61,562 bases of DNA, from the sequence record SRR31156797_768. One strand, 5' to 3'. Under the pieces are notes generated by a model, which worked only from the letters and a program-made list of their open reading frames with translations, was not told the DNA's origin and ran no database searches. Positions 1-61,562 of the stretch are shown here, in pieces (within the stretch, counting starts at the first letter, position 1; each line of letters begins with the position of its first letter). The position numbers were made by a program, and so were the translations under genes.

Positions 1-1
1 G

Positions 2-652
2 GAGCGCTATCCCTTCAACCTGATCAAGAATGACAACCTGCGTCGTACCGCTTCCTTCTTCGGAATCATCGGTATCGCAGTGGCCCTGTGCTTCTTCCTG
101 TATTATGCTCAGGATCTCGTCTGGGGCGAAACCATTCGTGGTACCCGCCGCCTCATGGCTCCTGACTGGCGTTGGCTGCATGTTGGCGAAATGGCTATCT
201 TCTGGCTTGTCCCTTCCTTGTACCTCACCTTCTACTGCAACAACTGGCCGACCAAGTTCAGCCGTCCTGTCAACGTGTGCCTCCGCACCTTGCTGACCGC
301 TCTGGGCGCCGTGTTCGTGTACGTGATTTACTACAAGACCTCTCACCTGTTCCTCGGCACACAGAAAGGTTTCTCCCATCCCCAGCAGTTCCCCATGATT
401 CCCATGATCTGGCTGATTAACATCTTCCTGATCAACGTCTGGTTCATGGATGGTTGGCCGGGTTGGAAATCTGTTCCCAAGACCACTGAAGAATTGGAAG
501 AGGTCAAGGAAGAAGTCGTCGCACACGACGTAAAATGGACCCCGGGTATTGCCAAAGGTCTGGCTGTCGGACTGGCTGGTGGCGCAATTCTGTACGTCGC
601 CATCATCAAGATCCTGCCATGGATCAGCGCCAACTTCACCATCATCAAGTAA
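2..652 (+). CDS. polytopic membrane protein, 5'-truncated by the window edge (putative transporter)
   Basis: Frame is open from base 2 (ERYPFNLIK...) through the 80..652 ORF. Several hydrophobic helices end in recurrent aromatic-Pro motifs (YPF, NWP, GWPGW). Confidence 0.75.
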   Translation, partial: ERYPFNLIKNDNLRRTASFFGIIGIAVALCFFLYYAQDLVWGETIRGTRRLMAPDWRWLHVGEMAIFWLVPSLYLTFYCNNWPTKFSRPVNVCLRTLLTALGAVFVYVIYYKTSHLFLGTQKGFSHPQQFPMIPMIWLINIFLINVWFMDGWPGWKSVPKTTEELEEVKEEVVAHDVKWTPGIAKGLAVGLAGGAILYVAIIKILPWISANFTIIK

Positions 653-676
653 GCGCAGGGAACAAGGAGTAATAAT

Positions 677-1846
677 ATGAGTAACGATAAAAAAAACATC
701 AGCAGACGCGACTTTGTAAAAGGTGCTGCAACTGGTCTTGTCGCGGGTGCATTCGCCGGAATGGGACTGTATTCCTACAGCCCCTGGGCCTATGACGCCA
801 TGCCTGACAAAGAGCGTAAACAGCATGACTTCGGTGCATGCCGCAACGTCCGCATTACCAACATCTCTGAGACCAGTTGGTTCAACAATGCGCACCTCAT
901 CGGCGACATCCACGAAGCAGGTGGCCTGCTTGTCAACCAATACACTCTGAACTGGGCACCTTTTGCCAACGGCAAAGGATCTGCGCAGGGTTCCTACAAA
1001 GAGGGTATCGGCACCATCAAGGAATTGCTCCCCAACGACCTGAAAAAGGCATGGGAAATCCAGAAAAAATTGGCTTTGCACCCTGACAATCCGGGTGGAT
1101 ACTCCTGCCTTATCGAAGTGGAAGCTCTGGACGGCACCGTCCACAAGTACCTGCTGGACACCGGCTGGTCCTATGAGTGGATGGAAGACAGCTTCAAACG
1201 TGAAGGCATCGACAAGATGCTTCAGGAGCAGGAGATCGAAGCACTGTTCATTTCACATGAACACTGGGACCACTTCTGGGGTCTGCCCGTCACCATGAAA
1301 TACGACAACCGTATTCCCTTGTATGTCCACGATGGTTTCTACGAAGAAGGCCTCCAGTACATCAAGGACTCCGGTTACAAAGGTGATCTGGTCATCGCAG
1401 ACAAGCCCGTCACGGAAATCATTCCGGGCATGGCTCTGCTCAAGTTCGATGTCCCCATCATCAACCGCGTGTTCGGTGAGACCTCGCTGGCCTTCAACAT
1501 CAAGGATCGTGGGCTGGTGCTCATCTCCGGTTGTTGTCATCAGGGTATCCTGAAGTTTGCCGATTTTGCCTACACGAACCTGAAATACGACAACGACAAG
1601 TTCTATGGCATCTATGGCGGTCTGCACATCTCACCCTTTGAAGATTGGGACCCCAAATACGACGACCTCGTGATCTCCCTTGGACAGTGGGGCTTCGAGC
1701 GCATTGGCTGCAACCATTGCACCGGCCACCTCACCGCCAAGAAATTCATCGAAGCCGGATATCCTGTCGTGCGTGGAACCGCGCGTTTCCGGTCCGCTTC
1801 AAAAGATTACCTCGGCAACGGCGATAAAATCAGCTTCGGCTGCTAA
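677..1846 (+). CDS. Tat-exported MBL-fold metallo-hydrolase (DHPS-like/MJ0301-type subgroup)
   Basis: RBS AAGGAG; twin-arginine signal SRRDFVKG; LLDTG, HEHWDH, SGCCHQG, GGLH and CNHCTG motifs. Confidence 0.85.
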   Translation: MSNDKKNISRRDFVKGAATGLVAGAFAGMGLYSYSPWAYDAMPDKERKQHDFGACRNVRITNISETSWFNNAHLIGDIHEAGGLLVNQYTLNWAPFANGKGSAQGSYKEGIGTIKELLPNDLKKAWEIQKKLALHPDNPGGYSCLIEVEALDGTVHKYLLDTGWSYEWMEDSFKREGIDKMLQEQEIEALFISHEHWDHFWGLPVTMKYDNRIPLYVHDGFYEEGLQYIKDSGYKGDLVIADKPVTEIIPGMALLKFDVPIINRVFGETSLAFNIKDRGLVLISGCCHQGILKFADFAYTNLKYDNDKFYGIYGGLHISPFEDWDPKYDDLVISLGQWGFERIGCNHCTGHLTAKKFIEAGYPVVRGTARFRSASKDYLGNGDKISFGC

Positions 1847-1866
1847 CTATTCCGAGCCATTCCAAC

Positions 1867-1897
1867 TGTTCGGCCCGCTCTTTGAGCGGGCCGAACA
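1867..1897 (+). other. perfect 14-bp intergenic hairpin without U-tract (possible mRNA stability/processing element)
   Basis: TGTTCGGCCCGCTC-TTT-GAGCGGGCCGAACA between the MBL and COG0523 genes. Confidence 0.6.
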
Positions 1898-1916
1898 CCA
1901 TACAACGAGAACGCCC

Positions 1917-3743
1917 ATGAATCTTTCCGCAATCCTTCCCCCGCAGCGCAGTAGAGAGCAACAGATCAACATGCCGGAGATGGTGGTAAACTGCCTGTTG
2001 GCGGCATGCCAACATGATGAATTCAAACGACTGGTAGGCTGGAAAGGCATGGCGGTTTGCCCTCGGGGCAAACAGGCATGGACCATGCGGGTCCGCACAC
2101 GTCCCGGCGTCTTCGGCCTTTGTACTGAAGATGAACACACCGACGAAAACGGACTTCATACGGCTCTTGGACTCTATTATTTCCCAACCGAGCAGGAGTC
2201 ACTGCTCGACACCATGTCCCTTGCGGCCAATATGGCAGTAGTTCAGCCTGATTACACAGACGCGCTCCGTCAGTTTTCTTCTAATGAAGGATGGGCGGCA
2301 CCATTCCGCATAGCCACGATCTTCACGGCTTTAAGCACGGATGAAGGCAACATATCACTGCAACTTGAAGCCGTTGACCGCAAGTTGTGTGTAACCAAAG
2401 ACGGCATAGCCACCGCAGAAGGACAGTGGGTTATTGCCCCCGGTCAGGCAGAAGAAGATATCCCGGCTCACGCCATTGCCATGGATTTCATGCTCGTGCT
2501 TGGAGCTGCCATTTCCAACTGCGTCGGAGAACCTCCGTGCTGGTTTGGCAGAAATGAATCACCCGCACAGGCTTTTGCCTACGATGCTCAAGGCAATCAA
2601 TCTCCAATTTCCCACAAAATCTCTACCCTCACTGACACTCTCGGCTGGGGGGATATTGATACGTCAAAAAGACTTGCATTTCCCATCACCCCGCAATTCA
2701 GCGCATGCGGCGGCGCACCGGAGAGGTCTCACTTCCCGGCCCCTCTGGACACCGCCCTGCTGTGGGAAACACACAACCTTTCAGCCATCGCCCAAAACGG
2801 CGAGCATGAATACGCTTTTGACAGCCGCCCCAGCCTGATTGTCCTCAGCGGTTTCCTTGGCGCAGGTAAAACAACATTTCTCAACCAACTTCTGGAATAC
2901 CATGCTGCACGCGACGAACTGGTCGCCATCATCCAAAATGAAATTGGCAAAACCGGCGTGGATGGCAAGTTGCTTGAAGGTGACGAATCCATCATCGAGC
3001 TGGATGAGGGCTGTGTGTGTTGCACTCTCGCAGGCAATCTCTCCAAAGGAATCGACCAACTGAATACCCAGTTCAGCCCCAAGGTTATCGTGCTGGAAAC
3101 AACAGGACTCGCCAATCCCTTCAATATCCTGAACGAGATCGACGCACTTCGGCCTCAGGTTCGGCTCGACTCCATAACAACATTGGTAGATGCGCAAAAC
3201 GCCCCGGCACTGCTGAATGAAAGCGACATCACTCGCGATCAGATAAAAGCGGCAGACACCATCATTCTCAATAAATGCGATTTGATTTCCGCTGAAGAAC
3301 AAACGGCATTGACCGACACCATCCGCACCTTGAACAACCGCGCCCTTTTGGTAAAGACCGAATACGGTGCAATCAATCCGGGAACTCTTTATGATTTCGA
3401 TCCATTGACGCAAAATGTCGAAGGTCTTCTTCCTGGCCTCCTCTCGCCCCCCAACCATACCCATGCCATGGAAGGATTCATTTCCAAACGTTTTGCCTTC
3501 CACGAACCCTTGAGCCGAGAAGACCTTCTTGGAACCTTGAACACCCTCCCCAAGGAAGTGTTCCGGCTCAAGGGAATCGTGAACGTTGCGGAAAGTGACG
3601 AACATGAAGTAGTACAATACGTCTCAGGGCGGTACGAGCTTTCCCGCCTCGGCAATGACTTTGATGGCGAAAGCTTTCTTGTGGCCATCGGCAAAAATAT
3701 GAATGTATCCATGCTCGAACAACTCGAACGGAGATATGCATGA
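1917..3743 (+). CDS. COG0523/CobW-family G3E GTPase metallochaperone with about 300-aa N-terminal extension
   Basis: Walker A GFLGAGKTT, NEIG, GCVCC metal motif, ETTG, LNKCD and CobW_C-like FRLKG tail. ATG 1917 is the first start after the MBL stop. Confidence 0.85.
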   Translation: MNLSAILPPQRSREQQINMPEMVVNCLLAACQHDEFKRLVGWKGMAVCPRGKQAWTMRVRTRPGVFGLCTEDEHTDENGLHTALGLYYFPTEQESLLDTMSLAANMAVVQPDYTDALRQFSSNEGWAAPFRIATIFTALSTDEGNISLQLEAVDRKLCVTKDGIATAEGQWVIAPGQAEEDIPAHAIAMDFMLVLGAAISNCVGEPPCWFGRNESPAQAFAYDAQGNQSPISHKISTLTDTLGWGDIDTSKRLAFPITPQFSACGGAPERSHFPAPLDTALLWETHNLSAIAQNGEHEYAFDSRPSLIVLSGFLGAGKTTFLNQLLEYHAARDELVAIIQNEIGKTGVDGKLLEGDESIIELDEGCVCCTLAGNLSKGIDQLNTQFSPKVIVLETTGLANPFNILNEIDALRPQVRLDSITTLVDAQNAPALLNESDITRDQIKAADTIILNKCDLISAEEQTALTDTIRTLNNRALLVKTEYGAINPGTLYDFDPLTQNVEGLLPGLLSPPNHTHAMEGFISKRFAFHEPLSREDLLGTLNTLPKEVFRLKGIVNVAESDEHEVVQYVSGRYELSRLGNDFDGESFLVAIGKNMNVSMLEQLERRYA

Positions 3744-4327
3744 ACATATTACAACAGGGCGGCTTCATGATGTGGCCGCTTCTTGTCCTTTCCATTGCAT
3801 CCCTTGCTGTCATGGCCGAACGGTTCATTGCTTTCACCACCCGCCGCCTTCCTTCAGCCACAGCACTCATACCAATTTTCGACCTGTTCAAAACGCAAGG
3901 CAGTGATGCGGCCCTGCACGAAGTGGAAAATATCGCGCCGACCTACCTTCAGTTCTTCAAGGCGTTGTTCAACGAGCTGCCACTCCCCGCAAAAGAACAA
4001 AAAATCCACCGTGTCGGCGAAGAAGTGCTTTTTTCATTTCGCCGCAGACTGGATTTTCTGGCCACAGTTGCCACGACAGCCCCACTCATAGGCTTACTCG
4101 GCACGGTCCTCGGCATGATCAATGCCTTTTCCCGTCTCTCCGCTTCCGGCAACGTCGACATCACCATGCTTGCAGGCGGTATCTGGCAGGCACTTCTCAC
4201 AACGGCAGCGGGCTTGAGTGTCGCAATCCCCTCACTTCTGGCACACCGCTGGTTTTGTCGCGAGTACGATAAAAATGCCTTTGCCATGCAGCGTATGACC
4301 AACACCTTCCTTGAAGGGATCAAATAG
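3740..4327 (+). CDS. exbB: MotA/TolQ/ExbB proton channel protein
   Basis: GGFMMWPL start, APLIGLLGTVLGMI, LAGGIWQALLTTAAGL; ATGA overlap with the upstream gene. Confidence 0.92.
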   Translation: MNILQQGGFMMWPLLVLSIASLAVMAERFIAFTTRRLPSATALIPIFDLFKTQGSDAALHEVENIAPTYLQFFKALFNELPLPAKEQKIHRVGEEVLFSFRRRLDFLATVATTAPLIGLLGTVLGMINAFSRLSASGNVDITMLAGGIWQALLTTAAGLSVAIPSLLAHRWFCREYDKNAFAMQRMTNTFLEGIK

Positions 4328-4335
4328 GCCTTTTC

Positions 4336-4776
4336 ATGGTTTCCTTTGAGCAGAAAAAACCACGCCCTGCTTCGCCGGACATCACCCCACTTTTGGATGT
4401 CGTCTTCATTCTTTTAATATTTTTCGTTGTTTCAACCGTCTTCACGGCAAAAGGCATGGAAATGGAACTTCCGCCAGCCGAATCTTCCAAACCGGTTTCA
4501 GGCAAATCCATGGAAATAGAGTTGCGAACCAACGGCGATGTGTTCTGTGACACCGAACCGATCACCCTGCTGTCCCTCGCCTACAAGCTGCAATCCACAG
4601 CATCACAACCACTGGCACTGCAACCGGCACACATTCTTTTAAAATCGGCCCCACAGGCACGGGTGGAACAATTTGTCCGCATTGTGGATTTAGTCAGGTC
4701 CAACGGATTCAGCAATCTCGTTATCGCGACCAGCACCAAAGGAGAAGACGCCGTAAAGGCCGAGGCACATCAATGA
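4336..4776 (+). CDS. exbD: ExbD/TolR biopolymer transport protein
   Basis: DITPLLDVVFILLIFFVV motif; follows exbB. Confidence 0.92.
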   Translation: MVSFEQKKPRPASPDITPLLDVVFILLIFFVVSTVFTAKGMEMELPPAESSKPVSGKSMEIELRTNGDVFCDTEPITLLSLAYKLQSTASQPLALQPAHILLKSAPQARVEQFVRIVDLVRSNGFSNLVIATSTKGEDAVKAEAHQ

Positions 4777-5300
4777 CCTCGCGCCAGATTCTCGGCACCT
4801 GCGTTGCCATCTCAATCGTGGTCCACATATTTCTGTTGCAACTGGACTGGGATCAGGAACCGGTTGTCGGTGGGGAACAGATCATTGTCCCACTGGATTT
4901 TGATGTCTCAGTCAGTGCCCCCGGCAATCCCCTTGCTCTTGAGCAGGGCTTTGTGGGAGATGACCCTGATGAGAATTGTGAAGACGCAGGCAAACGCTTG
5001 CGGCGACTGGCCATGAAGCACTTTCTCACCCAAGTCCATGAGGCCATTGAACGGCGTAAATTTCTTCCCGGCAACGGCGACCTTTCGGGACTCATAGGTA
5101 ACGCCCTCTTTACATTCCGCATTTTACCCAACGACTCCTTTACCGATGTCAGGCTCCTCCGCTCCTCCGGAGACAAACGCCTTGACCGCGCTGCCCTGCG
5201 AGCAATCACGGCAGCAAGTGGCCTTACAAAACGGCCCAAAATCATTCAGGGGCAGACATTCACCATGAGAACCGCTGTCAAATATCAGTACAACATGTAA
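4773..5300 (+). CDS. tonB: short TonB-family energy transducer
   Basis: N-terminal TM with SxxxH (SIVVH); C-terminal TonB_C-like RSSGDKRLDRAALRAI; follows exbBD. Confidence 0.8.
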   Translation: MTSRQILGTCVAISIVVHIFLLQLDWDQEPVVGGEQIIVPLDFDVSVSAPGNPLALEQGFVGDDPDENCEDAGKRLRRLAMKHFLTQVHEAIERRKFLPGNGDLSGLIGNALFTFRILPNDSFTDVRLLRSSGDKRLDRAALRAITAASGLTKRPKIIQGQTFTMRTAVKYQYNM

Positions 5301-5460
5301 CAAGACACGCTTTTTATAGTCTCTTTCATGAGTCATCTGTCTTTTCAAAATGATATTCATCATTCTTGATCCCGAAACATTTCATTCAACCATCGGATAA
5401 AGTCAGACTTTGCGAAAGGTCAAATTCAACAAAAAGCGGTTAAGCTCGTCATAAATCCAT

Positions 5461-5481
5461 TTGATATTGACTTTCATTATC
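5461..5481. promoter_or_regulatory. Fur box upstream of AraC regulator
   Basis: GATATTGACTTTCATTATC (5463-5481) matches 15/19 of GATAATGATAATCATTATC. A second weaker copy lies at 5346-5364. Confidence 0.7.
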
Positions 5482-5529
5482 TATCACATTACCACATGTC
5501 ACATACATTGAACATGCAGGAGCCATAGA

Positions 5530-6498
5530 GTGAAACCAGCCTCAAAGAATGAAAGATGTTCCCCGGAAGGGAATTCACTGCATATATCTCTTGAGGGGTA
5601 CACCTCACTCCCTCACGGCATCAAATCCCAATCTCTCAGAACAGGACTGTCCCTTTCCATTTCTCATCCGAAAGCAGGAGTTCCACTTACAAGCTCTTTT
5701 GAAGTTGATGAGGCGCCTATTCAATTCGGATTCACCTGTTTCGGTAAAAACCGATGCACATATTCCGGTGGATCATTTCGCAACCACACACATGAAATGC
5801 AATCCGGCTCCAATGGGATTTTCTATTTACCAAAAACCAGAGGCGTTCTTGAAAAACCCGACAAAGATCCTGCATGCGTTATCGGAATACTTGCCACTCC
5901 TGAATTTCTTCGCAGCTACTTCAGTGATTCAATGGATCAACTTCCACTTGAATTTCAAAAAAAAGTTGATGAAACCCGCATGAATCCAATGGCATGGTTT
6001 GGAAAAAGTACCCCCACTAAACGTCATCTACTCAGTCAGATCCTCAACTGCCCGTACACAGGTGGAATACGGCGCCTTTTTCTGGAAAGCCGCGTCATGG
6101 AACTTCTTGCCCTGCAAATCAATGACTATGCTGAATCAAAAAAGATATGCCAAAAACAAGCTACTCTCCGACCTGATGATGTCGAACGTATCCGCTCGGC
6201 CAAAGATATCCTTGTCAAAGATCTGGACGCTCCTCCCAGCTTAACTGAATTGGCTGCTTGCGCAGGACTTAATGAGAAAAAACTCAAAATCGGATTTCGA
6301 CAGGTGTTCGGCACTTCTGTTTTCGGTTTTTTCCGCGAACACCGGCTACAAAAAGCGCATGAGCTCCTCAGACAAGGGAACCTCAATGTAACAGAAACCG
6401 CCTACGCCATTGGATATCAAAGCTTGAGCCACTTCAGTCGTGCTTTCAAAAAACGATTCGGCATCCTCCCCAAAGACTTCTGGGCTAGCCAGCGATAA
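5530..6498 (+). CDS. AraC-family (PchR/YbtA-like) transcriptional regulator
   Basis: RLFLESRVMELLA, PPSLTELA...KLKIGFRQVFGTSVF...VTETAYAIGYQSLSHFSRAFKKRFG double HTH; adjacent to a TBDR. Confidence 0.92.
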   Translation: MKPASKNERCSPEGNSLHISLEGYTSLPHGIKSQSLRTGLSLSISHPKAGVPLTSSFEVDEAPIQFGFTCFGKNRCTYSGGSFRNHTHEMQSGSNGIFYLPKTRGVLEKPDKDPACVIGILATPEFLRSYFSDSMDQLPLEFQKKVDETRMNPMAWFGKSTPTKRHLLSQILNCPYTGGIRRLFLESRVMELLALQINDYAESKKICQKQATLRPDDVERIRSAKDILVKDLDAPPSLTELAACAGLNEKKLKIGFRQVFGTSVFGFFREHRLQKAHELLRQGNLNVTETAYAIGYQSLSHFSRAFKKRFGILPKDFWASQR

Positions 6499-6514
6499 GA
6501 ACTGGCACCCTCAG

Positions 6515-6598
6515 CAAAAAAAGTCCGGCTACCGACAAATTTTGTCCTGTGAGGATTAGTCGGATTCACCAAGCCTGTGTATTGAGTTTGATTATCAA
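6515..6598 (+). promoter_or_regulatory. candidate tandem AraC half-sites plus Fur-like box upstream of TBDR
   Basis: CAAAAAAAGTCC (6515) and CAAATTTTGTCC (6536) repeat with 21-bp period; TTGAGTTTGATTATCAA at 6582-6598 (TTGA-N9-TCAA). Confidence 0.5.
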
Positions 6599-6630
6599 AT
6601 TCAAGAAAACATATTTCAGGTGGGAGTACA

Positions 6631-8712
6631 ATGTCTTCACGCAAAATCACCGGTTTCATACTCACAATAATCCTTCTTTTTTCATCCCCCGTACAGGCGG
6701 AAGAAAACCAATCCAACAATGAAACACAAAAAACAATCACTATGGAACCTGTCACCGTCACAGCCAGCAAACGTGAGGGCTCCGTCAAAGACTTCCCGGG
6801 CAATATTTCTGTCATGGATGATGCCTTCATGGAAACACACGGGACCGAAGACCTTGCGGACCTGACTCGATTCGCTCCCAACGTATACGTCAAAAGCACC
6901 AGTTCCGGCGGCTCCATAGTCTGCCGTGGCATCTCGACTATCGACACATCTCTGTTCAGCCCCATGGGCCTTTACGTTAACGATGTGGCTCTCCCCATTG
7001 GCTACATGGTCAATCAAGACCTCTTCGACGTCGAACGGGTAGAAATACTTCGAGGTCCACAGGCCACTCTGTACGGACGGAACAGTGAGTCCGGCGTCAT
7101 CAATATCGTACTCAAGGAACCAGACAACACCTCTCGGCACAGGGTCATGACTGAACTCGGAAATTATAGCACGGCCAGGTTGGGAGGAAGTTCCAGCGGC
7201 CCTCTTATCGAAGATAAACTTTTCTACAATGTGTCCCTCCTCGGAAAAACAACAAATGGGTACATGAAAAACACTTTTCATGACGATGACGATGTTGCCG
7301 GAGAGGAGTCCTTGTTTGGCCGAGGCACGCTCCGATGGACACCCACCAAGGCATGGGACATCTCTCTTGATCTTGATGGGACAAAACGAAATTTAGGCAT
7401 CAGTTATTTACGTTTTGAAGATGGACCAAACAAGACTCCTCGCCATGAAGTTCGTTCCAATGGAGGAAACAAGGCCTACGAAAACGCACTGGGACAATCT
7501 GCTCGTATCAAATACACATGGCCTTCCGTTGAACTCACGTCCATAACTAGTCATCGTACTTTTGACAGAGACCATCAGCACGATTTTGACAGAACACCTC
7601 TCCCGCTCGGTGACTCGCAAATGAACACGGAAATGGACAGTTGGGGTCAGGAAATCCGCGTATCATCCAAAAATGAAGATCAACTGTCATGGCTGATTGG
7701 CCTCTATGGTCGTCATGAAACCATTGATGCCGGTATAGACTTCAACCACGTCAATCCGCTGATGGCCTCCAAACGAAAGGGCGATAGTACGGATAATGGC
7801 TACGCGGGCTTTGGCCAAACAACATATGAAATCATCAAAGGACTTCGTCTCACAGGCGGGTTGCGATTTGATGTTTCACGCAACAGCGGTAAGCACACAT
7901 ATACACCAAACACCGGCCCGGTTTCCTATGAACAGGACATCAACAATACCGAATGGCTGCCCATGGCTTCGCTGGCCTATGACTTCACACCGCGCATAAC
8001 GGCATACACTACGGTCTCCAAAGGATTTCTGGCAGGCGGATTCAACTTCTTCTCCGCAACCAGTGCCGAGACCTTTGCGTATGACCCAGAGCATTCCGTT
8101 AACTATGAAGCTGGTATCAAAACAAACTGGCTCGACAACACCCTCACCTTCAATACCACTATCTTCTATACGGAAATCTCGGACAAACAGGTACGCGAAG
8201 AAGTGCCCGGTGCCGGCATGGGAATCTGGAAATTCACCAATGCTGCCGATGCACACACTCAGGGCATCGAACTGGAAACGCAGTATCAACCTATACCGGA
8301 ATTACAATTGATAGCCGGATTTGGATACGCCAATGCAGAAGTAGACAAATGGAACACCACCGTTGCTGGAAATCCGGTGGACTACAGCGGCAACAAACTG
8401 CCTTGGGCGCCAGAGTACACCTACACTCTCAGCGCAAAATACAGCCATCAAAACGGCTTCTTTGTTCTGGCAGATCTGCTTGGTACAGGCGAACAATATT
8501 TCGATGCGGCCAATACGCTCAAAGATGACGGGTATGAAACAGTCAATCTTCGTATCGGCTATCAGGCTGAAGACATTGAAATAGCCCTGTGGTGCGACAA
8601 CCTTCTCGATAACGAATATGCAAACAAAAAAGTCAAAACAGGCACTGGATTAACTCTGGTGGAAGATGGCGCTCCCCGGACATTCGGACTTACCTTCAAT
8701 TGGAGATTTTAA
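6631..8712 (+). CDS. TonB-dependent outer-membrane receptor (siderophore/FyuA-like)
   Basis: Signal peptide, TonB box (EPVTVTA), plug motif VERVEILRGPQATLYGRN, C-terminal Phe (FNWRF). Confidence 0.95.
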   Translation: MSSRKITGFILTIILLFSSPVQAEENQSNNETQKTITMEPVTVTASKREGSVKDFPGNISVMDDAFMETHGTEDLADLTRFAPNVYVKSTSSGGSIVCRGISTIDTSLFSPMGLYVNDVALPIGYMVNQDLFDVERVEILRGPQATLYGRNSESGVINIVLKEPDNTSRHRVMTELGNYSTARLGGSSSGPLIEDKLFYNVSLLGKTTNGYMKNTFHDDDDVAGEESLFGRGTLRWTPTKAWDISLDLDGTKRNLGISYLRFEDGPNKTPRHEVRSNGGNKAYENALGQSARIKYTWPSVELTSITSHRTFDRDHQHDFDRTPLPLGDSQMNTEMDSWGQEIRVSSKNEDQLSWLIGLYGRHETIDAGIDFNHVNPLMASKRKGDSTDNGYAGFGQTTYEIIKGLRLTGGLRFDVSRNSGKHTYTPNTGPVSYEQDINNTEWLPMASLAYDFTPRITAYTTVSKGFLAGGFNFFSATSAETFAYDPEHSVNYEAGIKTNWLDNTLTFNTTIFYTEISDKQVREEVPGAGMGIWKFTNAADAHTQGIELETQYQPIPELQLIAGFGYANAEVDKWNTTVAGNPVDYSGNKLPWAPEYTYTLSAKYSHQNGFFVLADLLGTGEQYFDAANTLKDDGYETVNLRIGYQAEDIEIALWCDNLLDNEYANKKVKTGTGLTLVEDGAPRTFGLTFNWRF

Positions 8713-8715
8713 ATC

Positions 8716-9747
8716 ATGATAATACAAAAAACGACACCCGACCTTACCCCAGGAATCGTCTTTGAGCTAATGATCGGCCCCATCCGTCATGCCGTTCTGG
8801 AAAGTGCCTTCAGAATGAACATGGCCGACATTCTGGCTGACCATCAGAACCCAAAGGCCATTGCCAAAGTCTTGAACCTGAAAACCGATGAAACAAACCT
8901 CATCTACTTTCTGGATGCCATGGCTTCCATGGGTTTTATCGTAAAAGAAGACGGCACATATTCCAATACCGACTTCGCGGAAGCCTATATGCGCAAGGAG
9001 AGTCCCACTTACCTCGGTGGACTGGTAGAAAATCTCACTCGCATGCAACACCGCAACCTCAATCGAATTCCTGAGTTGATACGCACGGGACCACCGGAAG
9101 TTGAATCGCAGGACCGTCTTGAAAAAGAAGAGAAATGGAAGGAGTCAGTCCACCATCTGGCAAGCTACCATAAGGCCGGGATGGCTAATGACGTTGCCGA
9201 TTTGGTGTCCTCACTCCCTGAATTCCCCTCAATGCAAAATATGCTGGACCTCGGTTGCGGCCCGGGCATCATGTGCATGACAATTGTACGACGCCATCCA
9301 TCTCTCAAAGGTGTTCTCTGCGACCTCCCAACCGTGATGGACGTCGCACGCGAAGAAATTGCCGAGCACAAACTTGAATCTCGCGTCAGTACAATTGATG
9401 GAGATTACAACGATACAGACTTCGGCAAAGGCTACGACCTGATATGGGCAAGTCACACATTGTACTACGCCCGCGACCTCTCAGCACTGCTTAGCCGTGC
9501 ATACGAAGCCCTTAATACGGGCGGTGTGTTCATCAGTTTCCACGAAGGACTTACCTGTGAACAAACTCAACCAACCGACATGATTCTGTCGCGCCTCTCA
9601 TTAGCCTTGGAAGGACAGGATGTTTCCTTTAACCAAGGAGAAATAGCTTCTCACCTCCTGAAGGTCGGGTTCTCATCCATTGAAATCCGAACTCTGGAGA
9701 TGCCCATGGGCCCCATGGATCTCATTATCGCCCGTAAGCATAAATAA
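8716..9747 (+). CDS. class I SAM-dependent methyltransferase (O-methyltransferase type with N-terminal dimerisation domain)
   Basis: LDLGCGPG SAM-binding motif, CDLP, GYDLIWASH. Confidence 0.88.
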   Translation: MIIQKTTPDLTPGIVFELMIGPIRHAVLESAFRMNMADILADHQNPKAIAKVLNLKTDETNLIYFLDAMASMGFIVKEDGTYSNTDFAEAYMRKESPTYLGGLVENLTRMQHRNLNRIPELIRTGPPEVESQDRLEKEEKWKESVHHLASYHKAGMANDVADLVSSLPEFPSMQNMLDLGCGPGIMCMTIVRRHPSLKGVLCDLPTVMDVAREEIAEHKLESRVSTIDGDYNDTDFGKGYDLIWASHTLYYARDLSALLSRAYEALNTGGVFISFHEGLTCEQTQPTDMILSRLSLALEGQDVSFNQGEIASHLLKVGFSSIEIRTLEMPMGPMDLIIARKHK

Positions 9748-9750
9748 ATC

Positions 9751-10710
9751 ATGCGGATACTCTTTATCGCATATCTGTTGCTTGCCCTTGTCGGCACTTC
9801 TGCCGCAGCATCGGAAATACTCCGTGTTTCCGGCCCGCCCATTGTGGAAAGTATTCCTTTGCTGGCTCTGGCGCAGGACGAACAACCATGGGAACAAGAC
9901 TTTGAAGTACAATTCATCCCCTGGCATTCGCCCGACATGCTTCGGGCAATGGTGGCCGGAGAGCAAGTTGATGCAGCAATAGTCACTACAGCTGCCGCAT
10001 CAACCCTCCGTAAAAAAGGGATTAATTGTCGAGTGGCCCTGTTACATAAAGCTCCAGTCTGGATCGTTTCTACAAGACAGGGAGCAGACACTCTTGAATC
10101 TTTGGAAGGGACACTGCTCTTTCCCTTTGGGCCGGGGGAAATGCCTGAGCTGTTTTACAGGGCCGCCATGGCAGGTAAGCAAAGCAAAGTCACCACCAGG
10201 CACACAGGCGGAGCACTGGAAGCTGTCAACCTTCTGCTGGCGGGCAAAGGTGACCACGCTATGCTCAGCGATCCCACAGCGTCCATCGCGATATTGCGAT
10301 CAAAAACCATGCAGGACAAAGGTGTCCCCTTGCTCGCAAAACGTGTGGATATGCGCACTGCTTGGGAACGCTCTTTTCCCGGGCATCATCTAGCCGCAAG
10401 CTGTATCGCCTTCTTTGGAGATAAGGCAGACAACGCCCCCACCATGCACGCATTCAACAGGGCATATATTCATGCCTGTTCATGGGTACGAGAACACCCC
10501 GATAAAGCTTTTGAACTTATTCAAAAAAGGTTCCCGGCTTTAGCCGCTCAAATTGAACAAGGAGCTCTCGAAAATCTCAATGTACAAAGCCTGACTGGAG
10601 AAAAAGCCCAAGCAGATGCCCTCTTCTTTCTCACCAAAATCCATGAGCTGTCACCCGCAGCTGTGGGAGGAACCATACCTGGAAATGATCTATTCGAGAT
10701 GAGACAATGA
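9751..10710 (+). CDS. ABC transporter substrate-binding protein (NitT/TauT-like)
   Basis: Signal peptide; PBP2-like pattern; co-transcribed with NitT/TauT-type permease and ATPase. Confidence 0.8.
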   Translation: MRILFIAYLLLALVGTSAAASEILRVSGPPIVESIPLLALAQDEQPWEQDFEVQFIPWHSPDMLRAMVAGEQVDAAIVTTAAASTLRKKGINCRVALLHKAPVWIVSTRQGADTLESLEGTLLFPFGPGEMPELFYRAAMAGKQSKVTTRHTGGALEAVNLLLAGKGDHAMLSDPTASIAILRSKTMQDKGVPLLAKRVDMRTAWERSFPGHHLAASCIAFFGDKADNAPTMHAFNRAYIHACSWVREHPDKAFELIQKRFPALAAQIEQGALENLNVQSLTGEKAQADALFFLTKIHELSPAAVGGTIPGNDLFEMRQ

Positions 10711-11474
10711 CCACGCATCAAGCAAAGAAAATCCCCCCCTATGCTTTCAATGTATTAGGGCTCATTCTCTTGACTCTCGGCTGGGAAGTAATGGCCCGAA
10801 TGCAGTCCGGACTGGTTGTAGCCAGTCCGGGCGAGACTCTCACTGCCCTGTTCGGACTCTTTGAGAATAGGACCTTTCTCTCGGTACATCTCTACCCCAC
10901 ACTGAAGCGCATCGGCATGGCTCTCTGTTTTGGTATCTGTAGTGGCATGATCCTGGGCATAATCGCCGGGTTGGTGGAACCAATTCGACTCATGCTGGCT
11001 CCGCTTCGCTGGATACTCACGAGTATTCCCGGCGTTATTATAGTGGTGGTCTTCATGCTCTGGTTTGGAATGGGCACGACCATGGTGGTCTGTATCACGG
11101 CCACTATGGTGGCTCCTGTCGTCTACGTTAACACGGCAGACGGTATGGCGAGCGTTGACCGTAATCTCCTAGAAATGTCCAAAGTCTATCATCTCCCCCT
11201 GCACATACGACTGACACGTATCTATGCAGTGGCTCTGGTGGGACCACTCCTTTCCAGTGTTGTCATTGCCACGGGTAATGGGATTCGACTGGTTGTCCTT
11301 GCAGAGATGCTCGGCGCCAATGAAGGTATCGGCCACGCATTGGCCATATCCAGGGCAAATCTCCAAACCGATGAACTTTACGCTCTGACCCTGCTGGCAA
11401 TGTTGGTTATCGGGGGTGTCGAAGTGCTGCTCCTCCGCCCTGCCCGTAAAGCCCTCCAAAGGAGACTGACATGA
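10707..11474 (+). CDS. ABC transporter permease (NitT/TauT/SsuC-like)
   Basis: Six TM segments; LWFGMG, VVLAEMLGANEGIG motifs. Confidence 0.9.
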   Translation: MTTHQAKKIPPYAFNVLGLILLTLGWEVMARMQSGLVVASPGETLTALFGLFENRTFLSVHLYPTLKRIGMALCFGICSGMILGIIAGLVEPIRLMLAPLRWILTSIPGVIIVVVFMLWFGMGTTMVVCITATMVAPVVYVNTADGMASVDRNLLEMSKVYHLPLHIRLTRIYAVALVGPLLSSVVIATGNGIRLVVLAEMLGANEGIGHALAISRANLQTDELYALTLLAMLVIGGVEVLLLRPARKALQRRLT

Positions 11475-12115
11475 ATCCCATCATAGAGTTGAGGAATATC
11501 CACAAAAAATTCGGGAACACTCCTGTCGTCACCAGATTCAACCTCACCGTGCAGCCGGGAGAAATGCTGGGAATGCTCGGCCCAAGCGGCATTGGCAAGT
11601 CCACAATCATGCGCATGATCGCCGGACTTGAGACCCCGGATTCGGGCTACATGCAAATAGACTCTTCTCACATCGGATACGTTTTCCAAGAGGCGCGTCT
11701 GCTCCCGTGGGATACGGCTTTGGACAATGTCATCCTCCCGTTACGCGCACAAGGACTGGACAAAAAGACAGCCACAGACCGCGCCAGACTCTATTTGAAA
11801 CGCATGGGACTTTTCAGATCAGAAAAGGCGTACCCGCATCAACTTTCCGGAGGCATGCGTCAAAGGGTGGCGCTGGCCCGAGCCTTTGCCATCAATCCAG
11901 ACATTCTGCTTCTGGACGAACCCTTCACCGGCTTGGACAAGCAGCTTAAAGAAAAAATGAAACTTTTGCTCAACACCCTTCTGGAAGCCAACCCAATTGC
12001 CGTCATACACGTCACTCATGATCCCTCGGAGCTTCTAGACCGAACAAGTCGCATCATTCATCTCGGCCCACAAACCCAAGAACAATGTAAGAAAACACAA
12101 AAGCCAAACATATAA
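11471..12115 (+). CDS. ABC transporter ATP-binding protein
   Basis: GPSGIGKST, LSGGMRQR, LLLDEPF, H-loop VTHD. Confidence 0.95.
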   Translation: MNPIIELRNIHKKFGNTPVVTRFNLTVQPGEMLGMLGPSGIGKSTIMRMIAGLETPDSGYMQIDSSHIGYVFQEARLLPWDTALDNVILPLRAQGLDKKTATDRARLYLKRMGLFRSEKAYPHQLSGGMRQRVALARAFAINPDILLLDEPFTGLDKQLKEKMKLLLNTLLEANPIAVIHVTHDPSELLDRTSRIIHLGPQTQEQCKKTQKPNI

Positions 12116-12141
12116 AAAGGCCCCTGCTTTTGCAGGGGCCT
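12114..12141. terminator. intrinsic terminator between convergent operons
   Basis: AAAAAGGCCCCTGC-TTTT-GCAGGGGCCT; the A-tract gives a U-tract on the minus strand. Confidence 0.75.
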
Positions 12142-12171
12142 CGGCTAACGAATCAAGGTCGGCTTCGCGGC

Positions 12172-13536
12172 CTAGAGTGGTCCAGTACTCATCACCGTCG
12201 ACAAATCCTCAATTTTCCCATTCTTGATACGGTAATCGTAGATATCTTCCATATCCTTATACACTTGGAAAACCTGGAAGAAACCATGCCAATGCGAATA
12301 GTCAGGACCATTCATTGCAGTCCCTTGACGCGCACGGCGACCGGTATGATGCCACAGGTAGTACATAAGCTCCTGGAATCCATCTTTCCATGGGTCTTTC
12401 TTGAGAAGCCCCTTTTCCTTAAGCTCTTTCTTCATGACAACGGCCTTGTCCCAGTATGCGTTGTACAAAGAAACGGCATTATCCAACAAATCACGCTGAT
12501 TGTTGGTATGCATGGTGCTGTGACAATTCGCGCAGACCTTGCGCATAAGCTTGTCACCCTTTTCACCATTTCCGCGTTCATTCTTGCGAAGTTCACTACG
12601 CTGATGCATCAGGTCCCACTTGAGACGCTCATTCACGTTATGCGTGGTGCTCAACTCCCCAATACCCGCGATATGGCAGACTGCACAGGTGGGAGCATCG
12701 TAATCGCCCGGTTCCCACGTATCGGGAGCGGCTTCGAAGTTCCACTTCTCTCCATGAGCAAGATACATCTGTCCATGCTTGGATTCATGGTAGATTTCAA
12801 TATTCGGATGATCCGGCCCAAGATGGCAGGAAGCACAGGCTTCTGGTTTGCGGGCTTCGGCCACCGAGAAGTTATGACGAGTATGACAAACGGTACATGT
12901 TCCGATGGAACCATCGGGATAACGGGTTCCAACGCCACCCGGCCAAGTATTGTTAATTGGCTTGTTATCCGCGCCAAGTTCAACCTGAGTTCCGTGACAC
13001 ATCTGACAACCTGAGGCACGTGCAGCCATATTCGGTCCAGAACCTTTTTCAAGCCCCAGAATCATGCCACCTTCATTGGTATACATAAGGGTCTGGAACT
13101 TGGCGACCTCCAAAACGGGACGACCGGAAAGATAAGCATGTCCAGATTTCAGGAACTGCTCGACCTCACGCGGATGACACTTGGAGCACGTCTTGGATGA
13201 AACCATCGGAGACGTATAGATATTCGTCCCCTTTAGCCCCTCGCACTGGCTCGCCATGGGAGAATCCTTTTCCACGACATGACAGTCGTAGCAGGAAACC
13301 GTGGCATGCCCCATTTTTCCATTTTTCCAATTCTCAATAATGCCCGGCGTCTTTTTTGAGTGACACTCGATGCACTGTTTGGCTTCTTCGGTATATCCCC
13401 GATGAACTATTAAAGCCTGCTTTTCCAACTCAATACCCTGCGTCTTTCGGGACTGCTCTTGCGCCAGTCCAACAACAGGCAGAAGGAGGCAGAGTAATCC
13501 GGCAATGAGTGCCGAAACACATCTTCTTTTCATCAT
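12172..13536 (-). CDS. haoA: octaheme cytochrome c, reductive hydroxylamine oxidoreductase family (epsilon-Hao-like)
   Basis: Sec signal; 8 CxxCH (CIECH, CYDCH, CSKCH, CQMCH, CTVCH, CASCH, CAVCH, CANCH); Hao-family motifs [27 protein letters not shown] and ESKHG; C-terminal GPDYSHWHG. Confidence 0.85.
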
Positions 13537-13542
13537 ATCTCC

Positions 13543-14121
13543 TTATTGTGGCTTGCTTTGAGCAAGCTCTTTCTTGCCATAGTATTTGTTGATTTCCGTG
13601 ATCATGTTCTTGTGACCAACATGTTCGTGGCAATCCACACACTGTTTATTCAACGTCCCCAACTGATATTGTTTATGTGCGATAATCCCCGAGGTGCGCA
13701 TTCCTTTCGGCGTCAAATCCTGATGACAACGACGACATGCGTTATCATAGGTGAATTCACGACGAGACCGCAGCCGCTCAACCCAATCATAGGTCGTTGG
13801 GTCAATCACCAGATTCAAAACAATATCGCGTGTACCCGTATAAGCCTTGGCTGTAACGTATTCCACAAAATCGCCATGTGGCAGATGACAATCCACACAT
13901 TGAGCCACAACCCCCTTGGCATTGGCTCCACCATGCGGTGCTTGTCTCCATGCGGTCCTGAAAGGCTTCATGACATGGCATGTCACGCAAAAGGTGTCGG
14001 TATTTGTCACCTCAATCATAAAACCCGAAGCAAGAACACAGACTGCGGTCAGAAAGACTCCCACAAGAACTCCAGGCCACCAACGTTTTCCCTTTGGGGA
14101 CGGCTTGTTATTAGGATGCAT
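13543..14121 (-). CDS. NapC/NirT/NrfH-family membrane-anchored tetraheme quinol dehydrogenase (CycB/cM552-like partner of Hao)
   Basis: N-terminal TM helix, TNTDTFCVTCHVM, CVDCHLP, CRRCH, CVDCH..VGH. Confidence 0.9.
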   Translation of the reverse strand: MHPNNKPSPKGKRWWPGVLVGVFLTAVCVLASGFMIEVTNTDTFCVTCHVMKPFRTAWRQAPHGGANAKGVVAQCVDCHLPHGDFVEYVTAKAYTGTRDIVLNLVIDPTTYDWVERLRSRREFTYDNACRRCHQDLTPKGMRTSGIIAHKQYQLGTLNKQCVDCHEHVGHKNMITEINKYYGKKELAQSKPQ

Positions 14122-14238
14122 CCATATATTCCTTCCTTACCGTTGAATCGTGAATGGAACAGTTTTCAAACCTCATGTGCAGCCGACCTTTACATCACAG
14201 ATGCAGTTGCCCACTCTATGAAACACGAGTATGAACAA

Positions 14239-14253
14239 ACAAAATCCATGCCA
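14239..14253 (-). promoter_or_regulatory. sigma-54 (-24/-12) promoter for the tetraheme-hao operon
   Basis: Minus strand TGGCATGGATTTTGT versus consensus TGGCACG-N4-TTGC; the -12 C is replaced by T. Confidence 0.65.
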
Positions 14254-14346
14254 ATTTTCAGGCACGAAGATTGAATCAAGACAACAGCTACTCATGCACA
14301 TTTTTCTAAAAAACCAAGTGTTTTTAAGGCTTTATTGCAAAGAAAT

Positions 14347-14384
14347 TGTCAGATTTAAATGACACTTGTCAGATTGACAGGACA
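14347..14384. promoter_or_regulatory. tandem palindromic enhancer (UAS) sites, TGTCA-N8-TGACA type
   Basis: TGTCAGATTTAAATGACA (14347-14364) and TGTCAGATTGACAGGACA (14367-14384), about 95-130 bp upstream of the sigma-54 site. Confidence 0.65.
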
Positions 14385-14428
14385 CCATGTCCGGCACAGC
14401 AAACATATGGACGCCAGCGGAGATTTTC

Positions 14429-16708
14429 ATGAATAGAGATGATCAGTATTCACTGAAGAAAAGATTGAAGTGGCCAATTGGGTTCGGCTTGCTTTGGTTC
14501 CTCTTTCTGCTCGCTCTGGCCGCATGGAGCGCGGAATCTGAACAAGGACACTTCCTCAATACCGCCGAGCACAAAGCCAAAACACTTTTTGAACAAATGG
14601 TTTTGATGCGTTCATGGAATACCGAGCATGACGGTGTCTTCGTCGAAAGTACGGAGATATCCCCACCCAATCCACACCTGAAACCCAAAGACAGGACTCT
14701 GACTACGGATGAAGGGAAGTTGTATTCTCGACTCAATCCTGCCTATATGACCCGCCAACTCGGAGTACTTTCTCAAAAAAAAGGTGATGCCGTTTTCCAC
14801 ATAGCGGGCTTGGAACCAATGAGTTCCAACAACAAGCCCGACGAATGGGAAAAGGAATGTCTGATAAGTTTCGAATGGGGAGGTACAGAACGTTTTCAGC
14901 TGGTGGACTCGGACGGGGGCAAACTGTTCAGATACATGGCCCCTTTGAAGATCGAAGAAAAATGTCTCTACTGCCATCCCAAATCTGCGGGAAGCAAAAA
15001 GACACTTGGCGGAATATCCGTTTCGTTCCCGGCCGACGCATTGATCTCAGCCCGCAAAGCCTCCGTTTCACGAATACATATCACTTTCACTCTGATAGGC
15101 CTTGTCGGCATGGCTGGAATCATGTTGTCGACATATCAGATACTCAGCAAACGGGATGAAGCCCAGAGGGCAAACGACGCCAAATCCATGTTCATTGCAA
15201 ACATGAGTCATGACATGAGGACACCTCTCAATGGCATCATGGGTATGACCGAACTGATCGAACGTCGCGGCTTGAATGACGAGCAGAAACGACATGTTCT
15301 CATGGTTCGCCAATCTGCCCGAAACCTACTGGAAATAGTAAATGATATCACAGAATTTTCACGACTTGAATCTGGACAACTTAAACTATCGGAATCCGTA
15401 TTCGACTTTAGGGCTGTATTGGATGAAATTCTGGAAATCTACATGTTTGCGGCAGAAGCCAAAGGATTAAAACTGCGTCGGTCCATATCGCCTGAAGTTC
15501 CTCGCCATCTGATCGGCGACGCCTTCCGTATCAAACAGATCATCGGCAACCTCGTCGGCAATGCCATCAAGTTCACTCGAGAAGGCGAAGTCGTTATTTT
15601 AGTGAAACACACTTCTTCAACACACACCACGAACAAAAAAACCGTCTATCTCGAAATCAGTGTAGAGGACACGGGTGTTGGTATCCCGGAAAAGGAATTT
15701 GAACGGATATTTCACAGTTTCCGCCAAATCGACGACTCATACGCGAAAAAACACGTCGGGACAGGATTGGGACTCTCGATCTGCAAACGTCTTGTAAAAA
15801 TGATGGGCGGAGGAATCCGGGTCGAAAGTACACAGGGGAAAGGGACTACATTCACTTTCAACATCAGGTTGCAGGTAGACGACAATTATTCACCCGAAAT
15901 CATCACAGAAGAAATTCAAACAACGACCGACACACCACAAAAACGTATCCTGCTGGTGGAAGACAATGATCTGAATCAATGCTTTTTCCTAAATGTTCTC
16001 AGGGACGCGGGACATTCCGTTATCGGGGTCTCTGAGAGTGATGAAGCACACAAACAATTGCAGAAAAATACATTCGACCTAATACTGATGGATATTCAAA
16101 TCCCCGGCATGGACGGATTGGAAATCAGCCGTCGCATCAGAAACAACACATTCGGTGCCGAGCCGAATATTCCCATTGTGGCAATCACGGCATCAGTCGG
16201 ACCGGACGTGGGAAAAAACTGTCGCAAGGCAGGTATGAACGGATATCTCACAAAACCGCTGTCCAGCAAAGATTTACTTCACGCCGTCAACACCTTCACT
16301 CGAACAACAAGGGATACATGGATGGAAAATGAATCTGATACACACGCAATGCAACCATCAACTGCACTTCTTGACCGAGAGGAAGCATTAAAATGCCTGG
16401 GTGGGAAACAGACGCTTTACACCAAATTACTCAACGCATTTCTTGAAGATGCCCCTCAAAAAATTTCCGCCCTCTCCCAAGCCGTGCACATGAATAATCA
16501 AGCAGAAGTGATTCGTCTGTCGCACGCCCTCAAAAACTCTGCATCGCTGATCCAAGCCAACCAGTTGGCCACTATGTCCAAAGAACTGGAAGAACAGGGA
16601 CACACTTCATCCCCGGAAGACTGGGTACCACTTTTGGAAAGAATCAAAGAGACATGTCAAAAAACACTCGCGGCCATCGACACAATTCGGGAGACATATC
16701 ATGGGTAA
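14429..16708 (+). CDS. hybrid sensor histidine kinase with periplasmic heme-c (DUF3365/Tll0287-like) domain, HisKA, HATPase, REC and Hpt
   Basis: TM-[LNPAYMTRQ...[21 protein letters not shown]]-[38 protein letters not shown] Hpt. ATG 14429 follows GGAG (alternative start 14387). Confidence 0.92.
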
Positions 16709-18056
16709 AATTCTCTTAGTAGACGACGAACCGCTTCAACACATTCTATTTCAAGATGTTGCCGACGATCAAAAACACGAATTCGTCGGGGCATTTACTC
16801 TGGAAGATGGCATACAGATTGCTCAGAAAACCCCCTTTGACATGGTCTTCCTTGATGTCATCCTGCCCGACGGCAACGGCATTGAAAACGTCCAGACATT
16901 CAAACAACTCCCCGGAAGCCCGGAAGTTGTCATCATCACCAGCAAGGGTGATATCTCCGGAGCCGCAAAGACTTTGGAAGACGGCGGAGGCGCATATCTT
17001 CTCAAGCCGTTATCCGTTGAACGCATTGAACAGTCCGTCAAGGAAACATTCCGTTTTCGCGAAGACAACCATGCTCTTGGTGAAACAACAATCTGTTGCG
17101 ACAATATTCTTGGTGGAACGCTCATTGAGGCGTGTAAGAAACAAACAGCCAAGGCGGCCCGTTCTTCAGTGTCCGTCATCATCTATGGAGAGACAGGCAC
17201 CGGCAAAGAACTGTTCGCCCGTGCCGTACATGACCATAGCCCCCGAGCCAAAGGACCATTCGTGGCGCTGGACTGTGCATCAATATCTCCATCTCTCATC
17301 GGTTCTCTTCTCTTCGGCCATGTCCGAGGAGCCTTTACCGGAGCAGATCGTGACAGGCAGGGCGTGGTAGCTATGGCAAACCACGGAACTCTTTTCCTGG
17401 ACGAAATCGGCGAGCTACCACCGGAACAACAGGCTTCACTCTTACGTATTCTTGAAACACACCGTTTCAGGCCCGTGGGTGGTCAACATGAATTGGAAAG
17501 TGATTTCCGACTCGTGGCCGCAACAAACCGCGATCTGGAAAAAATGGCAAAAGCTGGTAAATTTCGCAGCGACCTTCTCTACCGTCTTCAGGGGGTTGCC
17601 ATCAACCTTCCTCCCTTGAGAGACAGAATCGACGACATCAAAATTCTCGTTGAACATCGATTGCGGGAATCCGAATACAACGACAAACAATGCAGTAATG
17701 AATTTCTGACCACGCTTCAGGAATACGAATGGCCGGGAAATGTCCGTGAGCTTGTTCACACCGTAGACAGCGCACTGGCCGCAGCGCACGACAGCCCGGT
17801 AGTCTATGCTCGGCATCTTCCCGTGCAAATTCGCATCAAAGCTGCACAGGCTCATCTTGAAACAATACCCGCCCAATTGGTCCCAAACTCTCCGCTCTTC
17901 CCCACACTCAAGGAGTACCGTTTGAAAACCGACAGGGAGTATGTGCAAAACCTACTGGAACATACTGATGGGAACGTTAAAAAAGCAGCCGAGACCGCCG
18001 GGATATCGCGCGGATACTTATATGAAATGATGAAAAAGTGTGGATTGCAACGATAG
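16701..18056 (+). CDS. sigma-54-dependent response regulator (NtrC family)
   Basis: REC (LLVDD, FLDVILPDG), GETGTGKE, GAFTGA, LFLDEIG, WPGNVREL, Fis-type HTH. Confidence 0.95.
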   Translation: MGKILLVDDEPLQHILFQDVADDQKHEFVGAFTLEDGIQIAQKTPFDMVFLDVILPDGNGIENVQTFKQLPGSPEVVIITSKGDISGAAKTLEDGGGAYLLKPLSVERIEQSVKETFRFREDNHALGETTICCDNILGGTLIEACKKQTAKAARSSVSVIIYGETGTGKELFARAVHDHSPRAKGPFVALDCASISPSLIGSLLFGHVRGAFTGADRDRQGVVAMANHGTLFLDEIGELPPEQQASLLRILETHRFRPVGGQHELESDFRLVAATNRDLEKMAKAGKFRSDLLYRLQGVAINLPPLRDRIDDIKILVEHRLRESEYNDKQCSNEFLTTLQEYEWPGNVRELVHTVDSALAAAHDSPVVYARHLPVQIRIKAAQAHLETIPAQLVPNSPLFPTLKEYRLKTDREYVQNLLEHTDGNVKKAAETAGISRGYLYEMMKKCGLQR

Positions 18057-18074
18057 TTTCTTGAAAAACATCAC

Positions 18075-18112
18075 AAAAAAAGGCTTGGAGGATAGCTCCC
18101 CCAAGCCTTTTC
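18075..18112. terminator. bidirectional intrinsic terminator
   Basis: AAAAAAAGGCTTGG...CCAAGCCTTTT between the convergent regulator and napH. Confidence 0.75.
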
Positions 18113-18140
18113 CACACACAGGGGATTCATTGGCAGGAGA

Positions 18141-18950
18141 CTACTTCCGTACAGCAAATCCCTGGGAAAGCGCTTTACCATAATGTCTGCATTGGACCAC
18201 ACAATCACCGCAATTGGTGCATTCGGGATGAATCTGTCTTTCCCGAGGATCCAATCCATAAGGACAGCTCTTCATGCACGGTGACGGATTCACATCAGAA
18301 CAGATACATTTGATGAAATCGTACTTGACCCTGAAACGGGTCGGCAACACCATTCCGGCCACCTGAAGTAAAAGAGATTGCGGACAACAGTAGCGACACC
18401 AAACATGGCCACCCCCGGCCACATCAAGAGCCGACGCGATAGGCAACAGCCAAAAGCCAATCGGGATGGTGCCGGACAACCACAACGTCTGCATAGTCCG
18501 TGTGTACCAACCGGGCAGGGAAAGCTGATTCAACACAGGCGGAAATTCCATCGCGCCAACGCCTAAAACAGCAATACCGACCACAACGGCTTTAAAAAAC
18601 CCACCTTTCGACAATCGATCTCGCCTTTTCACAAAGGGCAATTTCTGGATCAAATCCGCAATCAGACCGTAAGGGCATATCCATGCGCAAAAGACGGGTC
18701 CCATTATCGCTGCAAGTGTCAATGACAGGATAGCACCCAAAGCCAATGTCGCAGACATATGCCATGTCGAAATCCAAACCTGCAAAGCAGCAAGAGGATC
18801 GGCAAACGGAATCCCAAAAATCTCAAGAGAAAGCAGGTTTCCGGTAACGATCCGAATATCGAACCCATTGATCCAGGGAATCGCTATGAACGAAAGCGCA
18901 ACAAGCAACTGGCAGACGCGACGAGCATGTTTTCTGTTCATTTCCATCAC
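18141..18950 (-). CDS. napH: NapH membrane ferredoxin-type quinol dehydrogenase subunit
   Basis: TM helices with FCAWICP and WCRYCCP motifs; C-terminal ferredoxin CTNCGDCVVQC. Confidence 0.92.
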   Translation of the reverse strand: MMEMNRKHARRVCQLLVALSFIAIPWINGFDIRIVTGNLLSLEIFGIPFADPLAALQVWISTWHMSATLALGAILSLTLAAIMGPVFCAWICPYGLIADLIQKLPFVKRRDRLSKGGFFKAVVVGIAVLGVGAMEFPPVLNQLSLPGWYTRTMQTLWLSGTIPIGFWLLPIASALDVAGGGHVWCRYCCPQSLLLQVAGMVLPTRFRVKYDFIKCICSDVNPSPCMKSCPYGLDPRERQIHPECTNCGDCVVQCRHYGKALSQGFAVRK

Positions 18951-19435
18951 GCTTTGCTCCTGACTTTTTCATGAATACGCTCACGTGGAATAAGAGTAAT
19001 CGCATGACGAGGACACACATAAAAACACACACCGCATCCAACACATTGGTCTGTGATAACAGGCAAATACCCATTTTCAAGAACAATTGCCGTATTGCGC
19101 ATGGGACATTTCTCAAAACAGGTCCGACAAATAACCGCACCCTGATATGTATAACAAAGGTTCTTATCCAAAAAAGCCGCGCCCATGTCTGCGTCCTTTT
19201 GCTCTGTTGCAGAGATGGCCCCTGTAGGGCAAGCCGGTCCGCAATGCATACACAAAAAACACGGGGCCTTTTCAGGATCGATATAGGGAGTTCCGGCTGT
19301 CAAAGGGTCGAGTCCCTCAGTGATCTTCAAGGCATCGAAACGACACGCTTCGACACATTTTCCGCAATGAATACAGTTCTGGAGAAATCGTTTTTTATCG
19401 CCCGCTCCAGGGGGTAGCAATTTCGCGGTGGGCAT
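18947..19435 (-). CDS. napG: NapG/MauM ferredoxin-type protein (no Tat leader)
   Basis: LLPPGA...FLQNCIHCGKCVEAC, PCFLCMHCGPACPTGA, CRTCFEKCP, CVGCGVCFYVCP. Confidence 0.88.
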   Translation of the reverse strand: MPTAKLLPPGAGDKKRFLQNCIHCGKCVEACRFDALKITEGLDPLTAGTPYIDPEKAPCFLCMHCGPACPTGAISATEQKDADMGAAFLDKNLCYTYQGAVICRTCFEKCPMRNTAIVLENGYLPVITDQCVGCGVCFYVCPRHAITLIPRERIHEKVRSKA

Positions 19436-19455
19436 GACTTCTTACCTTTTCCTGA

Positions 19456-19486
19456 GCCGGACCCCGGTGTGACGACGGGGTCCGGC
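19456..19486 (-). other. GC-rich intergenic hairpin between napD and napG
   Basis: GCCGGACCCCG...CGGGGTCCGGC, 11-bp stem with no U-tract. Confidence 0.55.
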
Positions 19487-19528
19487 ATAACAGGCTATTC
19501 AGGAGGTTACGCAGGATAGATGGAGACT

Positions 19529-19765
19529 CTATTCCTGTTCATCTTCAATATTGACGTATGTCGTATACACAGCAAGTACGCCGTCCATTTTCTCCAAACC
19601 ATCCAGACGTTTTTCTAACGCCGAGGAAGGCATTTCGCCGACAACGACAAGGTATTTTTCCTCATGCAGGCCATAAACCTGCAAATCGGCAGACTGCTCA
19701 ACTATAGCCCGCACCTCATCAGTCTTTTCTGTCAATGTGTGCAGAATGATGCCAGCAATAGCCAT
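19529..19765 (-). CDS. napD: NapD chaperone
   Basis: 78 aa, MAIAGIIL...YLVVVGE...GVLAVYTTY; immediately downstream of napA. Confidence 0.88.
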   Translation of the reverse strand: MAIAGIILHTLTEKTDEVRAIVEQSADLQVYGLHEEKYLVVVGEMPSSALEKRLDGLEKMDGVLAVYTTYVNIEDEQE

Positions 19766-19766
19766 A

Positions 19767-22010
19767 CTATACCTTCCTCACCTTGCAGGCGCAGATCTTG
19801 AATTCTGGCTGTTTGGAACCGGGATCAATGGCGTCAATCGTCAACTCGTTGATGAGTTTGTCCGGGTCAAACCACGGGACAAACACCAATCCGGGATTAC
19901 AAACATCGCCAACACGTGCCTGAAAGACCATGGAACCTCGTCTGGAGATCAGTTCCACATTATCACCGTTCTGCACCTTCAAATTGGCAGCATCCTGATC
20001 ATTGATTTCAACGTAGGCTTCCGGGAACGACTTATTGATCTCAGGAACCTTGTTGGTCATGGTTCCTGTATGCCAATGGTCGATTACACGGCCGGTTGTG
20101 AGAACGAACGGATATTCGGCATCAGCAGGCTCTGCCGGTGGCTTCTGCGGACGCATCCAGACAATGGCTCGACCGTCGGGGTTGCCGTAAAACCAATATT
20201 TATGCGGATAATCCTTGGGAATATTCGGGTCTTCACCTCGGACATAACGCCGCTTGGTGCCGGGATGATCTTCGGTCGGACACGGCCACAGTATACCTGA
20301 TCCCTTGCGAAGACGTTCACGGGTAATACCCATGAAATTATACGGCGTGATAGAGGAAACCTCACGCCATTCATTCCAGACATCCGTAGAATCTTTATAA
20401 GGAATGAGCTTGGGATCAACCCCGATACGCACAGCAAGATCAACAAGGATATTGACGGAATCACGGCACTCGCCGGGAGCATCAATAGCTTTTCCAACCA
20501 ACGCATACCGACGCTCCGAACACCCGAAAACACCTTCACGTTCCACCCAAAATGATGGAGGGAATACGACATCGGCAAATTCAAGCGTCTTGGCGTCACT
20601 GAAAGCCTCAATACAGGCCATGAAGCACTTCTTCATGCCCGGATTGAACTTATGCAAATTGGGTAAGGAATGAGCAGGGTTGGTACACAAAGACAGCAGA
20701 CAGTTGACCTTGCCGTCACTCATGGCCTTGAACAGGGCGGTGGTATGCAGCCCCGGCTTTGGATTCAAGGAATCCTGTGGAATACCCCACTGCTTTTCCA
20801 CCTGATTACGATGCGCCTTCTTGGCGATAACGCGACCTGCGGGAAGCAGATGGGAAAGACCACCCGTATCACGAACGCCACCACAAGCATTGGGTTGACC
20901 GGTCAATGAGAACGGAGAGGAACCGGGTTTGCCGATCTTGCCTGTAATCAGATGAAGGTTACTGATAAGATTGTTGGCCCAGACACCACGAGTGCGCTGG
21001 TTTGCCCCCATGCACCACAGAGAAAGCGAGGCCGGAGACTCACCGAACATACGTCCAGCAGTCCAGATATCTTCTGCAGAAACGCCGACAGTAGCAGCGA
21101 CCTTTTCGGGAGTGTATTCTTCGAGGAACTGTAGATATTCCTCAAGAGAATGCGATGCTTTGGCGTTGTCCTTGAAATGGACATACTTACTTATAAACCG
21201 AGGATCATCCAACTCTTCCTTAAAGATGACATACGCCATGGCGTTGAGCAGTGCGAGGTCGTTACCCGCCGTGACCCTAAGGTGCAAGTCGGCGATACGG
21301 GCGGTGTTGGTCGTACGAGGATCAACCACGATAACCTTGACCTTGGGATCATTCTGCTTGCGGGCAGCGATACGTCTGAAAAGCACGGGGTGACATTCCG
21401 AAGTGTTGGAACCAAAGATAAAAAAGCAACTCGTTGCGTCAATATCTTCGAAACAACCACATGGCTCATCCTTGCCGAAAGTGGTCACATAGCCACCGAC
21501 TGCGGAAGCCATGCACAGGCGCGGATTGCCTTCCACGTTATTCGATTTCAAACCGGCCTTGAATACCTTGCTGGCCAGATAGGTTTCTTCAGTCAAAGCC
21601 TGACCGGAACCATAGTAGCCTACTGATTCCGGGCCAAACTGATCAATACTCTCGCGGAACTTGCGGGCCGTCAAATCAAGTGCCTCGTCCCAGGAAGCCG
21701 GTTCCAACTTCCCATTGCGGCGAATAAGTGGCTTGGTCACGCGCTCCTTGGCGTAAATGACAGGTGCCAACAACGCACCCTTAAGGCACAATAAACCTTT
21801 ATTATGATTGTTGGGATCACCCTTGACGGTGACGACCTTGCCGTCTTTGACTCCGACCATGACACCACAGCCTGTGCCGCAATAGCGGCAAACCGCTTTA
21901 CTCCAAGTGTCAACGCCTTCACCGGCCTTGGCCTTGGTCGGAATGCCAAGAGCAGTGAGTGCTGACAGTGCAGCGATTTGTTTGATAAAATTTCTTCTGG
22001 AAAGGCTCAT
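19767..22010 (-). CDS. napA: periplasmic nitrate reductase catalytic subunit
   Basis: Tat signal SRRNFIK; CRYCGTGC...C [4Fe-4S]; Mo ligand RLCMASA; SLTGQPNACG; TTGR..HWHTGTMT; SKQPEFKICA. Confidence 0.96.
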   Translation of the reverse strand: MSLSRRNFIKQIAALSALTALGIPTKAKAGEGVDTWSKAVCRYCGTGCGVMVGVKDGKVVTVKGDPNNHNKGLLCLKGALLAPVIYAKERVTKPLIRRNGKLEPASWDEALDLTARKFRESIDQFGPESVGYYGSGQALTEETYLASKVFKAGLKSNNVEGNPRLCMASAVGGYVTTFGKDEPCGCFEDIDATSCFFIFGSNTSECHPVLFRRIAARKQNDPKVKVIVVDPRTTNTARIADLHLRVTAGNDLALLNAMAYVIFKEELDDPRFISKYVHFKDNAKASHSLEEYLQFLEEYTPEKVAATVGVSAEDIWTAGRMFGESPASLSLWCMGANQRTRGVWANNLISNLHLITGKIGKPGSSPFSLTGQPNACGGVRDTGGLSHLLPAGRVIAKKAHRNQVEKQWGIPQDSLNPKPGLHTTALFKAMSDGKVNCLLSLCTNPAHSLPNLHKFNPGMKKCFMACIEAFSDAKTLEFADVVFPPSFWVEREGVFGCSERRYALVGKAIDAPGECRDSVNILVDLAVRIGVDPKLIPYKDSTDVWNEWREVSSITPYNFMGITRERLRKGSGILWPCPTEDHPGTKRRYVRGEDPNIPKDYPHKYWFYGNPDGRAIVWMRPQKPPAEPADAEYPFVLTTGRVIDHWHTGTMTNKVPEINKSFPEAYVEINDQDAANLKVQNGDNVELISRRGSMVFQARVGDVCNPGLVFVPWFDPDKLINELTIDAIDPGSKQPEFKICACKVRKV

Positions 22011-22034
22011 TTCCGCCTCCTTATATATCCTGTA

Positions 22035-22496
22035 TTAGTTCACAGTCTTTTTGGACTCGGTTTTCTGAAATGCTTCGTGATGAATGGAGTTCTGATGATA
22101 CGGATGGCAGTCGTTGCACTGCGGACGCAGACCGAATTTCTCTTCCATTCTATTCACGGCCGGATCATGACACTTACGACAGACCTTATCCGGGTCTGGA
22201 TCGGCCGCGAATTCAACAGCACCCTTTCCGTCTGGTTGGCCATGACAGACAAAACATTTGACGAGCAGCATGCCATGCTTGCCCTCGTACCAGTCCTGAG
22301 CAATTTTCGGCGTCGTTTTCAAATGACAGGCATAGCAATCGCCAGCCATCTTCGACTCATCAGTCAAATGCTTGGCTTCACACCGAGTCTCAGGAAATGC
22401 GGCATGAACATATACATACATGCCGACGGCGACGACAACGACTGCGAGTCCCGCCACCGCCGACCATTTTCCGATCTTACTTTTAAACATTGCCAT
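22035..22496 (-). CDS. napM: tetraheme cytochrome c NapM
   Basis: 4 CxxCH (CYACH, CFVCH, CRKCH, CNDCH); position between napC and napA as in the Desulfovibrio napCMADGH operon. Confidence 0.85.
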   Translation of the reverse strand: MAMFKSKIGKWSAVAGLAVVVVAVGMYVYVHAAFPETRCEAKHLTDESKMAGDCYACHLKTTPKIAQDWYEGKHGMLLVKCFVCHGQPDGKGAVEFAADPDPDKVCRKCHDPAVNRMEEKFGLRPQCNDCHPYHQNSIHHEAFQKTESKKTVN

Positions 22497-23068
22497 TACA
22501 TCCCCTCCTCTTGTGCGGCCATCTTGGCTGCGAATTCGGCATTCTGCACGTATCGCCTGTCGAATATGGGAAGATGGGCCATGTTATGATGGCAGTCAGC
22601 ACATCCTTTGCCTGTCTGACCGTTAATTCCCAAATACGCATCATGGGCGAGCTTGCCCTCGCGAGACAACTCTTCACCCTTGTAGGTCTTTTTCAGATCC
22701 TCATGACAGGCACGACAACTGTCGTCAGGCACAAACCGCCTTGCGGACAGCTGCAATTCCCTTCGATAAAAATTATCCGGATCGCCAAAATGATGAACAA
22801 TCATGTCCTTAATCCCCAAGTACGCCTTCAAGGACACATAACGCGGACCAAGCTCCGCAGGCATGTGACATTGACGGCATTCGATCGGTTTTTTGTCCTT
22901 ATCAACAGCATGTGATGAAAGCTTCAATTCAGCCTGATGCTGTTCCATTTCATGACAGGACACGCAAAAACCGGTCGTGGAGGTCTTCTCGAACGCCACT
23001 GCGCCGACGACTGCAATCGCCAGGACACAGCCGAACGAGAGGACAATAGTCCTTACCCCTCTTTTCAT
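22496..23068 (-). CDS. napC: NapC tetraheme quinol dehydrogenase
   Basis: TM anchor; TSTTGFCVSCHEM, CRQCHMP, CRACH, CADCH. Confidence 0.92.
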   Translation of the reverse strand: MKRGVRTIVLSFGCVLAIAVVGAVAFEKTSTTGFCVSCHEMEQHQAELKLSSHAVDKDKKPIECRQCHMPAELGPRYVSLKAYLGIKDMIVHHFGDPDNFYRRELQLSARRFVPDDSCRACHEDLKKTYKGEELSREGKLAHDAYLGINGQTGKGCADCHHNMAHLPIFDRRYVQNAEFAAKMAAQEEGM

Positions 23069-23149
23069 GACTCCTCCTCAATTACCGGTATGTGTTTCAT
23101 AATATCTCCCTTCCAACACGACATATCATTCTGTCGCAAGATTCATCTT

Positions 23150-23164
23150 CCAAATTACATGCCA
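23150..23164 (-). promoter_or_regulatory. sigma-54 (-24/-12) promoter for napCMADGH
   Basis: Minus strand TGGCATGTAATTTGG; the -12 C is replaced by G. Confidence 0.6.
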
Positions 23165-23247
23165 AGAAAAACAAATGTTCGAAGCACCTCAAAAGCCTGT
23201 ATTTTCAGTAAATAAATATCAAATATTCAGACTTCAAAGGTAGGATG

Positions 23248-23306
23248 TGTCATGTATTAAAGACGGTGTATTCAGAAGTAAACGCGAGTGTCATATATTT
23301 ATGACT
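23248..23306. promoter_or_regulatory. two TGTCA-N8-TGACA-type enhancer sites upstream of nap
   Basis: TGTCATGTATTAAAGACG (23248-23265) and TGTCATATATTTATGACT (23289-23306); same motif as at 14347-14384. Confidence 0.6.
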
Positions 23307-23399
23307 AAATATCCCAACCATCATCGTAGCCATGATTTGAAGTTTTCACCCCGATGGTCTCAATTCTTCCACATTGAACGACATCTCGACTCACCACAC

Positions 23400-23440
23400 A
23401 AAAAAAGGCCCCTGAACACAATCATGTTCAGGAGCCTTTT
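23400..23440 (-). terminator. intrinsic terminator downstream of the siroheme protein gene
   Basis: AAAAAAAGGCCCCTGAACA...TGTTCAGGAGCCTTTT. Confidence 0.75.
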
Positions 23441-23459
23441 AGGATTTGATAAATATCTT

Positions 23460-24116
23460 TTATTTCAGGGCATCAGCAACGACTTCGTGGCCCAATCGGC
23501 GTACCATCATCCCAATGCGTTCACCTTTCTTAGCGGTATCACGGTAATAAACCAGTGCTTTTGCGATGATAGCCAATGCTTCATCGTCCGAAACCCCTTT
23601 GGCGAGACGCAACCCGGGGGCAGCACGGTGGCGAGCAGAACCGCCGTAAATGACATTCCAGCCCTTGGCAATTCCCACAAGACCGATGTCACGCACAAAG
23701 CTCAAGCTACAGGCCATGCCACAACCCGAAACGCCACTCTTTACCTTGAAAGGATACGGGCCATTGGCTTTGACCACCTCAAGCAGACGGTCGCCCATCT
23801 CACGGGTATTCTGCTGACCATATTTACACAATTCACCGCCCGGACAAACAGAAACACCGGGGGGACACTTGGGAATCGACACGCCGAGAGTGGACACGAT
23901 TTCGTCAAGTTTTTCCTTGGGAACTCCTTCCAAATTCATACGCTGGCCGGTGGTGGCGCGAAGCGTCACACCGGGATACGTCTCCATGATTTCCATGACA
24001 CTTCTGGTCATACCGGGAGTCAGCAACCCCTGATTAAGACAAAGACGGAGGGCATAGGTACCGTCCTTCCGCTCTATGGGCATAACAGTCACTGGTTCAG
24101 AAACTATAGAAGTCAT
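23460..24116 (-). CDS. small monomeric siroheme-[4Fe-4S] nitrite/sulfite reductase (Desulfovibrio alSiR-like)
   Basis: 218 aa; GLLTP, TTGQRM ferredoxin-like half domain; CPGGELC (Cx5C) and KSGVSGCGMAC (Cx3C) ligands; RDIGLVG. Confidence 0.85.
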   Translation of the reverse strand: MTSIVSEPVTVMPIERKDGTYALRLCLNQGLLTPGMTRSVMEIMETYPGVTLRATTGQRMNLEGVPKEKLDEIVSTLGVSIPKCPPGVSVCPGGELCKYGQQNTREMGDRLLEVVKANGPYPFKVKSGVSGCGMACSLSFVRDIGLVGIAKGWNVIYGGSARHRAAPGLRLAKGVSDDEALAIIAKALVYYRDTAKKGERIGMMVRRLGHEVVADALK

Positions 24117-24173
24117 TAAAATCTCCTTCCTCTAAATGGTATTTAATCCCCTGACCCAAACAACGACTTCACC

Positions 24174-24217
24174 AATATAACGAAACCGGTCTCTAGCCAG
24201 AGTGAAGATAATCAAAA
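24174..24217 (-). promoter_or_regulatory. CRP/FNR-family (HcpR-like) site with -10 box, class II geometry
   Basis: GAGTGA-AGATAA-TCAAAA (24200-24217; 9/12 to TTGTGA-N6-TCACAA). Minus-strand TATATT at 24179-24174 places the site centre at -41.5. Confidence 0.55.
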
Positions 24218-24494
24218 TTTAAATGAATCACCTTTCAAACAAAGTCCTCACAAAACGTGCATGCGGAGTGTACGCAAATCTCCGAGCACTTCTAGACCGT
24301 TTTACATATTTTTAACGGTATCAAAAAGAAACCGCCTCGCAAAAAGTACGCAAACACACCACTTTTGCATTCAGCCAAAAACACGAGCCTTGACATGACT
24401 ATGTTTTTTAAAATAGTAGCCGTTTAGTGTTACTATTTCTAATTTCGTGTTAATAAAGGTATTTTATACCCTTGTTAACAAAGGAGGGTATCCA

Positions 24495-25835
24495 ATGTCT
24501 GGATGCACACCAAAGTCGTCACCGGTCGTTACACCGGTCGACCTTTCTTCAGTCCACCCGAACAAGGAGGGAACAATGAAACTGATTGAAGGCGTCATGT
24601 ACCAAAACAACGCACCCAAGGGGGTCGACCCGGACAGCATCTACTTTGTCCAAGTTGATGCCACAAAGTGTGAAGCCTGCGGTTCATGCGAAGAAGTTTG
24701 CGCCACTGGTGCAATCCAATCCATTAATGAAGACGGTATTCGTCAAGTTGTTGATCCGGCAGCCTGCATGAACTGCGGACAGTGCCTGACCAGTTGTCCG
24801 TATGGCGCCATCTACGAAGGCGTTTCATATGTCGACGAAGTCTTTGAAAAACTTAAAGACCCTGACACTATCGTCGTGTCCATGCCCGCTCCGGCCGTTC
24901 GCTATGGTCTGGGTGAGTGCTTTGGCGCTGCGACCGGTACCTATGTCGGCGGGAAAATGCACACGGCATTACGCCAGCTCGGCTTCAACTACATCTGGGA
25001 TAACGAGTTCACCGCTGATGTGACCATCATGGAAGAAGGCACCGAGCTCATTCAGCGTGTTCAGGAACAGGGCAAGGAAGGCGCTCGCCCCCTGCCTCAG
25101 TTCACGTCCTGCTGTCCCGGTTGGGTCAAGTTCACCGAAACCTTCTACCCGGACCTGATGCCGAATCTGTCCAGTTGTAAATCACCCATCGGCATGTTGG
25201 GACCTCTGGCCAAGACATACGGCGCACATGAAACGCACACCGAAGCCAAGAAGATCTACACGGTGTCCATCATGCCCTGTATCGCCAAGAAATATGAAGG
25301 CCTCAGACCGGAACTGGCCGACAGTGGCTTCCGGGACACTGATGCTACCATCAATACCCGCGAACTGGCGTACATGATCAAGACTGCGGGCATCAACTTC
25401 AACAGCCTGCCAGATCAGAAACCCGATGCGGTTCTGGGCGACTCCACCGGCGCAGCCACCATCTTCGGCACCAGCGGCGGCGTCATGGAAGCGGCCCTCA
25501 GGCTGGCCTATGAAGTGCTTTCCGGCAAGAAACTGAGCGACCCGAATATCAAGGTCGTCCGCACCCATGAAGGCATCAACACCGCTGACGTCAAGGTACC
25601 CGGTTTCGGCACAGTAAAAATCGCCGTAGCAAGTGGACTCGATAACGCCGCCAAGCTCTGCGATGAAGTCAGGGCCGGCAAATCGCCATACCACTTCATT
25701 GAAATCATGACCTGTCCCGGCGGTTGTGTGAACGGTGGAGGTCAGCCTCTTGATCCAGAAATTCAGGCCTCCCTGTTCAGAAGCACGGTAGCCCAGATTA
25801 ATAAACGCTTCCGAGCACGTAAGGTCACGGCATAA
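24495..25835 (+). CDS. hydA: periplasmic [FeFe]-hydrogenase large subunit
   Basis: 2x[4Fe-4S] ferredoxin motifs; H-cluster L1 TSCCPGW, L2 MPCIAKKYE, L3 EIMTCPGGCVNGGGQP. Two in-frame starts with AAGGAGG (24495, 24576). Confidence 0.97.
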   Translation: MSGCTPKSSPVVTPVDLSSVHPNKEGTMKLIEGVMYQNNAPKGVDPDSIYFVQVDATKCEACGSCEEVCATGAIQSINEDGIRQVVDPAACMNCGQCLTSCPYGAIYEGVSYVDEVFEKLKDPDTIVVSMPAPAVRYGLGECFGAATGTYVGGKMHTALRQLGFNYIWDNEFTADVTIMEEGTELIQRVQEQGKEGARPLPQFTSCCPGWVKFTETFYPDLMPNLSSCKSPIGMLGPLAKTYGAHETHTEAKKIYTVSIMPCIAKKYEGLRPELADSGFRDTDATINTRELAYMIKTAGINFNSLPDQKPDAVLGDSTGAATIFGTSGGVMEAALRLAYEVLSGKKLSDPNIKVVRTHEGINTADVKVPGFGTVKIAVASGLDNAAKLCDEVRAGKSPYHFIEIMTCPGGCVNGGGQPLDPEIQASLFRSTVAQINKRFRARKVTA

Positions 25836-25848
25836 GGAGAAACAAGAT

Positions 25849-26187
25849 ATGATAATGAACAGACGCGGTTTCATCAAAGCCTGCGGTATCATGACCGGAT
25901 ACGCCGTACTTGGGATGAACATCACAAAAGAAGCTGTAGCCAGCTCCATGAGTTTCGTAGGACTGCGCCAAAAGTCCGTATATGATGCTGACGCCAACTC
26001 CAAGATTTACGCGATCAGGAAGTCTCAGGACAATCCCATGATCAAGAAAATCTACGACAAGAAAGACGGCTTCCTGCACGAAGGCCCGTGTGGACACATG
26101 TCCCACCACCTACTGCACACGCACTATATTGATCGTAGCGCAAAGATTGCCGTCCTCAAAGATAAAGGCTTCAAGTTGAACTTCTAA
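25849..26187 (+). CDS. hydB: [FeFe]-hydrogenase small subunit with Tat signal
   Basis: NRRGFIK leader; RQKSVY..D...RKSQDNP..KKIY...SHHLLHTHY. Confidence 0.95.
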   Translation: MIMNRRGFIKACGIMTGYAVLGMNITKEAVASSMSFVGLRQKSVYDADANSKIYAIRKSQDNPMIKKIYDKKDGFLHEGPCGHMSHHLLHTHYIDRSAKIAVLKDKGFKLNF

Positions 26188-26432
26188 AACGCCAACAGCG
26201 TTAACCTGCGGCTAGGAGACCTCTGATCCAAGGGCACACGCTTCTTTTTCTCATCTTTTTTTCCCACACCATTTGACGCCTCTCTTGAGAACAGTCCCTT
26301 TCCTTGGGCATTCATTTTGTCTGGATTTCGTAATACTATTTTAAAAAAGTTATACACTAAGTGCAACTTTTTCTTGATTCGTATCCTTTTTTCTCTTATC
26401 ACTTCTTTCCAGAACACCTCCAATCGGAGAAA

Positions 26433-26575
26433 ATCTGCCTGCGGTAAGGGTTAGCCTGAACCACAGGGTGGAGCCATCGAGACTCTACCCGCTTTCCACA
26501 AGCAGACCGACATCTTGAAGCTCCCCCCCTATCCCCCGTCTGCAGATCGCCCGGAAGTGCTAAGCCGGGCTTTCT
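26433..26575 (+). other. structured 5' leader of the hydrogenase maturation operon (candidate cis-regulatory RNA)
   Basis: Nested stems, alternative ATCTGC/GCAGAC/GTCTGC/GCAGAT pairings and a final GCCCGG..CCGGGC-TTTCT hairpin. Confidence 0.35.
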
Positions 26576-26613
26576 CCTGCACTGTGAGATCAATGACCGA
26601 AAAAGGAATTCGT

Positions 26614-26856
26614 ATGGAAAAGCGATTGGGAATTATCGGCATCATCATCAAAGACAGGTTCAAAGCAGCCCCAGCGGTAAACGATATACTCAGCGACCAT
26701 GGAGAAATTATCGTTGGACGCATGGGCCTGCCTTTCAAAGACAGAGGCGTGAACATCATCGATCTGATCATTGAAGCGACCACCGACGAAGTTGGAGCCC
26801 TGACGGGCAAACTCGGCATGCTCGATGGCGTTCAAGTCAAATCACTATTGGTATAA
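26614..26856 (+). CDS. TM1266-family iron-only hydrogenase system putative regulator (ACT-like)
   Basis: MEKRLGIIGIII...VNDILS...IVGRMGLP...ALTGKLGMLDGVQVKS; directly upstream of hydG; RBS AAAGGA. Confidence 0.9.
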   Translation: MEKRLGIIGIIIKDRFKAAPAVNDILSDHGEIIVGRMGLPFKDRGVNIIDLIIEATTDEVGALTGKLGMLDGVQVKSLLV

Positions 26857-26873
26857 CCAAGGGAGTAAGGGCC

Positions 26874-28298
26874 ATGAAACAGGACAGTACGTTAGGCACC
26901 GGTTTGGAAAATTTTATCGACGATACCGTTATCCGTTCCGAAATGGAAAAAGCGGAAAACCCCAATCCGGGACTGGTCCGGGATATTCTTGCCAAAGGGG
27001 TGGAGCGCAAAGGACTCACCCCGTTTGAAGCAGCCGTTCTGTTAAAGAACACGAACAAAGAATTGGATGAAGAAATCTTCCAAACCGCCATGACAATCAA
27101 AAAGGGCATTTACGGAAACCGACTGGTGCTTTTCGCTCCTCTGTACATTTCAAATGAATGTGTCAATCAATGTGCCTATTGCGGTTTCAAAGCCACTAAC
27201 AACGATCTGGAGCGCAGGACACTCACACCCGAAGCAATCCATGAAGAAGTGACTGTACTGGAAGATCAAGGACACAAACGCCTACTGCTCGTGTACGGCG
27301 AACATCCCAAATACAATGCCGAGTGGATTGCCCAGACTGTTCGCGACGTTTACTCCGTGACCTCGGCAAAAAGTGGTGAAATCCGCCGGGTCAATATCAA
27401 CTGTGCGCCACTGGATGTTGAAGGCTTCAAAACGCTGCATGAAGTCGGCATCGGCACCTACCAGTGTTTTCAGGAAACATACCACGTACCAACATATGAA
27501 AAGGTCCACATGGCAGGTCGCAAGACGGACTATCTGTGGAGATTGCACGCCATGCACCGCGCTCAGGAGGCCGGTATTGACGATGTTGGCATGGGGGCGC
27601 TTTTCGGACTGTATGACACCACGTACGAAGTTCTGGGACTTCTCCATCATGCCCTTCAGCTTGAAAGGGATTGGGGAGTCGGGCCTCACACTATCTCCTT
27701 CCCGAGACTGGAGCCAGCCCTTGGATCGGATATGTCCTACAACCCGCCGTATCCGACCACTGACCATGAATTCAAGAAAATCGTGGCCGTCCTTCGCATA
27801 GCCGTCCCGTATACCGGCCTGATACTGACCACCCGCGAAACTGCCGAATTCCGAGCTGAACTCTTGCAAATGGGTGTTTCTCAGATTTCCGCAGGTTCCC
27901 GCACCTACCCCGGCGCATACAGCGACCCGGAATATGACAGACCCGGCGTCCAGCAATTCTGTGTCGGTGACAGTCGCAGTCTGGATGAAGTCATCCGTTC
28001 CATAGCAGGTGAACACGACTATGTCCCGTCCTGGTGTACAGCCTGTTATCGCCTGGGCCGTACAGGTGAGCATTTCATGGAGCTGGCAAAAACCGGTTTC
28101 ATCCAAAACTTCTGTCTGCCAAATGGCATACTCACCTTCAAGGAATACCTTATGGATTACGCTTCCGAAGAGACCAAAAAAGCGGGAGAAGCTCTCATTG
28201 CCCGTGAAATTGAAGGATACGCTGATCTCAAACAGAAAAAAGTACTTACGGACAGGCTCACCCGTATCGAAACAGGTGAAAGAGACTTGTATCTCTAA
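26874..28298 (+). CDS. hydG: [FeFe]-hydrogenase H-cluster radical SAM maturase HydG
   Basis: LFAPLYISNECVNQCAYCGF, EIRRVNIN, FQETYH, GPHTISFPR, C-terminal CTACYR...C auxiliary cluster. Confidence 0.96.
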   Translation: MKQDSTLGTGLENFIDDTVIRSEMEKAENPNPGLVRDILAKGVERKGLTPFEAAVLLKNTNKELDEEIFQTAMTIKKGIYGNRLVLFAPLYISNECVNQCAYCGFKATNNDLERRTLTPEAIHEEVTVLEDQGHKRLLLVYGEHPKYNAEWIAQTVRDVYSVTSAKSGEIRRVNINCAPLDVEGFKTLHEVGIGTYQCFQETYHVPTYEKVHMAGRKTDYLWRLHAMHRAQEAGIDDVGMGALFGLYDTTYEVLGLLHHALQLERDWGVGPHTISFPRLEPALGSDMSYNPPYPTTDHEFKKIVAVLRIAVPYTGLILTTRETAEFRAELLQMGVSQISAGSRTYPGAYSDPEYDRPGVQQFCVGDSRSLDEVIRSIAGEHDYVPSWCTACYRLGRTGEHFMELAKTGFIQNFCLPNGILTFKEYLMDYASEETKKAGEALIAREIEGYADLKQKKVLTDRLTRIETGERDLYL

Positions 28299-28337
28299 CC
28301 AAGACAATGATTGATGAAGACCCCGGACTCTTCCTCC

Positions 28338-28524
28338 ATGCAAAGCAAACGCGATGTGATCGGCGAACAATAAAAATAGCCAGCGCCTATCACTGCATCT
28401 GCAGGATGCAAGCGGCACACACCTTCCCTTTTTGAGGGCCGCTTTCGCAAGAGCATCCATGGAGGTCGAGTTCGGAATTTTCAATGACGAGGTCATTGCC
28501 AACCGAACGCATACCGTGAGGTGA
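28338..28524 (+). pseudogene. aspA: degenerate relic of an aspartate ammonia-lyase (aspartase/fumarase family) 5' end
   Basis: Colinear fragments in three frames: KRDVIGE, IASAYHCI, SGTHLPFLRA-AFARASMEVEFGIFND-EVIANR. These resemble the AspA N-terminus and its NEVIANR motif. Confidence 0.55.
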
Positions 28525-28531
28525 AAAAGAA

Positions 28532-29125
28532 ATGGAAATCGTCGCAGGAATCGACGCATTGAACACGCCGGGACTGTTTGCTGCTGCAAAAAGAAGAATC
28601 ATCCTCCATGCAGCCGTATATGGCGCGTTTGCAAAGTCAAAAGCCCATCGCAACGGCCTCAAGACAGCCATCCGTAAACCGGAATTTAAACGATTGGATA
28701 TCATCACCATTGATCCTGAGCACGGTTCAAAATGGACATTTCCCTTTCTCAAGGCACTCAGATTCGGCATATCCATTCAGGGAATTACCGATGAGATTGC
28801 ATCATCGCACCAATTCCTGACAAAACTGGCTGCACAACATCCTGACAAAATCCATCTCCACCCAGCCCGCAGACTGCCCTGTCTTCCCATAATCGTTGCC
28901 GACAACACGATCGTATTCGGTCAATACGCGCATGCTGGAGAACACGCCCCCCATGGCTTCTGGGGTAAAATCAATACGGACGTCGAAAAGCTGATGGAAT
29001 GGACCCAAACAGGCAAGGCTCCGACCAATGCCACGAATGAAGAAATCGCCTCGTTTCGACTCATCAACGAATGTGTCCGAGCAATGAATACAACCCTTAC
29101 CCCACGGACACGATGTACACCTTAA
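28532..29125 (+). CDS. hypothetical protein within the hyd maturation operon
   Basis: 197-aa ORF with RBS GAGGTG; overlaps the hydE start; no confidently recognised family. Confidence 0.75.
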   Translation: MEIVAGIDALNTPGLFAAAKRRIILHAAVYGAFAKSKAHRNGLKTAIRKPEFKRLDIITIDPEHGSKWTFPFLKALRFGISIQGITDEIASSHQFLTKLAAQHPDKIHLHPARRLPCLPIIVADNTIVFGQYAHAGEHAPHGFWGKINTDVEKLMEWTQTGKAPTNATNEEIASFRLINECVRAMNTTLTPRTRCTP

Positions 29126-30192
29126 AAGAACACGACATTCTCACGTACCTCACAGGCGCAAATGACAAAGAACTCTTTGGACGCGCCAACGCGACCCAAT
29201 CACAGGAGTTTGGTAACGAAATATACCTTCGTGCCATCATTGAATTTTCCAACGTCTGCAATAAGAAATGCCACTATTGCGGTCTGCGTGCTCCCAATAA
29301 GGGAATAACCCGTTACCGGATGGGAAATGAGACCATATTAAACGCCGCTTCAATGGCCGTTTCCCAAGGAGCGGGAACCATCGTGCTCCAGTCTGGCGAC
29401 GATTTCAGCTACTCCACTCAATCCATTGGTACGCTGATTAAAGAGATCAAAGATCGGCACGACGTGGCAGTAACGCTCTCATTAGGCGACCGGGGTATGG
29501 ATGAATATGCATTCTGGCGCGAGTGTGGGGCAGACCGTTGTCTGCTCAAACTGGAGACCACCAATCCACGTCTTTATAAACGACTCAGGGATGGCGAGGA
29601 GTTTTCGTCAAGATTGCATAGAGTCGAATCCCTCCGGCATCTCGGCTATGAAGTTGGATCGGGTGTTATCACCGACCTCCCTGACTCAAACCTCATTTCC
29701 ACGCTCCAAGACATTCTGTTCCTCACTGCCCTCGACCTGGACATGATCGCTGTCGGCCCATTCATTCCGCATCCTCAAACGCCATTGGCACAGGTTGCAC
29801 CCGGCAGCATTGAGTTATCAAACAGGGTGACGGCCATCTTACGTATCCTCAATCCACACGCCAACATCCCGGCTACATCAGCCTTGAGCGCTTTGAAACC
29901 CGAGTCTCAAAGGCTTGCACTGACTCGTGGATGCAATGTCATCATGCCCTCCATGACCCCGGAGGACCATCGCGCAGATTACACCATCTATCCCGGAAAA
30001 AACGCATCGAACATTGATATCAAGGATTCTCTGACACATGCCAAAAGCATGATCCGCTCCCTCGGCCTTGTGCCGTCATCATCCAAAGGATTCTCTCCAA
30101 GGAGAAACAATGTCCAACAAAGCACCCCGCGGAATACGACTGGTCATAACCCTCGCCGGACAAAGGAATGCAGGCAAGTCATCACTGGTTAA
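29113..30192 (+). CDS. hydE: [FeFe]-hydrogenase H-cluster radical SAM maturase HydE
   Basis: LRAIIEFSNVCNKKCHYCGLR, TIVLQSG, VTLSLG, GPFIPHPQTPL, NIPATSAL, YTIYPGK. Confidence 0.93.
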   Translation: MYTLKEHDILTYLTGANDKELFGRANATQSQEFGNEIYLRAIIEFSNVCNKKCHYCGLRAPNKGITRYRMGNETILNAASMAVSQGAGTIVLQSGDDFSYSTQSIGTLIKEIKDRHDVAVTLSLGDRGMDEYAFWRECGADRCLLKLETTNPRLYKRLRDGEEFSSRLHRVESLRHLGYEVGSGVITDLPDSNLISTLQDILFLTALDLDMIAVGPFIPHPQTPLAQVAPGSIELSNRVTAILRILNPHANIPATSALSALKPESQRLALTRGCNVIMPSMTPEDHRADYTIYPGKNASNIDIKDSLTHAKSMIRSLGLVPSSSKGFSPRRNNVQQSTPRNTTGHNPRRTKECRQVITG

Positions 30193-31312
30193 CGCCATAA
30201 CGGATCAAAAAATAGCCATTGTCTCGGATATGCCGGGGACGACAACGGACCCGGTTGCCAAGCATTACGAATTGCTTCCGCTCGGCCCTGTCACATTCTA
30301 CGACACAGCCGGACTCGATGACTCTGGCGAACTTGGGGAGTTGCGAATCAAGGCAACACGAAAAGTCCTCTGGCGTTCGGATGTGGCAATAGTCGTTGTC
30401 GGCGAGGCAGGGCTCACGCCACATGAACTGAAAATAATCGAAGACATCATCGAACTGGACATCCCATTCATCATCGCTTTCAACAAAAGTGACATCAGGG
30501 AACCATCAGCCGAAGACCGCGCATACTGTCAAAAAAAGGGATTTCGGTTCCTGACCACCTCGGCCAAAGATGAAACAAATATCGACGAAATAAAACAGGC
30601 GATCATCGACATCGCACCGCCGGAAATGAAGCGTGACCCGGTACTGGCTGGCGACCTCTTCAACAAAGGGGAATGGGTCGTCTGCGTCGTGCCGATAGAC
30701 CTTTCCGCTCCCAAAGGACGGCTCATCCTGCCTCAGGTGCAAATCTTGCGAGAGATCCTAGACGGTGACGCTTTGGCGTTAACCACCAAGGAATCAGAAC
30801 TCGAAGAGGTTTTGTCCGGCCTGAACCACAAGCCCGCACTGGTTATCACGGATTCTCAAGTCGTACACAATGTGGCCAAAGTCGTCCCGACCGATGTCCC
30901 ATTGACCACTTTTTCGACCCTGTTCGCCCGTTACAAAGGAGACCTTCCAACACTTGTGCATGGCGCGAAAGCCATTGATACCCTGAGTGAAGGTGACACA
31001 ATACTCATCGGCGAAGCCTGTTCCCATCATCCGGTGGAAGATGACATAGGCCGGATCAAAATTCCGCACTGGGTCACACAATACACAGGGAAAAACCTGA
31101 ACTTCGAGACCTATTCAGGCCACGACTTCCCTGAAGATTTGGAACGATTCAAACTCGCTATCCACTGCGGTGCCTGCATGTTGAACCGAACCGAGATGCT
31201 ACGCCGCATGAATGAATGTTCGCGCCGTGGAGTTCCAGTGACCAACTACGGCGTAGCCATCTCCAAAGTACAGGGAGTACTTGAGAGGATTCTCACACCA
31301 TTTGCACTATAA
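30110..31312 (+). CDS. hydF: [FeFe]-hydrogenase maturation GTPase HydF
   Basis: GQRNAGKSS, PGTTTDPV, DTAG, NKSD, APKGRLILPQVQ, EACSHH...HCGACM; RBS AAGGAG before ATG 30110. Confidence 0.96.
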   Translation: MSNKAPRGIRLVITLAGQRNAGKSSLVNAITDQKIAIVSDMPGTTTDPVAKHYELLPLGPVTFYDTAGLDDSGELGELRIKATRKVLWRSDVAIVVVGEAGLTPHELKIIEDIIELDIPFIIAFNKSDIREPSAEDRAYCQKKGFRFLTTSAKDETNIDEIKQAIIDIAPPEMKRDPVLAGDLFNKGEWVVCVVPIDLSAPKGRLILPQVQILREILDGDALALTTKESELEEVLSGLNHKPALVITDSQVVHNVAKVVPTDVPLTTFSTLFARYKGDLPTLVHGAKAIDTLSEGDTILIGEACSHHPVEDDIGRIKIPHWVTQYTGKNLNFETYSGHDFPEDLERFKLAIHCGACMLNRTEMLRRMNECSRRGVPVTNYGVAISKVQGVLERILTPFAL

Positions 31313-31330
31313 ATTCTCTTTCAAACGAGA

Positions 31331-31366
31331 GAAAAGAGGGACTGCAACTACATGCAGTCCCTCTTG
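31331..31366. terminator. terminator between convergent hydF and SBP gene
   Basis: AAGAGGGACTGCA...TGCAGTCCCTCTT inverted repeat. Confidence 0.75.
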
Positions 31367-31392
31367 AGTATCGTCGTCAGGAGTCTTTGAAG

Positions 31393-32355
31393 TTACTGCC
31401 CTAAAGCGGCACTCCACTGCTTGAATATCTGCGGATACTCAAGGACGCTGGAATCACCATAAAAAGGCAGCGAATACACCGAACCGGTTTTGATGGCCGG
31501 GACATCAGCCAAAGCCGGATTCTTCTGCAAAGCCTTGTGCAGTGCCAGTTGCACGGCAAATCCGTCACCTGTGGCAACGATCACGTCAGGTTTGACCTTG
31601 TCTAACCAACCCAAACGCCCACCAGAAACATGGCCTTTGCTGACCTTCATCGTGTCGGTCATCATGGCGTCTGCCACGTTTTTGCACCCAAGCGGATTCA
31701 GGATGTACTGATCAGAATAACCACCAGGAGCTTCCACGCGGATAAAGGTTTTCCCCGATGCGAGATAATGACCGTTGAGTACGAGAACTCGTTTGCCGGT
31801 CTTCTGTTTGGTCAAAGAAGCTTCGACCTTCTTCATGGCTTTTGCATACGAGGCAGCCACTTGATGTCCCTGCTCCTGCTTACCAAACAACTCGGCAATC
31901 TGTGAGATGGCAGGGACGACGCCACTGCTGAAATCCACATACTCAATGGTGATACCGGGGACATCCTTGACCAACTCAGCCACTTTCACAGGATTCACTT
32001 TTTTCTTGTACAAGCAAAACTTAACGCTTTTTTCCAAGATGAGCCGAGTAATGCCCCGCTCCTTCATGAAATTAGCGATGGTCTCTGGGTGTTTGACCGT
32101 GACATAGTTGGGGCACCCCAAAAGCTGAGAAGCCATTTTGATCTCATCGGCTTTGGGCCACATGGATGCTCGCACGGCCATCCCTTCTGCGACAACACCA
32201 AGCTTCAAGGCCACATCCACCAACCTGTCACCAACCATGACGGCCTTGATCTTCTCCGGCGCCTTGTACGGAGTGGCATTAGCGCAGGTCAATCCAAAGA
32301 GAATCGCCATGCAGGACAGGCATGTTACAATCAAAAGCAAACGTATTTTTTTCAT
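31393..32355 (-). CDS. periplasmic substrate-binding protein (Fe/B12/heme helical-backbone type)
   Basis: Signal peptide MKKIRLLL; PDVIV and LADVPAIKTGSVYSLP C-terminal pattern typical of FecB/BtuF-class SBPs. Confidence 0.75.
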   Translation of the reverse strand: MKKIRLLLIVTCLSCMAILFGLTCANATPYKAPEKIKAVMVGDRLVDVALKLGVVAEGMAVRASMWPKADEIKMASQLLGCPNYVTVKHPETIANFMKERGITRLILEKSVKFCLYKKKVNPVKVAELVKDVPGITIEYVDFSSGVVPAISQIAELFGKQEQGHQVAASYAKAMKKVEASLTKQKTGKRVLVLNGHYLASGKTFIRVEAPGGYSDQYILNPLGCKNVADAMMTDTMKVSKGHVSGGRLGWLDKVKPDVIVATGDGFAVQLALHKALQKNPALADVPAIKTGSVYSLPFYGDSSVLEYPQIFKQWSAALGQ

Positions 32356-32371
32356 TTTTATCTCCAAATAA

Positions 32372-33415
32372 TTAGAAGCTGAAAGCAAGACGGGTCACAA
32401 CCTGAAAGTCTTCACCCAGCCCATACCGGCTGTTGCGATCTGGATTGGCTGAGTAACCATTGAGATCACGGTAGACGACCACGGGGACACCCAATGACAA
32501 ATGGCATTTCTCAGCCATCTTCCAATGAATACCGGGGGTAATGTAAATGGTGTGCCCACCTGTTGATTTGGCAATTTCGTTGTCGTAGCGATGACGCTCT
32601 TGTTCGACGCCATTCAATTCGAGTTCAAGGTCGAAATACTTATTAAGGGCATACCCATATCCGAAATTATACTTAAACTGTTTACCCTTACGAGAGCCAT
32701 GCGCACCATCACCGGGAATGGTGTACATAAAATGCATGTCGAACCGTGACCGATCTACAAATTTGGTCAAACCTAACTCAAACTTTGGATCCCAGGACCC
32801 GGTACCAAGCTGACCGCCCGGCCCAAGGTACTTGTGCGCATTGGAAAACGGAAAATCATTTTCATGATCGGCATCGCCCGTAGGCAACTTCAATCCTGCG
32901 CCCAAAGCCACACTCATCCAATCGCCCTTCCGCTGACTCATGAGTGCGTACCGGCCCATAACCACCACATCACCCAAACCACTGACCGAATCGGTCCCTG
33001 TGGATGTGGGAGGATTGCCAGCCTTGCGTTTAAGCTCCTTATCCCAAAACGGAACCATAACGCGGGCTTCAAAATCTTCAAACAGTCCGGCTTTAGCCGT
33101 AAACTGCAATCCCTGATTTACACGGTCGTATTTCCCCCCGTAATTACCATGCTTTTCCTCACTTCCGTCATACAAAGAATCTTTGTGAACGTACCGACAT
33201 TTAACACTGGCGGTTACTTTCCCTTTAGGGAGAACTATCCCGTTTGACATGTTGATCAAGCCCACGCACTTGACAGGTTTTGTATCGGGCCTGTCCTTCA
33301 AGGTTGCCTCGGAATCACTTCCGCCGCCCATAACAGGTCCAGCATGCGCCGAAGGAAGCCCTTCACTAAAAGTTAAACATGTCACAACTGCCATAATAGC
33401 CAAAAGGCGTTTCAA
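32372..33415 (-). CDS. outer-membrane beta-barrel channel (COG4313 / Phenol_MetA_deg-like transporter)
   Basis: TTG start after GGGGAGG; signal peptide; SGLGDV, GLKLPTG, LGTGSWD motifs; C-terminal Phe (LAFSF). Confidence 0.78.
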   Translation of the reverse strand: MKRLLAIMAVVTCLTFSEGLPSAHAGPVMGGGSDSEATLKDRPDTKPVKCVGLINMSNGIVLPKGKVTASVKCRYVHKDSLYDGSEEKHGNYGGKYDRVNQGLQFTAKAGLFEDFEARVMVPFWDKELKRKAGNPPTSTGTDSVSGLGDVVVMGRYALMSQRKGDWMSVALGAGLKLPTGDADHENDFPFSNAHKYLGPGGQLGTGSWDPKFELGLTKFVDRSRFDMHFMYTIPGDGAHGSRKGKQFKYNFGYGYALNKYFDLELELNGVEQERHRYDNEIAKSTGGHTIYITPGIHWKMAEKCHLSLGVPVVVYRDLNGYSANPDRNSRYGLGEDFQVVTRLAFSF

Positions 33416-33467
33416 AACGACCTCCCCTTTTCTGTTCTCGTCGGCCTTCCCAATCCCGAACGAATCG

Positions 33468-33490
33468 TTGATTATGAAATTCATTTTCAA
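33468..33490. promoter_or_regulatory. Fur box
   Basis: ATGAAATTCATTTTCAA (33474-33490) matches 16/17 of the deltaproteobacterial consensus WTGAAAATNATTTTCAW, with an overlapping second box shifted 6 bp. Confidence 0.82.
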
Positions 33491-33697
33491 TACAGTGACG
33501 GTGCATAACCAATAAAAAAAGATATCGTCAACACATTAATTTATATTAATTTAATACCGCAGAAGTAGTATATACGAGAAATTGCAACACCGTATCAACA
33601 TTGAGAGAAATTCCCAAATGATTTAAGAATTTTAGAGCTCATAAATGACCCCGAATCTCAAATAAGAAATGGAAGAAAAACATATAAAAAGAGACTC

Positions 33698-33767
33698 AAA
33701 AAGGGCGTGGGGGATCGCCTATCCACTGGAGTTCGAGGACGCACTCCAACGATCCCCCAAACGCCCT
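33698..33767 (-). terminator. terminator-like hairpin at the end of the feo-fpv operon
   Basis: AAAAAGGGCGTGGGGGATCG...CGATCCCCCAAACGCCCT. Confidence 0.55.
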
Positions 33768-33784
33768 GAGGTCACATAAAATGC

Positions 33785-34648
33785 CTAATGGTGAGCCACG
33801 GGTTGTTTGCGCTCGTTAGGGACGAGAATCACAAGTGTGGCTGTCTGCTTCTGTTGCAGATATTTATCCTTGTTTTCAGGTGTGGCGTCGGTCTTTATGA
33901 AATACCGAATAAACCACCGTCCCGGTTGGTCGAGGGAAACCTTAATGGTATCGCCGGATGCAGTGGCTCTTGGATGATACAGGTCCTCTGATTCCGTAGA
34001 AAATCCCGCATAAGTGGCATCCCAAGCCCCAGAACCAAAGTACCGTTTTCCATCACGAAAAATTTTCAAGGACAGAACATCACCAGGCTTCAATGTTGTC
34101 GGGTCCTGCATGGGAACCAGTTCGAGCGGCAGTCCCACATGGGCCTGATAGAGTCCATCAGAAGCTCCACAACGGACATACGTCTTTGCATACTGTTTGC
34201 TGTACAGGGATTTCTCGATTTTTGATGCCTTGTCCACAACAGCGCTCATGGGTTTGATGGTACTGCGATTACGCCCTTTTTTATCTACCCACTTGGTATA
34301 AAAACCGGGATTGGTCTCTGCGGCCAACACATAGGCACCGGGCTTGTCGTACTCGACCATGTAAGAATGCAGACAGGTTTCATCGCGTAGCTGAATTGCA
34401 GTTGCCTGCCCGGACGGATCAAAAACATTCACCGATGCAAGCTTATTCCGACGCACACCGTCATCTACAGGGAAATGATGTCCATAACAAAAAAAGAGCG
34501 GTGTTTTCTTTCCCTCATCCACCCTGTGGCGACCGGATTGAATAAACATTGAATGAGCCGACGCAATGTCAACGCCCAAGGCAGTGATCATCATGGCTAC
34601 GACAAAGAGCAAACTCACATACATAATTTTCGGTTTACAAAAAGACAT
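33785..34648 (-). CDS. DUF4198-family periplasmic metal-uptake-associated protein
   Basis: Signal peptide ending ASA|H; YGHHFP, QYAKTYV, GLPLELVP, PGRWFI. Confidence 0.82.
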   Translation of the reverse strand: MSFCKPKIMYVSLLFVVAMMITALGVDIASAHSMFIQSGRHRVDEGKKTPLFFCYGHHFPVDDGVRRNKLASVNVFDPSGQATAIQLRDETCLHSYMVEYDKPGAYVLAAETNPGFYTKWVDKKGRNRSTIKPMSAVVDKASKIEKSLYSKQYAKTYVRCGASDGLYQAHVGLPLELVPMQDPTTLKPGDVLSLKIFRDGKRYFGSGAWDATYAGFSTESEDLYHPRATASGDTIKVSLDQPGRWFIRYFIKTDATPENKDKYLQQKQTATLVILVPNERKQPVAHH

Positions 34649-34670
34649 TATGAACCCCCGTCCACGTTGG

Positions 34671-34853
34671 TTATTTTCTTTTAAGAGAAGATTGACTATC
34701 CCCGTCAGCACCACGCACTCCGCACGAGGTACAATCGCACCCGGAGCACCCGCAGGTAGAACTTCCTTTCCCGCTGTTACGCCCGGCAAACCTGCGCTTG
34801 AGCAAATAAGCCACAGCCACGACAATGATTACAATCGCAAAGATGGTATCCAT
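34671..34853 (-). CDS. FeoB-associated Cys-rich membrane protein
   Basis: 60 aa; single TM followed by CGCSGCDCTSC; RBS GGAGG; same operon as feoB. Confidence 0.85.
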   Translation of the reverse strand: MDTIFAIVIIVVAVAYLLKRRFAGRNSGKGSSTCGCSGCDCTSCGVRGADGDSQSSLKRK

Positions 34854-34867
34854 GACTTCCTCCGAAA

Positions 34868-35782
34868 TTAATCCTTTAGCGCCACAAGGAGACGTGACAA
34901 ATTGCGCTCATACCAGTTGCTCAAGGAGAGTATCGGCTCGACATCTGATTCGCGAACGAACTTCTCCAGTACCACAGGGACAGCACCGCCCATCAAGAGA
35001 GCCTTTCGCACCTTCTCATCCGGCTCCCATGCACAGACAACTGCTTTAATACCAACGGATTTCAACTGTTCGGCAAAACCCTTTGCATCATTTTCCGTCC
35101 ACTCGACTTCAGACTTAAGGGCGTAGACAATGACATCCAATCCAAATTCATCGATTAATGGGGTGTACGCACCAGTCAGCGCAGCAATGTCCACACTCTC
35201 AAGATCAGTAAACGCCGCTTCATACTTTGACCGGATTCTGAACAGAACAGACTGCATTCTCTTGAGATTGGCCTTGATCGTCGAAGCTTCCGCAGGGACA
35301 AGACGCGAAAGGTCATCGGCTGCAATGGCCCCCATACGGGTCATATTGGCGGGGCTACGCCAGACAAACGGAACGTTCTTTCCTTGCACCGTCACCAACG
35401 GCACACCCGCGCCATATTCGTCCAAAGGTCTGGTCGCGTCGATATTGACCACTCGGATGTTGCTTCGTCTGGCCCATTTGTACAAAGGGTCAGCCGGCCA
35501 AGCTGATCCGACGGTAAGTACAGCGTCTGCTTTGGCAGCCGATTGAAAGAACGCTTCCCTGTGCTTTTTGAAATAAGCGTCCTGCCCTCGCATGGAATAC
35601 CCTTGCGGGATGCTATTCATCACCGTGATGGATGTATTTTCTGTCAGGACTTCAGCCATGGCCTGCACTGCGCCGAGGGATGTCAAAACAACAATCTTTT
35701 CCTCAGGATTACCGGCAATACCTGTCCTTGCCCAAAGAGAAATAAATGCCATCAACAAACCGACAATAAGGAACTTCTTCAT
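34868..35782 (-). CDS. fpvF: ZnuA-fold substrate-binding protein, FpvF-like
   Basis: ADAVLTVGSAWPADPLYKWARRSNIRVVNIDATRP resembles Pseudomonas FpvF; lacks the usual His metal ligands; last gene of an SBP-ATPase-permease-SBP set. Confidence 0.75.
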   Translation of the reverse strand: MKKFLIVGLLMAFISLWARTGIAGNPEEKIVVLTSLGAVQAMAEVLTENTSITVMNSIPQGYSMRGQDAYFKKHREAFFQSAAKADAVLTVGSAWPADPLYKWARRSNIRVVNIDATRPLDEYGAGVPLVTVQGKNVPFVWRSPANMTRMGAIAADDLSRLVPAEASTIKANLKRMQSVLFRIRSKYEAAFTDLESVDIAALTGAYTPLIDEFGLDVIVYALKSEVEWTENDAKGFAEQLKSVGIKAVVCAWEPDEKVRKALLMGGAVPVVLEKFVRESDVEPILSLSNWYERNLSRLLVALKD

Positions 35783-36684
35783 ACCGCAGCCTCCTTGAAA
35801 GAGCCGGACGCCATGCGCACTCCGGCTGTCATCAGAAAGACGATAGAAGCGACGAGTATGATGGCACCGCCAGACGGCACCGGGATTTCAAATTGCATGG
35901 GGATAATGATGCCGAGCACGCAGCTCACAGTGGCAAAGATGACACTATAAAAGAAAAAGCCACGCACGGAACGGCTGACGTTTCTCGCTGCCGCCGCCGG
36001 GATAATGAGCAAAGCTTCCACAAGTACGGCCCCTACAATTTTCAGGCAGGCCACGGTAATAACCGTGATCATGAGTACGAACACATAATCATACAATTTG
36101 GCATTGATACCGCGAACCTGCGCGAGGCTGGGGTTAAAGCTTGCAAGCAGCATTTTATTATAGGTAGGGATACCCACGGCAACGCATATCCCGGCAATGA
36201 CAATCAAAACGTTCATATCCGTGTTGTTCACCGTAAGGATGGAACCAAACAGAATATTGTCCAACACATGCATATTCACCTTGGCCGTGACATACAAAAG
36301 AACACAGGCCCCCACTGCCAACGAGACTGAAAGGAAAACACCGATGACAATATCCTGCTTCATGCGCATACGATTACGGGTGTAATTCATGGTCAGTGCG
36401 AACAGGATACAAAACCCGAACAAGGATACATACGGGGCGGTCACAGGTTCACCAAGCAACACGCCGAGTGCCACGCCTGTCAGGGCGGCCTGCCCTACTG
36501 CCTGAGAGAAAAAGGCCAACCGCTTTGAAACCACCATGGTACCTATGCCACCAAGAAGCGGTCCAGCCACCAATGCGCATAATAGAGCGTTGATAACGAA
36601 AGCGTATTGAAAGAATTCAGGTAACACCCCAGCCTTGCCCATCTCCATGAGCGGAAGTCGAATAAAGTCGTAAATAAAATCCAT
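35779..36684 (-). CDS. fpvE: metal ABC transporter permease, FpvE-like
   Basis: ABC-3 pattern: RLAFFSQAVGQAALTG, ILFGSIL, IVGAVLVEALLIIPAAAAR, PSGGAII. Confidence 0.85.
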   Translation of the reverse strand: MDFIYDFIRLPLMEMGKAGVLPEFFQYAFVINALLCALVAGPLLGGIGTMVVSKRLAFFSQAVGQAALTGVALGVLLGEPVTAPYVSLFGFCILFALTMNYTRNRMRMKQDIVIGVFLSVSLAVGACVLLYVTAKVNMHVLDNILFGSILTVNNTDMNVLIVIAGICVAVGIPTYNKMLLASFNPSLAQVRGINAKLYDYVFVLMITVITVACLKIVGAVLVEALLIIPAAAARNVSRSVRGFFFYSVIFATVSCVLGIIIPMQFEIPVPSGGAIILVASIVFLMTAGVRMASGSFKEAAV

Positions 36685-36688
36685 CAAA

Positions 36689-37414
36689 TCAGGCCGCCTT
36701 GACTGAAGAAAAAACAGAAAACACACGCTCAGGAGTCAATTCCTCGACCGGAGGCCCCGAAAACAACAATTGCCGATTGATACACGTCACAACATCACCC
36801 ATTTCACGGACAACCGAGAGATCATGATGAATACAAAGGATCGTTGTCCCTTCCCGGCGCAATTCTTCCAGCACATCATGCATAATCGCTGTACCGGCCT
36901 GATCCAAACCGGTTGTCGGTTCGTCCAGAATAAGCAACTTTGGACGAGGCATTAAGGCTTGTGCGAACAGGACTCTTTGACGCTCTCCTCCGGAGAGCGA
37001 GCCAAATGGTCGGTTAATCTTTGAATCCATACCAACTCGTTGCAACACATCGTGAATCAAGGACCGCTTACTACGCTTCAAACCGAGAAAGGCAGGCCTT
37101 CGTTGGCAAAGCATTGCCATGAAATCCAAGACCGTCATGGGCAAGGTGTCATCATAATCCAACGACTGAGGGACATATCCGATCGTTGTCGGCCCACCCC
37201 AGCAAATACGAATATCGCCAGTGTGGGGCATCTGTCCGAGCATTGAACGAATAAGAGAAGTCTTGCCGCCTCCATTGGGACCAATTATGCAATGAATCGA
37301 ACCAGGTTGAATCGTAAAATTCACATCCGACAAAATGGTGTTACCGCCAAGACGAAGTCCCAAATGCTCAAAGTGGACGGTGGGACCATTTGTCAACAGA
37401 GTCACATTGGACAT
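36689..37414 (-). CDS. fpvD: metal ABC transporter ATP-binding protein, FpvD-like
   Basis: GPNGGGKT, IGYVPQ, LSGGERQRVLFAQAL, LDEPT, IHHDL. Confidence 0.88.
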   Translation of the reverse strand: MSNVTLLTNGPTVHFEHLGLRLGGNTILSDVNFTIQPGSIHCIIGPNGGGKTSLIRSMLGQMPHTGDIRICWGGPTTIGYVPQSLDYDDTLPMTVLDFMAMLCQRRPAFLGLKRSKRSLIHDVLQRVGMDSKINRPFGSLSGGERQRVLFAQALMPRPKLLILDEPTTGLDQAGTAIMHDVLEELRREGTTILCIHHDLSVVREMGDVVTCINRQLLFSGPPVEELTPERVFSVFSSVKAA

Positions 37415-37415
37415 A

Positions 37416-38330
37416 TCAGCCTCCCTGTTTGGCAGTTTTTGCGTCAACAAGGGCATTTGTCAGGGCTTCAAGATTGGCTCGCAATCCCTTCTCAAACCCC
37501 TCTTCCGTATATTCGCCATTGGTCAAATGCGACAAATGACGAATCCGAATACCGGTCTCCTCATGGATGGTGTCCACATATTTGTCGGAAAACGCCATCT
37601 CAGTAAAAATAACATTCACGCCAAGCCTTTTGATTTCATCTATAATTCGGGCAAGCTGGCTGGCCGTAGGCTTCAGCCCATGCCCCGGCTCGATAACAGC
37701 GGTCACCTGCAATCCGAAATCCTGAAAAAGGTAATCATATCCGCCGTGAATAGTAGCGCAACGAAAATCCAAATCCGGCAAGTCGGCTATACGCTCCATG
37801 TATTCGGCTTTCATCCGACGAAGCCGAGCCGCATATTTTCGTCCATTCTTTCGGTATAGAGAGGCGTTCTCAGGAAACAGTTCTCCCAGCTCTTTTGCAA
37901 TGGTATAAACTTGGCGAACCGAGGCGGTCACAGAGACAAATGTGTGGGGATTGACAACCTTCTTGCCATCCAGATGACCACTCACCGGGATAAGCGAAAC
38001 GTCCTTGTTGGCGAAAATAAGTGGGAGTTTCCCTTTCAAATTGGCTGCTTCGATACTTTCAAAAGCGAATTCATCATGCCCGATGCCGTTGACGACCATG
38101 ACATCCAACGTCATGCATTTCTTGATATCCTCGGGCTGAGGCCGGTAATTATGAGGATTAAACCCTTCACCAATGAGGGGAACGACGTCGGCAGTATCGC
38201 CGACGATAGCTTTCACAAAGCTATAATACGGATGCAGTGTCACACCAATACGGGGAATATCTTCAGCGGGGTACACAGCACTGACCATAAACAAACCAAA
38301 AACAATACTATATAGTAACTTACGAATCAT
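37416..38330 (-). CDS. fpvC: metal-binding periplasmic protein, FpvC-like
   Basis: RIGVTLHPYYS, GFNPHNY, NGIGHDEFA, VVNPHTF, ATIHGGYDY, EPGHG, LSH His-rich ligand set as recalled for Pseudomonas FpvC. Confidence 0.85.
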   Translation of the reverse strand: MIRKLLYSIVFGLFMVSAVYPAEDIPRIGVTLHPYYSFVKAIVGDTADVVPLIGEGFNPHNYRPQPEDIKKCMTLDVMVVNGIGHDEFAFESIEAANLKGKLPLIFANKDVSLIPVSGHLDGKKVVNPHTFVSVTASVRQVYTIAKELGELFPENASLYRKNGRKYAARLRRMKAEYMERIADLPDLDFRCATIHGGYDYLFQDFGLQVTAVIEPGHGLKPTASQLARIIDEIKRLGVNVIFTEMAFSDKYVDTIHEETGIRIRHLSHLTNGEYTEEGFEKGLRANLEALTNALVDAKTAKQGG

Positions 38331-38986
38331 TAAAAGTAATCCTCGCCTCGAGATTTTTTCATTTCTCGTTCACCCTTCCGAGCAACCACTTCCCGCCATC
38401 CACCATTGATCAATGCCTGATCCGTGCTCATTCCCGGAAACGAAGGAGAGGAAGAAGGATGAATCCAAACTTCAAAGGGAACATGATCGGCCCCTCCTGC
38501 ATTCCCTTGTTTCTTGACATGATCATGCAACATCACCAGCAGGAAAGAGCCTGTTTTGGTGTCATCACCAGGATTTCCCATATACAGAACAATATGTTTA
38601 TCCTCTGTACTGATAATGTTCCGTATCCAATGATAACTCCCGTCACTACGCCACGATGAATCCTGAACGAACGGAGGCAGCTGAGCCTCAGCCAATTCCG
38701 TCACCGACGGCCAATCAAACTCATCTTCATGAATCATTTCAATCTCAGGAGCTGATGTAAGAAGCGCATTGAAAATAGCGAGCTCTTCAGGTTGAAGATC
38801 GCTGAAAGCATCGACCTGCCACGCAGGGACCGTATATTCCTCTGCCCCGGAGCTTCGTAAAAGGATGCCGCATCCGCACAAAACAATGGTCACAAATGCA
38901 ACAATCACGACGAGCTGAGTTTCAAAAGTTCCGCCAGCGGGTGGAACAACCACCTCGCATTGCGTCACCCGTATTTTTTCGTCCAT
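38330..38986 (-). CDS. fpvK: FpvK-like (DUF6162) single-TM protein
   Basis: VVPPAG..ET..V TM, WQVDAFSDL, WPSVTELAEAQLPPF, C-terminal LINGGWREVV; directly before the fpvC-like gene. Confidence 0.7.
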   Translation of the reverse strand: MDEKIRVTQCEVVVPPAGGTFETQLVVIVAFVTIVLCGCGILLRSSGAEEYTVPAWQVDAFSDLQPEELAIFNALLTSAPEIEMIHEDEFDWPSVTELAEAQLPPFVQDSSWRSDGSYHWIRNIISTEDKHIVLYMGNPGDDTKTGSFLLVMLHDHVKKQGNAGGADHVPFEVWIHPSSSPSFPGMSTDQALINGGWREVVARKGEREMKKSRGEDYF

Positions 38987-39047
38987 CTGCACACCGCCTT
39001 CTCGCCAAGCTCTCACGCACCAAAAGTCCATCACAGTCCGCTATCCG

Positions 39048-39093
39048 CCGCAGGTCGGTGCGGCGGCTCTTTGGCAAGCCGCCGCACCTGCGG
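39048..39093. other. strong GC-rich intergenic hairpin
   Basis: GGTGCGGCGGCT-N8-AGCCGCCGCACC, extended by CCGCA/TGCGG; no U-tract. Confidence 0.55.
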
Positions 39094-39133
39094 GGAGGGT
39101 ATGACTCTCACTATCTAGAGGGGGAATACCATT

Positions 39134-39964
39134 CTATTTCATGTCTTCGGCCTTGACCCAGATAACTGCGTCCTGACCAAGTTCCTTGCCTTTGTATTCC
39201 TTTTCGGGACCAACACCGAGAGCTGCAAAGCCCCACCAACCAGCCTTGGGGATACCAAAGGTGATATAACCATCAGCATCAGTGAAGATGGTCTGGGTGA
39301 CAAAGGAACCCTGCGGATATGTCACTGTGGACTCTGCGGGCATGGAGTTGGTTTTCAGGTTGGGCATATGGCTCATGTACTCGACTTCAACTTCAGCACC
39401 GGCTACAGGCTTGCCATCGGACAGAACCTGTGCCTTGAAGACGTTACCGGTCCACAGACCATACGGTTTGATCAGGGGAACGATTTCGCACGGAAGACCA
39501 ACAGGCTCAGCCCAGTTGCCAGGTACGCCGCCAACATTCAGGATCAGCTTGGTGATCTGCTGCATGTACAGACCTTCTTCTTTTTCAAAGTAGTAACCGG
39601 GCTTCATGACAAAAACGTAGTCGCCCATGGAGCGCACTACTTTCTTGGGAATCATGGCAGAAAACGCCGGTGCCTGCGCTTCGGGATTCTTCCATACGAT
39701 ATCTTTCAGGTAACCTTTGAGGTCGGTTTTCTTCACTTTGGAATCACCGCGCTGGCTCACAACATAGAACTCTTCAACACCACCCATATCCATCATGTGA
39801 CCGGCTTCGGCGGGATGGGTGAACATAATGCGCATGTCCAAGTTCTTGCTTTCCTGCAGCGCAATTTCCGGGGTGTACACAACCATGAAATGAGCGAATG
39901 CAGAACCAACCAAAGTCAATACGCATGCCGCAGCCATAAGGGGGATAAACCGTTTCATCATCAA
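39134..39964 (-). CDS. DUF4198-family periplasmic protein (NikM/CbiM-system-associated type)
   Basis: AFA|HF signal cleavage; FTHPAE, PGYYFE, GLPCEIVPL..PYGLWTGNVF, AEVEVEY, AGWWGFAAL. Confidence 0.88.
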   Translation of the reverse strand: MMMKRFIPLMAAACVLTLVGSAFAHFMVVYTPEIALQESKNLDMRIMFTHPAEAGHMMDMGGVEEFYVVSQRGDSKVKKTDLKGYLKDIVWKNPEAQAPAFSAMIPKKVVRSMGDYVFVMKPGYYFEKEEGLYMQQITKLILNVGGVPGNWAEPVGLPCEIVPLIKPYGLWTGNVFKAQVLSDGKPVAGAEVEVEYMSHMPNLKTNSMPAESTVTYPQGSFVTQTIFTDADGYITFGIPKAGWWGFAALGVGPEKEYKGKELGQDAVIWVKAEDMK

Positions 39965-39979
39965 AAAAACTCCTCTCGA

Positions 39980-40002
39980 TTGAAATTGAATATTATTCTC
40001 AA
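39980..40002. promoter_or_regulatory. internal Fur box
   Basis: TTGAATATTATTCTCAA (39986-40002), 15/17 to WTGAAAATNATTTTCAW. Confidence 0.75.
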
Positions 40003-40056
40003 TATATCCATTTTAAAAAAGCAAGGCAGGCAAGCCACACCTTGCATCACACGTCT

Positions 40057-40374
40057 TTATTCCACGATGTCAGCGCCGTTAACTTCCACGGTGTGACCTT
40101 CACCACCATCAAAAATAACAAGGTAGCCACCTTCGGGCTTGGTGAAAGAATATTCGCTGTCTTCGTTCATCTTGCCTTCAAGTATGCTTTTCCCATCTTC
40201 ACTCTTGACGTGCATCTTGGTACCGGATGCAGAAGAACCATCAGAATACCCACCTTCGCAGGTGACAGTACCATCGCCGTTATCAAAGCAGCTCATCAAG
40301 GGGCTGTGGGCAAAAGCCATTCCGGAAAAACCGAGCAATGCCGCCAAAGTCAAAACAATCATCATTTTTTTCAT
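40057..40374 (-). CDS. fpvJ: FpvJ-like small periplasmic protein
   Basis: AFA|HSPLMSC...VTCEGGYSDGSSASG...FTKP..YLVIFDGGEGHTVEV resembles Pseudomonas FpvJ as recalled; RBS AAGGAGG. Confidence 0.72.
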   Translation of the reverse strand: MKKMMIVLTLAALLGFSGMAFAHSPLMSCFDNGDGTVTCEGGYSDGSSASGTKMHVKSEDGKSILEGKMNEDSEYSFTKPEGGYLVIFDGGEGHTVEVNGADIVE

Positions 40375-40388
40375 CTGTATACTCCTCC

Positions 40389-42890
40389 TTAAGAGCACTC
40401 TTTATTATACGCAGGAGCGGACACAGCCGCTTCCTTTTCTTCAGGTGTTGGGATCATTGCCATGCCGATGGTTGCGGCAAGGCACAGCCCATAAAATGCC
40501 CACATTGTCTGCCAGCCGGTCAATCCGAGCACTGTGCCACCGGTAAAAACCAAGCTGGCGACAAACAAGCCCAGTACAGTCTGATAACCGATGGAAAACA
40601 GCATCCAGCCCGTTGAATTGGACTGACTTCTCACCATGATGGATGTAGGAACGCAGGGTGGGTACAAAGCCATGAACAGCATCAGAGCCAACGCATGCAA
40701 GGGGGTAAACCCACCTTCATTCGCCTTCATGCTCTCTTGAACAGACTGGCCGGAATCATCAATGCCATAGATGGAGCCGAGGGTTGCCGCACTGTTTTCC
40801 TTAGCCGCAAAGGCTGACAACAATGCGATATTGATACGCCAGTTAAACCCGGCCCACTGAGTTACAGGCTCGAGAGCCTTGCCCATGGAACCAAGGAAAC
40901 TGTTTTCAAAACGCTCACCACGCATTTCGCGCCGTATTTTCTTACGAACCTTGATGACTTTTTTCAGTTCCCGATTCAGCTTTTTGCCATCCTTACCAAC
41001 ACGTTTTACAACGGCATAATAGATCGGGTTCTTCGCCTGAAAGTCTTCATTGATGGCAGCGGATGTCTCCTTGTCCTTCACACCTCGCTTAGCCTGCTTC
41101 AACGCTTCGCCAAACAGGATGACTGCAGTCGTATTTTCAGAAGTAATCTGTCCGGCATACTGGGTTGCGTCCACTTTCTGAACAAAACCCGCCACAGCTT
41201 TATCTTGCATGGCAGCGTAATGCGCCATTTTTTCTTCAGATAACCCCGGGAAGTTGATCAGCACAAAGACGACCACGGCTACGGCTGCAACCACAGTGAC
41301 AATCTTCTTCATAAACAGCCAGATTCGTTCAAAAGCACGCCGCAATATTCCAGAAATGGTCGGCAAATGGTACGGCGGCATCTCCATAATAAACGGAGCA
41401 CTGTCATGCTTCCGAAGTACGGTCAGCGAAAGCAGTTTTGCAACAGGCAAGGCCATGAACAGGGTTACTGTGGCAATAAAAAACATCGCCCACCCTGCAA
41501 CATCGGCAAAATATGCCCCGATAAGAATCAGATAGAGCGGCACCTTCGCCAGGCAGTTCATCATGGGAATAATAAGGATGGTCGCCAAACGAGCCCGTTC
41601 GTCAGGAATGGCCTTGGTCGCCATGACACCGGGGATAGCGCATCCTCCCACATATACACCGCCAAGAATCATGGGCAGTGTAGACTGGCCATGCAATCCG
41701 AAACGACGGAACAACCGGTCCAGCAAAAAGGCCATTCGTGGCATGTATCCACTGTCTTCAAGAATGGCGATAAGGGCGAACAACAGGAAAAAGATGGGAA
41801 GATAATTCAAAATTGCCGTGATGGATTTCACCACCCACACACCAAGTGAACGCAACAGTGGATCTGTCATGAACCCGGCTTGCGGCAAGATATCTCCGGC
41901 CAAATCTTCAAGCCCACCCCAAACCGGCCAGACTTGCAAGGCAAGCCAGCCACCAAAAACAATGGAGATTTGATACAACACCACCAGAATGGCGACCAGA
42001 ATAATCGGCCCCAGATAGCGGTTGCAGACATACTTATCAACGGTATCCGACAGGTTATGACCGCGTTCACGCGGCAACGTTACCACATCTTTGGCTATCT
42101 TCGCGCATACGGCATGGCGGGTAAAAGCAATATGCCTGTCCGCTCCGTTCGTATTCTCTTTCGCAAAGCGCTCTCTGCAAGATTCCACTTTGGCAAAAAC
42201 CTGCTCGCTGTCAGGATGATTCAACGTGAGCTGCTTTCCAGCCTCTACGTCACCTTCGAGCAGTTTGATTGCAAGCCAACGCACTGGATAGCGAAGACAG
42301 GAAACAGGGTCCTCGACCAACATCACCTCAAGTTCGGCAATAAATGGCTCAAGCGGACCGTAATCAATCTTAAAAACATCTTCTTTACGCCCCTGAGCTA
42401 AGGCCTGCATCGCGGTTTTAAGAGCTTCCCGACCAACACCTTTTTTGGCAGTAGTTGGTACAACCGGGATACCAAGAATATCTTCCAGTTTTTCGATATC
42501 CACGGCATGTCCACGACGCTCCACCACATCCATCATGTTGAGATTAAGAAGCGCAGGGACTTCCATCTCCAAAATTTGAAGAGTCAGGTACAAGTTGCGT
42601 TTGAGATTGGAACCATCGGCCACATCAATGACAACATCGGGATTGTCACCCAACAGGAAATCACGAGCAACGCGCTCTTCCAAAGAGTAGGATGTCAGGC
42701 TGTACGTACCCGGCAGGTCAATCAACTCTACACGGGAATCACCCAATTTGAATGATCCGGTCTTTTTCTCAACAGTCACGCCCGGATAGTTGGCGACATG
42801 CTGACGTGCGCCTGTCAGCATATTAAAAACAGTGGATTTTCCGCAGTTTGGCTGTCCGGCCAAAGCAACGACGAGTTCTTTCGAAGCCAT
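40389..42890 (-). CDS. feoB: ferrous iron transporter FeoB
   Basis: GQPNCGKS, VANYPGVTVE, DLPGTYSL, NMMD, LEDSGYMPR, PFIMEMPPYHLP, LYPPC gate motifs. Confidence 0.97.
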   Translation of the reverse strand: MASKELVVALAGQPNCGKSTVFNMLTGARQHVANYPGVTVEKKTGSFKLGDSRVELIDLPGTYSLTSYSLEERVARDFLLGDNPDVVIDVADGSNLKRNLYLTLQILEMEVPALLNLNMMDVVERRGHAVDIEKLEDILGIPVVPTTAKKGVGREALKTAMQALAQGRKEDVFKIDYGPLEPFIAELEVMLVEDPVSCLRYPVRWLAIKLLEGDVEAGKQLTLNHPDSEQVFAKVESCRERFAKENTNGADRHIAFTRHAVCAKIAKDVVTLPRERGHNLSDTVDKYVCNRYLGPIILVAILVVLYQISIVFGGWLALQVWPVWGGLEDLAGDILPQAGFMTDPLLRSLGVWVVKSITAILNYLPIFFLLFALIAILEDSGYMPRMAFLLDRLFRRFGLHGQSTLPMILGGVYVGGCAIPGVMATKAIPDERARLATILIIPMMNCLAKVPLYLILIGAYFADVAGWAMFFIATVTLFMALPVAKLLSLTVLRKHDSAPFIMEMPPYHLPTISGILRRAFERIWLFMKKIVTVVAAVAVVVFVLINFPGLSEEKMAHYAAMQDKAVAGFVQKVDATQYAGQITSENTTAVILFGEALKQAKRGVKDKETSAAINEDFQAKNPIYYAVVKRVGKDGKKLNRELKKVIKVRKKIRREMRGERFENSFLGSMGKALEPVTQWAGFNWRINIALLSAFAAKENSAATLGSIYGIDDSGQSVQESMKANEGGFTPLHALALMLFMALYPPCVPTSIMVRSQSNSTGWMLFSIGYQTVLGLFVASLVFTGGTVLGLTGWQTMWAFYGLCLAATIGMAMIPTPEEKEAAVSAPAYNKECS

Positions 42891-43111
42891 TAGTCGCCCA
42901 CCTGAATATGCCGAGCTTCGGTATGTCTAATGGAGACATGATAGCCGTCAAGATGCAGCTCCACGGGATCAACCAGTGGGGCATTCCGAACAATTTCGAT
43001 CTCGGCACCGGGGTAAAATCCCAGATCCATCAGCCGTTGTCCCAAGGCCCCATCTGTTGTGATGTCTTTCATCACGCACCGAGTCCCCGGATTTAATTCG
43101 TCAAGAGTCAT
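42890..43111 (-). CDS. feoA: FeoA
   Basis: RLMDLGFYPG...RNAPLVDPVE...SIRHTEA SH3-like pattern. Confidence 0.93.
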   Translation of the reverse strand: MTLDELNPGTRCVMKDITTDGALGQRLMDLGFYPGAEIEIVRNAPLVDPVELHLDGYHVSIRHTEARHIQVGD

Positions 43112-43157
43112 TACTGTCACTTCCTTGATATGTGTATTCCCGACACGGCACGCCGTA

Positions 43158-43382
43158 TTAGGCCACCAAAACCTTTTGTGCGATGCCGCGCTCAACCATT
43201 ACTCGTCCCTCTCCCACGGAAACAAGCATTGGACCTCGGCTGTTATTCAAAACATCAACCTCAATTCCGGGGATGATACCGATGGACTCCAGCCGTGTTC
43301 TGGCCTTGCAACCGGCGTCAATGGCCACCACAAAAGCGGTCTCTCCCGGCGCCATGGATTTAAGAGTTTTGTGAGAAAACAT
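43158..43382 (-). CDS. feoA: FeoA (second copy)
   Basis: RLESIGIIPG...GPMLVSVGEGRVMVERGIAQKVLV. Confidence 0.9.
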   Translation of the reverse strand: MFSHKTLKSMAPGETAFVVAIDAGCKARTRLESIGIIPGIEVDVLNNSRGPMLVSVGEGRVMVERGIAQKVLVA

Positions 43383-43419
43383 GCGAACCTCCCCTCGTTG
43401 GAAAAACCATTTGTTGCAA

Positions 43420-43442
43420 TTGATAATGAATTTCGATATCAG
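43420..43442. promoter_or_regulatory. Fur box between feoA and the divergent Fur paralogue
   Basis: TTGATAATGAATTTCGATATCAG; 14/19 to the classical Fur box and 14/17 to the deltaproteobacterial box. Confidence 0.72.
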
Positions 43443-43597
43443 CAATAAACCCGACGCAACAAGAGGTCAACAAAAAAGATTTTTTAAGATTCAATGTCAA
43501 CTTGAGCTATATATATGGCAAAAAACCTGCCCTATTGAGACTCTCGGTCAACAAAGGCCTCGAAACCCCAAAATACGCTTACGGAAAGATCAAAAAA

Positions 43598-44053
43598 ATG
43601 CAGGAAGCACTCAAATCGTTCAAGAAATATCTGGCAAACAACACGCTCAAACTAACTCAGCAAAGACTCTTAATTCTTAAGGTTTTCATGAGTAAAGGCG
43701 CTGAGATGAGCTCAGAACAACTACTCAGTGCAGTGCAGGACATCGATGATGCGGTCAGCCGATCTACGGTATATAGAACCATCAAACATTTTCATCACGC
43801 AGGCATTGCCCGATGCATTCACCATAGGGACGGTTCCACCCACTATGAGCCATCCGGTGACCATAACAGTCATATGCTCTGTGAAAGATGTGGCAAAATC
43901 ATCCCGATCCGCAACCCATATATACAATGCCTGCAACAGGAAACAGCCCGCCAACAAGGATTCACTCTTTATCGTTACACGACAACGTTCTATGGCCTTT
44001 GCAGCGAATGCACTGAAGCTTTACAATCAGCGAAAACCAAAACATCCGGGTGA
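43598..44053 (+). CDS. Fur-family transcriptional regulator (divergent paralogue)
   Basis: LKLTQQRLLIL, VSRSTVYRTI, HMLCERCG and FYGLCSEC structural-Zn motifs. Confidence 0.88.
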   Translation: MQEALKSFKKYLANNTLKLTQQRLLILKVFMSKGAEMSSEQLLSAVQDIDDAVSRSTVYRTIKHFHHAGIARCIHHRDGSTHYEPSGDHNSHMLCERCGKIIPIRNPYIQCLQQETARQQGFTLYRYTTTFYGLCSECTEALQSAKTKTSG

Positions 44054-44127
44054 ATATAATAATGAGTGATTTTTTCTGAATGATATAAACAACCTTCTCA
44101 AAGCAAACAAAGATGCAGAAAAAACCA

Positions 44128-44164
44128 CAAAAAAACGCCTGCCTCTCAAAAGAGAGACAGGCGC
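44128..44164 (-). terminator. intrinsic terminator after the RRM gene
   Basis: AAAAAAACGCCTGCCTCTC-AAAA-GAGAGACAGGCG. Confidence 0.75.
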
Positions 44165-44194
44165 TGGATGCCGATTAAGGCTTAGATCCGAAGA

Positions 44195-44458
44195 CTACCA
44201 GCGGGGGCGTTCTTCGCGAGCCTTGGCTTCGTTGACCTTGATGTTACGGCCACCGAAGTCTTTGCCGTCCAGGGCTGCGATAGCTTCGCGAGCACCGTTG
44301 TCATCCATTTCAACAAAACCAAAACCACGGGGACGGCCGGTCTCACGATCCTCGATCAGCTTGACAGAAGTAACTTCGCCGTATGCTTCAAAAGCTGCAC
44401 GTACTTCGTCTTCAGTAGAGGACCAGGACAGATTACCGACATAAAGATTCTTAGACAT
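44195..44458 (-). CDS. RRM (RNP-1) RNA-binding protein
   Basis: RNP2 LYVGNL and RNP1 RGFGFVEM; DRETGRPRG. Confidence 0.96.
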   Translation of the reverse strand: MSKNLYVGNLSWSSTEDEVRAAFEAYGEVTSVKLIEDRETGRPRGFGFVEMDDNGAREAIAALDGKDFGGRNIKVNEAKAREERPRW

Positions 44459-44976
44459 TCAAATTCTCCAAAAAGTGATAATGTATAGCGCCCGTGCGCC
44501 AAAAAAAAGGAGCCGTGTACAAGATGCGTACACGGCTCCTCGATAGACTTGTAAAATTCAAACCAGCGCTGGTCACAGTAAGACCGCGCCTTCACGGGTG
44601 CGGCTGGTGTTAAAAGTGTTACTCTACTACTCACTGAGAGAAGTCAAGCATTATTCTTCAAAAAAACGGGAAATAAATAATAATCCAGTCAATTCCTCAA
44701 CAATCTACAAAGCAGTTGATGATTCTATAATCTGCTAAACTAGCAAACTTACGAACGTATTAGGCACTATATTAGAATAAAAATATGAAATTTCAAAAAA
44801 ATAAAAAAAATAAAATGTTAATTTTGATTTTAAAAATGAGTTATGTGGTATGTATTTTTGTTGGATCATTCTAATTTCGCATTTTAGTAAATTGATAAAA
44901 CCCAACAATACGTCAAGATATAAATATAAATATCAAAACACAATTTACTAAATCAATCTTTTACTGAGGATTTACT

Positions 44977-46056
44977 ATGAAAAACAAAGAACTTGCAGTT
45001 GTATACTGTGAAGGTTTCTTTGGAAAAATGGATGGCAAAACCGCCAATGGATTAACTCGTTATTCAGACAAATATGAAATTGCAGGGATCATCGACAGTA
45101 CTAAAGCGCATTTGGATGCCGGAGAGGTACTAGATAATGTCGCCAATGGAATCACCATCTACAAAGATATCCACGAAATTCTGGAAGAAAAGGGAGACCA
45201 GGTAAAAGCCTTTATTTATGGAATGGCTCCCTTGTCCGGTGCTTTTTCTTCAGAAGACCGTGCAGTGATGTTTTATGCAATGGAAAGAAATCTCGACATC
45301 ATCAACGGTCTTCATGACTTTTTGACCGACGATGAATCCTTCGTCAAAAAAGCGGCAGAATGCAAAGTTCAGTTGCACGACATCAGAAAACAACAAAAAA
45401 GTATACAAAGACGAGTGTTTACCGGAGATATCAACACCGTTGAATGCCCAAAGATAGCCATTCTCGGGACAGACAGCGCTGTGGGAAAACGCACGACATC
45501 TGTCATCCTGACCCAAGCTCTTCAAGCCCTCGGCTTGAATACCGTAATGATAGCAACAGGGCAGACAGGTGTTATTCAAGGGGCGGAATTCGGTGTTCCT
45601 CTCGACGCTCTGAAAGAACAATTTATTTCAGGCGAGATGGAAAAAGCTATTGTCAAGGCATGGGAAACGAAGAAACCGGATATTATCATTATTGAAGGGC
45701 AAGGATCACTGAGCCACCCGGCCTATTTAAGCTCATGCTTTATTATTCGGGGGGGGAAACCTGAAGCGATCATTGTCCAACACCCACCGAAACGAGAACA
45801 TTTGGGCGACTACCCTGCTATCAAGATGCCACTATTGGAAGACGAAATTGAACTCATTGAAGTTTTTGCGCAATCTCCTGTCATCGGCATCGCAATTAAC
45901 CATGAAGACATGTCCAATTCTGATATTGATGAAACAATTGATGCATATCAAAACCAATTTAAAATTCCCGCTACAGACGTTCTCAAATTTGGCTGTAATT
46001 CGCTCATTACTAATATATTACTCACCTTCCCACAGCTTCAAGCCAAGTTGGCTTGA
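44977..46056 (+). CDS. DUF1611 domain protein (DgcN-like P-loop protein / putative D-amino-acid N-acetyltransferase)
   Basis: GKTANGL, NGLHDFL, GTDSAVGKRTT, ATGQTG, IEGQGSLSHPAY. Confidence 0.88.
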   Translation: MKNKELAVVYCEGFFGKMDGKTANGLTRYSDKYEIAGIIDSTKAHLDAGEVLDNVANGITIYKDIHEILEEKGDQVKAFIYGMAPLSGAFSSEDRAVMFYAMERNLDIINGLHDFLTDDESFVKKAAECKVQLHDIRKQQKSIQRRVFTGDINTVECPKIAILGTDSAVGKRTTSVILTQALQALGLNTVMIATGQTGVIQGAEFGVPLDALKEQFISGEMEKAIVKAWETKKPDIIIIEGQGSLSHPAYLSSCFIIRGGKPEAIIVQHPPKREHLGDYPAIKMPLLEDEIELIEVFAQSPVIGIAINHEDMSNSDIDETIDAYQNQFKIPATDVLKFGCNSLITNILLTFPQLQAKLA

Positions 46057-47114
46057 TGAAGACACCTTATCTTGAAATAGACCTCTCAAAATTACACAGT
46101 AACGCAAAAAAACTGATCTCCATGTTCGGAGACAGAGGCATCCAAATTACGGCTGTCACCAAAAGCTTCCTCGGGGAACCTAGAATTGCCAACTGTTTTG
46201 TTTCCGCAGGCATTTCTTCTTTCGGAGATTCACGGATCGAAAATATAATCCGCATGAAAAATGCTGGTGTTCAAGCACGGTTCCTCCTGATCAGGACACC
46301 CTCTGCCAGTGAAGCACATGATGTCGTCACCTATGCGGATGCAAGCCTTAACACTGAACTGCTTGTCATTGCGAAACTTTCCAAAGCAGCTCTCGAAAAA
46401 GGACTCGTCCATGACATCATTCTCATGGTGGAGATGGGAGACCTTCGGGAAGGGATACTTCGTCAAGATCTCAACAAAACAATTAAAAAAGTACACCAAA
46501 TGAAAGGTATTCGACTCATCGGTTTAGGGACCAATATGGCATGCCTGAATGGAGTCAAACCAACAAAAAACAACATGGATCACTTCTCCAGTCTGGCAGA
46601 CACATATGAAAAAGAATATGGCATCAACTTTCATATAATTTCTGGAGGAAATTCTGCAAACTTTGATTGGATGCTTCAAAACAACAATCTAGGTAGAGTG
46701 AACAACGTTCGACTGGGCGAATCTCTCCTTCTGGGGAGAGAATCCTTGTCGAGAAAACACATTGAAGGGCTTCACCTTGACGCGTTTTCTCTGGTTGCAG
46801 AAGTCATAGAATCCAAAATCAAGCCGTCACTCCCTGAAGGGGAAACAGGCTTGGATGCCTTTGGCAATACACCTCACGTCGAAGACAAAGGTAAAATGCT
46901 TAGAGCAATTGTAGCATTGGGAAAACAGGATGTTCATGTGGCAGGCCTTATACCATTAATGGATGTCGATATTTTGGGCTCAAGCAGTGATCACGTCATA
47001 CTCGACGCCACGAGATCCCCATTGCACGTAGGCGATCATGTCCGATTCAGTGTAGACTATACGGCATTCCTGTCATCCATGACATCTCCATTCGTTGGAA
47101 GTGTCTTTACATAA
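46053..47114 (+). CDS. fold-type III PLP-dependent amino-acid racemase (ornithine racemase/YhfX-like)
   Basis: AVTK (PLP lysine), GDSRIENI, EMGDLREG, GTNMAC, ISGGNSA, RLGESLLLG, GSSSDH. Confidence 0.88.
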   Translation: MMKTPYLEIDLSKLHSNAKKLISMFGDRGIQITAVTKSFLGEPRIANCFVSAGISSFGDSRIENIIRMKNAGVQARFLLIRTPSASEAHDVVTYADASLNTELLVIAKLSKAALEKGLVHDIILMVEMGDLREGILRQDLNKTIKKVHQMKGIRLIGLGTNMACLNGVKPTKNNMDHFSSLADTYEKEYGINFHIISGGNSANFDWMLQNNNLGRVNNVRLGESLLLGRESLSRKHIEGLHLDAFSLVAEVIESKIKPSLPEGETGLDAFGNTPHVEDKGKMLRAIVALGKQDVHVAGLIPLMDVDILGSSSDHVILDATRSPLHVGDHVRFSVDYTAFLSSMTSPFVGSVFT

Positions 47115-47402
47115 ACTCTCCCCAAAGTGGTCCTTATTACTTGAACCACACGACACATCCCCGGCACCAAGAATCGAATCCTCCGCTTTTTTTTACGTTG
47201 TATATTCTGCCGCTTAGCAGTAGAAGCTTCTCCCGGAAACTTCTGCAGCCAAAGAAGTATGAGCCTTTTTTATGAAGCATACTCTTTGATACAGAATACA
47301 ATTTGAAAACATTTCGCTCCCATCGCCGGGGGTGTGTTCTACCAATTGAATAGAAACCTCGACGATAAGGAGCAACAGCACGGGCAATCAATGGAGAAAA
47401 AA

Positions 47403-47675
47403 ATGACCTTGGATATTTATGAGGACTCCTTATACGGGCAGGTCCTCCCATCAAATTGGGATGGAGACATCATTTCAGGAGTCTTGATCCTTGTAGATGG
47501 CGAAGAAGAATTTATCGTTGAGCACGATGAAAACGCAAAAGGCTTAACAGCACACATCGAGAAATGGGTAACCGTCACCGGCACCATCATGAAAAATGAT
47601 GATGAGTTACGCATAAAAGTCATTAACTACACCCTCGAAAATGACCTCGACTATATTTCAGACGACGATTGGTAG
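47403..47675 (+). CDS. small acidic hypothetical protein (possible OB-fold)
   Basis: RBS GGAG; 90-aa ORF rich in beta-strand patterns (WVTVTGTI). Confidence 0.7.
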   Translation: MTLDIYEDSLYGQVLPSNWDGDIISGVLILVDGEEEFIVEHDENAKGLTAHIEKWVTVTGTIMKNDDELRIKVINYTLENDLDYISDDDW

Positions 47676-47745
47676 AATCCCCCCTAAAAGACTTGAGGGA
47701 TTCTACGAAGCACGCTACGAATTCCTTCGAATCCAAGGAGTCAAT

Positions 47746-48315
47746 GTGGGAAATATAGAACTTGTCACCATTGCCATCGCCCTCGCCATGGACGCCTTTG
47801 CCGTTGCCATTGCCACTGGGGTTTCGCTCAAATGCGTCAGTCCTCGGCAAACATTTCGTTTGGCATGGCACTTCGGATTATTTCAGGCACTTATGCCCAT
47901 ACTCGGCTGGTATATTGGGGGGACGGTTAGCTCCTATATTGAAGCATACGACCACTGGATCGCTTTTGGTCTGCTCGGTTACATCGGATACAAAATGATC
48001 CGCGAAGCCTTCGAAGATGAAGAAGAATGCCAAAATGACCCAACCAAAGGGGTATCACTGGTGGTGCTGTCCGTTGCAACCAGCATCGACGCACTTGCAG
48101 TCGGTCTCAGCCTCTCCATGCTGGGTATTTCCGTATGGTGGCCTTCACTGATCATAGGCATTGTCGCCACACTCTTCACCGTTGTCGGCCTGCAATTCGG
48201 GAAAACCGCTGCCAAAGCACAAAGTATTGGTAAATACGCAGAACTCCTCGGAGGCGCCGTACTGATTTGCATAGGCATCAAAATACTGTGGGAGCATGGG
48301 GCGCTTACGATATAA
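47746..48315 (+). CDS. mntP: manganese efflux pump MntP
   Basis: GTG start after AAGGAG; ALAMDAFAVA, FGLFQALMP, DHWIAF, ATSIDALAVG, ELLGGAVLI. Confidence 0.93.
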   Translation: MGNIELVTIAIALAMDAFAVAIATGVSLKCVSPRQTFRLAWHFGLFQALMPILGWYIGGTVSSYIEAYDHWIAFGLLGYIGYKMIREAFEDEEECQNDPTKGVSLVVLSVATSIDALAVGLSLSMLGISVWWPSLIIGIVATLFTVVGLQFGKTAAKAQSIGKYAELLGGAVLICIGIKILWEHGALTI

Positions 48316-48350
48316 AAACCCACTCACACAAATAATATCTGCCAACAGGC

Positions 48351-48390
48351 AAAAGCCGTTCACATGAAAATCATGTGAACGGCTTCTTTC
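48351..48390. terminator. bidirectional terminator
   Basis: AAAAGCCGTTCACATGA-AAA-TCATGTGAACGGCTTCTTT. Confidence 0.8.
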
Positions 48391-48394
48391 AAAC

Positions 48395-49282
48395 TTAAGG
48401 ATTCACATTAAAACTGACTGTAGCCGCGTACAAAACGTTAGTGCATTTACCGACTAGCGCCTTCAAAGGCCCATCCGGTGTGACTGCCTGACGGGTATAG
48501 ATATTTGCGACCCACTGGCCCGCTGTAGGGATACGGAAAGAAGCCTTCCCGTTATACACAAGCGTTGCCAAGGTAAAACCGTCTGGCCCTCCAAACGTGT
48601 TACTTGTCAGTGTCATGTATTCAAAGGCCCGTTCTGGTATCGTATTCAACGAACGTCCCAAAAGCTTCACATCGAATTCCACCATTTCTCCAGCTCGCAC
48701 TCGGCTGAGGTCGGTCAACGGAAGGATCTCCAGATCGAAGCCCAACGCACTCGGCTGAGTCCACTTGCCAACCGTAAAGAAAGACTTGGCGTAGGTCGTG
48801 AATTTCATGCCTTCAATCACTTTCTTGACATTCTTGACCTTGTCCATGGTGGTGTGCGCCCACTTGTGACGTCCTTTCAAATCAATATACGTGCTATAAA
48901 AATTATCCCGTGAGACCGCTGCGACCTGATAGGTGCCCTTTTTGGCATCATCTTTCAGAGTCATCTTGTGCACTCCCGTGTCCCCACCCACTATGCGAAG
49001 GGATTTCTGCACCTCACTTTCACCGTCCATCTTTTTTATTGATGCGGGCAAAGGAAAATCCACTCGACTCATGTCCGGATCAACTAAATAGTAGGACGCA
49101 AGGTCAAAGTGCTCAAAAACATCATCCATTGGCACGACGTGCCCCCAACCAAGTGAGGCAATAACATGGCCCGGCTTATGGACAAACGACTCGTAGACGT
49201 TCACCCAAAGAGTATGAGCAAAAGCGGCTCCAGGGAATATCAATCCCAAAGAAAAAGTAAGAACAGCAAGTATCCGTTTCAT
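48395..49282 (-). CDS. DUF4198-family periplasmic protein
   Basis: AFA|HTLWVN, LGWGH, GTYQV, YAKSF, LGFDLEILP, AGQW. Confidence 0.82.
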   Translation of the reverse strand: MKRILAVLTFSLGLIFPGAAFAHTLWVNVYESFVHKPGHVIASLGWGHVVPMDDVFEHFDLASYYLVDPDMSRVDFPLPASIKKMDGESEVQKSLRIVGGDTGVHKMTLKDDAKKGTYQVAAVSRDNFYSTYIDLKGRHKWAHTTMDKVKNVKKVIEGMKFTTYAKSFFTVGKWTQPSALGFDLEILPLTDLSRVRAGEMVEFDVKLLGRSLNTIPERAFEYMTLTSNTFGGPDGFTLATLVYNGKASFRIPTAGQWVANIYTRQAVTPDGPLKALVGKCTNVLYAATVSFNVNP

Positions 49283-49305
49283 TTTTTGACTCCGTATATG
49301 TTCGA

Positions 49306-51399
49306 TTAAAAGTGATATGTCAGATTAACGCCTACAGACCGGGGTGCTCCATCGCTCGCAATTTCATTGCCACCAATATATACCCCCTTGTCCAAATAAT
49401 ACTCACGGTTCAAAAGGTTTTTGCACCACACCGAAACATCCCATGATTCCATGCGACGCCCTGCGCGCACGTTGACGACTTCGTAAGGACTCACCCACGT
49501 AGTGTTCTTTGCATCCGTGTAGAATCCTCCGACACCAAGCAGGTCCAGCCTGCCGAAGTAGCCGGTATCATGGACATATTCGGCACCTATATTATACGTA
49601 TACTCTGGTGCGTGGGGGAGTTTTTTGTCTTTGTAGTCAAAGGTACCACCGCCCATCTCATCAGACACCCATTGGTCAATCCGCGCATCGGCGTATCCAT
49701 AATTCCCGAAAAGGAACCATCCATGCGCCGGGCGATATTCCATTTCCATCTCAAAACCACGTGAAGAAGCTTCGGCGGCATTGGTCACACTACGAACAGC
49801 AGGACCGCTCAAAAATTCTTCAACCTGCTTGTCTTTTATATCGATATAATAACCGGCAGCATTGAACGTAAGCTTGTTGCCAAACCAATCGGACTTCATG
49901 CCAAGCTCATAGTTCCATGTAGTTTCCGGCCCAAACGTCAGCGTGTCCGAATCCGTTGCAAACGCGTAATTATACCCTCCGGCGAGTAATCCCTTGGAAA
50001 AGGAGGCATACGTCATGAAATGATCATTCACATCATATGAAAGGGATACCTTCGGCAAAACGTCATCATGTACAATGCTCTTGTCGTAGGACTGCCCCGC
50101 ACTCGTCAGGTCCTGCTCTCCATCAGACTGTTGATGATCAAACCGCAATCCGACAGACAACTTCAAGGCATCAAAAAAGGTGTACGCCATCTGTCCGAAA
50201 ACAGCATAGTTGATGTTTTCAAACGAGGTATCCCGCGACTGCCCAAAAAAGGCCGCTTTAGCATCATTGTCATCGTATGAGACGAAAACACCACCCAGCC
50301 ATTCAAAGGGATTCTCACTTTCAATGGAATTAAAACGAACTTCCTGACTGTATGATTCATTGGTAAATTTGAATTTTTGATCCGGGAAAACAAGTGGGCC
50401 GAACTCACCATCATTTTTAAATCTGGTGTTATAATTGTTACGTGTAGTTATGGAAGTAACATCCGCCCAGTTGGCCTTATATTTCACATGAAGGGATTGG
50501 CCGTTGCTCTCATCAACCCAACTATTCGCCCCATCCCAATTGATGGTGTACTTATCGGAAGCGAGCGGACCATCGACATAATGTGTATAACCATACCCAT
50601 TATCCTTATGAGAAGCATTGACCAGCAGAGAGATGTCCCAAGGATCACTTGGCGTCCAACGAAGCTTGATTTGCCCATTTTGAGACTCTTCTTTCGCCGC
50701 ACGCTTGTCGCCATCATAAATGTTCTCCATGTAGCCGGGTGTCCCCTTGGTCAAAAAAGAACCGCCCATATAGAGGATATCCTCAACCAAAGGACCACTG
50801 AGCGACGCTCCTGCGGTATACAACCAGCTATCTCTTTCAGAAGAATTGTAAAATCCGGGTTCAATAAAGACCTTTCCCCGCACCGTATTGTCAGGCTGAC
50901 GAGTGATAATCCTGATTGCCCCGGCCTCGGTGTTATGCCCATACAAAGTTCCCTGAGGACCTCTCAGTACTTCTATACGTTCAATATCAAGCAGTTCCGG
51001 GTTCTGCATGAATGTCAAAGGATAACAAATGTCATCGACAAACAGCCCCGCGGGGGTATTCAAAACAACATTATGGGATGACAGTCCACGCATAATAATC
51101 ATTTGCTGATTCGTGCTCTGCTTCGCATAGACATTGGGAGAAAAGAGTGTCAGTTCACTCAAATCCCTGATCCCCGCATCATCAATATCCATGCCACTGA
51201 ACACATCCATGCTGATCGGAACATCCTGTACATTTTCCTCCCGCTTTTGCGCGGTGACCACAGTCGCACCGAGAGTAACCGGTTGGGAATCCTTCTTCTC
51301 AACCTCATCCTTGTCCTGCGCAAGCGCCGGACTCACCAAAGCCATGGCGAACAGCATAAAAAATGCTGCCAACAGACCTTTTCGAAAAATGAAAATCAT
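49306..51399 (-). CDS. TonB-dependent receptor (paralogue of 6631..8712)
   Basis: VVTAQKREENVQDVPIS, IERIEVLRGPQGTLYG, C-terminal TYHF; ATG 51399 after GAGGAG. Confidence 0.95.
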   Translation of the reverse strand: MIFIFRKGLLAAFFMLFAMALVSPALAQDKDEVEKKDSQPVTLGATVVTAQKREENVQDVPISMDVFSGMDIDDAGIRDLSELTLFSPNVYAKQSTNQQMIIMRGLSSHNVVLNTPAGLFVDDICYPLTFMQNPELLDIERIEVLRGPQGTLYGHNTEAGAIRIITRQPDNTVRGKVFIEPGFYNSSERDSWLYTAGASLSGPLVEDILYMGGSFLTKGTPGYMENIYDGDKRAAKEESQNGQIKLRWTPSDPWDISLLVNASHKDNGYGYTHYVDGPLASDKYTINWDGANSWVDESNGQSLHVKYKANWADVTSITTRNNYNTRFKNDGEFGPLVFPDQKFKFTNESYSQEVRFNSIESENPFEWLGGVFVSYDDNDAKAAFFGQSRDTSFENINYAVFGQMAYTFFDALKLSVGLRFDHQQSDGEQDLTSAGQSYDKSIVHDDVLPKVSLSYDVNDHFMTYASFSKGLLAGGYNYAFATDSDTLTFGPETTWNYELGMKSDWFGNKLTFNAAGYYIDIKDKQVEEFLSGPAVRSVTNAAEASSRGFEMEMEYRPAHGWFLFGNYGYADARIDQWVSDEMGGGTFDYKDKKLPHAPEYTYNIGAEYVHDTGYFGRLDLLGVGGFYTDAKNTTWVSPYEVVNVRAGRRMESWDVSVWCKNLLNREYYLDKGVYIGGNEIASDGAPRSVGVNLTYHF

Positions 51400-51585
51400 A
51401 TACAACACTCCTCATCATCTCTTGCCGCCAATGAGTCGTCGTCAACGACTTCATCAGAAGATATAAATAGACCGAAACCTCACTTCAAACTGAGGCACGA
51501 TATACCTGCCACCTTCAATATGCCTTTCCCATATGATTTATGATTTGTCGGAAATGAAAGGAATGGCGAGGCTTAAACAAGGCAC

Positions 51586-51602
51586 TTGAAATTGATTTTC
51601 AT
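51586..51602. promoter_or_regulatory. Fur box between divergent TBDR and AraC genes
   Basis: TTGAAATTGATTTTCAT, 16/17 to WTGAAAATNATTTTCAW. Confidence 0.82.
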
Positions 51603-51692
51603 TTTTAATAAGGTGATTGACGACAGTATCTCATAGCCCTCTTTTTTGTATGTGAGACCGGACAATCAACAGCGCAACGCGAGGAACAGTTC

Positions 51693-52706
51693 ATGGAATT
51701 CACTCTCTCAAACCCGATAACACAGAGTACCCCATGCAAACTCAAGGCAACCGACTCCTTTGGACAGCCATTCGCTCGGTCATACAAAATTCCAAAATCA
51801 TTCGGACATGGGTCGCTGCAACAAATCCACATTCAAAAGGGTATTGATCTGTTCATCACAAAATACAGCGTGCAAACACCAATACTCTCGCATGTTTGTA
51901 TGGGAAAACCGGCATTCGAAATTGGCTTCTGCCTTTCGGGAATGGGGGATGTGGATATTCCTGGAATAACCGTTGAGACAGGAAGTTGCACAATGATGTA
52001 CAGACAAAGAAAACAGGTCACCGTGATTGACAAAGCCCAAAGCTACAGACTCTCTCTGGCCATTGTCGTTTCCCCAGAGACCTTCCACGACATAACCCGC
52101 CACGAACAAATGAAAATGCCGCTTCATCTCCAACTTGCAGCCAATGGATTGATCGACAACGAATTCATCGACACAAGATCCATAGACGCTGCATCCATGA
52201 ATATTCTCAACCAGATTCTGACCCCGGAAAAAGGGCTTGAAGACAGCCATATTTATTATAAAAGCAAGGCATATGAACTCCTTGCCGTATGCATGAACCG
52301 TTTTGGAAACAAAACCCCAGATCAATCAAATCCAACAGATTGCTTAAACCCGGAACGAGTATACCAGGCTGCGGAAATATTGGCTCACTCAATGGAAAGT
52401 CCACCATCCCTCTCAACATTGGCCCGGATGCTCAACACATCTCACGTCACCTTGAATCAGGAATTCCGCCACGCTTTTGGAACAACGGTGTTTGGATATC
52501 TTCGCCGAATACGTTTGGAAAAGGCGCGTTCTCTTTTGGAAGACGGTAAAACAAATGTCACGGAAGCCTCTCTGGCTGTCGGTTACAACAGCATCTCAAC
52601 CTTTTCGCGGGCATTTTTGGATCAACACGGCATAACGCCAAGTTCATGCAGGAAACGGACTCCTTGTTCTCTTATCCCCAAAGAGCGTCTTTCTAGCTCA
52701 ATCTGA
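51693..52706 (+). CDS. AraC-family (PchR-like) regulator
   Basis: YYKSKAYELLA, PPSLSTLA..FRHAFGTTVFGYLR..NVTEASLAVGYNSISTFSRAF. Confidence 0.92.
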   Translation: MEFTLSNPITQSTPCKLKATDSFGQPFARSYKIPKSFGHGSLQQIHIQKGIDLFITKYSVQTPILSHVCMGKPAFEIGFCLSGMGDVDIPGITVETGSCTMMYRQRKQVTVIDKAQSYRLSLAIVVSPETFHDITRHEQMKMPLHLQLAANGLIDNEFIDTRSIDAASMNILNQILTPEKGLEDSHIYYKSKAYELLAVCMNRFGNKTPDQSNPTDCLNPERVYQAAEILAHSMESPPSLSTLARMLNTSHVTLNQEFRHAFGTTVFGYLRRIRLEKARSLLEDGKTNVTEASLAVGYNSISTFSRAFLDQHGITPSSCRKRTPCSLIPKERLSSSI

Positions 52707-52848
52707 AAAACTCACCCAATACTACGACGCAAAGTATAACGGTTGGACAAAATGCCAGCCGTTTTTCTCATTGCCACATCCGCAGGAATCTTGTTATCCC
52801 CACATGTCTTGAGGTACTCATTTTTTGAACTAACACGAGGATTCTAGG

Positions 52849-53640
52849 ATGAAACGCTTACTCACTGCTCTTATGGTTATGGCTCTGTGTCTGTGCGCCG
52901 CCTCTGCCTTCGCCGCTGACGGTTCCTGGGAACGCGTCAAGAGTGCTGGCCAGTTGGTTATCGGTCTGGACGACGCCTTCCCGCCCATGGGTTTCCGCGA
53001 TGACAACGGCAAACTCGTCGGTTTTGACGTAGACACCGCTGAAGAAGTCGGTAAACGCCTGGGCATCAAGATCATGTGGCAGCCCACCGAATGGAAGGGT
53101 GTCATCAACTCCCTGTATGCCAAAAAATTCGACTGTATCTGGAACGGCATGACCATCACTCCCGAACGCCAGAAAAAAGTCGCCTTCTCCAAGCCGTACC
53201 TGATCGATGGTCAGATCGCCACTGTGCGCATGGATGAAAAGGAAATCAAAACTTTCGAAGCTCTGGGCGACAAAAAAATCGGCGTTCAGGCCGGTTCCCC
53301 CGCTCTCGAAGCTGCCAAGAAGCTGCCCAACGCTGCTGGTGAGATTCGCGAATATGACACCAACCCCAAAGCATTCCTTGACCTCGAAGCCGATCGTCTG
53401 GATTCCGTTGTCGTCGACAACGTGACCGGCCGTTACTACATGGCTTCTCGTCCCGGCGAGTTCCGTGCTCTGCCCGGTTACATCACAAAGGAAGCTTTCG
53501 GCGTTGCCTACCGCATGGAAGACGCTGCTCTGCGCGGCATGGTCCAGAAGGCTATCGACGAGATGATCGCCGACGGCACCATGGGCAAGATCTCCCGCAA
53601 ATGGTTCGGTGAAGACGTCACCAACCCCGCCAAGTGGTAG
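52849..53640 (+). CDS. polar amino-acid ABC transporter substrate-binding protein
   Basis: GLDDAFPPMGF, GFDVD, FDCIWNGMTITPER, FSKPY. Confidence 0.95.
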   Translation: MKRLLTALMVMALCLCAASAFAADGSWERVKSAGQLVIGLDDAFPPMGFRDDNGKLVGFDVDTAEEVGKRLGIKIMWQPTEWKGVINSLYAKKFDCIWNGMTITPERQKKVAFSKPYLIDGQIATVRMDEKEIKTFEALGDKKIGVQAGSPALEAAKKLPNAAGEIREYDTNPKAFLDLEADRLDSVVVDNVTGRYYMASRPGEFRALPGYITKEAFGVAYRMEDAALRGMVQKAIDEMIADGTMGKISRKWFGEDVTNPAKW

Positions 53641-53649
53641 TCGACTGTC

Positions 53650-54687
53650 GTGAAAACAACGATTGACTCAATATTGAGGAGCGCCGTTATTGCGGCGCTC
53701 CTCGTCATTTCCCTGTTCGCCCTCGGTGCACAGGCCGCTTCTACCGCGACTGAAAATGCCGATGCGCTCATGCGTAAGGCCAACGATGTCATGGTCACAG
53801 GTGACCTCGAAGCCGCCATTGCCATTTATCTGCAAATCCCGGCCCCCGGCCCGGACGGTGATGAAGGGCAATTCGCCTCCAGTCGCATGCAGGCAGCCCG
53901 TCTCAAATTTGCAGTCAAGGATTACCCTGCCGCCATCGCTGTCGTAGAAGAACTTTTAGCAGTGTACCCGGAAAACATCGAAGCACTTCAGTTCCGCGAC
54001 TCCGTGAAGGAAGCCATGCTGCCCCAGTGGAAACGGTTGATGAACGACACCATCAAGTTCGTCCCGCACCTCCTGAAAGGCAGCCTCATGACCCTGTTGC
54101 TCGTGGTCTTTACCATGATCATCTCACCTATCGGCGGACTGCTCATCGCGCTTGGCCGCATCGGTGATTTCAAGGCCATAAACCGGCTATGCTGGTTCAT
54201 TATCTGGCTCTTCCGAGGCACCCCACTTCTGCTCCAACTTTTCTTCATCTACTATGGCCTGCCCGCCATCGGTATTACGTTAAAACCCATTCCGGCGGCA
54301 CTGATCGGGCTTGGTCTGAACTATTCGGCCTACCTCGCGGAAATTATCCGTAGCGGCATCCAATCCATCGACCATGGACAGATGGAAGCCGCTGAAGCCA
54401 TGGGCATGTCCAACTGGCAGGCGATGCGCCGGATCATCATCCCGCAAACATACCGCGTCATTCTGCCGCCTGTAGGCAATGAGTTCATCGCACTCATCAA
54501 GGATACAGCACTTGTCTCCACCATTGCCATGGTCGAGTTGATGCGTACGGCAGACCAATTGTTCAACGCCTCGTTCAACATTACCGTGCTTGGTCTGGCC
54601 GCTGTTATCTACCTTCTTTTCACCACCGTCTTCACCTTCACCTTCGAACGACTTGAAGAGCGCGTGGGCGCATACGAGAAACGCTGA
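53650..54687 (+). CDS. polar amino-acid ABC permease with N-terminal signal/TM and TPR-like domain
   Basis: C-terminal FRGTPLLLQLF, SAYLAEIIRSG, GQMEAA, NEFIALIKDTAL; N-terminal helical repeats (GDLEAAIAIY, KDYPAAIAVVEELLAVYPEN). Confidence 0.9.
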   Translation: MKTTIDSILRSAVIAALLVISLFALGAQAASTATENADALMRKANDVMVTGDLEAAIAIYLQIPAPGPDGDEGQFASSRMQAARLKFAVKDYPAAIAVVEELLAVYPENIEALQFRDSVKEAMLPQWKRLMNDTIKFVPHLLKGSLMTLLLVVFTMIISPIGGLLIALGRIGDFKAINRLCWFIIWLFRGTPLLLQLFFIYYGLPAIGITLKPIPAALIGLGLNYSAYLAEIIRSGIQSIDHGQMEAAEAMGMSNWQAMRRIIIPQTYRVILPPVGNEFIALIKDTALVSTIAMVELMRTADQLFNASFNITVLGLAAVIYLLFTTVFTFTFERLEERVGAYEKR

Positions 54688-55451
54688 TGCAACCGCTTTT
54701 GGAACTTAAGAATATCGTCAAGACCTTCGGCACTCACCGAGCCGTGGACAACATCGACCTTACAATGCAGGCTGGAGAAAAGACCGTTATCATCGGTCCT
54801 TCCGGTTCAGGGAAATCCACCCTGCTGCGCGCCATCAACATTCTGGAAACCATCGATTCTGGCTCCATTCTGTTTGAAGGAAACGACGTGGGATATCGTC
54901 AGGTCAAAGGCAAGCAGGTGCTCGACAAGCCCAAGAACATCTGCAAACTGCGCACCCAGATCGGTATGGTCTTCCAGCACTTCAACCTGTTCCCGCATAT
55001 GACCGTGGTTGAAAACGCCATGGAAGGTCAGGTAACCGTCCTCGGCATCCCCAAGACAGAAGCCCGGGCCGTGGCCATGAGCATGTTGGAGAAAGTCGGC
55101 ATGAGTAGTTTTGCAGACCGTTACCCGGCCTCGCTTTCCGGTGGACAGAAACAACGCGCCGCCATTGCTCGCGCTCTGTCAATGAAGCCGAAACTGATGC
55201 TCTTCGACGAACCGACGTCAGCACTGGACCCGGAACTGGTTGGGGAAGTGTTTGCCGCCATCAAACAGTTGGCCGACGAAGGTATGACCATGATCATCGT
55301 CACTCACAACATGGGCTTTGCCCGTGAGGTTGCGGATCAAGTCGTGTTCATGGAAAATGGTTCATTTCTAGCCAAAGGCGCACCGGATGATTTCTTCGCC
55401 AAGCAATGTAAAGATCCACGCATCCAAAGCTTTATTGATCGAATTTTCTAA
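54687..55451 (+). CDS. polar amino-acid ABC transporter ATP-binding protein (GlnQ-like)
   Basis: GPSGSGKST, FQHFNLFPH, LSGGQKQR, FDEPTSALDPE. Confidence 0.96.
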   Translation: MQPLLELKNIVKTFGTHRAVDNIDLTMQAGEKTVIIGPSGSGKSTLLRAINILETIDSGSILFEGNDVGYRQVKGKQVLDKPKNICKLRTQIGMVFQHFNLFPHMTVVENAMEGQVTVLGIPKTEARAVAMSMLEKVGMSSFADRYPASLSGGQKQRAAIARALSMKPKLMLFDEPTSALDPELVGEVFAAIKQLADEGMTMIIVTHNMGFAREVADQVVFMENGSFLAKGAPDDFFAKQCKDPRIQSFIDRIF

Positions 55452-55483
55452 AATCCCACATTGATAACAATGGCGAATTTAAC

Positions 55484-55517
55484 GGCTCGAAAGGACATCC
55501 TTTCGGGCCATTTCTTT
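55484..55517 (+). terminator. intrinsic terminator
   Basis: GGCTCGAAAGG...CCTTTCGGGCC followed by ATTTCTTT. Confidence 0.65.
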
Positions 55518-55632
55518 ATTCAATTCGCAAACCCACTCACCAATTTACTGTCGACTTCACGATATCATTTGCGCTAGCCTTATTTTATATGAATCACCGG
55601 GCGCATTGCTCCCGTCACTTTCAGGGAAAATA

Positions 55633-56808
55633 ATGAACATACTTTATTACGACTGTTTCTCCGGCATCAGCGGAGACATGAATCTTGCCGCCATGATTGC
55701 GCTCGGAGTAAAGCCGAACCTCTTGATCGAAGGACTCTCACGTCTTGGCCTTGATGACGAATTTTCCTTCGAAATAACCAATAATTTTCGCAAGGGTATT
55801 CACGGCACCCGTGTGGATGTAATTCTCAAGGATCACCGGCGTACACACCGAAATCTTGATGACATCGAAACGATCATAACCACGAGTTCGCTCAAAGAAT
55901 CGATTAAGACAACCAGCCTTGCCATATTCCGCTGTCTGGCTGAAGCCGAAGCCACCGTCCACGACACGGATGTGGATAAAATCCATTTCCACGAAGTCGG
56001 CGGGACTGACGCCATCGTGGATATTGTGGGTGCGGCCATCTGTTTTGACCTCTTGAAAGTCGATGCTGTCTGGTGTTCTTCCATAGAAATGGGCGGCGGC
56101 TTTGTCACATGTTCTCACGGCACCATCCCTGTACCAGCACCAGCCACCGTCGAAATCCTGCACGGCCATCCAACCACTCGTGGAGCCGTAAAAAAGGAAA
56201 CAACGACCCCAACCGGCGCAGCTATTCTCGTCACACTTGTCGATCACTTCACGGACACACCGGCCATGACTATCGAAAAGACAGGATACGGCATAGGCCA
56301 TCGGGACACGAATATTCCCAATGTTCTCCGGGTGCATCTGGCTTCTATTCAGGAAAAACCAACGGGGCTGAAAACAATCCCGGCACGATTGCTTCAATGC
56401 AACATCGACGACATGACCGGAGAAATGCTCGGCGCAGCCCTTGACCAACTCATGGATGGCGGAGCCATGGATGTCCACTTCACCCCCATCGTCATGAAAA
56501 AAAGTCGCCCTGCCACAACTCTTTCAGTACTCTGTGGTGTCGAGGACGAAGGGAAATTCAAACATCTCCTTTTCAAACATACCACAACGCTGGGTATTAA
56601 ATCCATTCCACTGAACAAAACAGAGCTCAATATTTCATTTGAAAAACTGGAGACATCGCTCGGCACTGTGACCATGAAAAATGCGCATCTCGACGGACAG
56701 GTCCTCCGCTCCAAGCCGGAATTGGAAGACTGTCGTACACTTGCACATAAACACAATATTCCCCTCAGTGACGTATACCTCGCAATCGACAAGGCACGCT
56801 CGAAATGA
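55633..56808 (+). CDS. larC: nickel-pincer cofactor nickel insertase LarC
   Basis: DCFSGISGDM, IHFHEVG..DAIVD, HGTIPVPAPAT, TPTGAA, CNIDD, MKKSRP, TTTLGI. Confidence 0.95.
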   Translation: MNILYYDCFSGISGDMNLAAMIALGVKPNLLIEGLSRLGLDDEFSFEITNNFRKGIHGTRVDVILKDHRRTHRNLDDIETIITTSSLKESIKTTSLAIFRCLAEAEATVHDTDVDKIHFHEVGGTDAIVDIVGAAICFDLLKVDAVWCSSIEMGGGFVTCSHGTIPVPAPATVEILHGHPTTRGAVKKETTTPTGAAILVTLVDHFTDTPAMTIEKTGYGIGHRDTNIPNVLRVHLASIQEKPTGLKTIPARLLQCNIDDMTGEMLGAALDQLMDGGAMDVHFTPIVMKKSRPATTLSVLCGVEDEGKFKHLLFKHTTTLGIKSIPLNKTELNISFEKLETSLGTVTMKNAHLDGQVLRSKPELEDCRTLAHKHNIPLSDVYLAIDKARSK

Positions 56809-57620
56809 CAACTGACATCACAATTTCCCCCGGCACCATGCAACGGTACGAGACACTCCTCAGCCTGTTAACCGACACAACAAGCGCACTCGTGGCTTTT
56901 TCCGGCGGTGTTGACAGTACACTGCTTCTGTATGCAGCCAAGGAAGCTCTCGGAGACAAAGCCATGGCTGCCACCATCTCCACCCCTTACACTCCCAAAT
57001 GGGAAATCACGGAGGCACGAGAATTCGCCGCATCCATCGGCGTAAAGTACAGTGAGATTGATCTCCCTTTTCCAGAAGCATTACGCATGAACCCGCCGGA
57101 TCATTGCTACACCTGCAAAAAAGCCCTATTTAGCATGTTACTCAAAGTAGCGACGGATCGGGGGCTATCCAGTGTTCTCGACGGCACGAACCTTGATGAT
57201 CTCGGCGATTACCGCCCCGGTTTAAAAGCACTGCGCGAACTGGGTGTCATGAGCCCGCTGATGGAGGCCGAATTGTCCAAACAGGACATACGTGAGCTAT
57301 CCCACCACTTCAATCTGCCCACATGGGATAAACCGGCCTTTGCCTGTTTACTCTCGCGTATGCCGGTCAATAAACGGGTCACCGAATCAGCATTGACTCG
57401 AGTGGAGCAGGCAGAAATCTACCTCATGAAAAACGGATTTCCGGCAGTCCGAGTACGCCATCATGGAGACGTCGCCCGCATTGAAGTTCCACACGATCAA
57501 ATTGCCGATCTCGTCTCACACGGTCACCACATCAATGCCAGACTCCGAGAACTTGGCTACCGTCACGTAGCCGTAGATCTTGCCGGATATTCCATGGGCA
57601 GCCTGAACCGCCCGTCCTGA
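56805..57620 (+). CDS. larE: ATP-dependent sulfur transferase LarE
   Basis: PP-loop FSGGVDS, CYTCK, DGTNLDDLGDYRPG, WDKPAFACL, RVRHHG..ARIE. Confidence 0.95.
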   Translation: MTTDITISPGTMQRYETLLSLLTDTTSALVAFSGGVDSTLLLYAAKEALGDKAMAATISTPYTPKWEITEAREFAASIGVKYSEIDLPFPEALRMNPPDHCYTCKKALFSMLLKVATDRGLSSVLDGTNLDDLGDYRPGLKALRELGVMSPLMEAELSKQDIRELSHHFNLPTWDKPAFACLLSRMPVNKRVTESALTRVEQAEIYLMKNGFPAVRVRHHGDVARIEVPHDQIADLVSHGHHINARLRELGYRHVAVDLAGYSMGSLNRPS

Positions 57621-57632
57621 TAGGGAAACACC

Positions 57633-58385
57633 ATGAAAGACGACATATTAAAAAACATTCTGCAAAGTGTGCAAGATGGCACCCTGCCCATTGATCAAGG
57701 ACTGGACAAGCTTCGTGATCTTCCGTTTTTGGACATCGGTCATACGAAGATCGACCTGCATCGATCCCTGCGCAACGGTTTCCCGGAGGTCATCTACGGT
57801 TCCGGCAAGACGCCTGAACAGGTGGCAGATATTTTCGCGCACATGCAGGAACACGGCAATATTTTGGCGACCCGCATTACCGAGAAAACAGCCGAACATG
57901 TCTGCGCACAATTCCCGGAAGTCCAATACAACGCCACGGCCCGCACGCTCACATGGGTCAAGAACGCAATCAGCTACGGCACCACTCAAATCGCCATTAT
58001 CACAGCCGGGACTTCAGACCTACCCGTGGCCGAGGAAGCCAAAGTCACCTGCGAGATACTCGGCTCGCGCGCCACGATCCTCTCAGATGTAGGCGTTGCT
58101 GGTATACATCGTCTGTTTGATCGTATGGAAGACATTCGCAAGGCTTCCGTGCTCATCGTCATCGCGGGTATGGAAGGTGCGCTCGCCAGTGTTATCGGCG
58201 GGCTAGTGGATCAACCGATCATCGCAGTGCCAACCTCTGTCGGATACGGTGCCAATTTCTCAGGCCTGTCCGCCCTGCTCGGCATGCTCACATCCTGTGC
58301 CAGCGGCGTGACCGTGGTCAATATCGACAACGGTTTCGGAGCAGCCTGCGCTGCCTGTAAGATAGCCAGACTTATTGAAAAATAG
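57633..58385 (+). CDS. larB: NaAD carboxylase/hydrolase LarB
   Basis: GFPEVIYG, AGTSDLPVAEEA, DVGVAGIHR, AGMEGAL, VPTSVGYG, VVNIDNGFGAA. Confidence 0.95.
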   Translation: MKDDILKNILQSVQDGTLPIDQGLDKLRDLPFLDIGHTKIDLHRSLRNGFPEVIYGSGKTPEQVADIFAHMQEHGNILATRITEKTAEHVCAQFPEVQYNATARTLTWVKNAISYGTTQIAIITAGTSDLPVAEEAKVTCEILGSRATILSDVGVAGIHRLFDRMEDIRKASVLIVIAGMEGALASVIGGLVDQPIIAVPTSVGYGANFSGLSALLGMLTSCASGVTVVNIDNGFGAACAACKIARLIEK

Positions 58386-58393
58386 CAGATACC

Positions 58394-58570
58394 ACCTTCG
58401 GTGGAATTATCAGGTGATTTCGTCTCCGACGGCCAAAGGGTAACACCCTTTGGATTCCCACTATCGCCTTCGGCGAATTGATTCCTTTAAATAACACACC
58501 CATTTCCATCTCCCTCCTCGCGAAGCGACACAAAAAGTTTTGGAAAAGGATGGGATGGGGGGGCTGGGGG
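58394..58570. repeat. short palindromic intergenic (REP-like) elements
   Basis: CTCCGACGGCCAAAGGG-TAACA-CCCTTTGGATTCCC, ACCTTCGGT and CGCCTTCGGCG mini-hairpins, and AAAAGTTTTGGAAAAGGATGGGATGGGGGGCTGGGGG. These resemble dispersed Desulfovibrionaceae repeats from memory; single copy in this window. Confidence 0.4.
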
Positions 58571-58576
58571 CTCTTC

Positions 58577-59581
58577 CTACCCGATCTTACGGACGGATCG
58601 GCGTTCCACCAGCGTAGGCTCGATCTTGATGACCTTGCCCTTGGTACGCTTGCTATCCAGCCTATCGATAAGGGTATCCACGGCCATGGCCGCAATTTCA
58701 CCCTTGGGCTGATGAATGGTCGTCAAAGGCGGCGCGGCATGTTGCGCGATATAAATATCATCATACCCGATAAGTGACAGATCACCGGGAACACTAATTC
58801 CCAAACGGGAGGCTTCACTAATAATACCAAGAGCCATCATGTCATTGCACACGAAAAGGGCTGTGGGACGGTCAGCGAGATCGTTCAAACGCTGCATGGC
58901 CCGGACACCACCTTCGCACTCGTAATCTCCTTCCACGATCCACTCTTCTCGCACAACCAATCCGGCATCGTGCATGGAACTTCGGAATCCTTCTAACCGT
59001 TCTTTGGCAGACCGTCTGTCCATGGGACCAGTTACACATCCAATGGCCGTGTGCCCCATGGAAATGAGATGCTCAGTCGCCAATCGCGCCCCGTAGGGAG
59101 AATTGTCGTAAATACGATCCACGTTGTCGGATTCCGGTCCCCAATCAAAAACCACGATAGGCACACTACGCTCGGCTTCAAGCAATTTAATCACATCGTC
59201 GTTGACTTCGCTGCACAGCAAAAGCAGCCCGTCCACGCGCTTTTCTTCCAAGGCGTCGAGATTGGTCTCCATTCGATGAATGTCACCTTCAGTATTGCAA
59301 AGAAATAAAGTGTAGCCACGCTCGTAACATCGCCGTTCTACGCCATGCACGACCTCCGCGAAAAACGGGTTTCGACTGGTTGTAACGAGCATACCAAGTG
59401 TTCGGGTCTTCTGCCCCTTGAGACTGCGCGCTATGGAAGAAGGCCGATAGTTTAACTCTCGCACGGCCTTCTTCACCCGATCGCAGGTATCTTCCCTGAC
59501 AAACCGAGTCTTATTCAAGACATGCGACACGGTTGATGTCGACACTCCAGCGAGCTTTGCTACGTCTTTGATCGTTGCCAT
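58577..59581 (-). CDS. rbsR: LacI-family ribose operon repressor
   Basis: MATIKDVAKLAGVSTSTVSHVLN HTH; follows rbsK. Confidence 0.9.
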   Translation of the reverse strand: MATIKDVAKLAGVSTSTVSHVLNKTRFVREDTCDRVKKAVRELNYRPSSIARSLKGQKTRTLGMLVTTSRNPFFAEVVHGVERRCYERGYTLFLCNTEGDIHRMETNLDALEEKRVDGLLLLCSEVNDDVIKLLEAERSVPIVVFDWGPESDNVDRIYDNSPYGARLATEHLISMGHTAIGCVTGPMDRRSAKERLEGFRSSMHDAGLVVREEWIVEGDYECEGGVRAMQRLNDLADRPTALFVCNDMMALGIISEASRLGISVPGDLSLIGYDDIYIAQHAAPPLTTIHQPKGEIAAMAVDTLIDRLDSKRTKGKVIKIEPTLVERRSVRKIG

Positions 59582-59587
59582 AGTATT

Positions 59588-60514
59588 CTATACGTTCGCT
59601 TTCATGAACGCGTGGACCTCTTTAAGGGTCGGTATGGATGTTTGTGCGCCCACCCGTGTCACAGACAGGGCCGCCGCCGCATGGGAAAATTTGATTGCCG
59701 AACGCATGTCCTGCCCTTCTTGAAGGGCCGCGACCAATGCGCCATTGAAAGTATCACCGGCAGCCGTGGTATCCACGGGATCAACTTGATAACCGGGAAT
59801 CAACTCGGAAGCATCTGGGGAACTCAGATAAGCACCTTGACTCCCGAGCGTAATTAAGACGGTTTCAACGCCTTTGTCATGTAAAATTTCTGCCGCTTTA
59901 CGTGCATCACTTTCTAAGTTGACCGTGATACCGGTCAAAACCTCGGCCTCTGTCTCATTGGGGGTAATCATGGCAAGATCAGCGAGCAAAGACTCCGGCA
60001 AAACGCACGCCGGGGCTGGATTCAATATCACACGTGTCCCAGCCGCACAGGCTTTTCGGGCAGCCAGAAGCACGCTTTCCAACGGGCTTTCCAATTGCAT
60101 GAGCAAAGTATCTGCCGCCTGCAAAAGAGACAGGTGCGGCTCAAGTCGTGCAGGGGTCAACGCCGAATTAGCTTCAGGAGATATGGAAATGGAATTCTCA
60201 CCACTGGCCGCAATCTGGATAAGCGCGATGCCAGTAGGCGTGTCATCCACGGTCATGACACCAACGGTATCCATGCCGTCCTCCTGAAACCTATCAATCA
60301 TGTGATGACCAAAGTCATCATCACCGACACAGGCAATGAAACCGACACTCGCGCCAAGACGTGCGGCTGCCACGGCCTGATTCGCACCCTTGCCGCCGGG
60401 AATAACCTGATACCCGTGTCCCGTGACGGTTTCACCGGGACGGGGGAAATCATCCACTTGCAGGACGTGGTCGGCATTAACACTGCCGAGGACAATCAGT
60501 TTCGGTGAAGCCAT
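59588..60514 (-). CDS. rbsK: ribokinase
   Basis: [42 protein letters not shown]. Confidence 0.96.
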
Positions 60515-60535
60515 AAAAAATACTCTCTTAATTCG

Positions 60536-60567
60536 AAAAAAGGCGCACCGAGACTGCTCGGTGCGCC
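60536..60567 (-). terminator. hairpin with U-tract after rbsB
   Basis: AAAAAAGGCGCACCGAG-ACTG-CTCGGTGCGCC. Confidence 0.65.
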
Positions 60568-60579
60568 AAACATATCGAG

Positions 60580-61458
60580 TTATTGGACAACCATCAGGGG
60601 AACGGGAATATTTGCTTCAACCTTCTGGCCCTTGAGGACCTTGTCGGCTGTCTCAACGCCAAGAGAACCGATCAAGGCAGGTTGCTGGGCAATGGTACCG
60701 GCCATGTCGCCACGCTTGACAGCGGCAACGCCATCATCTGTGCCGTCAAAACCGACAATAACGACCTTCTTGCCTGCGGCCTGAAGAGCACGCATGGCAC
60801 CGAGGGCCATTTCATCGTTCTGGGCGAAGACGCCCTGCACATCACCGTAATTGGCGAGCAGATTTTCCATGACGTTCAAGCCCTTGGTACGATCAAAATC
60901 GGCAGGCTGAGAGGCCAGAACCTTAAAACCATTGGCCTTGACAGCCTGTGCGAAACCAGCACCACGATCACGGGCGGCGGAAGTACCAGGCAGACCTTCG
61001 AGCTGAATAACCATGGCACCCTTGCCAAGCTTTTCAGCCATGAAATCACCGGCCATCTTACCACCTGCGACGTTATCGGAAGCGATGTGAGAAGCCACTT
61101 TACCATGAGAAGCGCCGCGATCAAGGGTCAAAACCGGAATACCGGCAGTGTTGATCAGACGAATGGCGTTGGAAACAGCATCGGAATCAGTGGGGTTGAT
61201 CAGAATAGCCTTGACGCCGCGAACGGTCAGGTCTTCCACATTGGCAAGCTCTTTGGACGGGTCATTCTGGGAATCCAAAACGATCAGCTCGTAGCCCATC
61301 TCATCGGCTTTCTTCACTGCACCGTCTTTCAGGGTCACGAAAAATGGGTTGTTCAGCGTGGAAACCACCAGGGCGATGGTGTCCTTTGCCTGAGCAGAGA
61401 CGCCAAGAGCCATGGTCAACACCAAGGCCAGGGCGAGGGTCAAAAGTTTTTTCATCAT
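60580..61458 (-). CDS. rbsB: ribose ABC transporter substrate-binding protein
   Basis: [52 protein letters not shown]. Confidence 0.95.
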
Positions 61459-61474
61459 ACACTCCTTATGTTGT

Positions 61475-61561
61475 TTACTCCTTGCTTTTCGTATCAACCA
61501 GGACCGCTAACAGGATGACCAGCGCCTTGGCGATCATCTGATAATAGGAAGATACATCAAG
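61475..61561 (-). CDS. rbsC: ribose ABC permease, C-terminal end only (truncated by the window edge)
   Basis: [28 protein letters not shown] directly upstream of rbsB. Confidence 0.85.
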
Positions 61562-61562
61562 C

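Follow-up and report, generated by a model that had tools for sequence, protein, structure and literature searches.

Can nitrate be carried to ammonium in a sulfate reducer of the Desulfovibrionaceae by a locus that has no NrfA? The question is raised by the window, which is the whole 61,562 bp stretch of DNA analysed here (sequence record SRR31156797_768). The original prediction was of a self-contained island for nitrate ammonification, containing napCMADGH, a tetrahaem gene joined to an octahaem Hao gene, a two-component system between these and a small sirohaem reductase at the edge. All of these genes are present on the strands predicted, but the unit does not include the sirohaem gene. 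The sequence probably represents a nitrate to ammonium cassette, in which Nap acts on nitrate, Hao replaces NrfA for nitrite, and both are under one nitrite-type regulator.

The island is self-contained more literally than was claimed, because the nearest genome, G001, a conspecific sulfate-reducing bacterium, lacks exactly this block. Window positions 8000–12088 and 23382–27000 align to adjacent G001 DNA at 98–99% identity, while the intervening DNA has no match. Junction alignment places the breakpoints near 12089/12090 and 23408/23409, for a strain-variable island of approximately 11.3 kb. It contains napCMADGH, a NapC/NrfH-type tetrahaem, the octahaem Hao, a hybrid histidine kinase and a sigma-54 response regulator. 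The sirohaem gene is found where it was predicted, yet lies outside the island end at approximately 23408.

12090 to 23408, no strand: strain-variable island, from the G001 comparison and junction alignment
23460 to 24116, minus strand: small NIR_SIR sirohaem protein, a core flank gene also in island-less G001, with its own strong terminator downstream

No integrase or transposase was found in the island by Pfam scan, its ten ORFs all being accounted for. With 0 tRNA genes in the window, no tRNA target was found. The sole flanking repeat is an imperfect one of 19 nt at terminator arms, long flanking repeats being absent, and the island GC of approximately 0.49 is similar to that of the flanks, rather than deviant. 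The same ten genes are present in identical order in a Desulfovibrionaceae MAG (L006), the flanks of which have no match in the window. None of four sampled genomes of the host genus has NapA or Hao at 70% identity or more. The island would be a laterally acquired respiratory cassette of 11.3 kb, by which the strain could turn nitrate into ammonium in the periplasm with no need of NrfA. Since G001 shows that strains without the block exist, paired strains can be compared; if one transfer of such a cassette can confer nitrate ammonification, the strain with the island and G001 without it would be a natural gain-of-function pair. In the nitrate treatment of souring and corrosion caused by sulfate reducers, nitrate respiration and nitrite survival decide the outcome. 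The island is therefore relevant to such treatment.

The nap genes form one operon on the minus strand, separated from the convergent regulator operon by a hairpin.

18076 to 18113, no strand: hairpin with a 17-pair stem, where the regulator and nap operons converge
18141 to 18950, minus strand: napH, NapH/MauN family
18947 to 19435, minus strand: napG, polyferredoxin (NapG, E 1.1e-32)
19529 to 19765, minus strand: napD (PF03927)
19767 to 22010, minus strand: napA, monomeric Desulfovibrio type (NapA, 661 bits)
22035 to 22496, minus strand: napM-like periplasmic tetrahaem, 4 CxxCH
22496 to 23068, minus strand: napC, tetrahaem quinol dehydrogenase, from homology and CxxCH motifs

This is a Desulfovibrio-type nap cluster, having the order napC-M-A-D-G-H, a monomeric NapA and no napB among the island ORFs. 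As in the Desulfovibrio enzyme, NapA matches the solved monomeric structures 2jio and 2nap over its full length (1078 bits, residues 34–746). Homologues of the napM-like gene adjoin napA at four other loci (L006, L078, L081 and L083). Based on homology, NapC would oxidise menaquinol and pass electrons through the tetrahaem NapM to NapA, which would reduce nitrate to nitrite, with NapGH and NapD as accessories.

The fate of the nitrite would depend on the second operon, of which the last gene encodes the octahaem.

12117 to 12142, minus strand: terminator hairpin 3' of the octahaem gene, stem of 11 pairs (8 of them GC), then a T tail
12172 to 13536, minus strand: octahaem Hao-family cytochrome, epsilon-Hao-like, 454 aa, Sec signal peptide, 8 CxxCH
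13543 to 14121, minus strand: NapC/NrfH-type membrane tetrahaem quinol dehydrogenase (PF03264, E 1.5e-30), 4 CxxCH

The octahaem has eight CxxCH and no CxxCK, and belongs to the Pfam family Multi-haem_cyto (PF13447, E 2.1e-33). Its significant matches among solved structures are HAO-family entries only, with 4qo5 first (E 4e-45 from the single sequence, 1.1e-66 from a profile), followed by NeHAO and HAOr, whereas NrfA structures match merely at E 6e-5 over approximately 65 residues. An identity as the NrfHA reductase was rejected, there being no CxxCK and no match to PF02335 or TIGR03152. The absence of nrfA from the window, as predicted, was confirmed by a Pfam scan of its 56 ORFs, in which neither a CxxCK pentahaem nor any other N-oxide reductase was found. 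We take 4qo5 to be the HAO-like cytochrome IhOCC of Ignicoccus hospitalis. The N-terminal, central and C-terminal parts of this best solved relative align with the octahaem in local stretches only, and it differs in having Trp at the position of Tyr413 and Phe at that of Trp416.

The C-terminal motif GPDYSHWHG had been read correctly. Met408 and Trp416, each conserved in 121 of 121 sequences, make up the published epsilon-Hao signature, in which a conserved Met precedes Trp by eight residues (Met-x7-Trp), credited to Haase 2017 (as given in PMC8940962). Likewise, an Asp242-His243 pair that aligns to residues 267–268 of NeHAO (4fas) is found in 121 of 121. The original prediction that Trp occupies the position of the cross-linking Tyr of oxidative HAO agrees with the epsilon-Hao alignment as presented in PMC8940962, but not with pairwise alignments. 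In these, the cross-link Tyr was located using a verified oxidative HAO (L088, E 1.6e-255 to NeHAO), and His415 is its counterpart in 5 of 6 alignment settings, with Trp416 one residue on. There is no Tyr at the site in either register, as had been predicted; the alignment here is weak, hhalign against oxidative HAO ends at residue 398, and the near-invariant Tyr413 (119 of 121) lies 2–3 residues upstream. By manual count, the oxidative HAO used has approximately 16 extra residues between the last hhalign block and the cross-link site. The oxidative hydroxylamine oxidoreductase of nitrifiers and anammox bacteria was rejected as an identity, since no Tyr is at the aligned site and the longer C-terminal domain was not found. 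Haem count, homology, signature and partner gene mark the octahaem as an epsilon-Hao-like member of the HAO family, probably of its reductive branch.

The partner gene is the tetrahaem gene, 6 nt upstream. Its best NCBIfam match is NrfH, at 89 bits and below the cut-off. An NrfH-like gene is directly upstream of hao in all 69 related loci that have at least 700 nt of upstream DNA. It is likely that this tetrahaem would oxidise menaquinol and feed the soluble, periplasmic, non-cross-linked octahaem, which would reduce nitrite, with hydroxylamine and NO as further probable substrates and ammonium as the most likely product. In doing so it would take the place that NrfHA has in other Desulfovibrionaceae.

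The octahaem could instead stop before ammonium, releasing NO, as does HAOr of Kuenenia, or free hydroxylamine, as in reverse-HURM, with cytoplasmic Hcp or other proteins finishing the reduction. HAOr (kustc0458, PDB 6h5l), from Kuenenia stuttgartiensis, is likewise a non-cross-linked reductive HAO; according to PMC8042395 it lacks the Tyr, has a dihaem cytochrome partner rather than one of NrfH type, and turns nitrite into NO, not ammonium. Free hydroxylamine is an intermediate in the proposal for Nautilia (PMC3701875), and hcp is in the core genome of this species (768 bits in G001). However, in vitro reduction by epsilon-Hao enzymes is reported in PMC8042395 for nitrite as well as for hydroxylamine. 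The best solved match of the octahaem is 4qo5 and not HAOr, which is more distant (E 1.6e-24), and the island has no NO reductase. An end short of ammonium is accordingly rather improbable.

Between the two operons is the two-component system, as predicted.

14387 to 16708, plus strand: hybrid histidine kinase, NrfS-like, with periplasmic Tll0287-like domain, HisKA, HATPase, REC and Hpt
16701 to 18056, plus strand: sigma-54-dependent response regulator, NrfR-like, from Pfam and its match to the G069 regulator
14240 to 14253, minus strand: sigma-54 -24/-12-like element TGGCATGGATTTTG upstream of the tetrahaem-hao operon, pattern match
14348 to 14383, no strand: two tandem 16 bp GTC-N10-GAC sites, 20 nt apart, likely regulator operators, motif
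23151 to 23164, minus strand: sigma-54 -24/-12-like element TGGCATGTAATTTG upstream of napC, pattern match
23249 to 23305, no strand: two 16 bp GTC-N10-GAC sites 5' of napC, spaced by 41 nt, motif

The Tll0287-like periplasmic domain of the kinase carries one CxxCH (Cys193). This domain is present in 14 of 14 kinases examined from other hao loci, and a single CxxCH within it is found in all 15 kinases when that of the window is included. In another of the Desulfovibrionaceae, G069, nrfA-nrfH (locus L090) is divergent from a gene for a 773 aa kinase, which is followed by that of a sigma-54 regulator. The window kinase is 29% identical to this nrfHA-divergent kinase over its full length (E 1e-97), with identical domain architecture, and the only G069 match to the window regulator at E of 1e-90 or below is the regulator beside nrfHA (47% identity). 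The published position of NrfS-NrfR is divergent from nrfHA (PMC5701242). These similarities suggest that the island pair is like NrfS-NrfR, the NrfSR name for the G069 pair itself resting on position.

Both -24/-12-like elements were found with a pattern built from these same two sites. An element is at the equivalent place 5' of the hao operon in L006 and L012, and the L006 equivalent of the napC element is TGGCACGCATGTTGG. The generic -24/-12 consensus with two mismatches allowed gives 34 hits across the window against 37.7 expected, which is no enrichment. Of the GTC-N10-GAC sites in the window, 8 out of 9 are inside the island. The pair at the hao promoter is kept in L006 and L012, and the 41 nt spacing is also seen 5' of napC in L006. 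In length and half-sites, GTC-N10-GAC agrees with LurR/NrfR sites as published (PMC6456213), and, read by eye, the nap site GTCATATATTTATGAC shares 14 of its 16 positions with a site in the nrfH promoter of G069. The 16 bp candidate operators are therefore likely to be sites for the regulator at both island promoters. The DNA motifs and synteny point to a model in which the periplasmic haem-c kinase and the sigma-54 activator would turn on both operons through the tandem 16 bp sites and -24/-12 promoters. Such co-regulation would let nitrite removal keep pace with nitrite production. Both target promoters bear recognisable candidate operators, and the sensor of the regulator would be a periplasmic c-type haem. 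Among RNA runs, none was found to contain this DNA.

NrfA was also not found in G001, where the best scores were 18.5 bits for TIGR03152 and 21 bits for PF02335; the protein behind these is an octahaem lipoprotein without CxxCK. A search for nrfHA and hcp had been proposed for the genome of the strain itself; in G001, hcp was found and NrfA was not. In the strain, nrfHA, otr or another nitrite reductase may lie outside the window. Among 151 Desulfovibrionaceae genomes, Hao of the window kind is present in 46, NrfA in 79, both in 2 and neither in 28, and, the genomes being related, a Fisher p value on these counts makes the exclusion look stronger than it is. Within nine genera both states are found, in different genomes. 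In surveys of nitrate ammonification, such as PMC10716430, it is nrfA (and onr) that is counted. If Hao modules do the work of NrfA in approximately one third of the Desulfovibrionaceae (46 of 151), as well as in many Desulfobacterales and Desulfuromonadales, nrfA surveys undercount the ammonifiers and nitrite-detoxifiers among sulfate reducers. The prediction of an ammonification module is supported at the sequence level by the NrfSR-type regulators, the shared operators, the near-exclusive distribution of Hao and NrfA, and a G001 without NrfA.

The combination of Nap with a close Hao is rare in the Desulfovibrionaceae. NapA is present in 20 of the sampled genomes, of which 18 also have NrfA but not one has a close Hao, and none of four sampled genomes with a close Hao orthologue has NapA. 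Across 78 related hao loci, napA is within the fetched DNA at 15 (8 of 26 among those with full flanks), in two different nap cluster types, and no nap is in the fetched DNA at 63. The Hao module therefore often works without nitrate reduction, and may mainly be a defence against nitrite, NO or hydroxylamine. G001 has a core paralogue, 46% identical to the octahaem, with its own NrfH-like gene and no Nap, and NrfHA is described as nitrite protection in Desulfovibrio that does not reduce nitrate (PMC5701242). These observations would also fit a role for the island pair in which it merely protects from the product of the adjacent Nap, without ammonification that supports growth. The quinol-oxidising membrane partner and the co-regulation with a complete nap operon are nevertheless suited to a respiratory chain, and one enzyme can serve both detoxification and respiration. 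A purely protective role beside nap is considered unlikely, and ammonification is still preferred.

The hosts of related Hao are mostly sulfur-cycle bacteria, multihaem reductases are often promiscuous, and the deposit of the closest solved relative, 4qo5, has no more than 'hypothetical multiheme protein' as its title. On these grounds the substrate could be a non-nitrogen one, for instance sulfite or a different sulfur oxyanion, the link to nap being regulatory convenience or chance. Against this are the NrfSR type of the regulators and operators, the near-exclusion of Hao and NrfA, and the repeated linkage to Nap in two cluster types, which make a non-nitrogen substrate very improbable.

The claim that the system is undescribed is too strong, because Nap and Hao routes in NrfA-less ammonifiers are already in print for Nautilia, with reverse-HURM (PMC3701875), and for Thermosulfurimonas (PMC5276818). 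The arrangement is new; the Nap and Hao pathway itself has already been proposed for other bacteria. In the Campylobacterota, epsilon-Hao (HaoA) with a NapC/NrfH-type partner occurs in Nautilia, Caminibacter, Campylobacter fetus and Campylobacter curvus (Haase et al. 2017, as cited in PMC8042395 and PMC8940962). These share with the island an octahaem HAO-family protein with no cross-link Tyr and with the Met-x7-Trp signature, an adjoining tetrahaem quinol dehydrogenase gene, Nap, and the lack of NrfA, here in the window and G001. The likeness is one of signature and gene content, and the island differs in its Desulfovibrionaceae sulfate-reducing host, its NrfSR-type haem-c sensor system and its strain specificity.

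Thermosulfurimonas dismutans and Dissulfuribacter thermophilus are NrfA-less Thermodesulfobacteriota that ammonify nitrate, with a Hao-like cytochrome in one cluster with nap, for which lateral transfer was also proposed (PMC5276818). Unlike the island, theirs is described there as a cluster of 11 genes that includes NrfD-type and ferredoxin subunits but lacks a small tetrahaem partner. The island has a different nap type, napCMADGH, together with the NapC/NrfH-type partner and a two-component system of its own. As a tentative model, the haem-c kinase and NrfH-like/Hao pair may form a nitrite-response module that is old in the Thermodesulfobacteriota and portable, and that in the Desulfovibrionaceae would have swapped repeatedly with nrfHA while the NrfSR-type regulator and operator stayed the same. 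With napCMADGH it may form a plug-in cassette, making an ammonifier of a sulfate reducer that does not reduce nitrate in one transfer.

The napCMADGH, nrfHA and NrfS-NrfR of Desulfovibrio desulfuricans 27774 and D. vulgaris, as described in PMC5701242 and PMC6456213, have the identical nap order and a sigma-54 two-component system divergent from the nitrite reductase operon, with sites also at the nap promoter. The island differs from these in having an all-CxxCH octahaem Hao and not the pentahaem CxxCK NrfA, and in having its three units contiguous in one 11 kb block.

The original prediction set a periplasmic nitrate reductase operon beside an octahaem cytochrome and its tetrahaem partner, and all of the genes it named are present in the ORF list and in the Pfam and NCBIfam scans.

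Features of the hao–nap region, by position in the window.
12117–12142: strong hairpin ending the hao operon
12172–13536, minus strand: octahaem cytochrome of the HAO family (Hao), 8 CxxCH
13543–14121, minus strand: NapC/NrfH-type tetrahaem cytochrome (NrfH-like), 6 nt upstream of the octahaem gene, 4 CxxCH
14387–16708, plus strand: hybrid histidine kinase, overlapping the response regulator gene
16701–18056, plus strand: sigma-54 response regulator
18076–18113: strong hairpin between the convergent regulator and nap operons
18141–23068, minus strand: napH, napG, napD, napA, NapM-like tetrahaem gene and napC
23403–23440: strong hairpin, the sirohaem gene's own terminator
23460–24116, minus strand: NIR_SIR sirohaem protein, 218 aa, beyond napC and outside the island

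CxxCH motifs number eight in the octahaem and four in each of the NrfH-like protein, NapM and NapC, and CxxCK motifs number zero. NapA aligns along its whole length with the solved monomeric NapA of Desulfovibrio (1078 bits), and confidence in the Nap half of the predicted route is high. The Pfam scan found no other nitrogen-oxide enzyme among 40 further ORFs of the window; with no CxxCK either, the claim that nrfA is absent from the window is borne out for the ORFs scanned.

The hao, regulator and nap block is a real island, absent from the nearest genome compared (G001), which is conspecific and has 54% of sampled 31-mers in common with the window. Adjacent DNA in G001 matches positions 8000–12088 at 99% identity and 23382–27000 at 98%, with no match in between. 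Junction alignment places the breakpoints near 12089/12090 and 23408/23409, and the insert therefore sits between the convergent ABC-transporter ATPase gene and the sirohaem gene. The island had been described as self-contained, which holds for this block but not for the sirohaem gene, since that is core DNA, present in G001 too. The protein it encodes is of the sirohaem/[4Fe-4S] kind and resembles in size Desulfovibrio's low-molecular-weight assimilatory-type sulfite reductase. The left junction cuts the 3' end of the ATPase gene (11471–12115) at 12089–12115, so its last codons and stop are island-derived and differ from those of G001.

Neither an integrase nor a transposase was found in the island, nor a tRNA gene in the window. 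Island GC does not deviate, and the only repeat flanking the insert is an imperfect one of 19 nt at the terminator arms. There is no NapA orthologue in G001, the best match being a 36%-identical TGA-containing formate-dehydrogenase-like frame, and NapA was found in none of the four sampled genomes of the genus. Among these four, only G001 has Hao, as a 46%-identical paralogue; same-genus DNA is about 66% identical to that of the window. It is simpler to suppose that this strain gained the island. The same ten genes are found in the same order at L006, a Desulfovibrionaceae MAG locus where Hao is 82% identical, and tblastx homology between this locus and the window ends at the island ends.

Among solved structures the octahaem matches only the HAO family, best with 4qo5 (E 4e-45, or 1.1e-66 with a 25-sequence profile), followed by Nitrosomonas HAO, Kuenenia HAOr and the anammox HAO and HDH. 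The match to NrfA reaches just E 6e-5 over about 65 residues. Asp-His 242–243 of the octahaem aligns with residues 267–268 of NeHAO, which we take to be the distal catalytic pair, and is invariant in all 121 family sequences. Hao is predicted, with good confidence, to be a nitrite, hydroxylamine or NO reductase. One of the main rival readings is that its product is NO or hydroxylamine rather than ammonium; Kuenenia HAOr makes NO (PMC8042395).

The oxidative HAO of a Nitrospirota genome (locus L088) matches NeHAO at E 1.6e-255. The cross-link Tyr is Tyr491 of the precursor, within GGWTYTEGW, and presumably Tyr467 of the mature protein. It falls opposite His415 of the octahaem in five of six settings of BLOSUM62 pairwise tail alignments, all with low scores. 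The alignment of the octahaem to two oxidative HAOs by hhalign ends at residue 398 and the HMMER profile alignments to NeHAO end at about residue 374–377; because the profile alignments stop short, the cross-link site is placed from low-scoring pairwise alignments and a published statement. The latter is the view of Haase et al., as reported in PMC8940962, that epsilon-Hao is marked by a Trp where nitrifiers have the cross-link Tyr and by a Met eight residues earlier. The octahaem has Met408 and Trp416, both kept in 121 of 121 family sequences. The original prediction had Trp at the cross-link position. Neither register has a Tyr there: our own alignments, low in score, give His415, and the published one (PMC8940962) gives Trp. 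A caveat is Tyr413, two to three residues upstream of the site, which is Tyr in 119 of the 121 sequences and Phe in two. A phmmer search of solved structures with the C-terminal 75 residues returned nothing at E≤10, and the AlphaFold2 model, which is poor (mean pLDDT 53.7, Foldseek matches to the HAO family only, TM about 0.3), was left out of the mapping of the site. Oxidative HAO was not found in the phylum around genome G153 (135 genomes) and is present in that around G155.

A genome scan identified 79 loci with octahaem relatives of 63–82% identity, in Desulfovibrionaceae (records titled Pseudodesulfovibrio, Maridesulfovibrio and Halodesulfovibrio), Desulfobacterales, Desulfuromonadales, Thermodesulfatator and Nitrospirota. 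The closest named protein, 91% identical and from Pseudodesulfovibrio, is labelled 'multiheme c-type cytochrome'. Close family members P0009, P0042, P0072, P0075, P0101 and P0126 are publicly labelled 'beta-ketoacyl-ACP synthase' or 'ammonia-forming cytochrome c nitrite reductase subunit c552'; neither name seems right for a HAO-family octahaem whose haem sites are all CxxCH. Wherever the upstream DNA extends for 700 nt or more (69 loci), a NrfH-like gene is immediately 5' of hao. Near hao, napA is present in the retrieved DNA of 15 out of 78 loci, and of 8 out of the 26 that have at least 9 kb of flanking DNA each side, either within napCMADGH (L006 and the other hao-related loci L078, L081 and L083) or within a distinct napMA..GH. 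That most Hao relatives have no nap nearby favours the other main rival to a respiratory route, a role of Hao in defence only.

Hao of at least 70% identity was found in 4 of 151 sampled Desulfovibrionaceae genomes, and a second class of 41–47% identity, like the G001 core paralogue, in 42. NrfA (PF02335, E≤1e-20) is present in 79. These two Hao classes occur together with NrfA in just 2 genomes, and 28 have neither. The Fisher p of 1.8e-16 overstates this exclusivity because the genomes are related; both states are found in different genomes of nine genera (g1, g4, g22, g40, g42, g45, g60, g69 and g70). A third, partial class, aligning over residues ~77–310 only at 35–44% identity, is the sole Hao-like match in five genomes (G030, G071, G081, G091 and G131), and four of these have NrfA as well, which sets the class apart from the two closer ones. 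NapA is present in 20 genomes, 18 with NrfA and none with close Hao, so the combination of Nap and close Hao is rare in Desulfovibrionaceae.

No NrfA was found in G001, which has hcp. Its only weak NrfA-family match is a 429-aa lipoprotein (L001, G001:C1:2871885–2875241), ruled out as NrfA by its eight CxxCH and lack of CxxCK; it would form a redox complex with the small multihaem protein and the cytochrome-b-like membrane protein encoded after it. At L002 (G001:C1:2606691–2610845, ORFs 804–1376 and 1243–2775) are the core NrfH-like tetrahaem and the Hao paralogue, 46% identical to the island octahaem and with the C-terminal APDYAWWHG, followed by a sensor-kinase-like ORF.

The island kinase has a Tll0287-like domain with one CxxCH (Cys193) and two membrane helices around it, which indicates a putative periplasmic c-type haem sensor. 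About two dozen related loci have the kinase divergent from the NrfH-like–hao pair. The Tll0287-like domain was found in all 14 kinases tested from related hao loci, and the single CxxCH, in conserved context, in 15 out of 15 including that of the island. NrfS-NrfR of D. vulgaris and D. desulfuricans is described in PMC5701242 as sigma-54-dependent, divergent from nrfHA and mediating nitrite induction; the nap promoter, too, has NrfR sites and sigma-54 determinants. G069 is a Desulfovibrionaceae genome that has nrfA as well as napA, and in it nrfA-nrfH is divergent from a 773-aa kinase of architecture identical to that of the island kinase (29% identity over the full length, E 1e-97, CxxCH aligned). 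A sigma-54 regulator follows, 47% identical to the island regulator and its only match at E≤1e-90 in G069. No kinase or regulator homologue was found within ~7 kb of nrfHA in the same-genus genome G121, so the NrfSR comparison is drawn from one genome, G069. LurR sites are 16 bp, for example GTCCGCTTTTTCAGAC, and the NrfR consensus is very similar, according to PMC6456213. Candidate sites of the form GTC-N10-GAC precede both island operons.

Candidate regulatory sites in the island.
14348 and 14368: GTC-N10-GAC sites upstream of the hao operon
14240–14253: -24/-12-like TGGCATG-N4-TTG, on the correct strand, after the hao-promoter site pair
23249 and 23290: GTC-N10-GAC sites upstream of napC
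23151–23164: -24/-12-like TGGCATG-N4-TTG, on the correct strand, after the napC-promoter site pair

Eight of the nine GTC-N10-GAC sites in the 61.5-kb window are inside the island. Site pairs and a -24/-12 element are also found at both promoters of L006, where the nap sites are spaced 41 nt apart as in the island, and at hao in another hao-related locus, L012. In the nrfH promoter of G069, GTCATATTTTTATGAA and GTCTTATTTATCTGAT are separated by about two helical turns; compared by eye, GTCATATTTTTATGAA and the nap site of the window agree at 14 of 16 positions. A generic sigma-54 consensus with two mismatches allowed shows no enrichment in the window (34 matches against 37.7 expected). From the NrfSR-like pair and the likeness of operators and promoters, the hao operon is read as being in the place of nrfHA and apparently under the same control.

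The island is consistent with a portable cassette for nitrate ammonification, one where Hao would take the part of NrfA; ammonium as the product, and energy conservation, are predicted with moderate confidence. A Nap and Hao route in ammonifiers lacking NrfA, like the enzyme family itself and its partner of NrfH type, is already in print (PMC3701875, PMC5276818 and PMC8940962). The suggestion of an undescribed system is narrowed accordingly: those three components are known, but the Desulfovibrionaceae island form was not found in the literature searched. That literature yielded no description of Nap with Hao in Desulfovibrionaceae or Pseudodesulfovibrio, of the Desulfovibrionaceae Nap-Hao form as a strain-specific island, of the Hao module being conservedly accompanied by a haem-c sensor system of NrfSR type, or of Hao/NrfA exclusivity within Desulfovibrionaceae.

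Directly adjoining the island, 24447–31312 encodes the large and small subunits of an [FeFe] hydrogenase (24447–26187), then radical-SAM and GTPase maturases (HydG/HydE/HydF-like); the hydrogenase is a possible local electron source. A dense metal-uptake region at 31393–51408 contains a periplasmic binding protein, three DUF4198 proteins, a ZnuA/ABC-3/ATPase set, DUF6162, FeoB, a Fur-family regulator, an MntP-like exporter and a TonB-dependent receptor, and a second TonB receptor with ExbB/ExbD/TonB is at 3740–8712. Three neighbours at 55606–58385 encode a nickel-insertion protein (PF01969, 473 bits), a PP-loop ATPase and an AIR-carboxylase-like protein, a trio that presumably resembles LarC/LarE/LarB of the nickel-pincer cofactor of lactate racemase.

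Follow-up and report, generated by a model that had tools for sequence, protein, structure and literature searches.

The results presented here describe twelve consecutive genes that, in the reading we favor with moderate confidence, belong to a modular, Fur-repressed Fe(II) acquisition locus of a Pseudodesulfovibrio-type sulfate reducer. The locus would comprise three units and would combine FeoB with periplasmic partners that carry an N-terminal histidine and with an added ABC importer. The importer and its accessory genes are homologs of the Pseudomonas Fpv proteins, and they form a variable block within a neighborhood that is otherwise conserved around feoB. The genes lie in a 61,562-nucleotide stretch of record SRR31156797_768, hereafter the window.

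Gene content and layout

All twelve genes noticed earlier were recovered by ORF calls and Pfam searches, on the minus strand and in the same orientation (33785-43445). Their order is feoA, feoA, feoB, an fpvJ-like gene (J), a DUF4198 gene, fpvK-like (DUF6162), fpvC-, fpvD-, fpvE- and fpvF-like genes, a gene for a Cys-rich peptide and a second DUF4198 gene. The features, in the direction of transcription of these genes, are:

43502-44053, plus strand: Fur-family regulator gene, divergent from feoA; Pfam FUR 85 bits
43470-43465 (TTGACC) and 43447-43442 (TATTGC), minus strand: promoter-like pair before feoA, spaced by 17 nt, read from the sequence
43440-43421, minus strand: FUR box 1, GATATCGAAATTCATTATC, directly after the TTGACC/TATTGC pair; four mismatches to the E. 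coli 19-mer
43158-43382, minus strand: feoA copy 1; Pfam FeoA 55 bits; likely start ATG 43382
42890-43111, minus strand: feoA copy 2; Pfam FeoA 74 bits; likely start at MTLDEL
40389-42890, minus strand: feoB, long 833-aa subtype; FeoB_N 215 bits, Gate, FeoB_Cyto and FeoB_C (Pfam)
40057-40374, minus strand: fpvJ-like periplasmic protein with a signal peptide; the mature protein begins with His and has a Cys pair further on
40015-40046, minus strand: intrinsic-terminator-like hairpin with T6 after fpvJ; -12.3 kcal/mol and, for the window alone, z -1.7
40002-39980, minus strand: FUR box 2, TTGAGAATAATATTCAATTTCAA, tandem, 5' of DUF4198 a
39134-39961, minus strand: DUF4198 a, periplasmic metal-capture family; His directly after AFA
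39051-39090, minus strand: GC-rich hairpin with no T-run between DUF4198 a and fpvK; -38 kcal/mol, z -5.3
38330-39034, minus strand: fpvK-like; Pfam DUF6162 64 bits; one N-terminal hydrophobic helix
37416-38330, minus strand: fpvC-like cluster A-I metal-binding protein; ZnuA-type, 176 bits (Pfam)
36689-37456, minus strand: fpvD-like ABC ATPase; ABC_tran 88 bits (Pfam)
35779-36726, minus strand: fpvE-like ABC-3 permease; ABC-3 180 bits (Pfam)
34868-35782, minus strand: fpvF-like second, degenerate binding protein; ZnuA only 48 bits (Pfam)
34671-34853, minus strand: small membrane peptide of the FeoB-associated type; CGCSGCDCTSC; PF12669 E 2e-5, with 25.2 bits just short of the cut-off of 27
33785-34648, minus strand: DUF4198 b; His directly after ASA
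33698-33766, minus strand: strong intrinsic terminator at the end of unit 2, with TTTTT behind it; -41.7 kcal/mol, z -5.0
33475-33489, minus strand: FUR box 3, 5' of unit 3
31393-33414, minus strand: unit 3, an outer-membrane barrel (PF13557) and a Peripla_BP_2 binding protein (Pfam)

Profile searches place FeoB, with its G-domain, helical domain and Gate/FeoB_C membrane domain, and the accompanying FeoA proteins in the Feo system (TIGR00437 for FeoB, 479 bits; cut-off 316). Both DUF4198 proteins exceed the PF10670 cut-off (181 and 125 bits) and, with the cleavage site judged by eye, have His as the first mature residue. The divergent regulator scores under the cut-off of all NCBIfam Fur and PerR models and may, by these scores, be of either subtype. 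The two genes of unit 3 also lie 3' of DUF4198 b in four related loci (L114, L118, L084 and L134), and the Cys-rich peptide is also present in L114, L120, L122 and L134. Elsewhere the window contains LarC/E/B-like genes (Ni-dependent functions; 55606-58385, Pfam) and, at 5.3-12 kb and 48-52 kb, other FUR boxes with iron genes.

Predicted Fur control and transcription units

The earlier note had described one operon under two Fur boxes. Both boxes hold up against the delta-proteobacterial FUR core, taken from Table 3 of PMC545781, with three mismatches in box 1 and two in box 2. A third box, with one mismatch, had been overlooked; two more genes of the same orientation follow it. Where 5.6 occurrences of the core would be expected in the window, 13 were counted, and none of 100 shuffles yielded as many. 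Across 14 feo-linked loci, box 1 is identical in 8 and differs by one base in 2, and related boxes lie at the place of box 2 in relatives. The divergent loci L117 and L119 also have tandem FUR-like boxes. To judge from these sites, the locus is a likely member of the delta-proteobacterial Fur regulon, which is marked by an upstream 17-bp FUR box that is often tandem.

The single operon itself did not survive, given a hairpin with a T-run after fpvJ, a strong terminator after DUF4198 b and a FUR box for each unit. We infer three consecutive transcription units, each with its own delta-proteobacterial FUR box. The hairpin and T-run after J recur in 12 of the 14 orthologous loci with differing stem sequences (9 by fold, 3 by eye). 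In the window this terminator is weak and may be leaky or non-functional. The position of the hairpin between DUF4198 a and fpvK corresponds to the site of an HD-GYP gene in six relatives.

Homology to Pseudomonas Fpv

Six of the genes are, as proposed earlier, homologs of fpvJ, fpvK, fpvC, fpvD, fpvE and fpvF in the same order, according to bit scores, E values and tblastn. The FpvC-like protein scores 304 bits with P. aeruginosa FpvC (6R3Z, 6RU4), compared with 96 bits for the best Zn/Mn protein in the next family, and it retains each of the seven His in the part of FpvC that aligns. The 6R3Z structure has a six-His site with Ni in the crystal. FpvD- and FpvE-like proteins are about 52% and 55% identical to those of the Pseudomonas locus (tblastn). 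The other three were compared with the proteins at the corresponding positions of the P. fluorescens locus: J is 44% identical (E 2e-29), the FpvF-like protein 31% (E 3e-37) and the FpvK-like protein 29% (BLASTP, E 7e-24), and the P. fluorescens protein at the fpvK position is itself DUF6162 (155 bits). The FpvF-like protein has the binding-protein fold but lacks at least the first two of the conserved His positions of FpvC. Judged from sequence, the set expected of an Fpv system is present: a six-His-type FpvC, adjoining FpvD and FpvE, the second binding protein FpvF, FpvJ and FpvK. A generic Zn/Mn ABC system was considered and rejected, since the six genes are much closer to Fpv. FpvF and FpvK change fastest, with 56-60% identity between relatives whose FpvC and FpvE are 80-88% identical.

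A conserved trio and a variable block

With 401 genomes searched at each level, J was found in 122 from the family and in 63 from the phylum. The feoB-fpvJ-DUF4198 trio is widespread in the Desulfobacterota: it occurs in all 30 of the best 30 family loci, and in another 28 loci from the phylum feoB stands before J in 24, while DUF4198 comes after J in all 25 that extend far enough. Among five congeners, J is present in the two with the long FeoB subtype and absent from the three without it. All 20 FpvC-positive genomes are J-positive. FeoAB had been thought to stand in place of FpvG and FpvH. This reading does not hold as stated. fpvJ and the first DUF4198 gene follow feoB also in genomes that lack any fpvCDEF; these two genes belong to the feo side of the locus.

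Only fpvKCDEF is a variable block. Congener G568 has the Fur and feoA-feoA-feoB genes, J, DUF4198, the Cys-rich peptide, the second DUF4198, the outer-membrane channel and the Peripla_BP_2 protein between the same flanks and lacks fpvKCDEF. The suggestion that an fpv block was inserted into a feo locus is correct in so far as the block is present or absent as a whole, and incorrect as to its extent, since J is not part of it. The Cys-rich peptide had been regarded as displaced from feoB; it lies apart from feoB in the block-free relative as well. Of the 401 genomes from the family, 12 in three genera have fpvKCDEF adjoining feo, at the same spot directly after DUF4198 a and including loci whose FeoB is only 48% identical; a lack of linkage in all relatives is thereby ruled out. 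Ten further copies of the block in the family sample stand by themselves, as does one on a metagenome contig. A metagenome variant joins a TonB receptor, PepSY_TM_like_2, DUF2271, DUF4198, J and fpvKCDEF. A quick tree had weak support, and the block may have been either gained or lost.

The FpvJ-like protein

J has 106 residues and matched no Pfam family. Across 16 sequences AxA-H, C30 and C40 never vary, and the structure model is a seven-strand beta-sandwich (pLDDT 90). Its only profile-library match is to the N-terminal half of NikL (HI1622), a Ni/Co transporter subunit (positions 2-90 of 180, E 4.8e-14), which reaches 52.7 bits where the cut-off is 100. Because the fold neighbors are generic beta-sandwiches only and a CopC match is due mainly to the signal peptide, it is by analogy that His-1 is proposed to bind metal. 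Since the first mature residue is an invariant His, J is probably a small periplasmic metal-binding hand-off protein. Its gene starts within about 14 nt of feoB, inside unit 1.

Reductase and receptors

No match to FpvG or FpvH was found in the window, and their absence from the locus is confirmed. Five carrier genomes were searched, with G001 as a stand-in for the window's own genome: PF03929 (PepSY_TM) exceeds its cut-off in one, at an unlinked site, and in none of the other four, and PF16357 was found in none of the five. Each carrier genome encodes one to four TonB-dependent receptors. Two are in the window, with an ExbB-ExbD-TonB set, and one of them adjoins a third DUF4198 gene (Pfam). 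No receptor gene lies within the three units, no receptor adjoins the trio or fpvKCDEF in any of the family loci examined, and Pfam searches revealed no siderophore biosynthesis genes within the window. As the earlier note proposed, the locus may handle iron and may operate independently of a siderophore.

Proposed function and alternatives

In the favored reading, unit 1 (feoA-feoA-feoB-fpvJ) would provide FeoB as the inner-membrane Fe(II) permease, with J handing off metal in the periplasm through its first-residue His. Unit 2 would open with a DUF4198 periplasmic metal-capture protein and, in this strain, continue with the FpvKCDEF module, in which the six-His FpvC-type protein would take up the free divalent ion and the FpvDE importer would pump it in with ATP; FpvK, a membrane-anchored DUF6162 protein, and FpvF would be accessory parts. 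The Cys-rich membrane peptide and the second DUF4198 would close the unit, and unit 3 would supply a channel in the outer membrane and one more binding protein. The ABC module would serve as an extra high-affinity, ATP-driven route alongside FeoB. We propose that a PepSY reductase is not needed because iron in the habitat is already Fe(II) or is chemically reduced.

It is unlikely, though worth weighing, that the locus captures divalent metals generally (nickel, cobalt, zinc or manganese) without being specific for iron. The J and DUF4198 proteins would then act like NikL and NikK, FpvCDE would import that metal, and FeoB would merely be co-located or carry another. What counts against iron is the Ni/Co-type library match of J, the Ni held by the six-His site of FpvC, and the characterized DUF4198 proteins, one of which binds Ni at 18 nM (PMC12537917) and another, Zcp, Zn (PMC12663993); LarC/E/B-like genes are also nearby. 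However, the NikL score is far under its cut-off, the CbiM, CbiQ and NikMQO families are absent from Pfam scans of the window, all three units have matches to the delta-proteobacterial FUR box, and the linkage of the trio to feoA/feoB extends over a phylum. A NikR-type site of the kind given for nik operons in PMC545781 was not seen by eye in the stretches read. An equally improbable account grants iron and denies coupling: the locus would be a Fur-regulon island in which Feo, an ABC importer, binders in the periplasm and a channel in the outer membrane, each independent of the others, have come to lie side by side. The separate FUR-box units with terminators between them, the stand-alone copies of fpvKCDEF and the additional iron genes under FUR boxes in the window are what such an island would show. 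It accords poorly with the recurrence of the block at one spot in three genera despite divergent FeoB, with J in every FpvC genome and so close to feoB, and with the physical binding of Pseudomonas FpvJ to FpvC and FpvF described in PMC6954188.

Receptors in the carrier genomes also count against the favored reading, as they make a chelate-dependent route possible. As in Pseudomonas, a TonB-dependent receptor would admit a ferric chelate, the FpvF-like protein would bind it, and a non-PepSY reduction, by periplasmic cytochromes or sulfide for example, would precede FpvC and FpvDE. Rapid change of FpvF and FpvK fits a ligand-specific partner, the window itself has receptors and an energizing set, and the metagenome variant joins a receptor and a PepSY protein to J and fpvKCDEF. 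The lack of a receptor gene in the three units or adjacent to the trio or block in the family loci, and of visible siderophore biosynthesis genes in the window, speaks against this route, which we regard as very unlikely here.

Comparison with known systems

The closest known system is the Pseudomonas fpvGHJK-fpvCDEF locus (PA2403-PA2410), which in the periplasm releases iron from pyoverdine brought in by FpvA. The host here is a strict anaerobe, and pyoverdine production is not known from it. Shared features are J, K, C, D, E and F in the same order, the conserved His set of FpvC, a DUF6162 FpvK and a second degenerate binding protein. Unlike in Pseudomonas, FpvG (PepSY_TM) and FpvH are missing, feoA-feoA-feoB precedes the set, J and K have a DUF4198 gene between them (joined in relatives by an HD-GYP gene), and a terminator and FUR box part J from fpvKCDEF. 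In Pseudomonas, FpvC takes Fe2+ after reduction, and FpvJ, FpvC and FpvF form a periplasmic complex (PMC6954188).

With canonical Feo systems (feoA and feoB, with feoC or a FeoB-associated Cys-rich peptide) the locus shares two FeoA, one FeoB, Fur control and the Cys-rich peptide. It differs in that FpvJ-like and DUF4198 periplasmic proteins follow feoB as a conserved trio and the peptide lies apart from feoB. The terms 'periplasm', 'Desulfo' and 'Deltaproteobacteria' do not occur in the searched text of a survey of Feo architectures (PMC8749426).

Characterized members of the DUF4198 family bind Zn or Ni via a His site in the N-terminal region (PMC12663993, PMC12537917). Like Zcp of N. gonorrhoeae and IsDUF4198 of Ideonella, the proteins here score well above the Pfam cut-off and have His after the signal peptide, although similarity of DUF4198 a to the Zcp structures 9MHI/9MHK is marginal (E 0.002). 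Linkage here is to feoB and FUR boxes and not to Zur or NikR. J resembles the 'anglerase' domains of HupE/UreJ-2 permeases, likened by description, and NikL/NikK of Ni/Co transporters in that it is small, periplasmic and folded as a beta-sandwich, has an invariant His as its first residue and lies beside DUF4198 and a metal permease. Unlike anglerase domains, J is free-standing and not fused to a permease, and its partner would be FeoB or an ABC importer; no anglerase was among the matches in sequence and structure searches with J. A NikKLMQO-type Ni/Co ECF transporter was rejected, as the NikL match is partial and under cut-off and no CbiM/CbiQ-type family appeared in the Pfam scans of the window.

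PepSY/VciB-DUF2271-DUF4198 ferric-reduction clusters (Caulobacter CCNA_03155-03159, Vibrio VciB) place DUF4198 in a periplasmic iron pathway induced by iron limitation (10.1101/2024.10.16.618771), and the metagenome variant fuses such a cluster to J and fpvKCDEF; the window, in contrast, lacks a PepSY-type protein, DUF2271 and a flavin reductase. In agreement with the earlier note, our literature search found no account of a feo-fpv arrangement. A sulfate reducer places FeoB beside true Fpv relatives but without their reductase, and the regular position of J beside FeoB in many anaerobes gives a hint at the role of this unexplained protein.

Gene organization of the locus

Twelve open frames, named with Pfam and NCBIfam, lie in the same orientation on the minus strand from 43445 to 33785, as the earlier note had described. 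They are listed below in order, with the neighboring regulator gene.

Genes of the iron locus and its divergent neighbor
minus strand: two FeoA genes, then FeoB (833 aa, 40389-42890) (Pfam/NCBIfam)
minus strand: FpvJ-like exported protein of 106 aa (J), without a Pfam family
minus strand, 3' of J: DUF4198 protein (DUF4198 a), then DUF6162 protein (K) (Pfam)
minus strand: ZnuA-type binding protein (C), ABC ATPase (D), ABC-3 permease (E), second, weak ZnuA-type protein (F) (Pfam)
minus strand: 60-aa peptide, FeoB_associated, score just below cut-off
minus strand, last of the twelve: second DUF4198 protein (DUF4198 b) (Pfam)
43502-44053, divergent from the locus: Fur-family gene

A reading of the 60-aa Cys-rich frame as spurious was dropped, although its Pfam score is below the cut-off; the frame was retained as a gene because it is present at the same place in four relatives. 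By the names that close homologues bear, the window falls within Pseudodesulfovibrio and its relatives. The genome of one relative, G001, has 54% of sampled words in common with the window and an identical gene order. Directly beside the iron locus, at 24447-31312, are genes for the large and small subunits of an [FeFe] hydrogenase, a TM1266-like regulator, a radical-SAM maturase, and HydF. MntP is encoded at 47641-48315, and LarC-, LarE-, and LarB-like genes for nickel-pincer cofactor synthesis (55606-58385) adjoin a LacI-type regulator and a PfkB kinase.

Relationship to the Pseudomonas fpv genes

The FpvC-like protein matches PDB chains 6R3Z/6RU4 with 304 bits (E 1.4e-89), compared to 96 bits for the best Zn/Mn protein, and keeps seven of the seven His of the aligned FpvC region. 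6R3Z is P. aeruginosa FpvC, which has a rare six-His site (bioRxiv 10.1101/2025.10.04.680417). The Pseudomonas locus was reached via a protein representative very close to FpvC (437 bits), and 80 genome loci with FpvC-type genes were retrieved by alignment. Locus L072 of P. fluorescens CFBP13716 contains eight genes with the order and sizes of fpvGHJKCDEF; its genes were assigned by order and by the protein sizes quoted in the available part of PMC6954188. J is 44% identical to the L072 protein in the fpvJ position (E 2e-29), the DUF6162 protein is 29% identical to that in the fpvK position (E 7e-24), itself a DUF6162 protein (155 bits), and the weak ZnuA-type protein is 31% identical to that in the fpvF position (E 3e-37). 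D and E are approximately 52% and 55% identical to Pseudomonas D and E. By sequence comparison, six genes of the window are Fpv homologues, in agreement with the resemblance to fpvJ, K, C, D, E, and F noticed earlier. Because all six match their Fpv counterparts, with C at 304 versus 96 bits, they are nearer to Fpv than to generic Zn/Mn ABC systems. The module has diverged unevenly: between the window and relatives' loci L115-L122, C and E are 71-88% identical, and K and F 36-60%.

Almost all of the 80 proteobacterial Fpv loci have the order G-H-J-K-C-D-E-F or J-K-C-D-E-F-G-H; three full-length loci among them (L003, L004, and L044) are without adjacent G and H, and feoB is near the Fpv genes in none of the 80. 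The absence of fpvG and fpvH proposed in the earlier note holds for the window, where no FpvG or FpvH match was found anywhere. Among five genomes carrying the feo-linked form, PepSY_TM is above the cut-off in one, at an unlinked site adjoining a TonB-dependent receptor, and PepSY_TM_like_2 is present in none.

Distribution and module boundary

An FpvC-like gene is present at E <= 1e-60 in 20 of 401 evenly sampled genomes of the family; such a gene is also present in 2 of 151 genomes of an earlier sample, and in 2 of 401 genomes of a phylum sample. Window proteins were mapped onto 22 fetched FpvC-like places. The order feoA(-feoA)-feoB-J-DUF4198-K-C-D-E-F was found in 12 genomes of three genera.

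Genomes with the feo-linked form
first genus: G001, G730, G706, G586, G697, G677, G788, G776, G600
second genus: G747, G755
third genus: G638

K-C-D-E-F stands alone, with neither feo nor J nearby, at 10 of the 22 places, and both forms occur in G747 and G755. The linked form is also present in 3 of 28 fetched metagenome contigs, with L083 partial. The feo and fpv blocks are therefore not unlinked in all relatives; their linkage is limited to part of one family. Metagenome variants include TonB receptor-PepSY_TM_like_2-DUF2271-DUF4198-J-K-C-D-E-F and, without feo, J-AAA ATPase-K-C-D-E-J2-F-FmdE (for example contig L096, 7361-15310, and similar loci), with an ATPase of 486 aa, a second J-like protein (J2) beginning with His, and an FmdE-domain protein last. 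A quick tree of FpvC-like proteins leaves 18 of 54 inner forks open and places G638 apart on a long branch. The fpvC-like gene of G600 (L132, 9715-11857) is in two pieces approximately 1.2 kb apart, possibly due to an insertion, and feoB of G788 (L121, 13157-15656) matches as two adjoining pieces, possibly due to a frameshift.

The FpvC-like gene is absent from the congener G568, whose locus reads fur / feoA-feoA-feoB-J-DUF4198a-Cys peptide-DUF4198b-OM channel-PBP2 and is that of the window minus K-C-D-E-F. Its flanks are those of the window, with DUF1611, an alanine-racemase-like gene, and MntP on one side and HydF on the other. G121 has feoA-feoA-feoB-J-DUF4198 only. On these gene orders, therefore, the variable block is K-C-D-E-F, and J and DUF4198 a go with feo. 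The earlier idea of an fpv block inserted into a feo operon is retained, as a gain or a loss, for K-C-D-E-F, which is present or absent as a unit in these relatives, but J and DUF4198 a fall on the feo side.

A J-like gene is present in 122 of 401 family genomes (37 of 72 genera), and feoB-J-DUF4198 is co-oriented and identically ordered in all of the 30 best family loci. J-like genes (E <= 1e-6) occur in 63 of the 401 genomes sampled from the phylum. At further phylum loci feoB is just upstream of J in 24 of 28, and DUF4198 is just downstream in all 25 that extend far enough; upstream of J, the four exceptions have no recognised gene, an ABC ATPase-like gene, or a DUF4198. J is present in each of the 20 FpvC-positive genomes, a pattern rather than a statistical test, the relatives not being independent. 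The FeoB found with J belongs to a long subtype, in which a Lys/Arg-rich stretch of approximately 130 residues is inserted between membrane segments (FeoB residues ~555-680). Two of five congeners have J together with the long subtype and carry both FeoB subtypes; the remaining three, whose sole FeoB is 41-43% identical (ORFs of 712-725 aa), are without J.

Transcription signals

Upstream of feoA are TTGACC, 17 nt, and TATTGC, directly followed by GATATCGAAATTCATTATC (43440-43422). Of 14 feo-linked loci, 8 have this element unchanged and 2 more differ from it by one base; in its place, the divergent L117 and L119 loci have three tandem FUR-like boxes. Past the fpvJ stop is a hairpin with T6 (40046-40015), for which the window by itself gives a weak signal (-12.3 kcal/mol, z -1.7). 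The same position carries a hairpin and T-run in 12 of 14 loci, with differing stem sequences, nine being obtained from the fold and three (L118, L132, and L085) read by eye; L120 and L133 have the hairpin without a T-run. Between the fpvJ hairpin and DUF4198 a lies TTGAGAATAATATTCAATTTCAA (40002-39980). The gap from DUF4198 a to fpvK contains, in the window, a GC-rich hairpin (39051-39090) that lacks a T-run; six relatives (L115, L116, L121, L122, L132, and L085) have an HD-GYP gene of approximately 226 aa here, and L084 a remnant of it. A 2004 paper (PMC545781) lists an HD-domain gene, 'hdd', as a predicted Fur target. DUF4198 b is followed by a strong terminator at 33766-33698 (z -5.0, -41.7 kcal/mol) and then by TTTTT. 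A consensus terminator scan gave sites no more numerous than in shuffles; the loops of both terminators are longer than it allows, so that it missed them.

Downstream of the second terminator, TTGAAAATGAATTTCATAATCAA (core 33475-33489) lies in a third promoter-like region, which precedes genes for an outer-membrane barrel and a Peripla_BP_2 protein. Compared with the 15-base core of the 17-bp delta-proteobacterial FUR motif (Rodionov et al., PMC545781 Table 3), the GATATCGAAATTCATTATC, TTGAGAATAATATTCAATTTCAA, and TTGAAAATGAATTTCATAATCAA boxes have 3, 2, and 1 mismatches. The two Fur boxes of the earlier note are thus both matches to the core, and a third, at 33475-33489, is to be added. The window contains 13 core matches versus 5.6 expected, a number reached in 0 of 100 shuffles. 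The E. coli Fur 19-mer with <=3 mismatches matches only at 5463-5481; the delta-proteobacterial core is the better probe.

The barrel (PF13557) and Peripla_BP_2 pair (31393-33490), which has its own FUR box, has the same place after DUF4198 b in several relatives, and possibly provides the system with its entry at the outer membrane. Elsewhere, a second iron-type cluster (1680-12115) encodes a CobW-like GTPase, ExbB, ExbD, and TonB, followed by FUR-core matches (5345-5359 and 5462-5476) and then an AraC regulator, a TonB-dependent receptor, a methyltransferase, and ABC parts. In the region 48395-52706, another TonB-dependent receptor (49306-51408, minus) is accompanied by a third DUF4198 gene (48395-49282, minus), a divergent AraC gene, and FUR-core matches (51390-51404 and 51587-51601).

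The FpvJ-like and DUF4198 proteins

Across sixteen aligned J sequences from both phyla, the AxA cleavage motif, the His directly after it, and a pair of Cys at a distance of ten residues are invariant, and a late His almost so. J is modeled with confidence (pLDDT 90) as a beta-sandwich of seven strands. NikL is the only library model that J matches, over the N-terminal half, and Foldseek returned no match to the J model at E <= 0.001. With VIA-align, generic Ig/FnIII-like domains ranked behind a best match to MG1, a domain of E. coli alpha-2-macroglobulin (76 residues aligned, rmsd 1.4, Z 12.9). In neither fold search did an anglerase, a CopC-like, or a PCuAC-type chain stand out. The fold matches indicate fold class only, with no functional lead. 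The J profile matched CopC among PDB sequences (E 0.0016) over a stretch that is mostly signal peptide, which may serve as a hint only. Complex prediction of FeoB residues 280-832 with mature J scored 0.27 and 0.28, the mark being 0.34. Both DUF4198 proteins of the locus have His immediately after AFA or ASA.

Discussion

Feo is the main bacterial route for ferrous iron, and its known helpers, FeoA and FeoC, are cytoplasmic. To our knowledge, Feo has so far been described with cytoplasmic helpers only. The phylum-wide feoB-fpvJ-DUF4198 trio points to periplasmic Feo helpers and gives FpvJ a testable function. The locus is most simply read as a Fur-repressed, modular Fe(II) acquisition system, with the metal and the transcript structure both presumed. 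The FeoB core would have two periplasmic partners, J and DUF4198, which would bind the metal through His-1 and hand it off. The ATP-driven FpvC/DE importer, with K and F, would be an added module, and the additional channel and binding protein a third. In sulfate reducers, sulfide strips free Fe(II), and many Fe-S and haem proteins need iron; the locus suggests a route by which iron may be secured for them.

In the main rival explanation, the metal handled by the periplasmic parts would be Ni, Zn, or Co, and the characterised relatives favor it. Zcp, a periplasmic DUF4198 protein, binds Zn with three His, is dispensable for uptake, and was proposed to buffer metal (PMC12663993, 2025). Periplasmic IsDUF4198 binds Ni with a Kd of 18 nM, its N-terminal His being a ligand (PMC12537917, 2025). 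However, both the FUR boxes of the locus and the tie of the trio to feoAB across the phylum speak against these metals. Returning to Fe(II), J-like and DUF4198 proteins could be the missing periplasmic parts of an FeoB subfamily, the His-1 sandwich feeding Fe(II) to FeoB in anaerobes, or to FpvC/FpvDE wherever present, Pseudomonas included. This proposal is tentative, and we consider it somewhat less than an even chance. If true, Pseudomonas FpvJ would be an Fe(II) hand-off protein, and Feo would have periplasmic partners throughout a phylum.

FpvJ is required for full release of iron from pyoverdine in P. aeruginosa, in a role left unexplained. FpvG reduces the pyoverdine-bound iron, Fe2+ is taken by FpvC, FpvDE is the putative importer, and FpvJ, FpvC, and FpvF form a periplasmic complex; the functions of FpvJ and FpvK are given as unknown in the available part of the same source (PMC6954188). 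The presence of FpvKCDEF in anaerobes, alone or docked to feo, without any PepSY reductase, indicates that it is a general divalent-ion importer recruited by Pseudomonas for pyoverdine, rather than a pyoverdine-specific device.

Each part of the locus is a member of a known family; the novelty lies in their combination and in the implied role of FpvJ. Consistent with the earlier note, no description of the feo-fpv locus or of the feoB-fpvJ-DUF4198 trio was found in the main texts of the open literature; supplements of the DUF4198 papers may list feoB as a neighbor. In the available part of a survey of Feo architecture (PMC8749426), a term search gave zero occurrences of 'periplasm', 'Desulfo', and 'Deltaproteobacteria'. 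'Fpv' and 'NikL' likewise had zero occurrences in the available text of the paper on 'anglerase' domains (PMC12537917). Anglerases are N-terminal-His beta-sandwiches fused to HupE/UreJ-2 permeases; they often adjoin DUF4198 genes and were proposed to fish for metal and feed it to the permease (PMC12537917). J may be compared to them, by an analogy of our own, as a His-1 sandwich beside a permease and DUF4198, but unlike the fused anglerases, J is free-standing.
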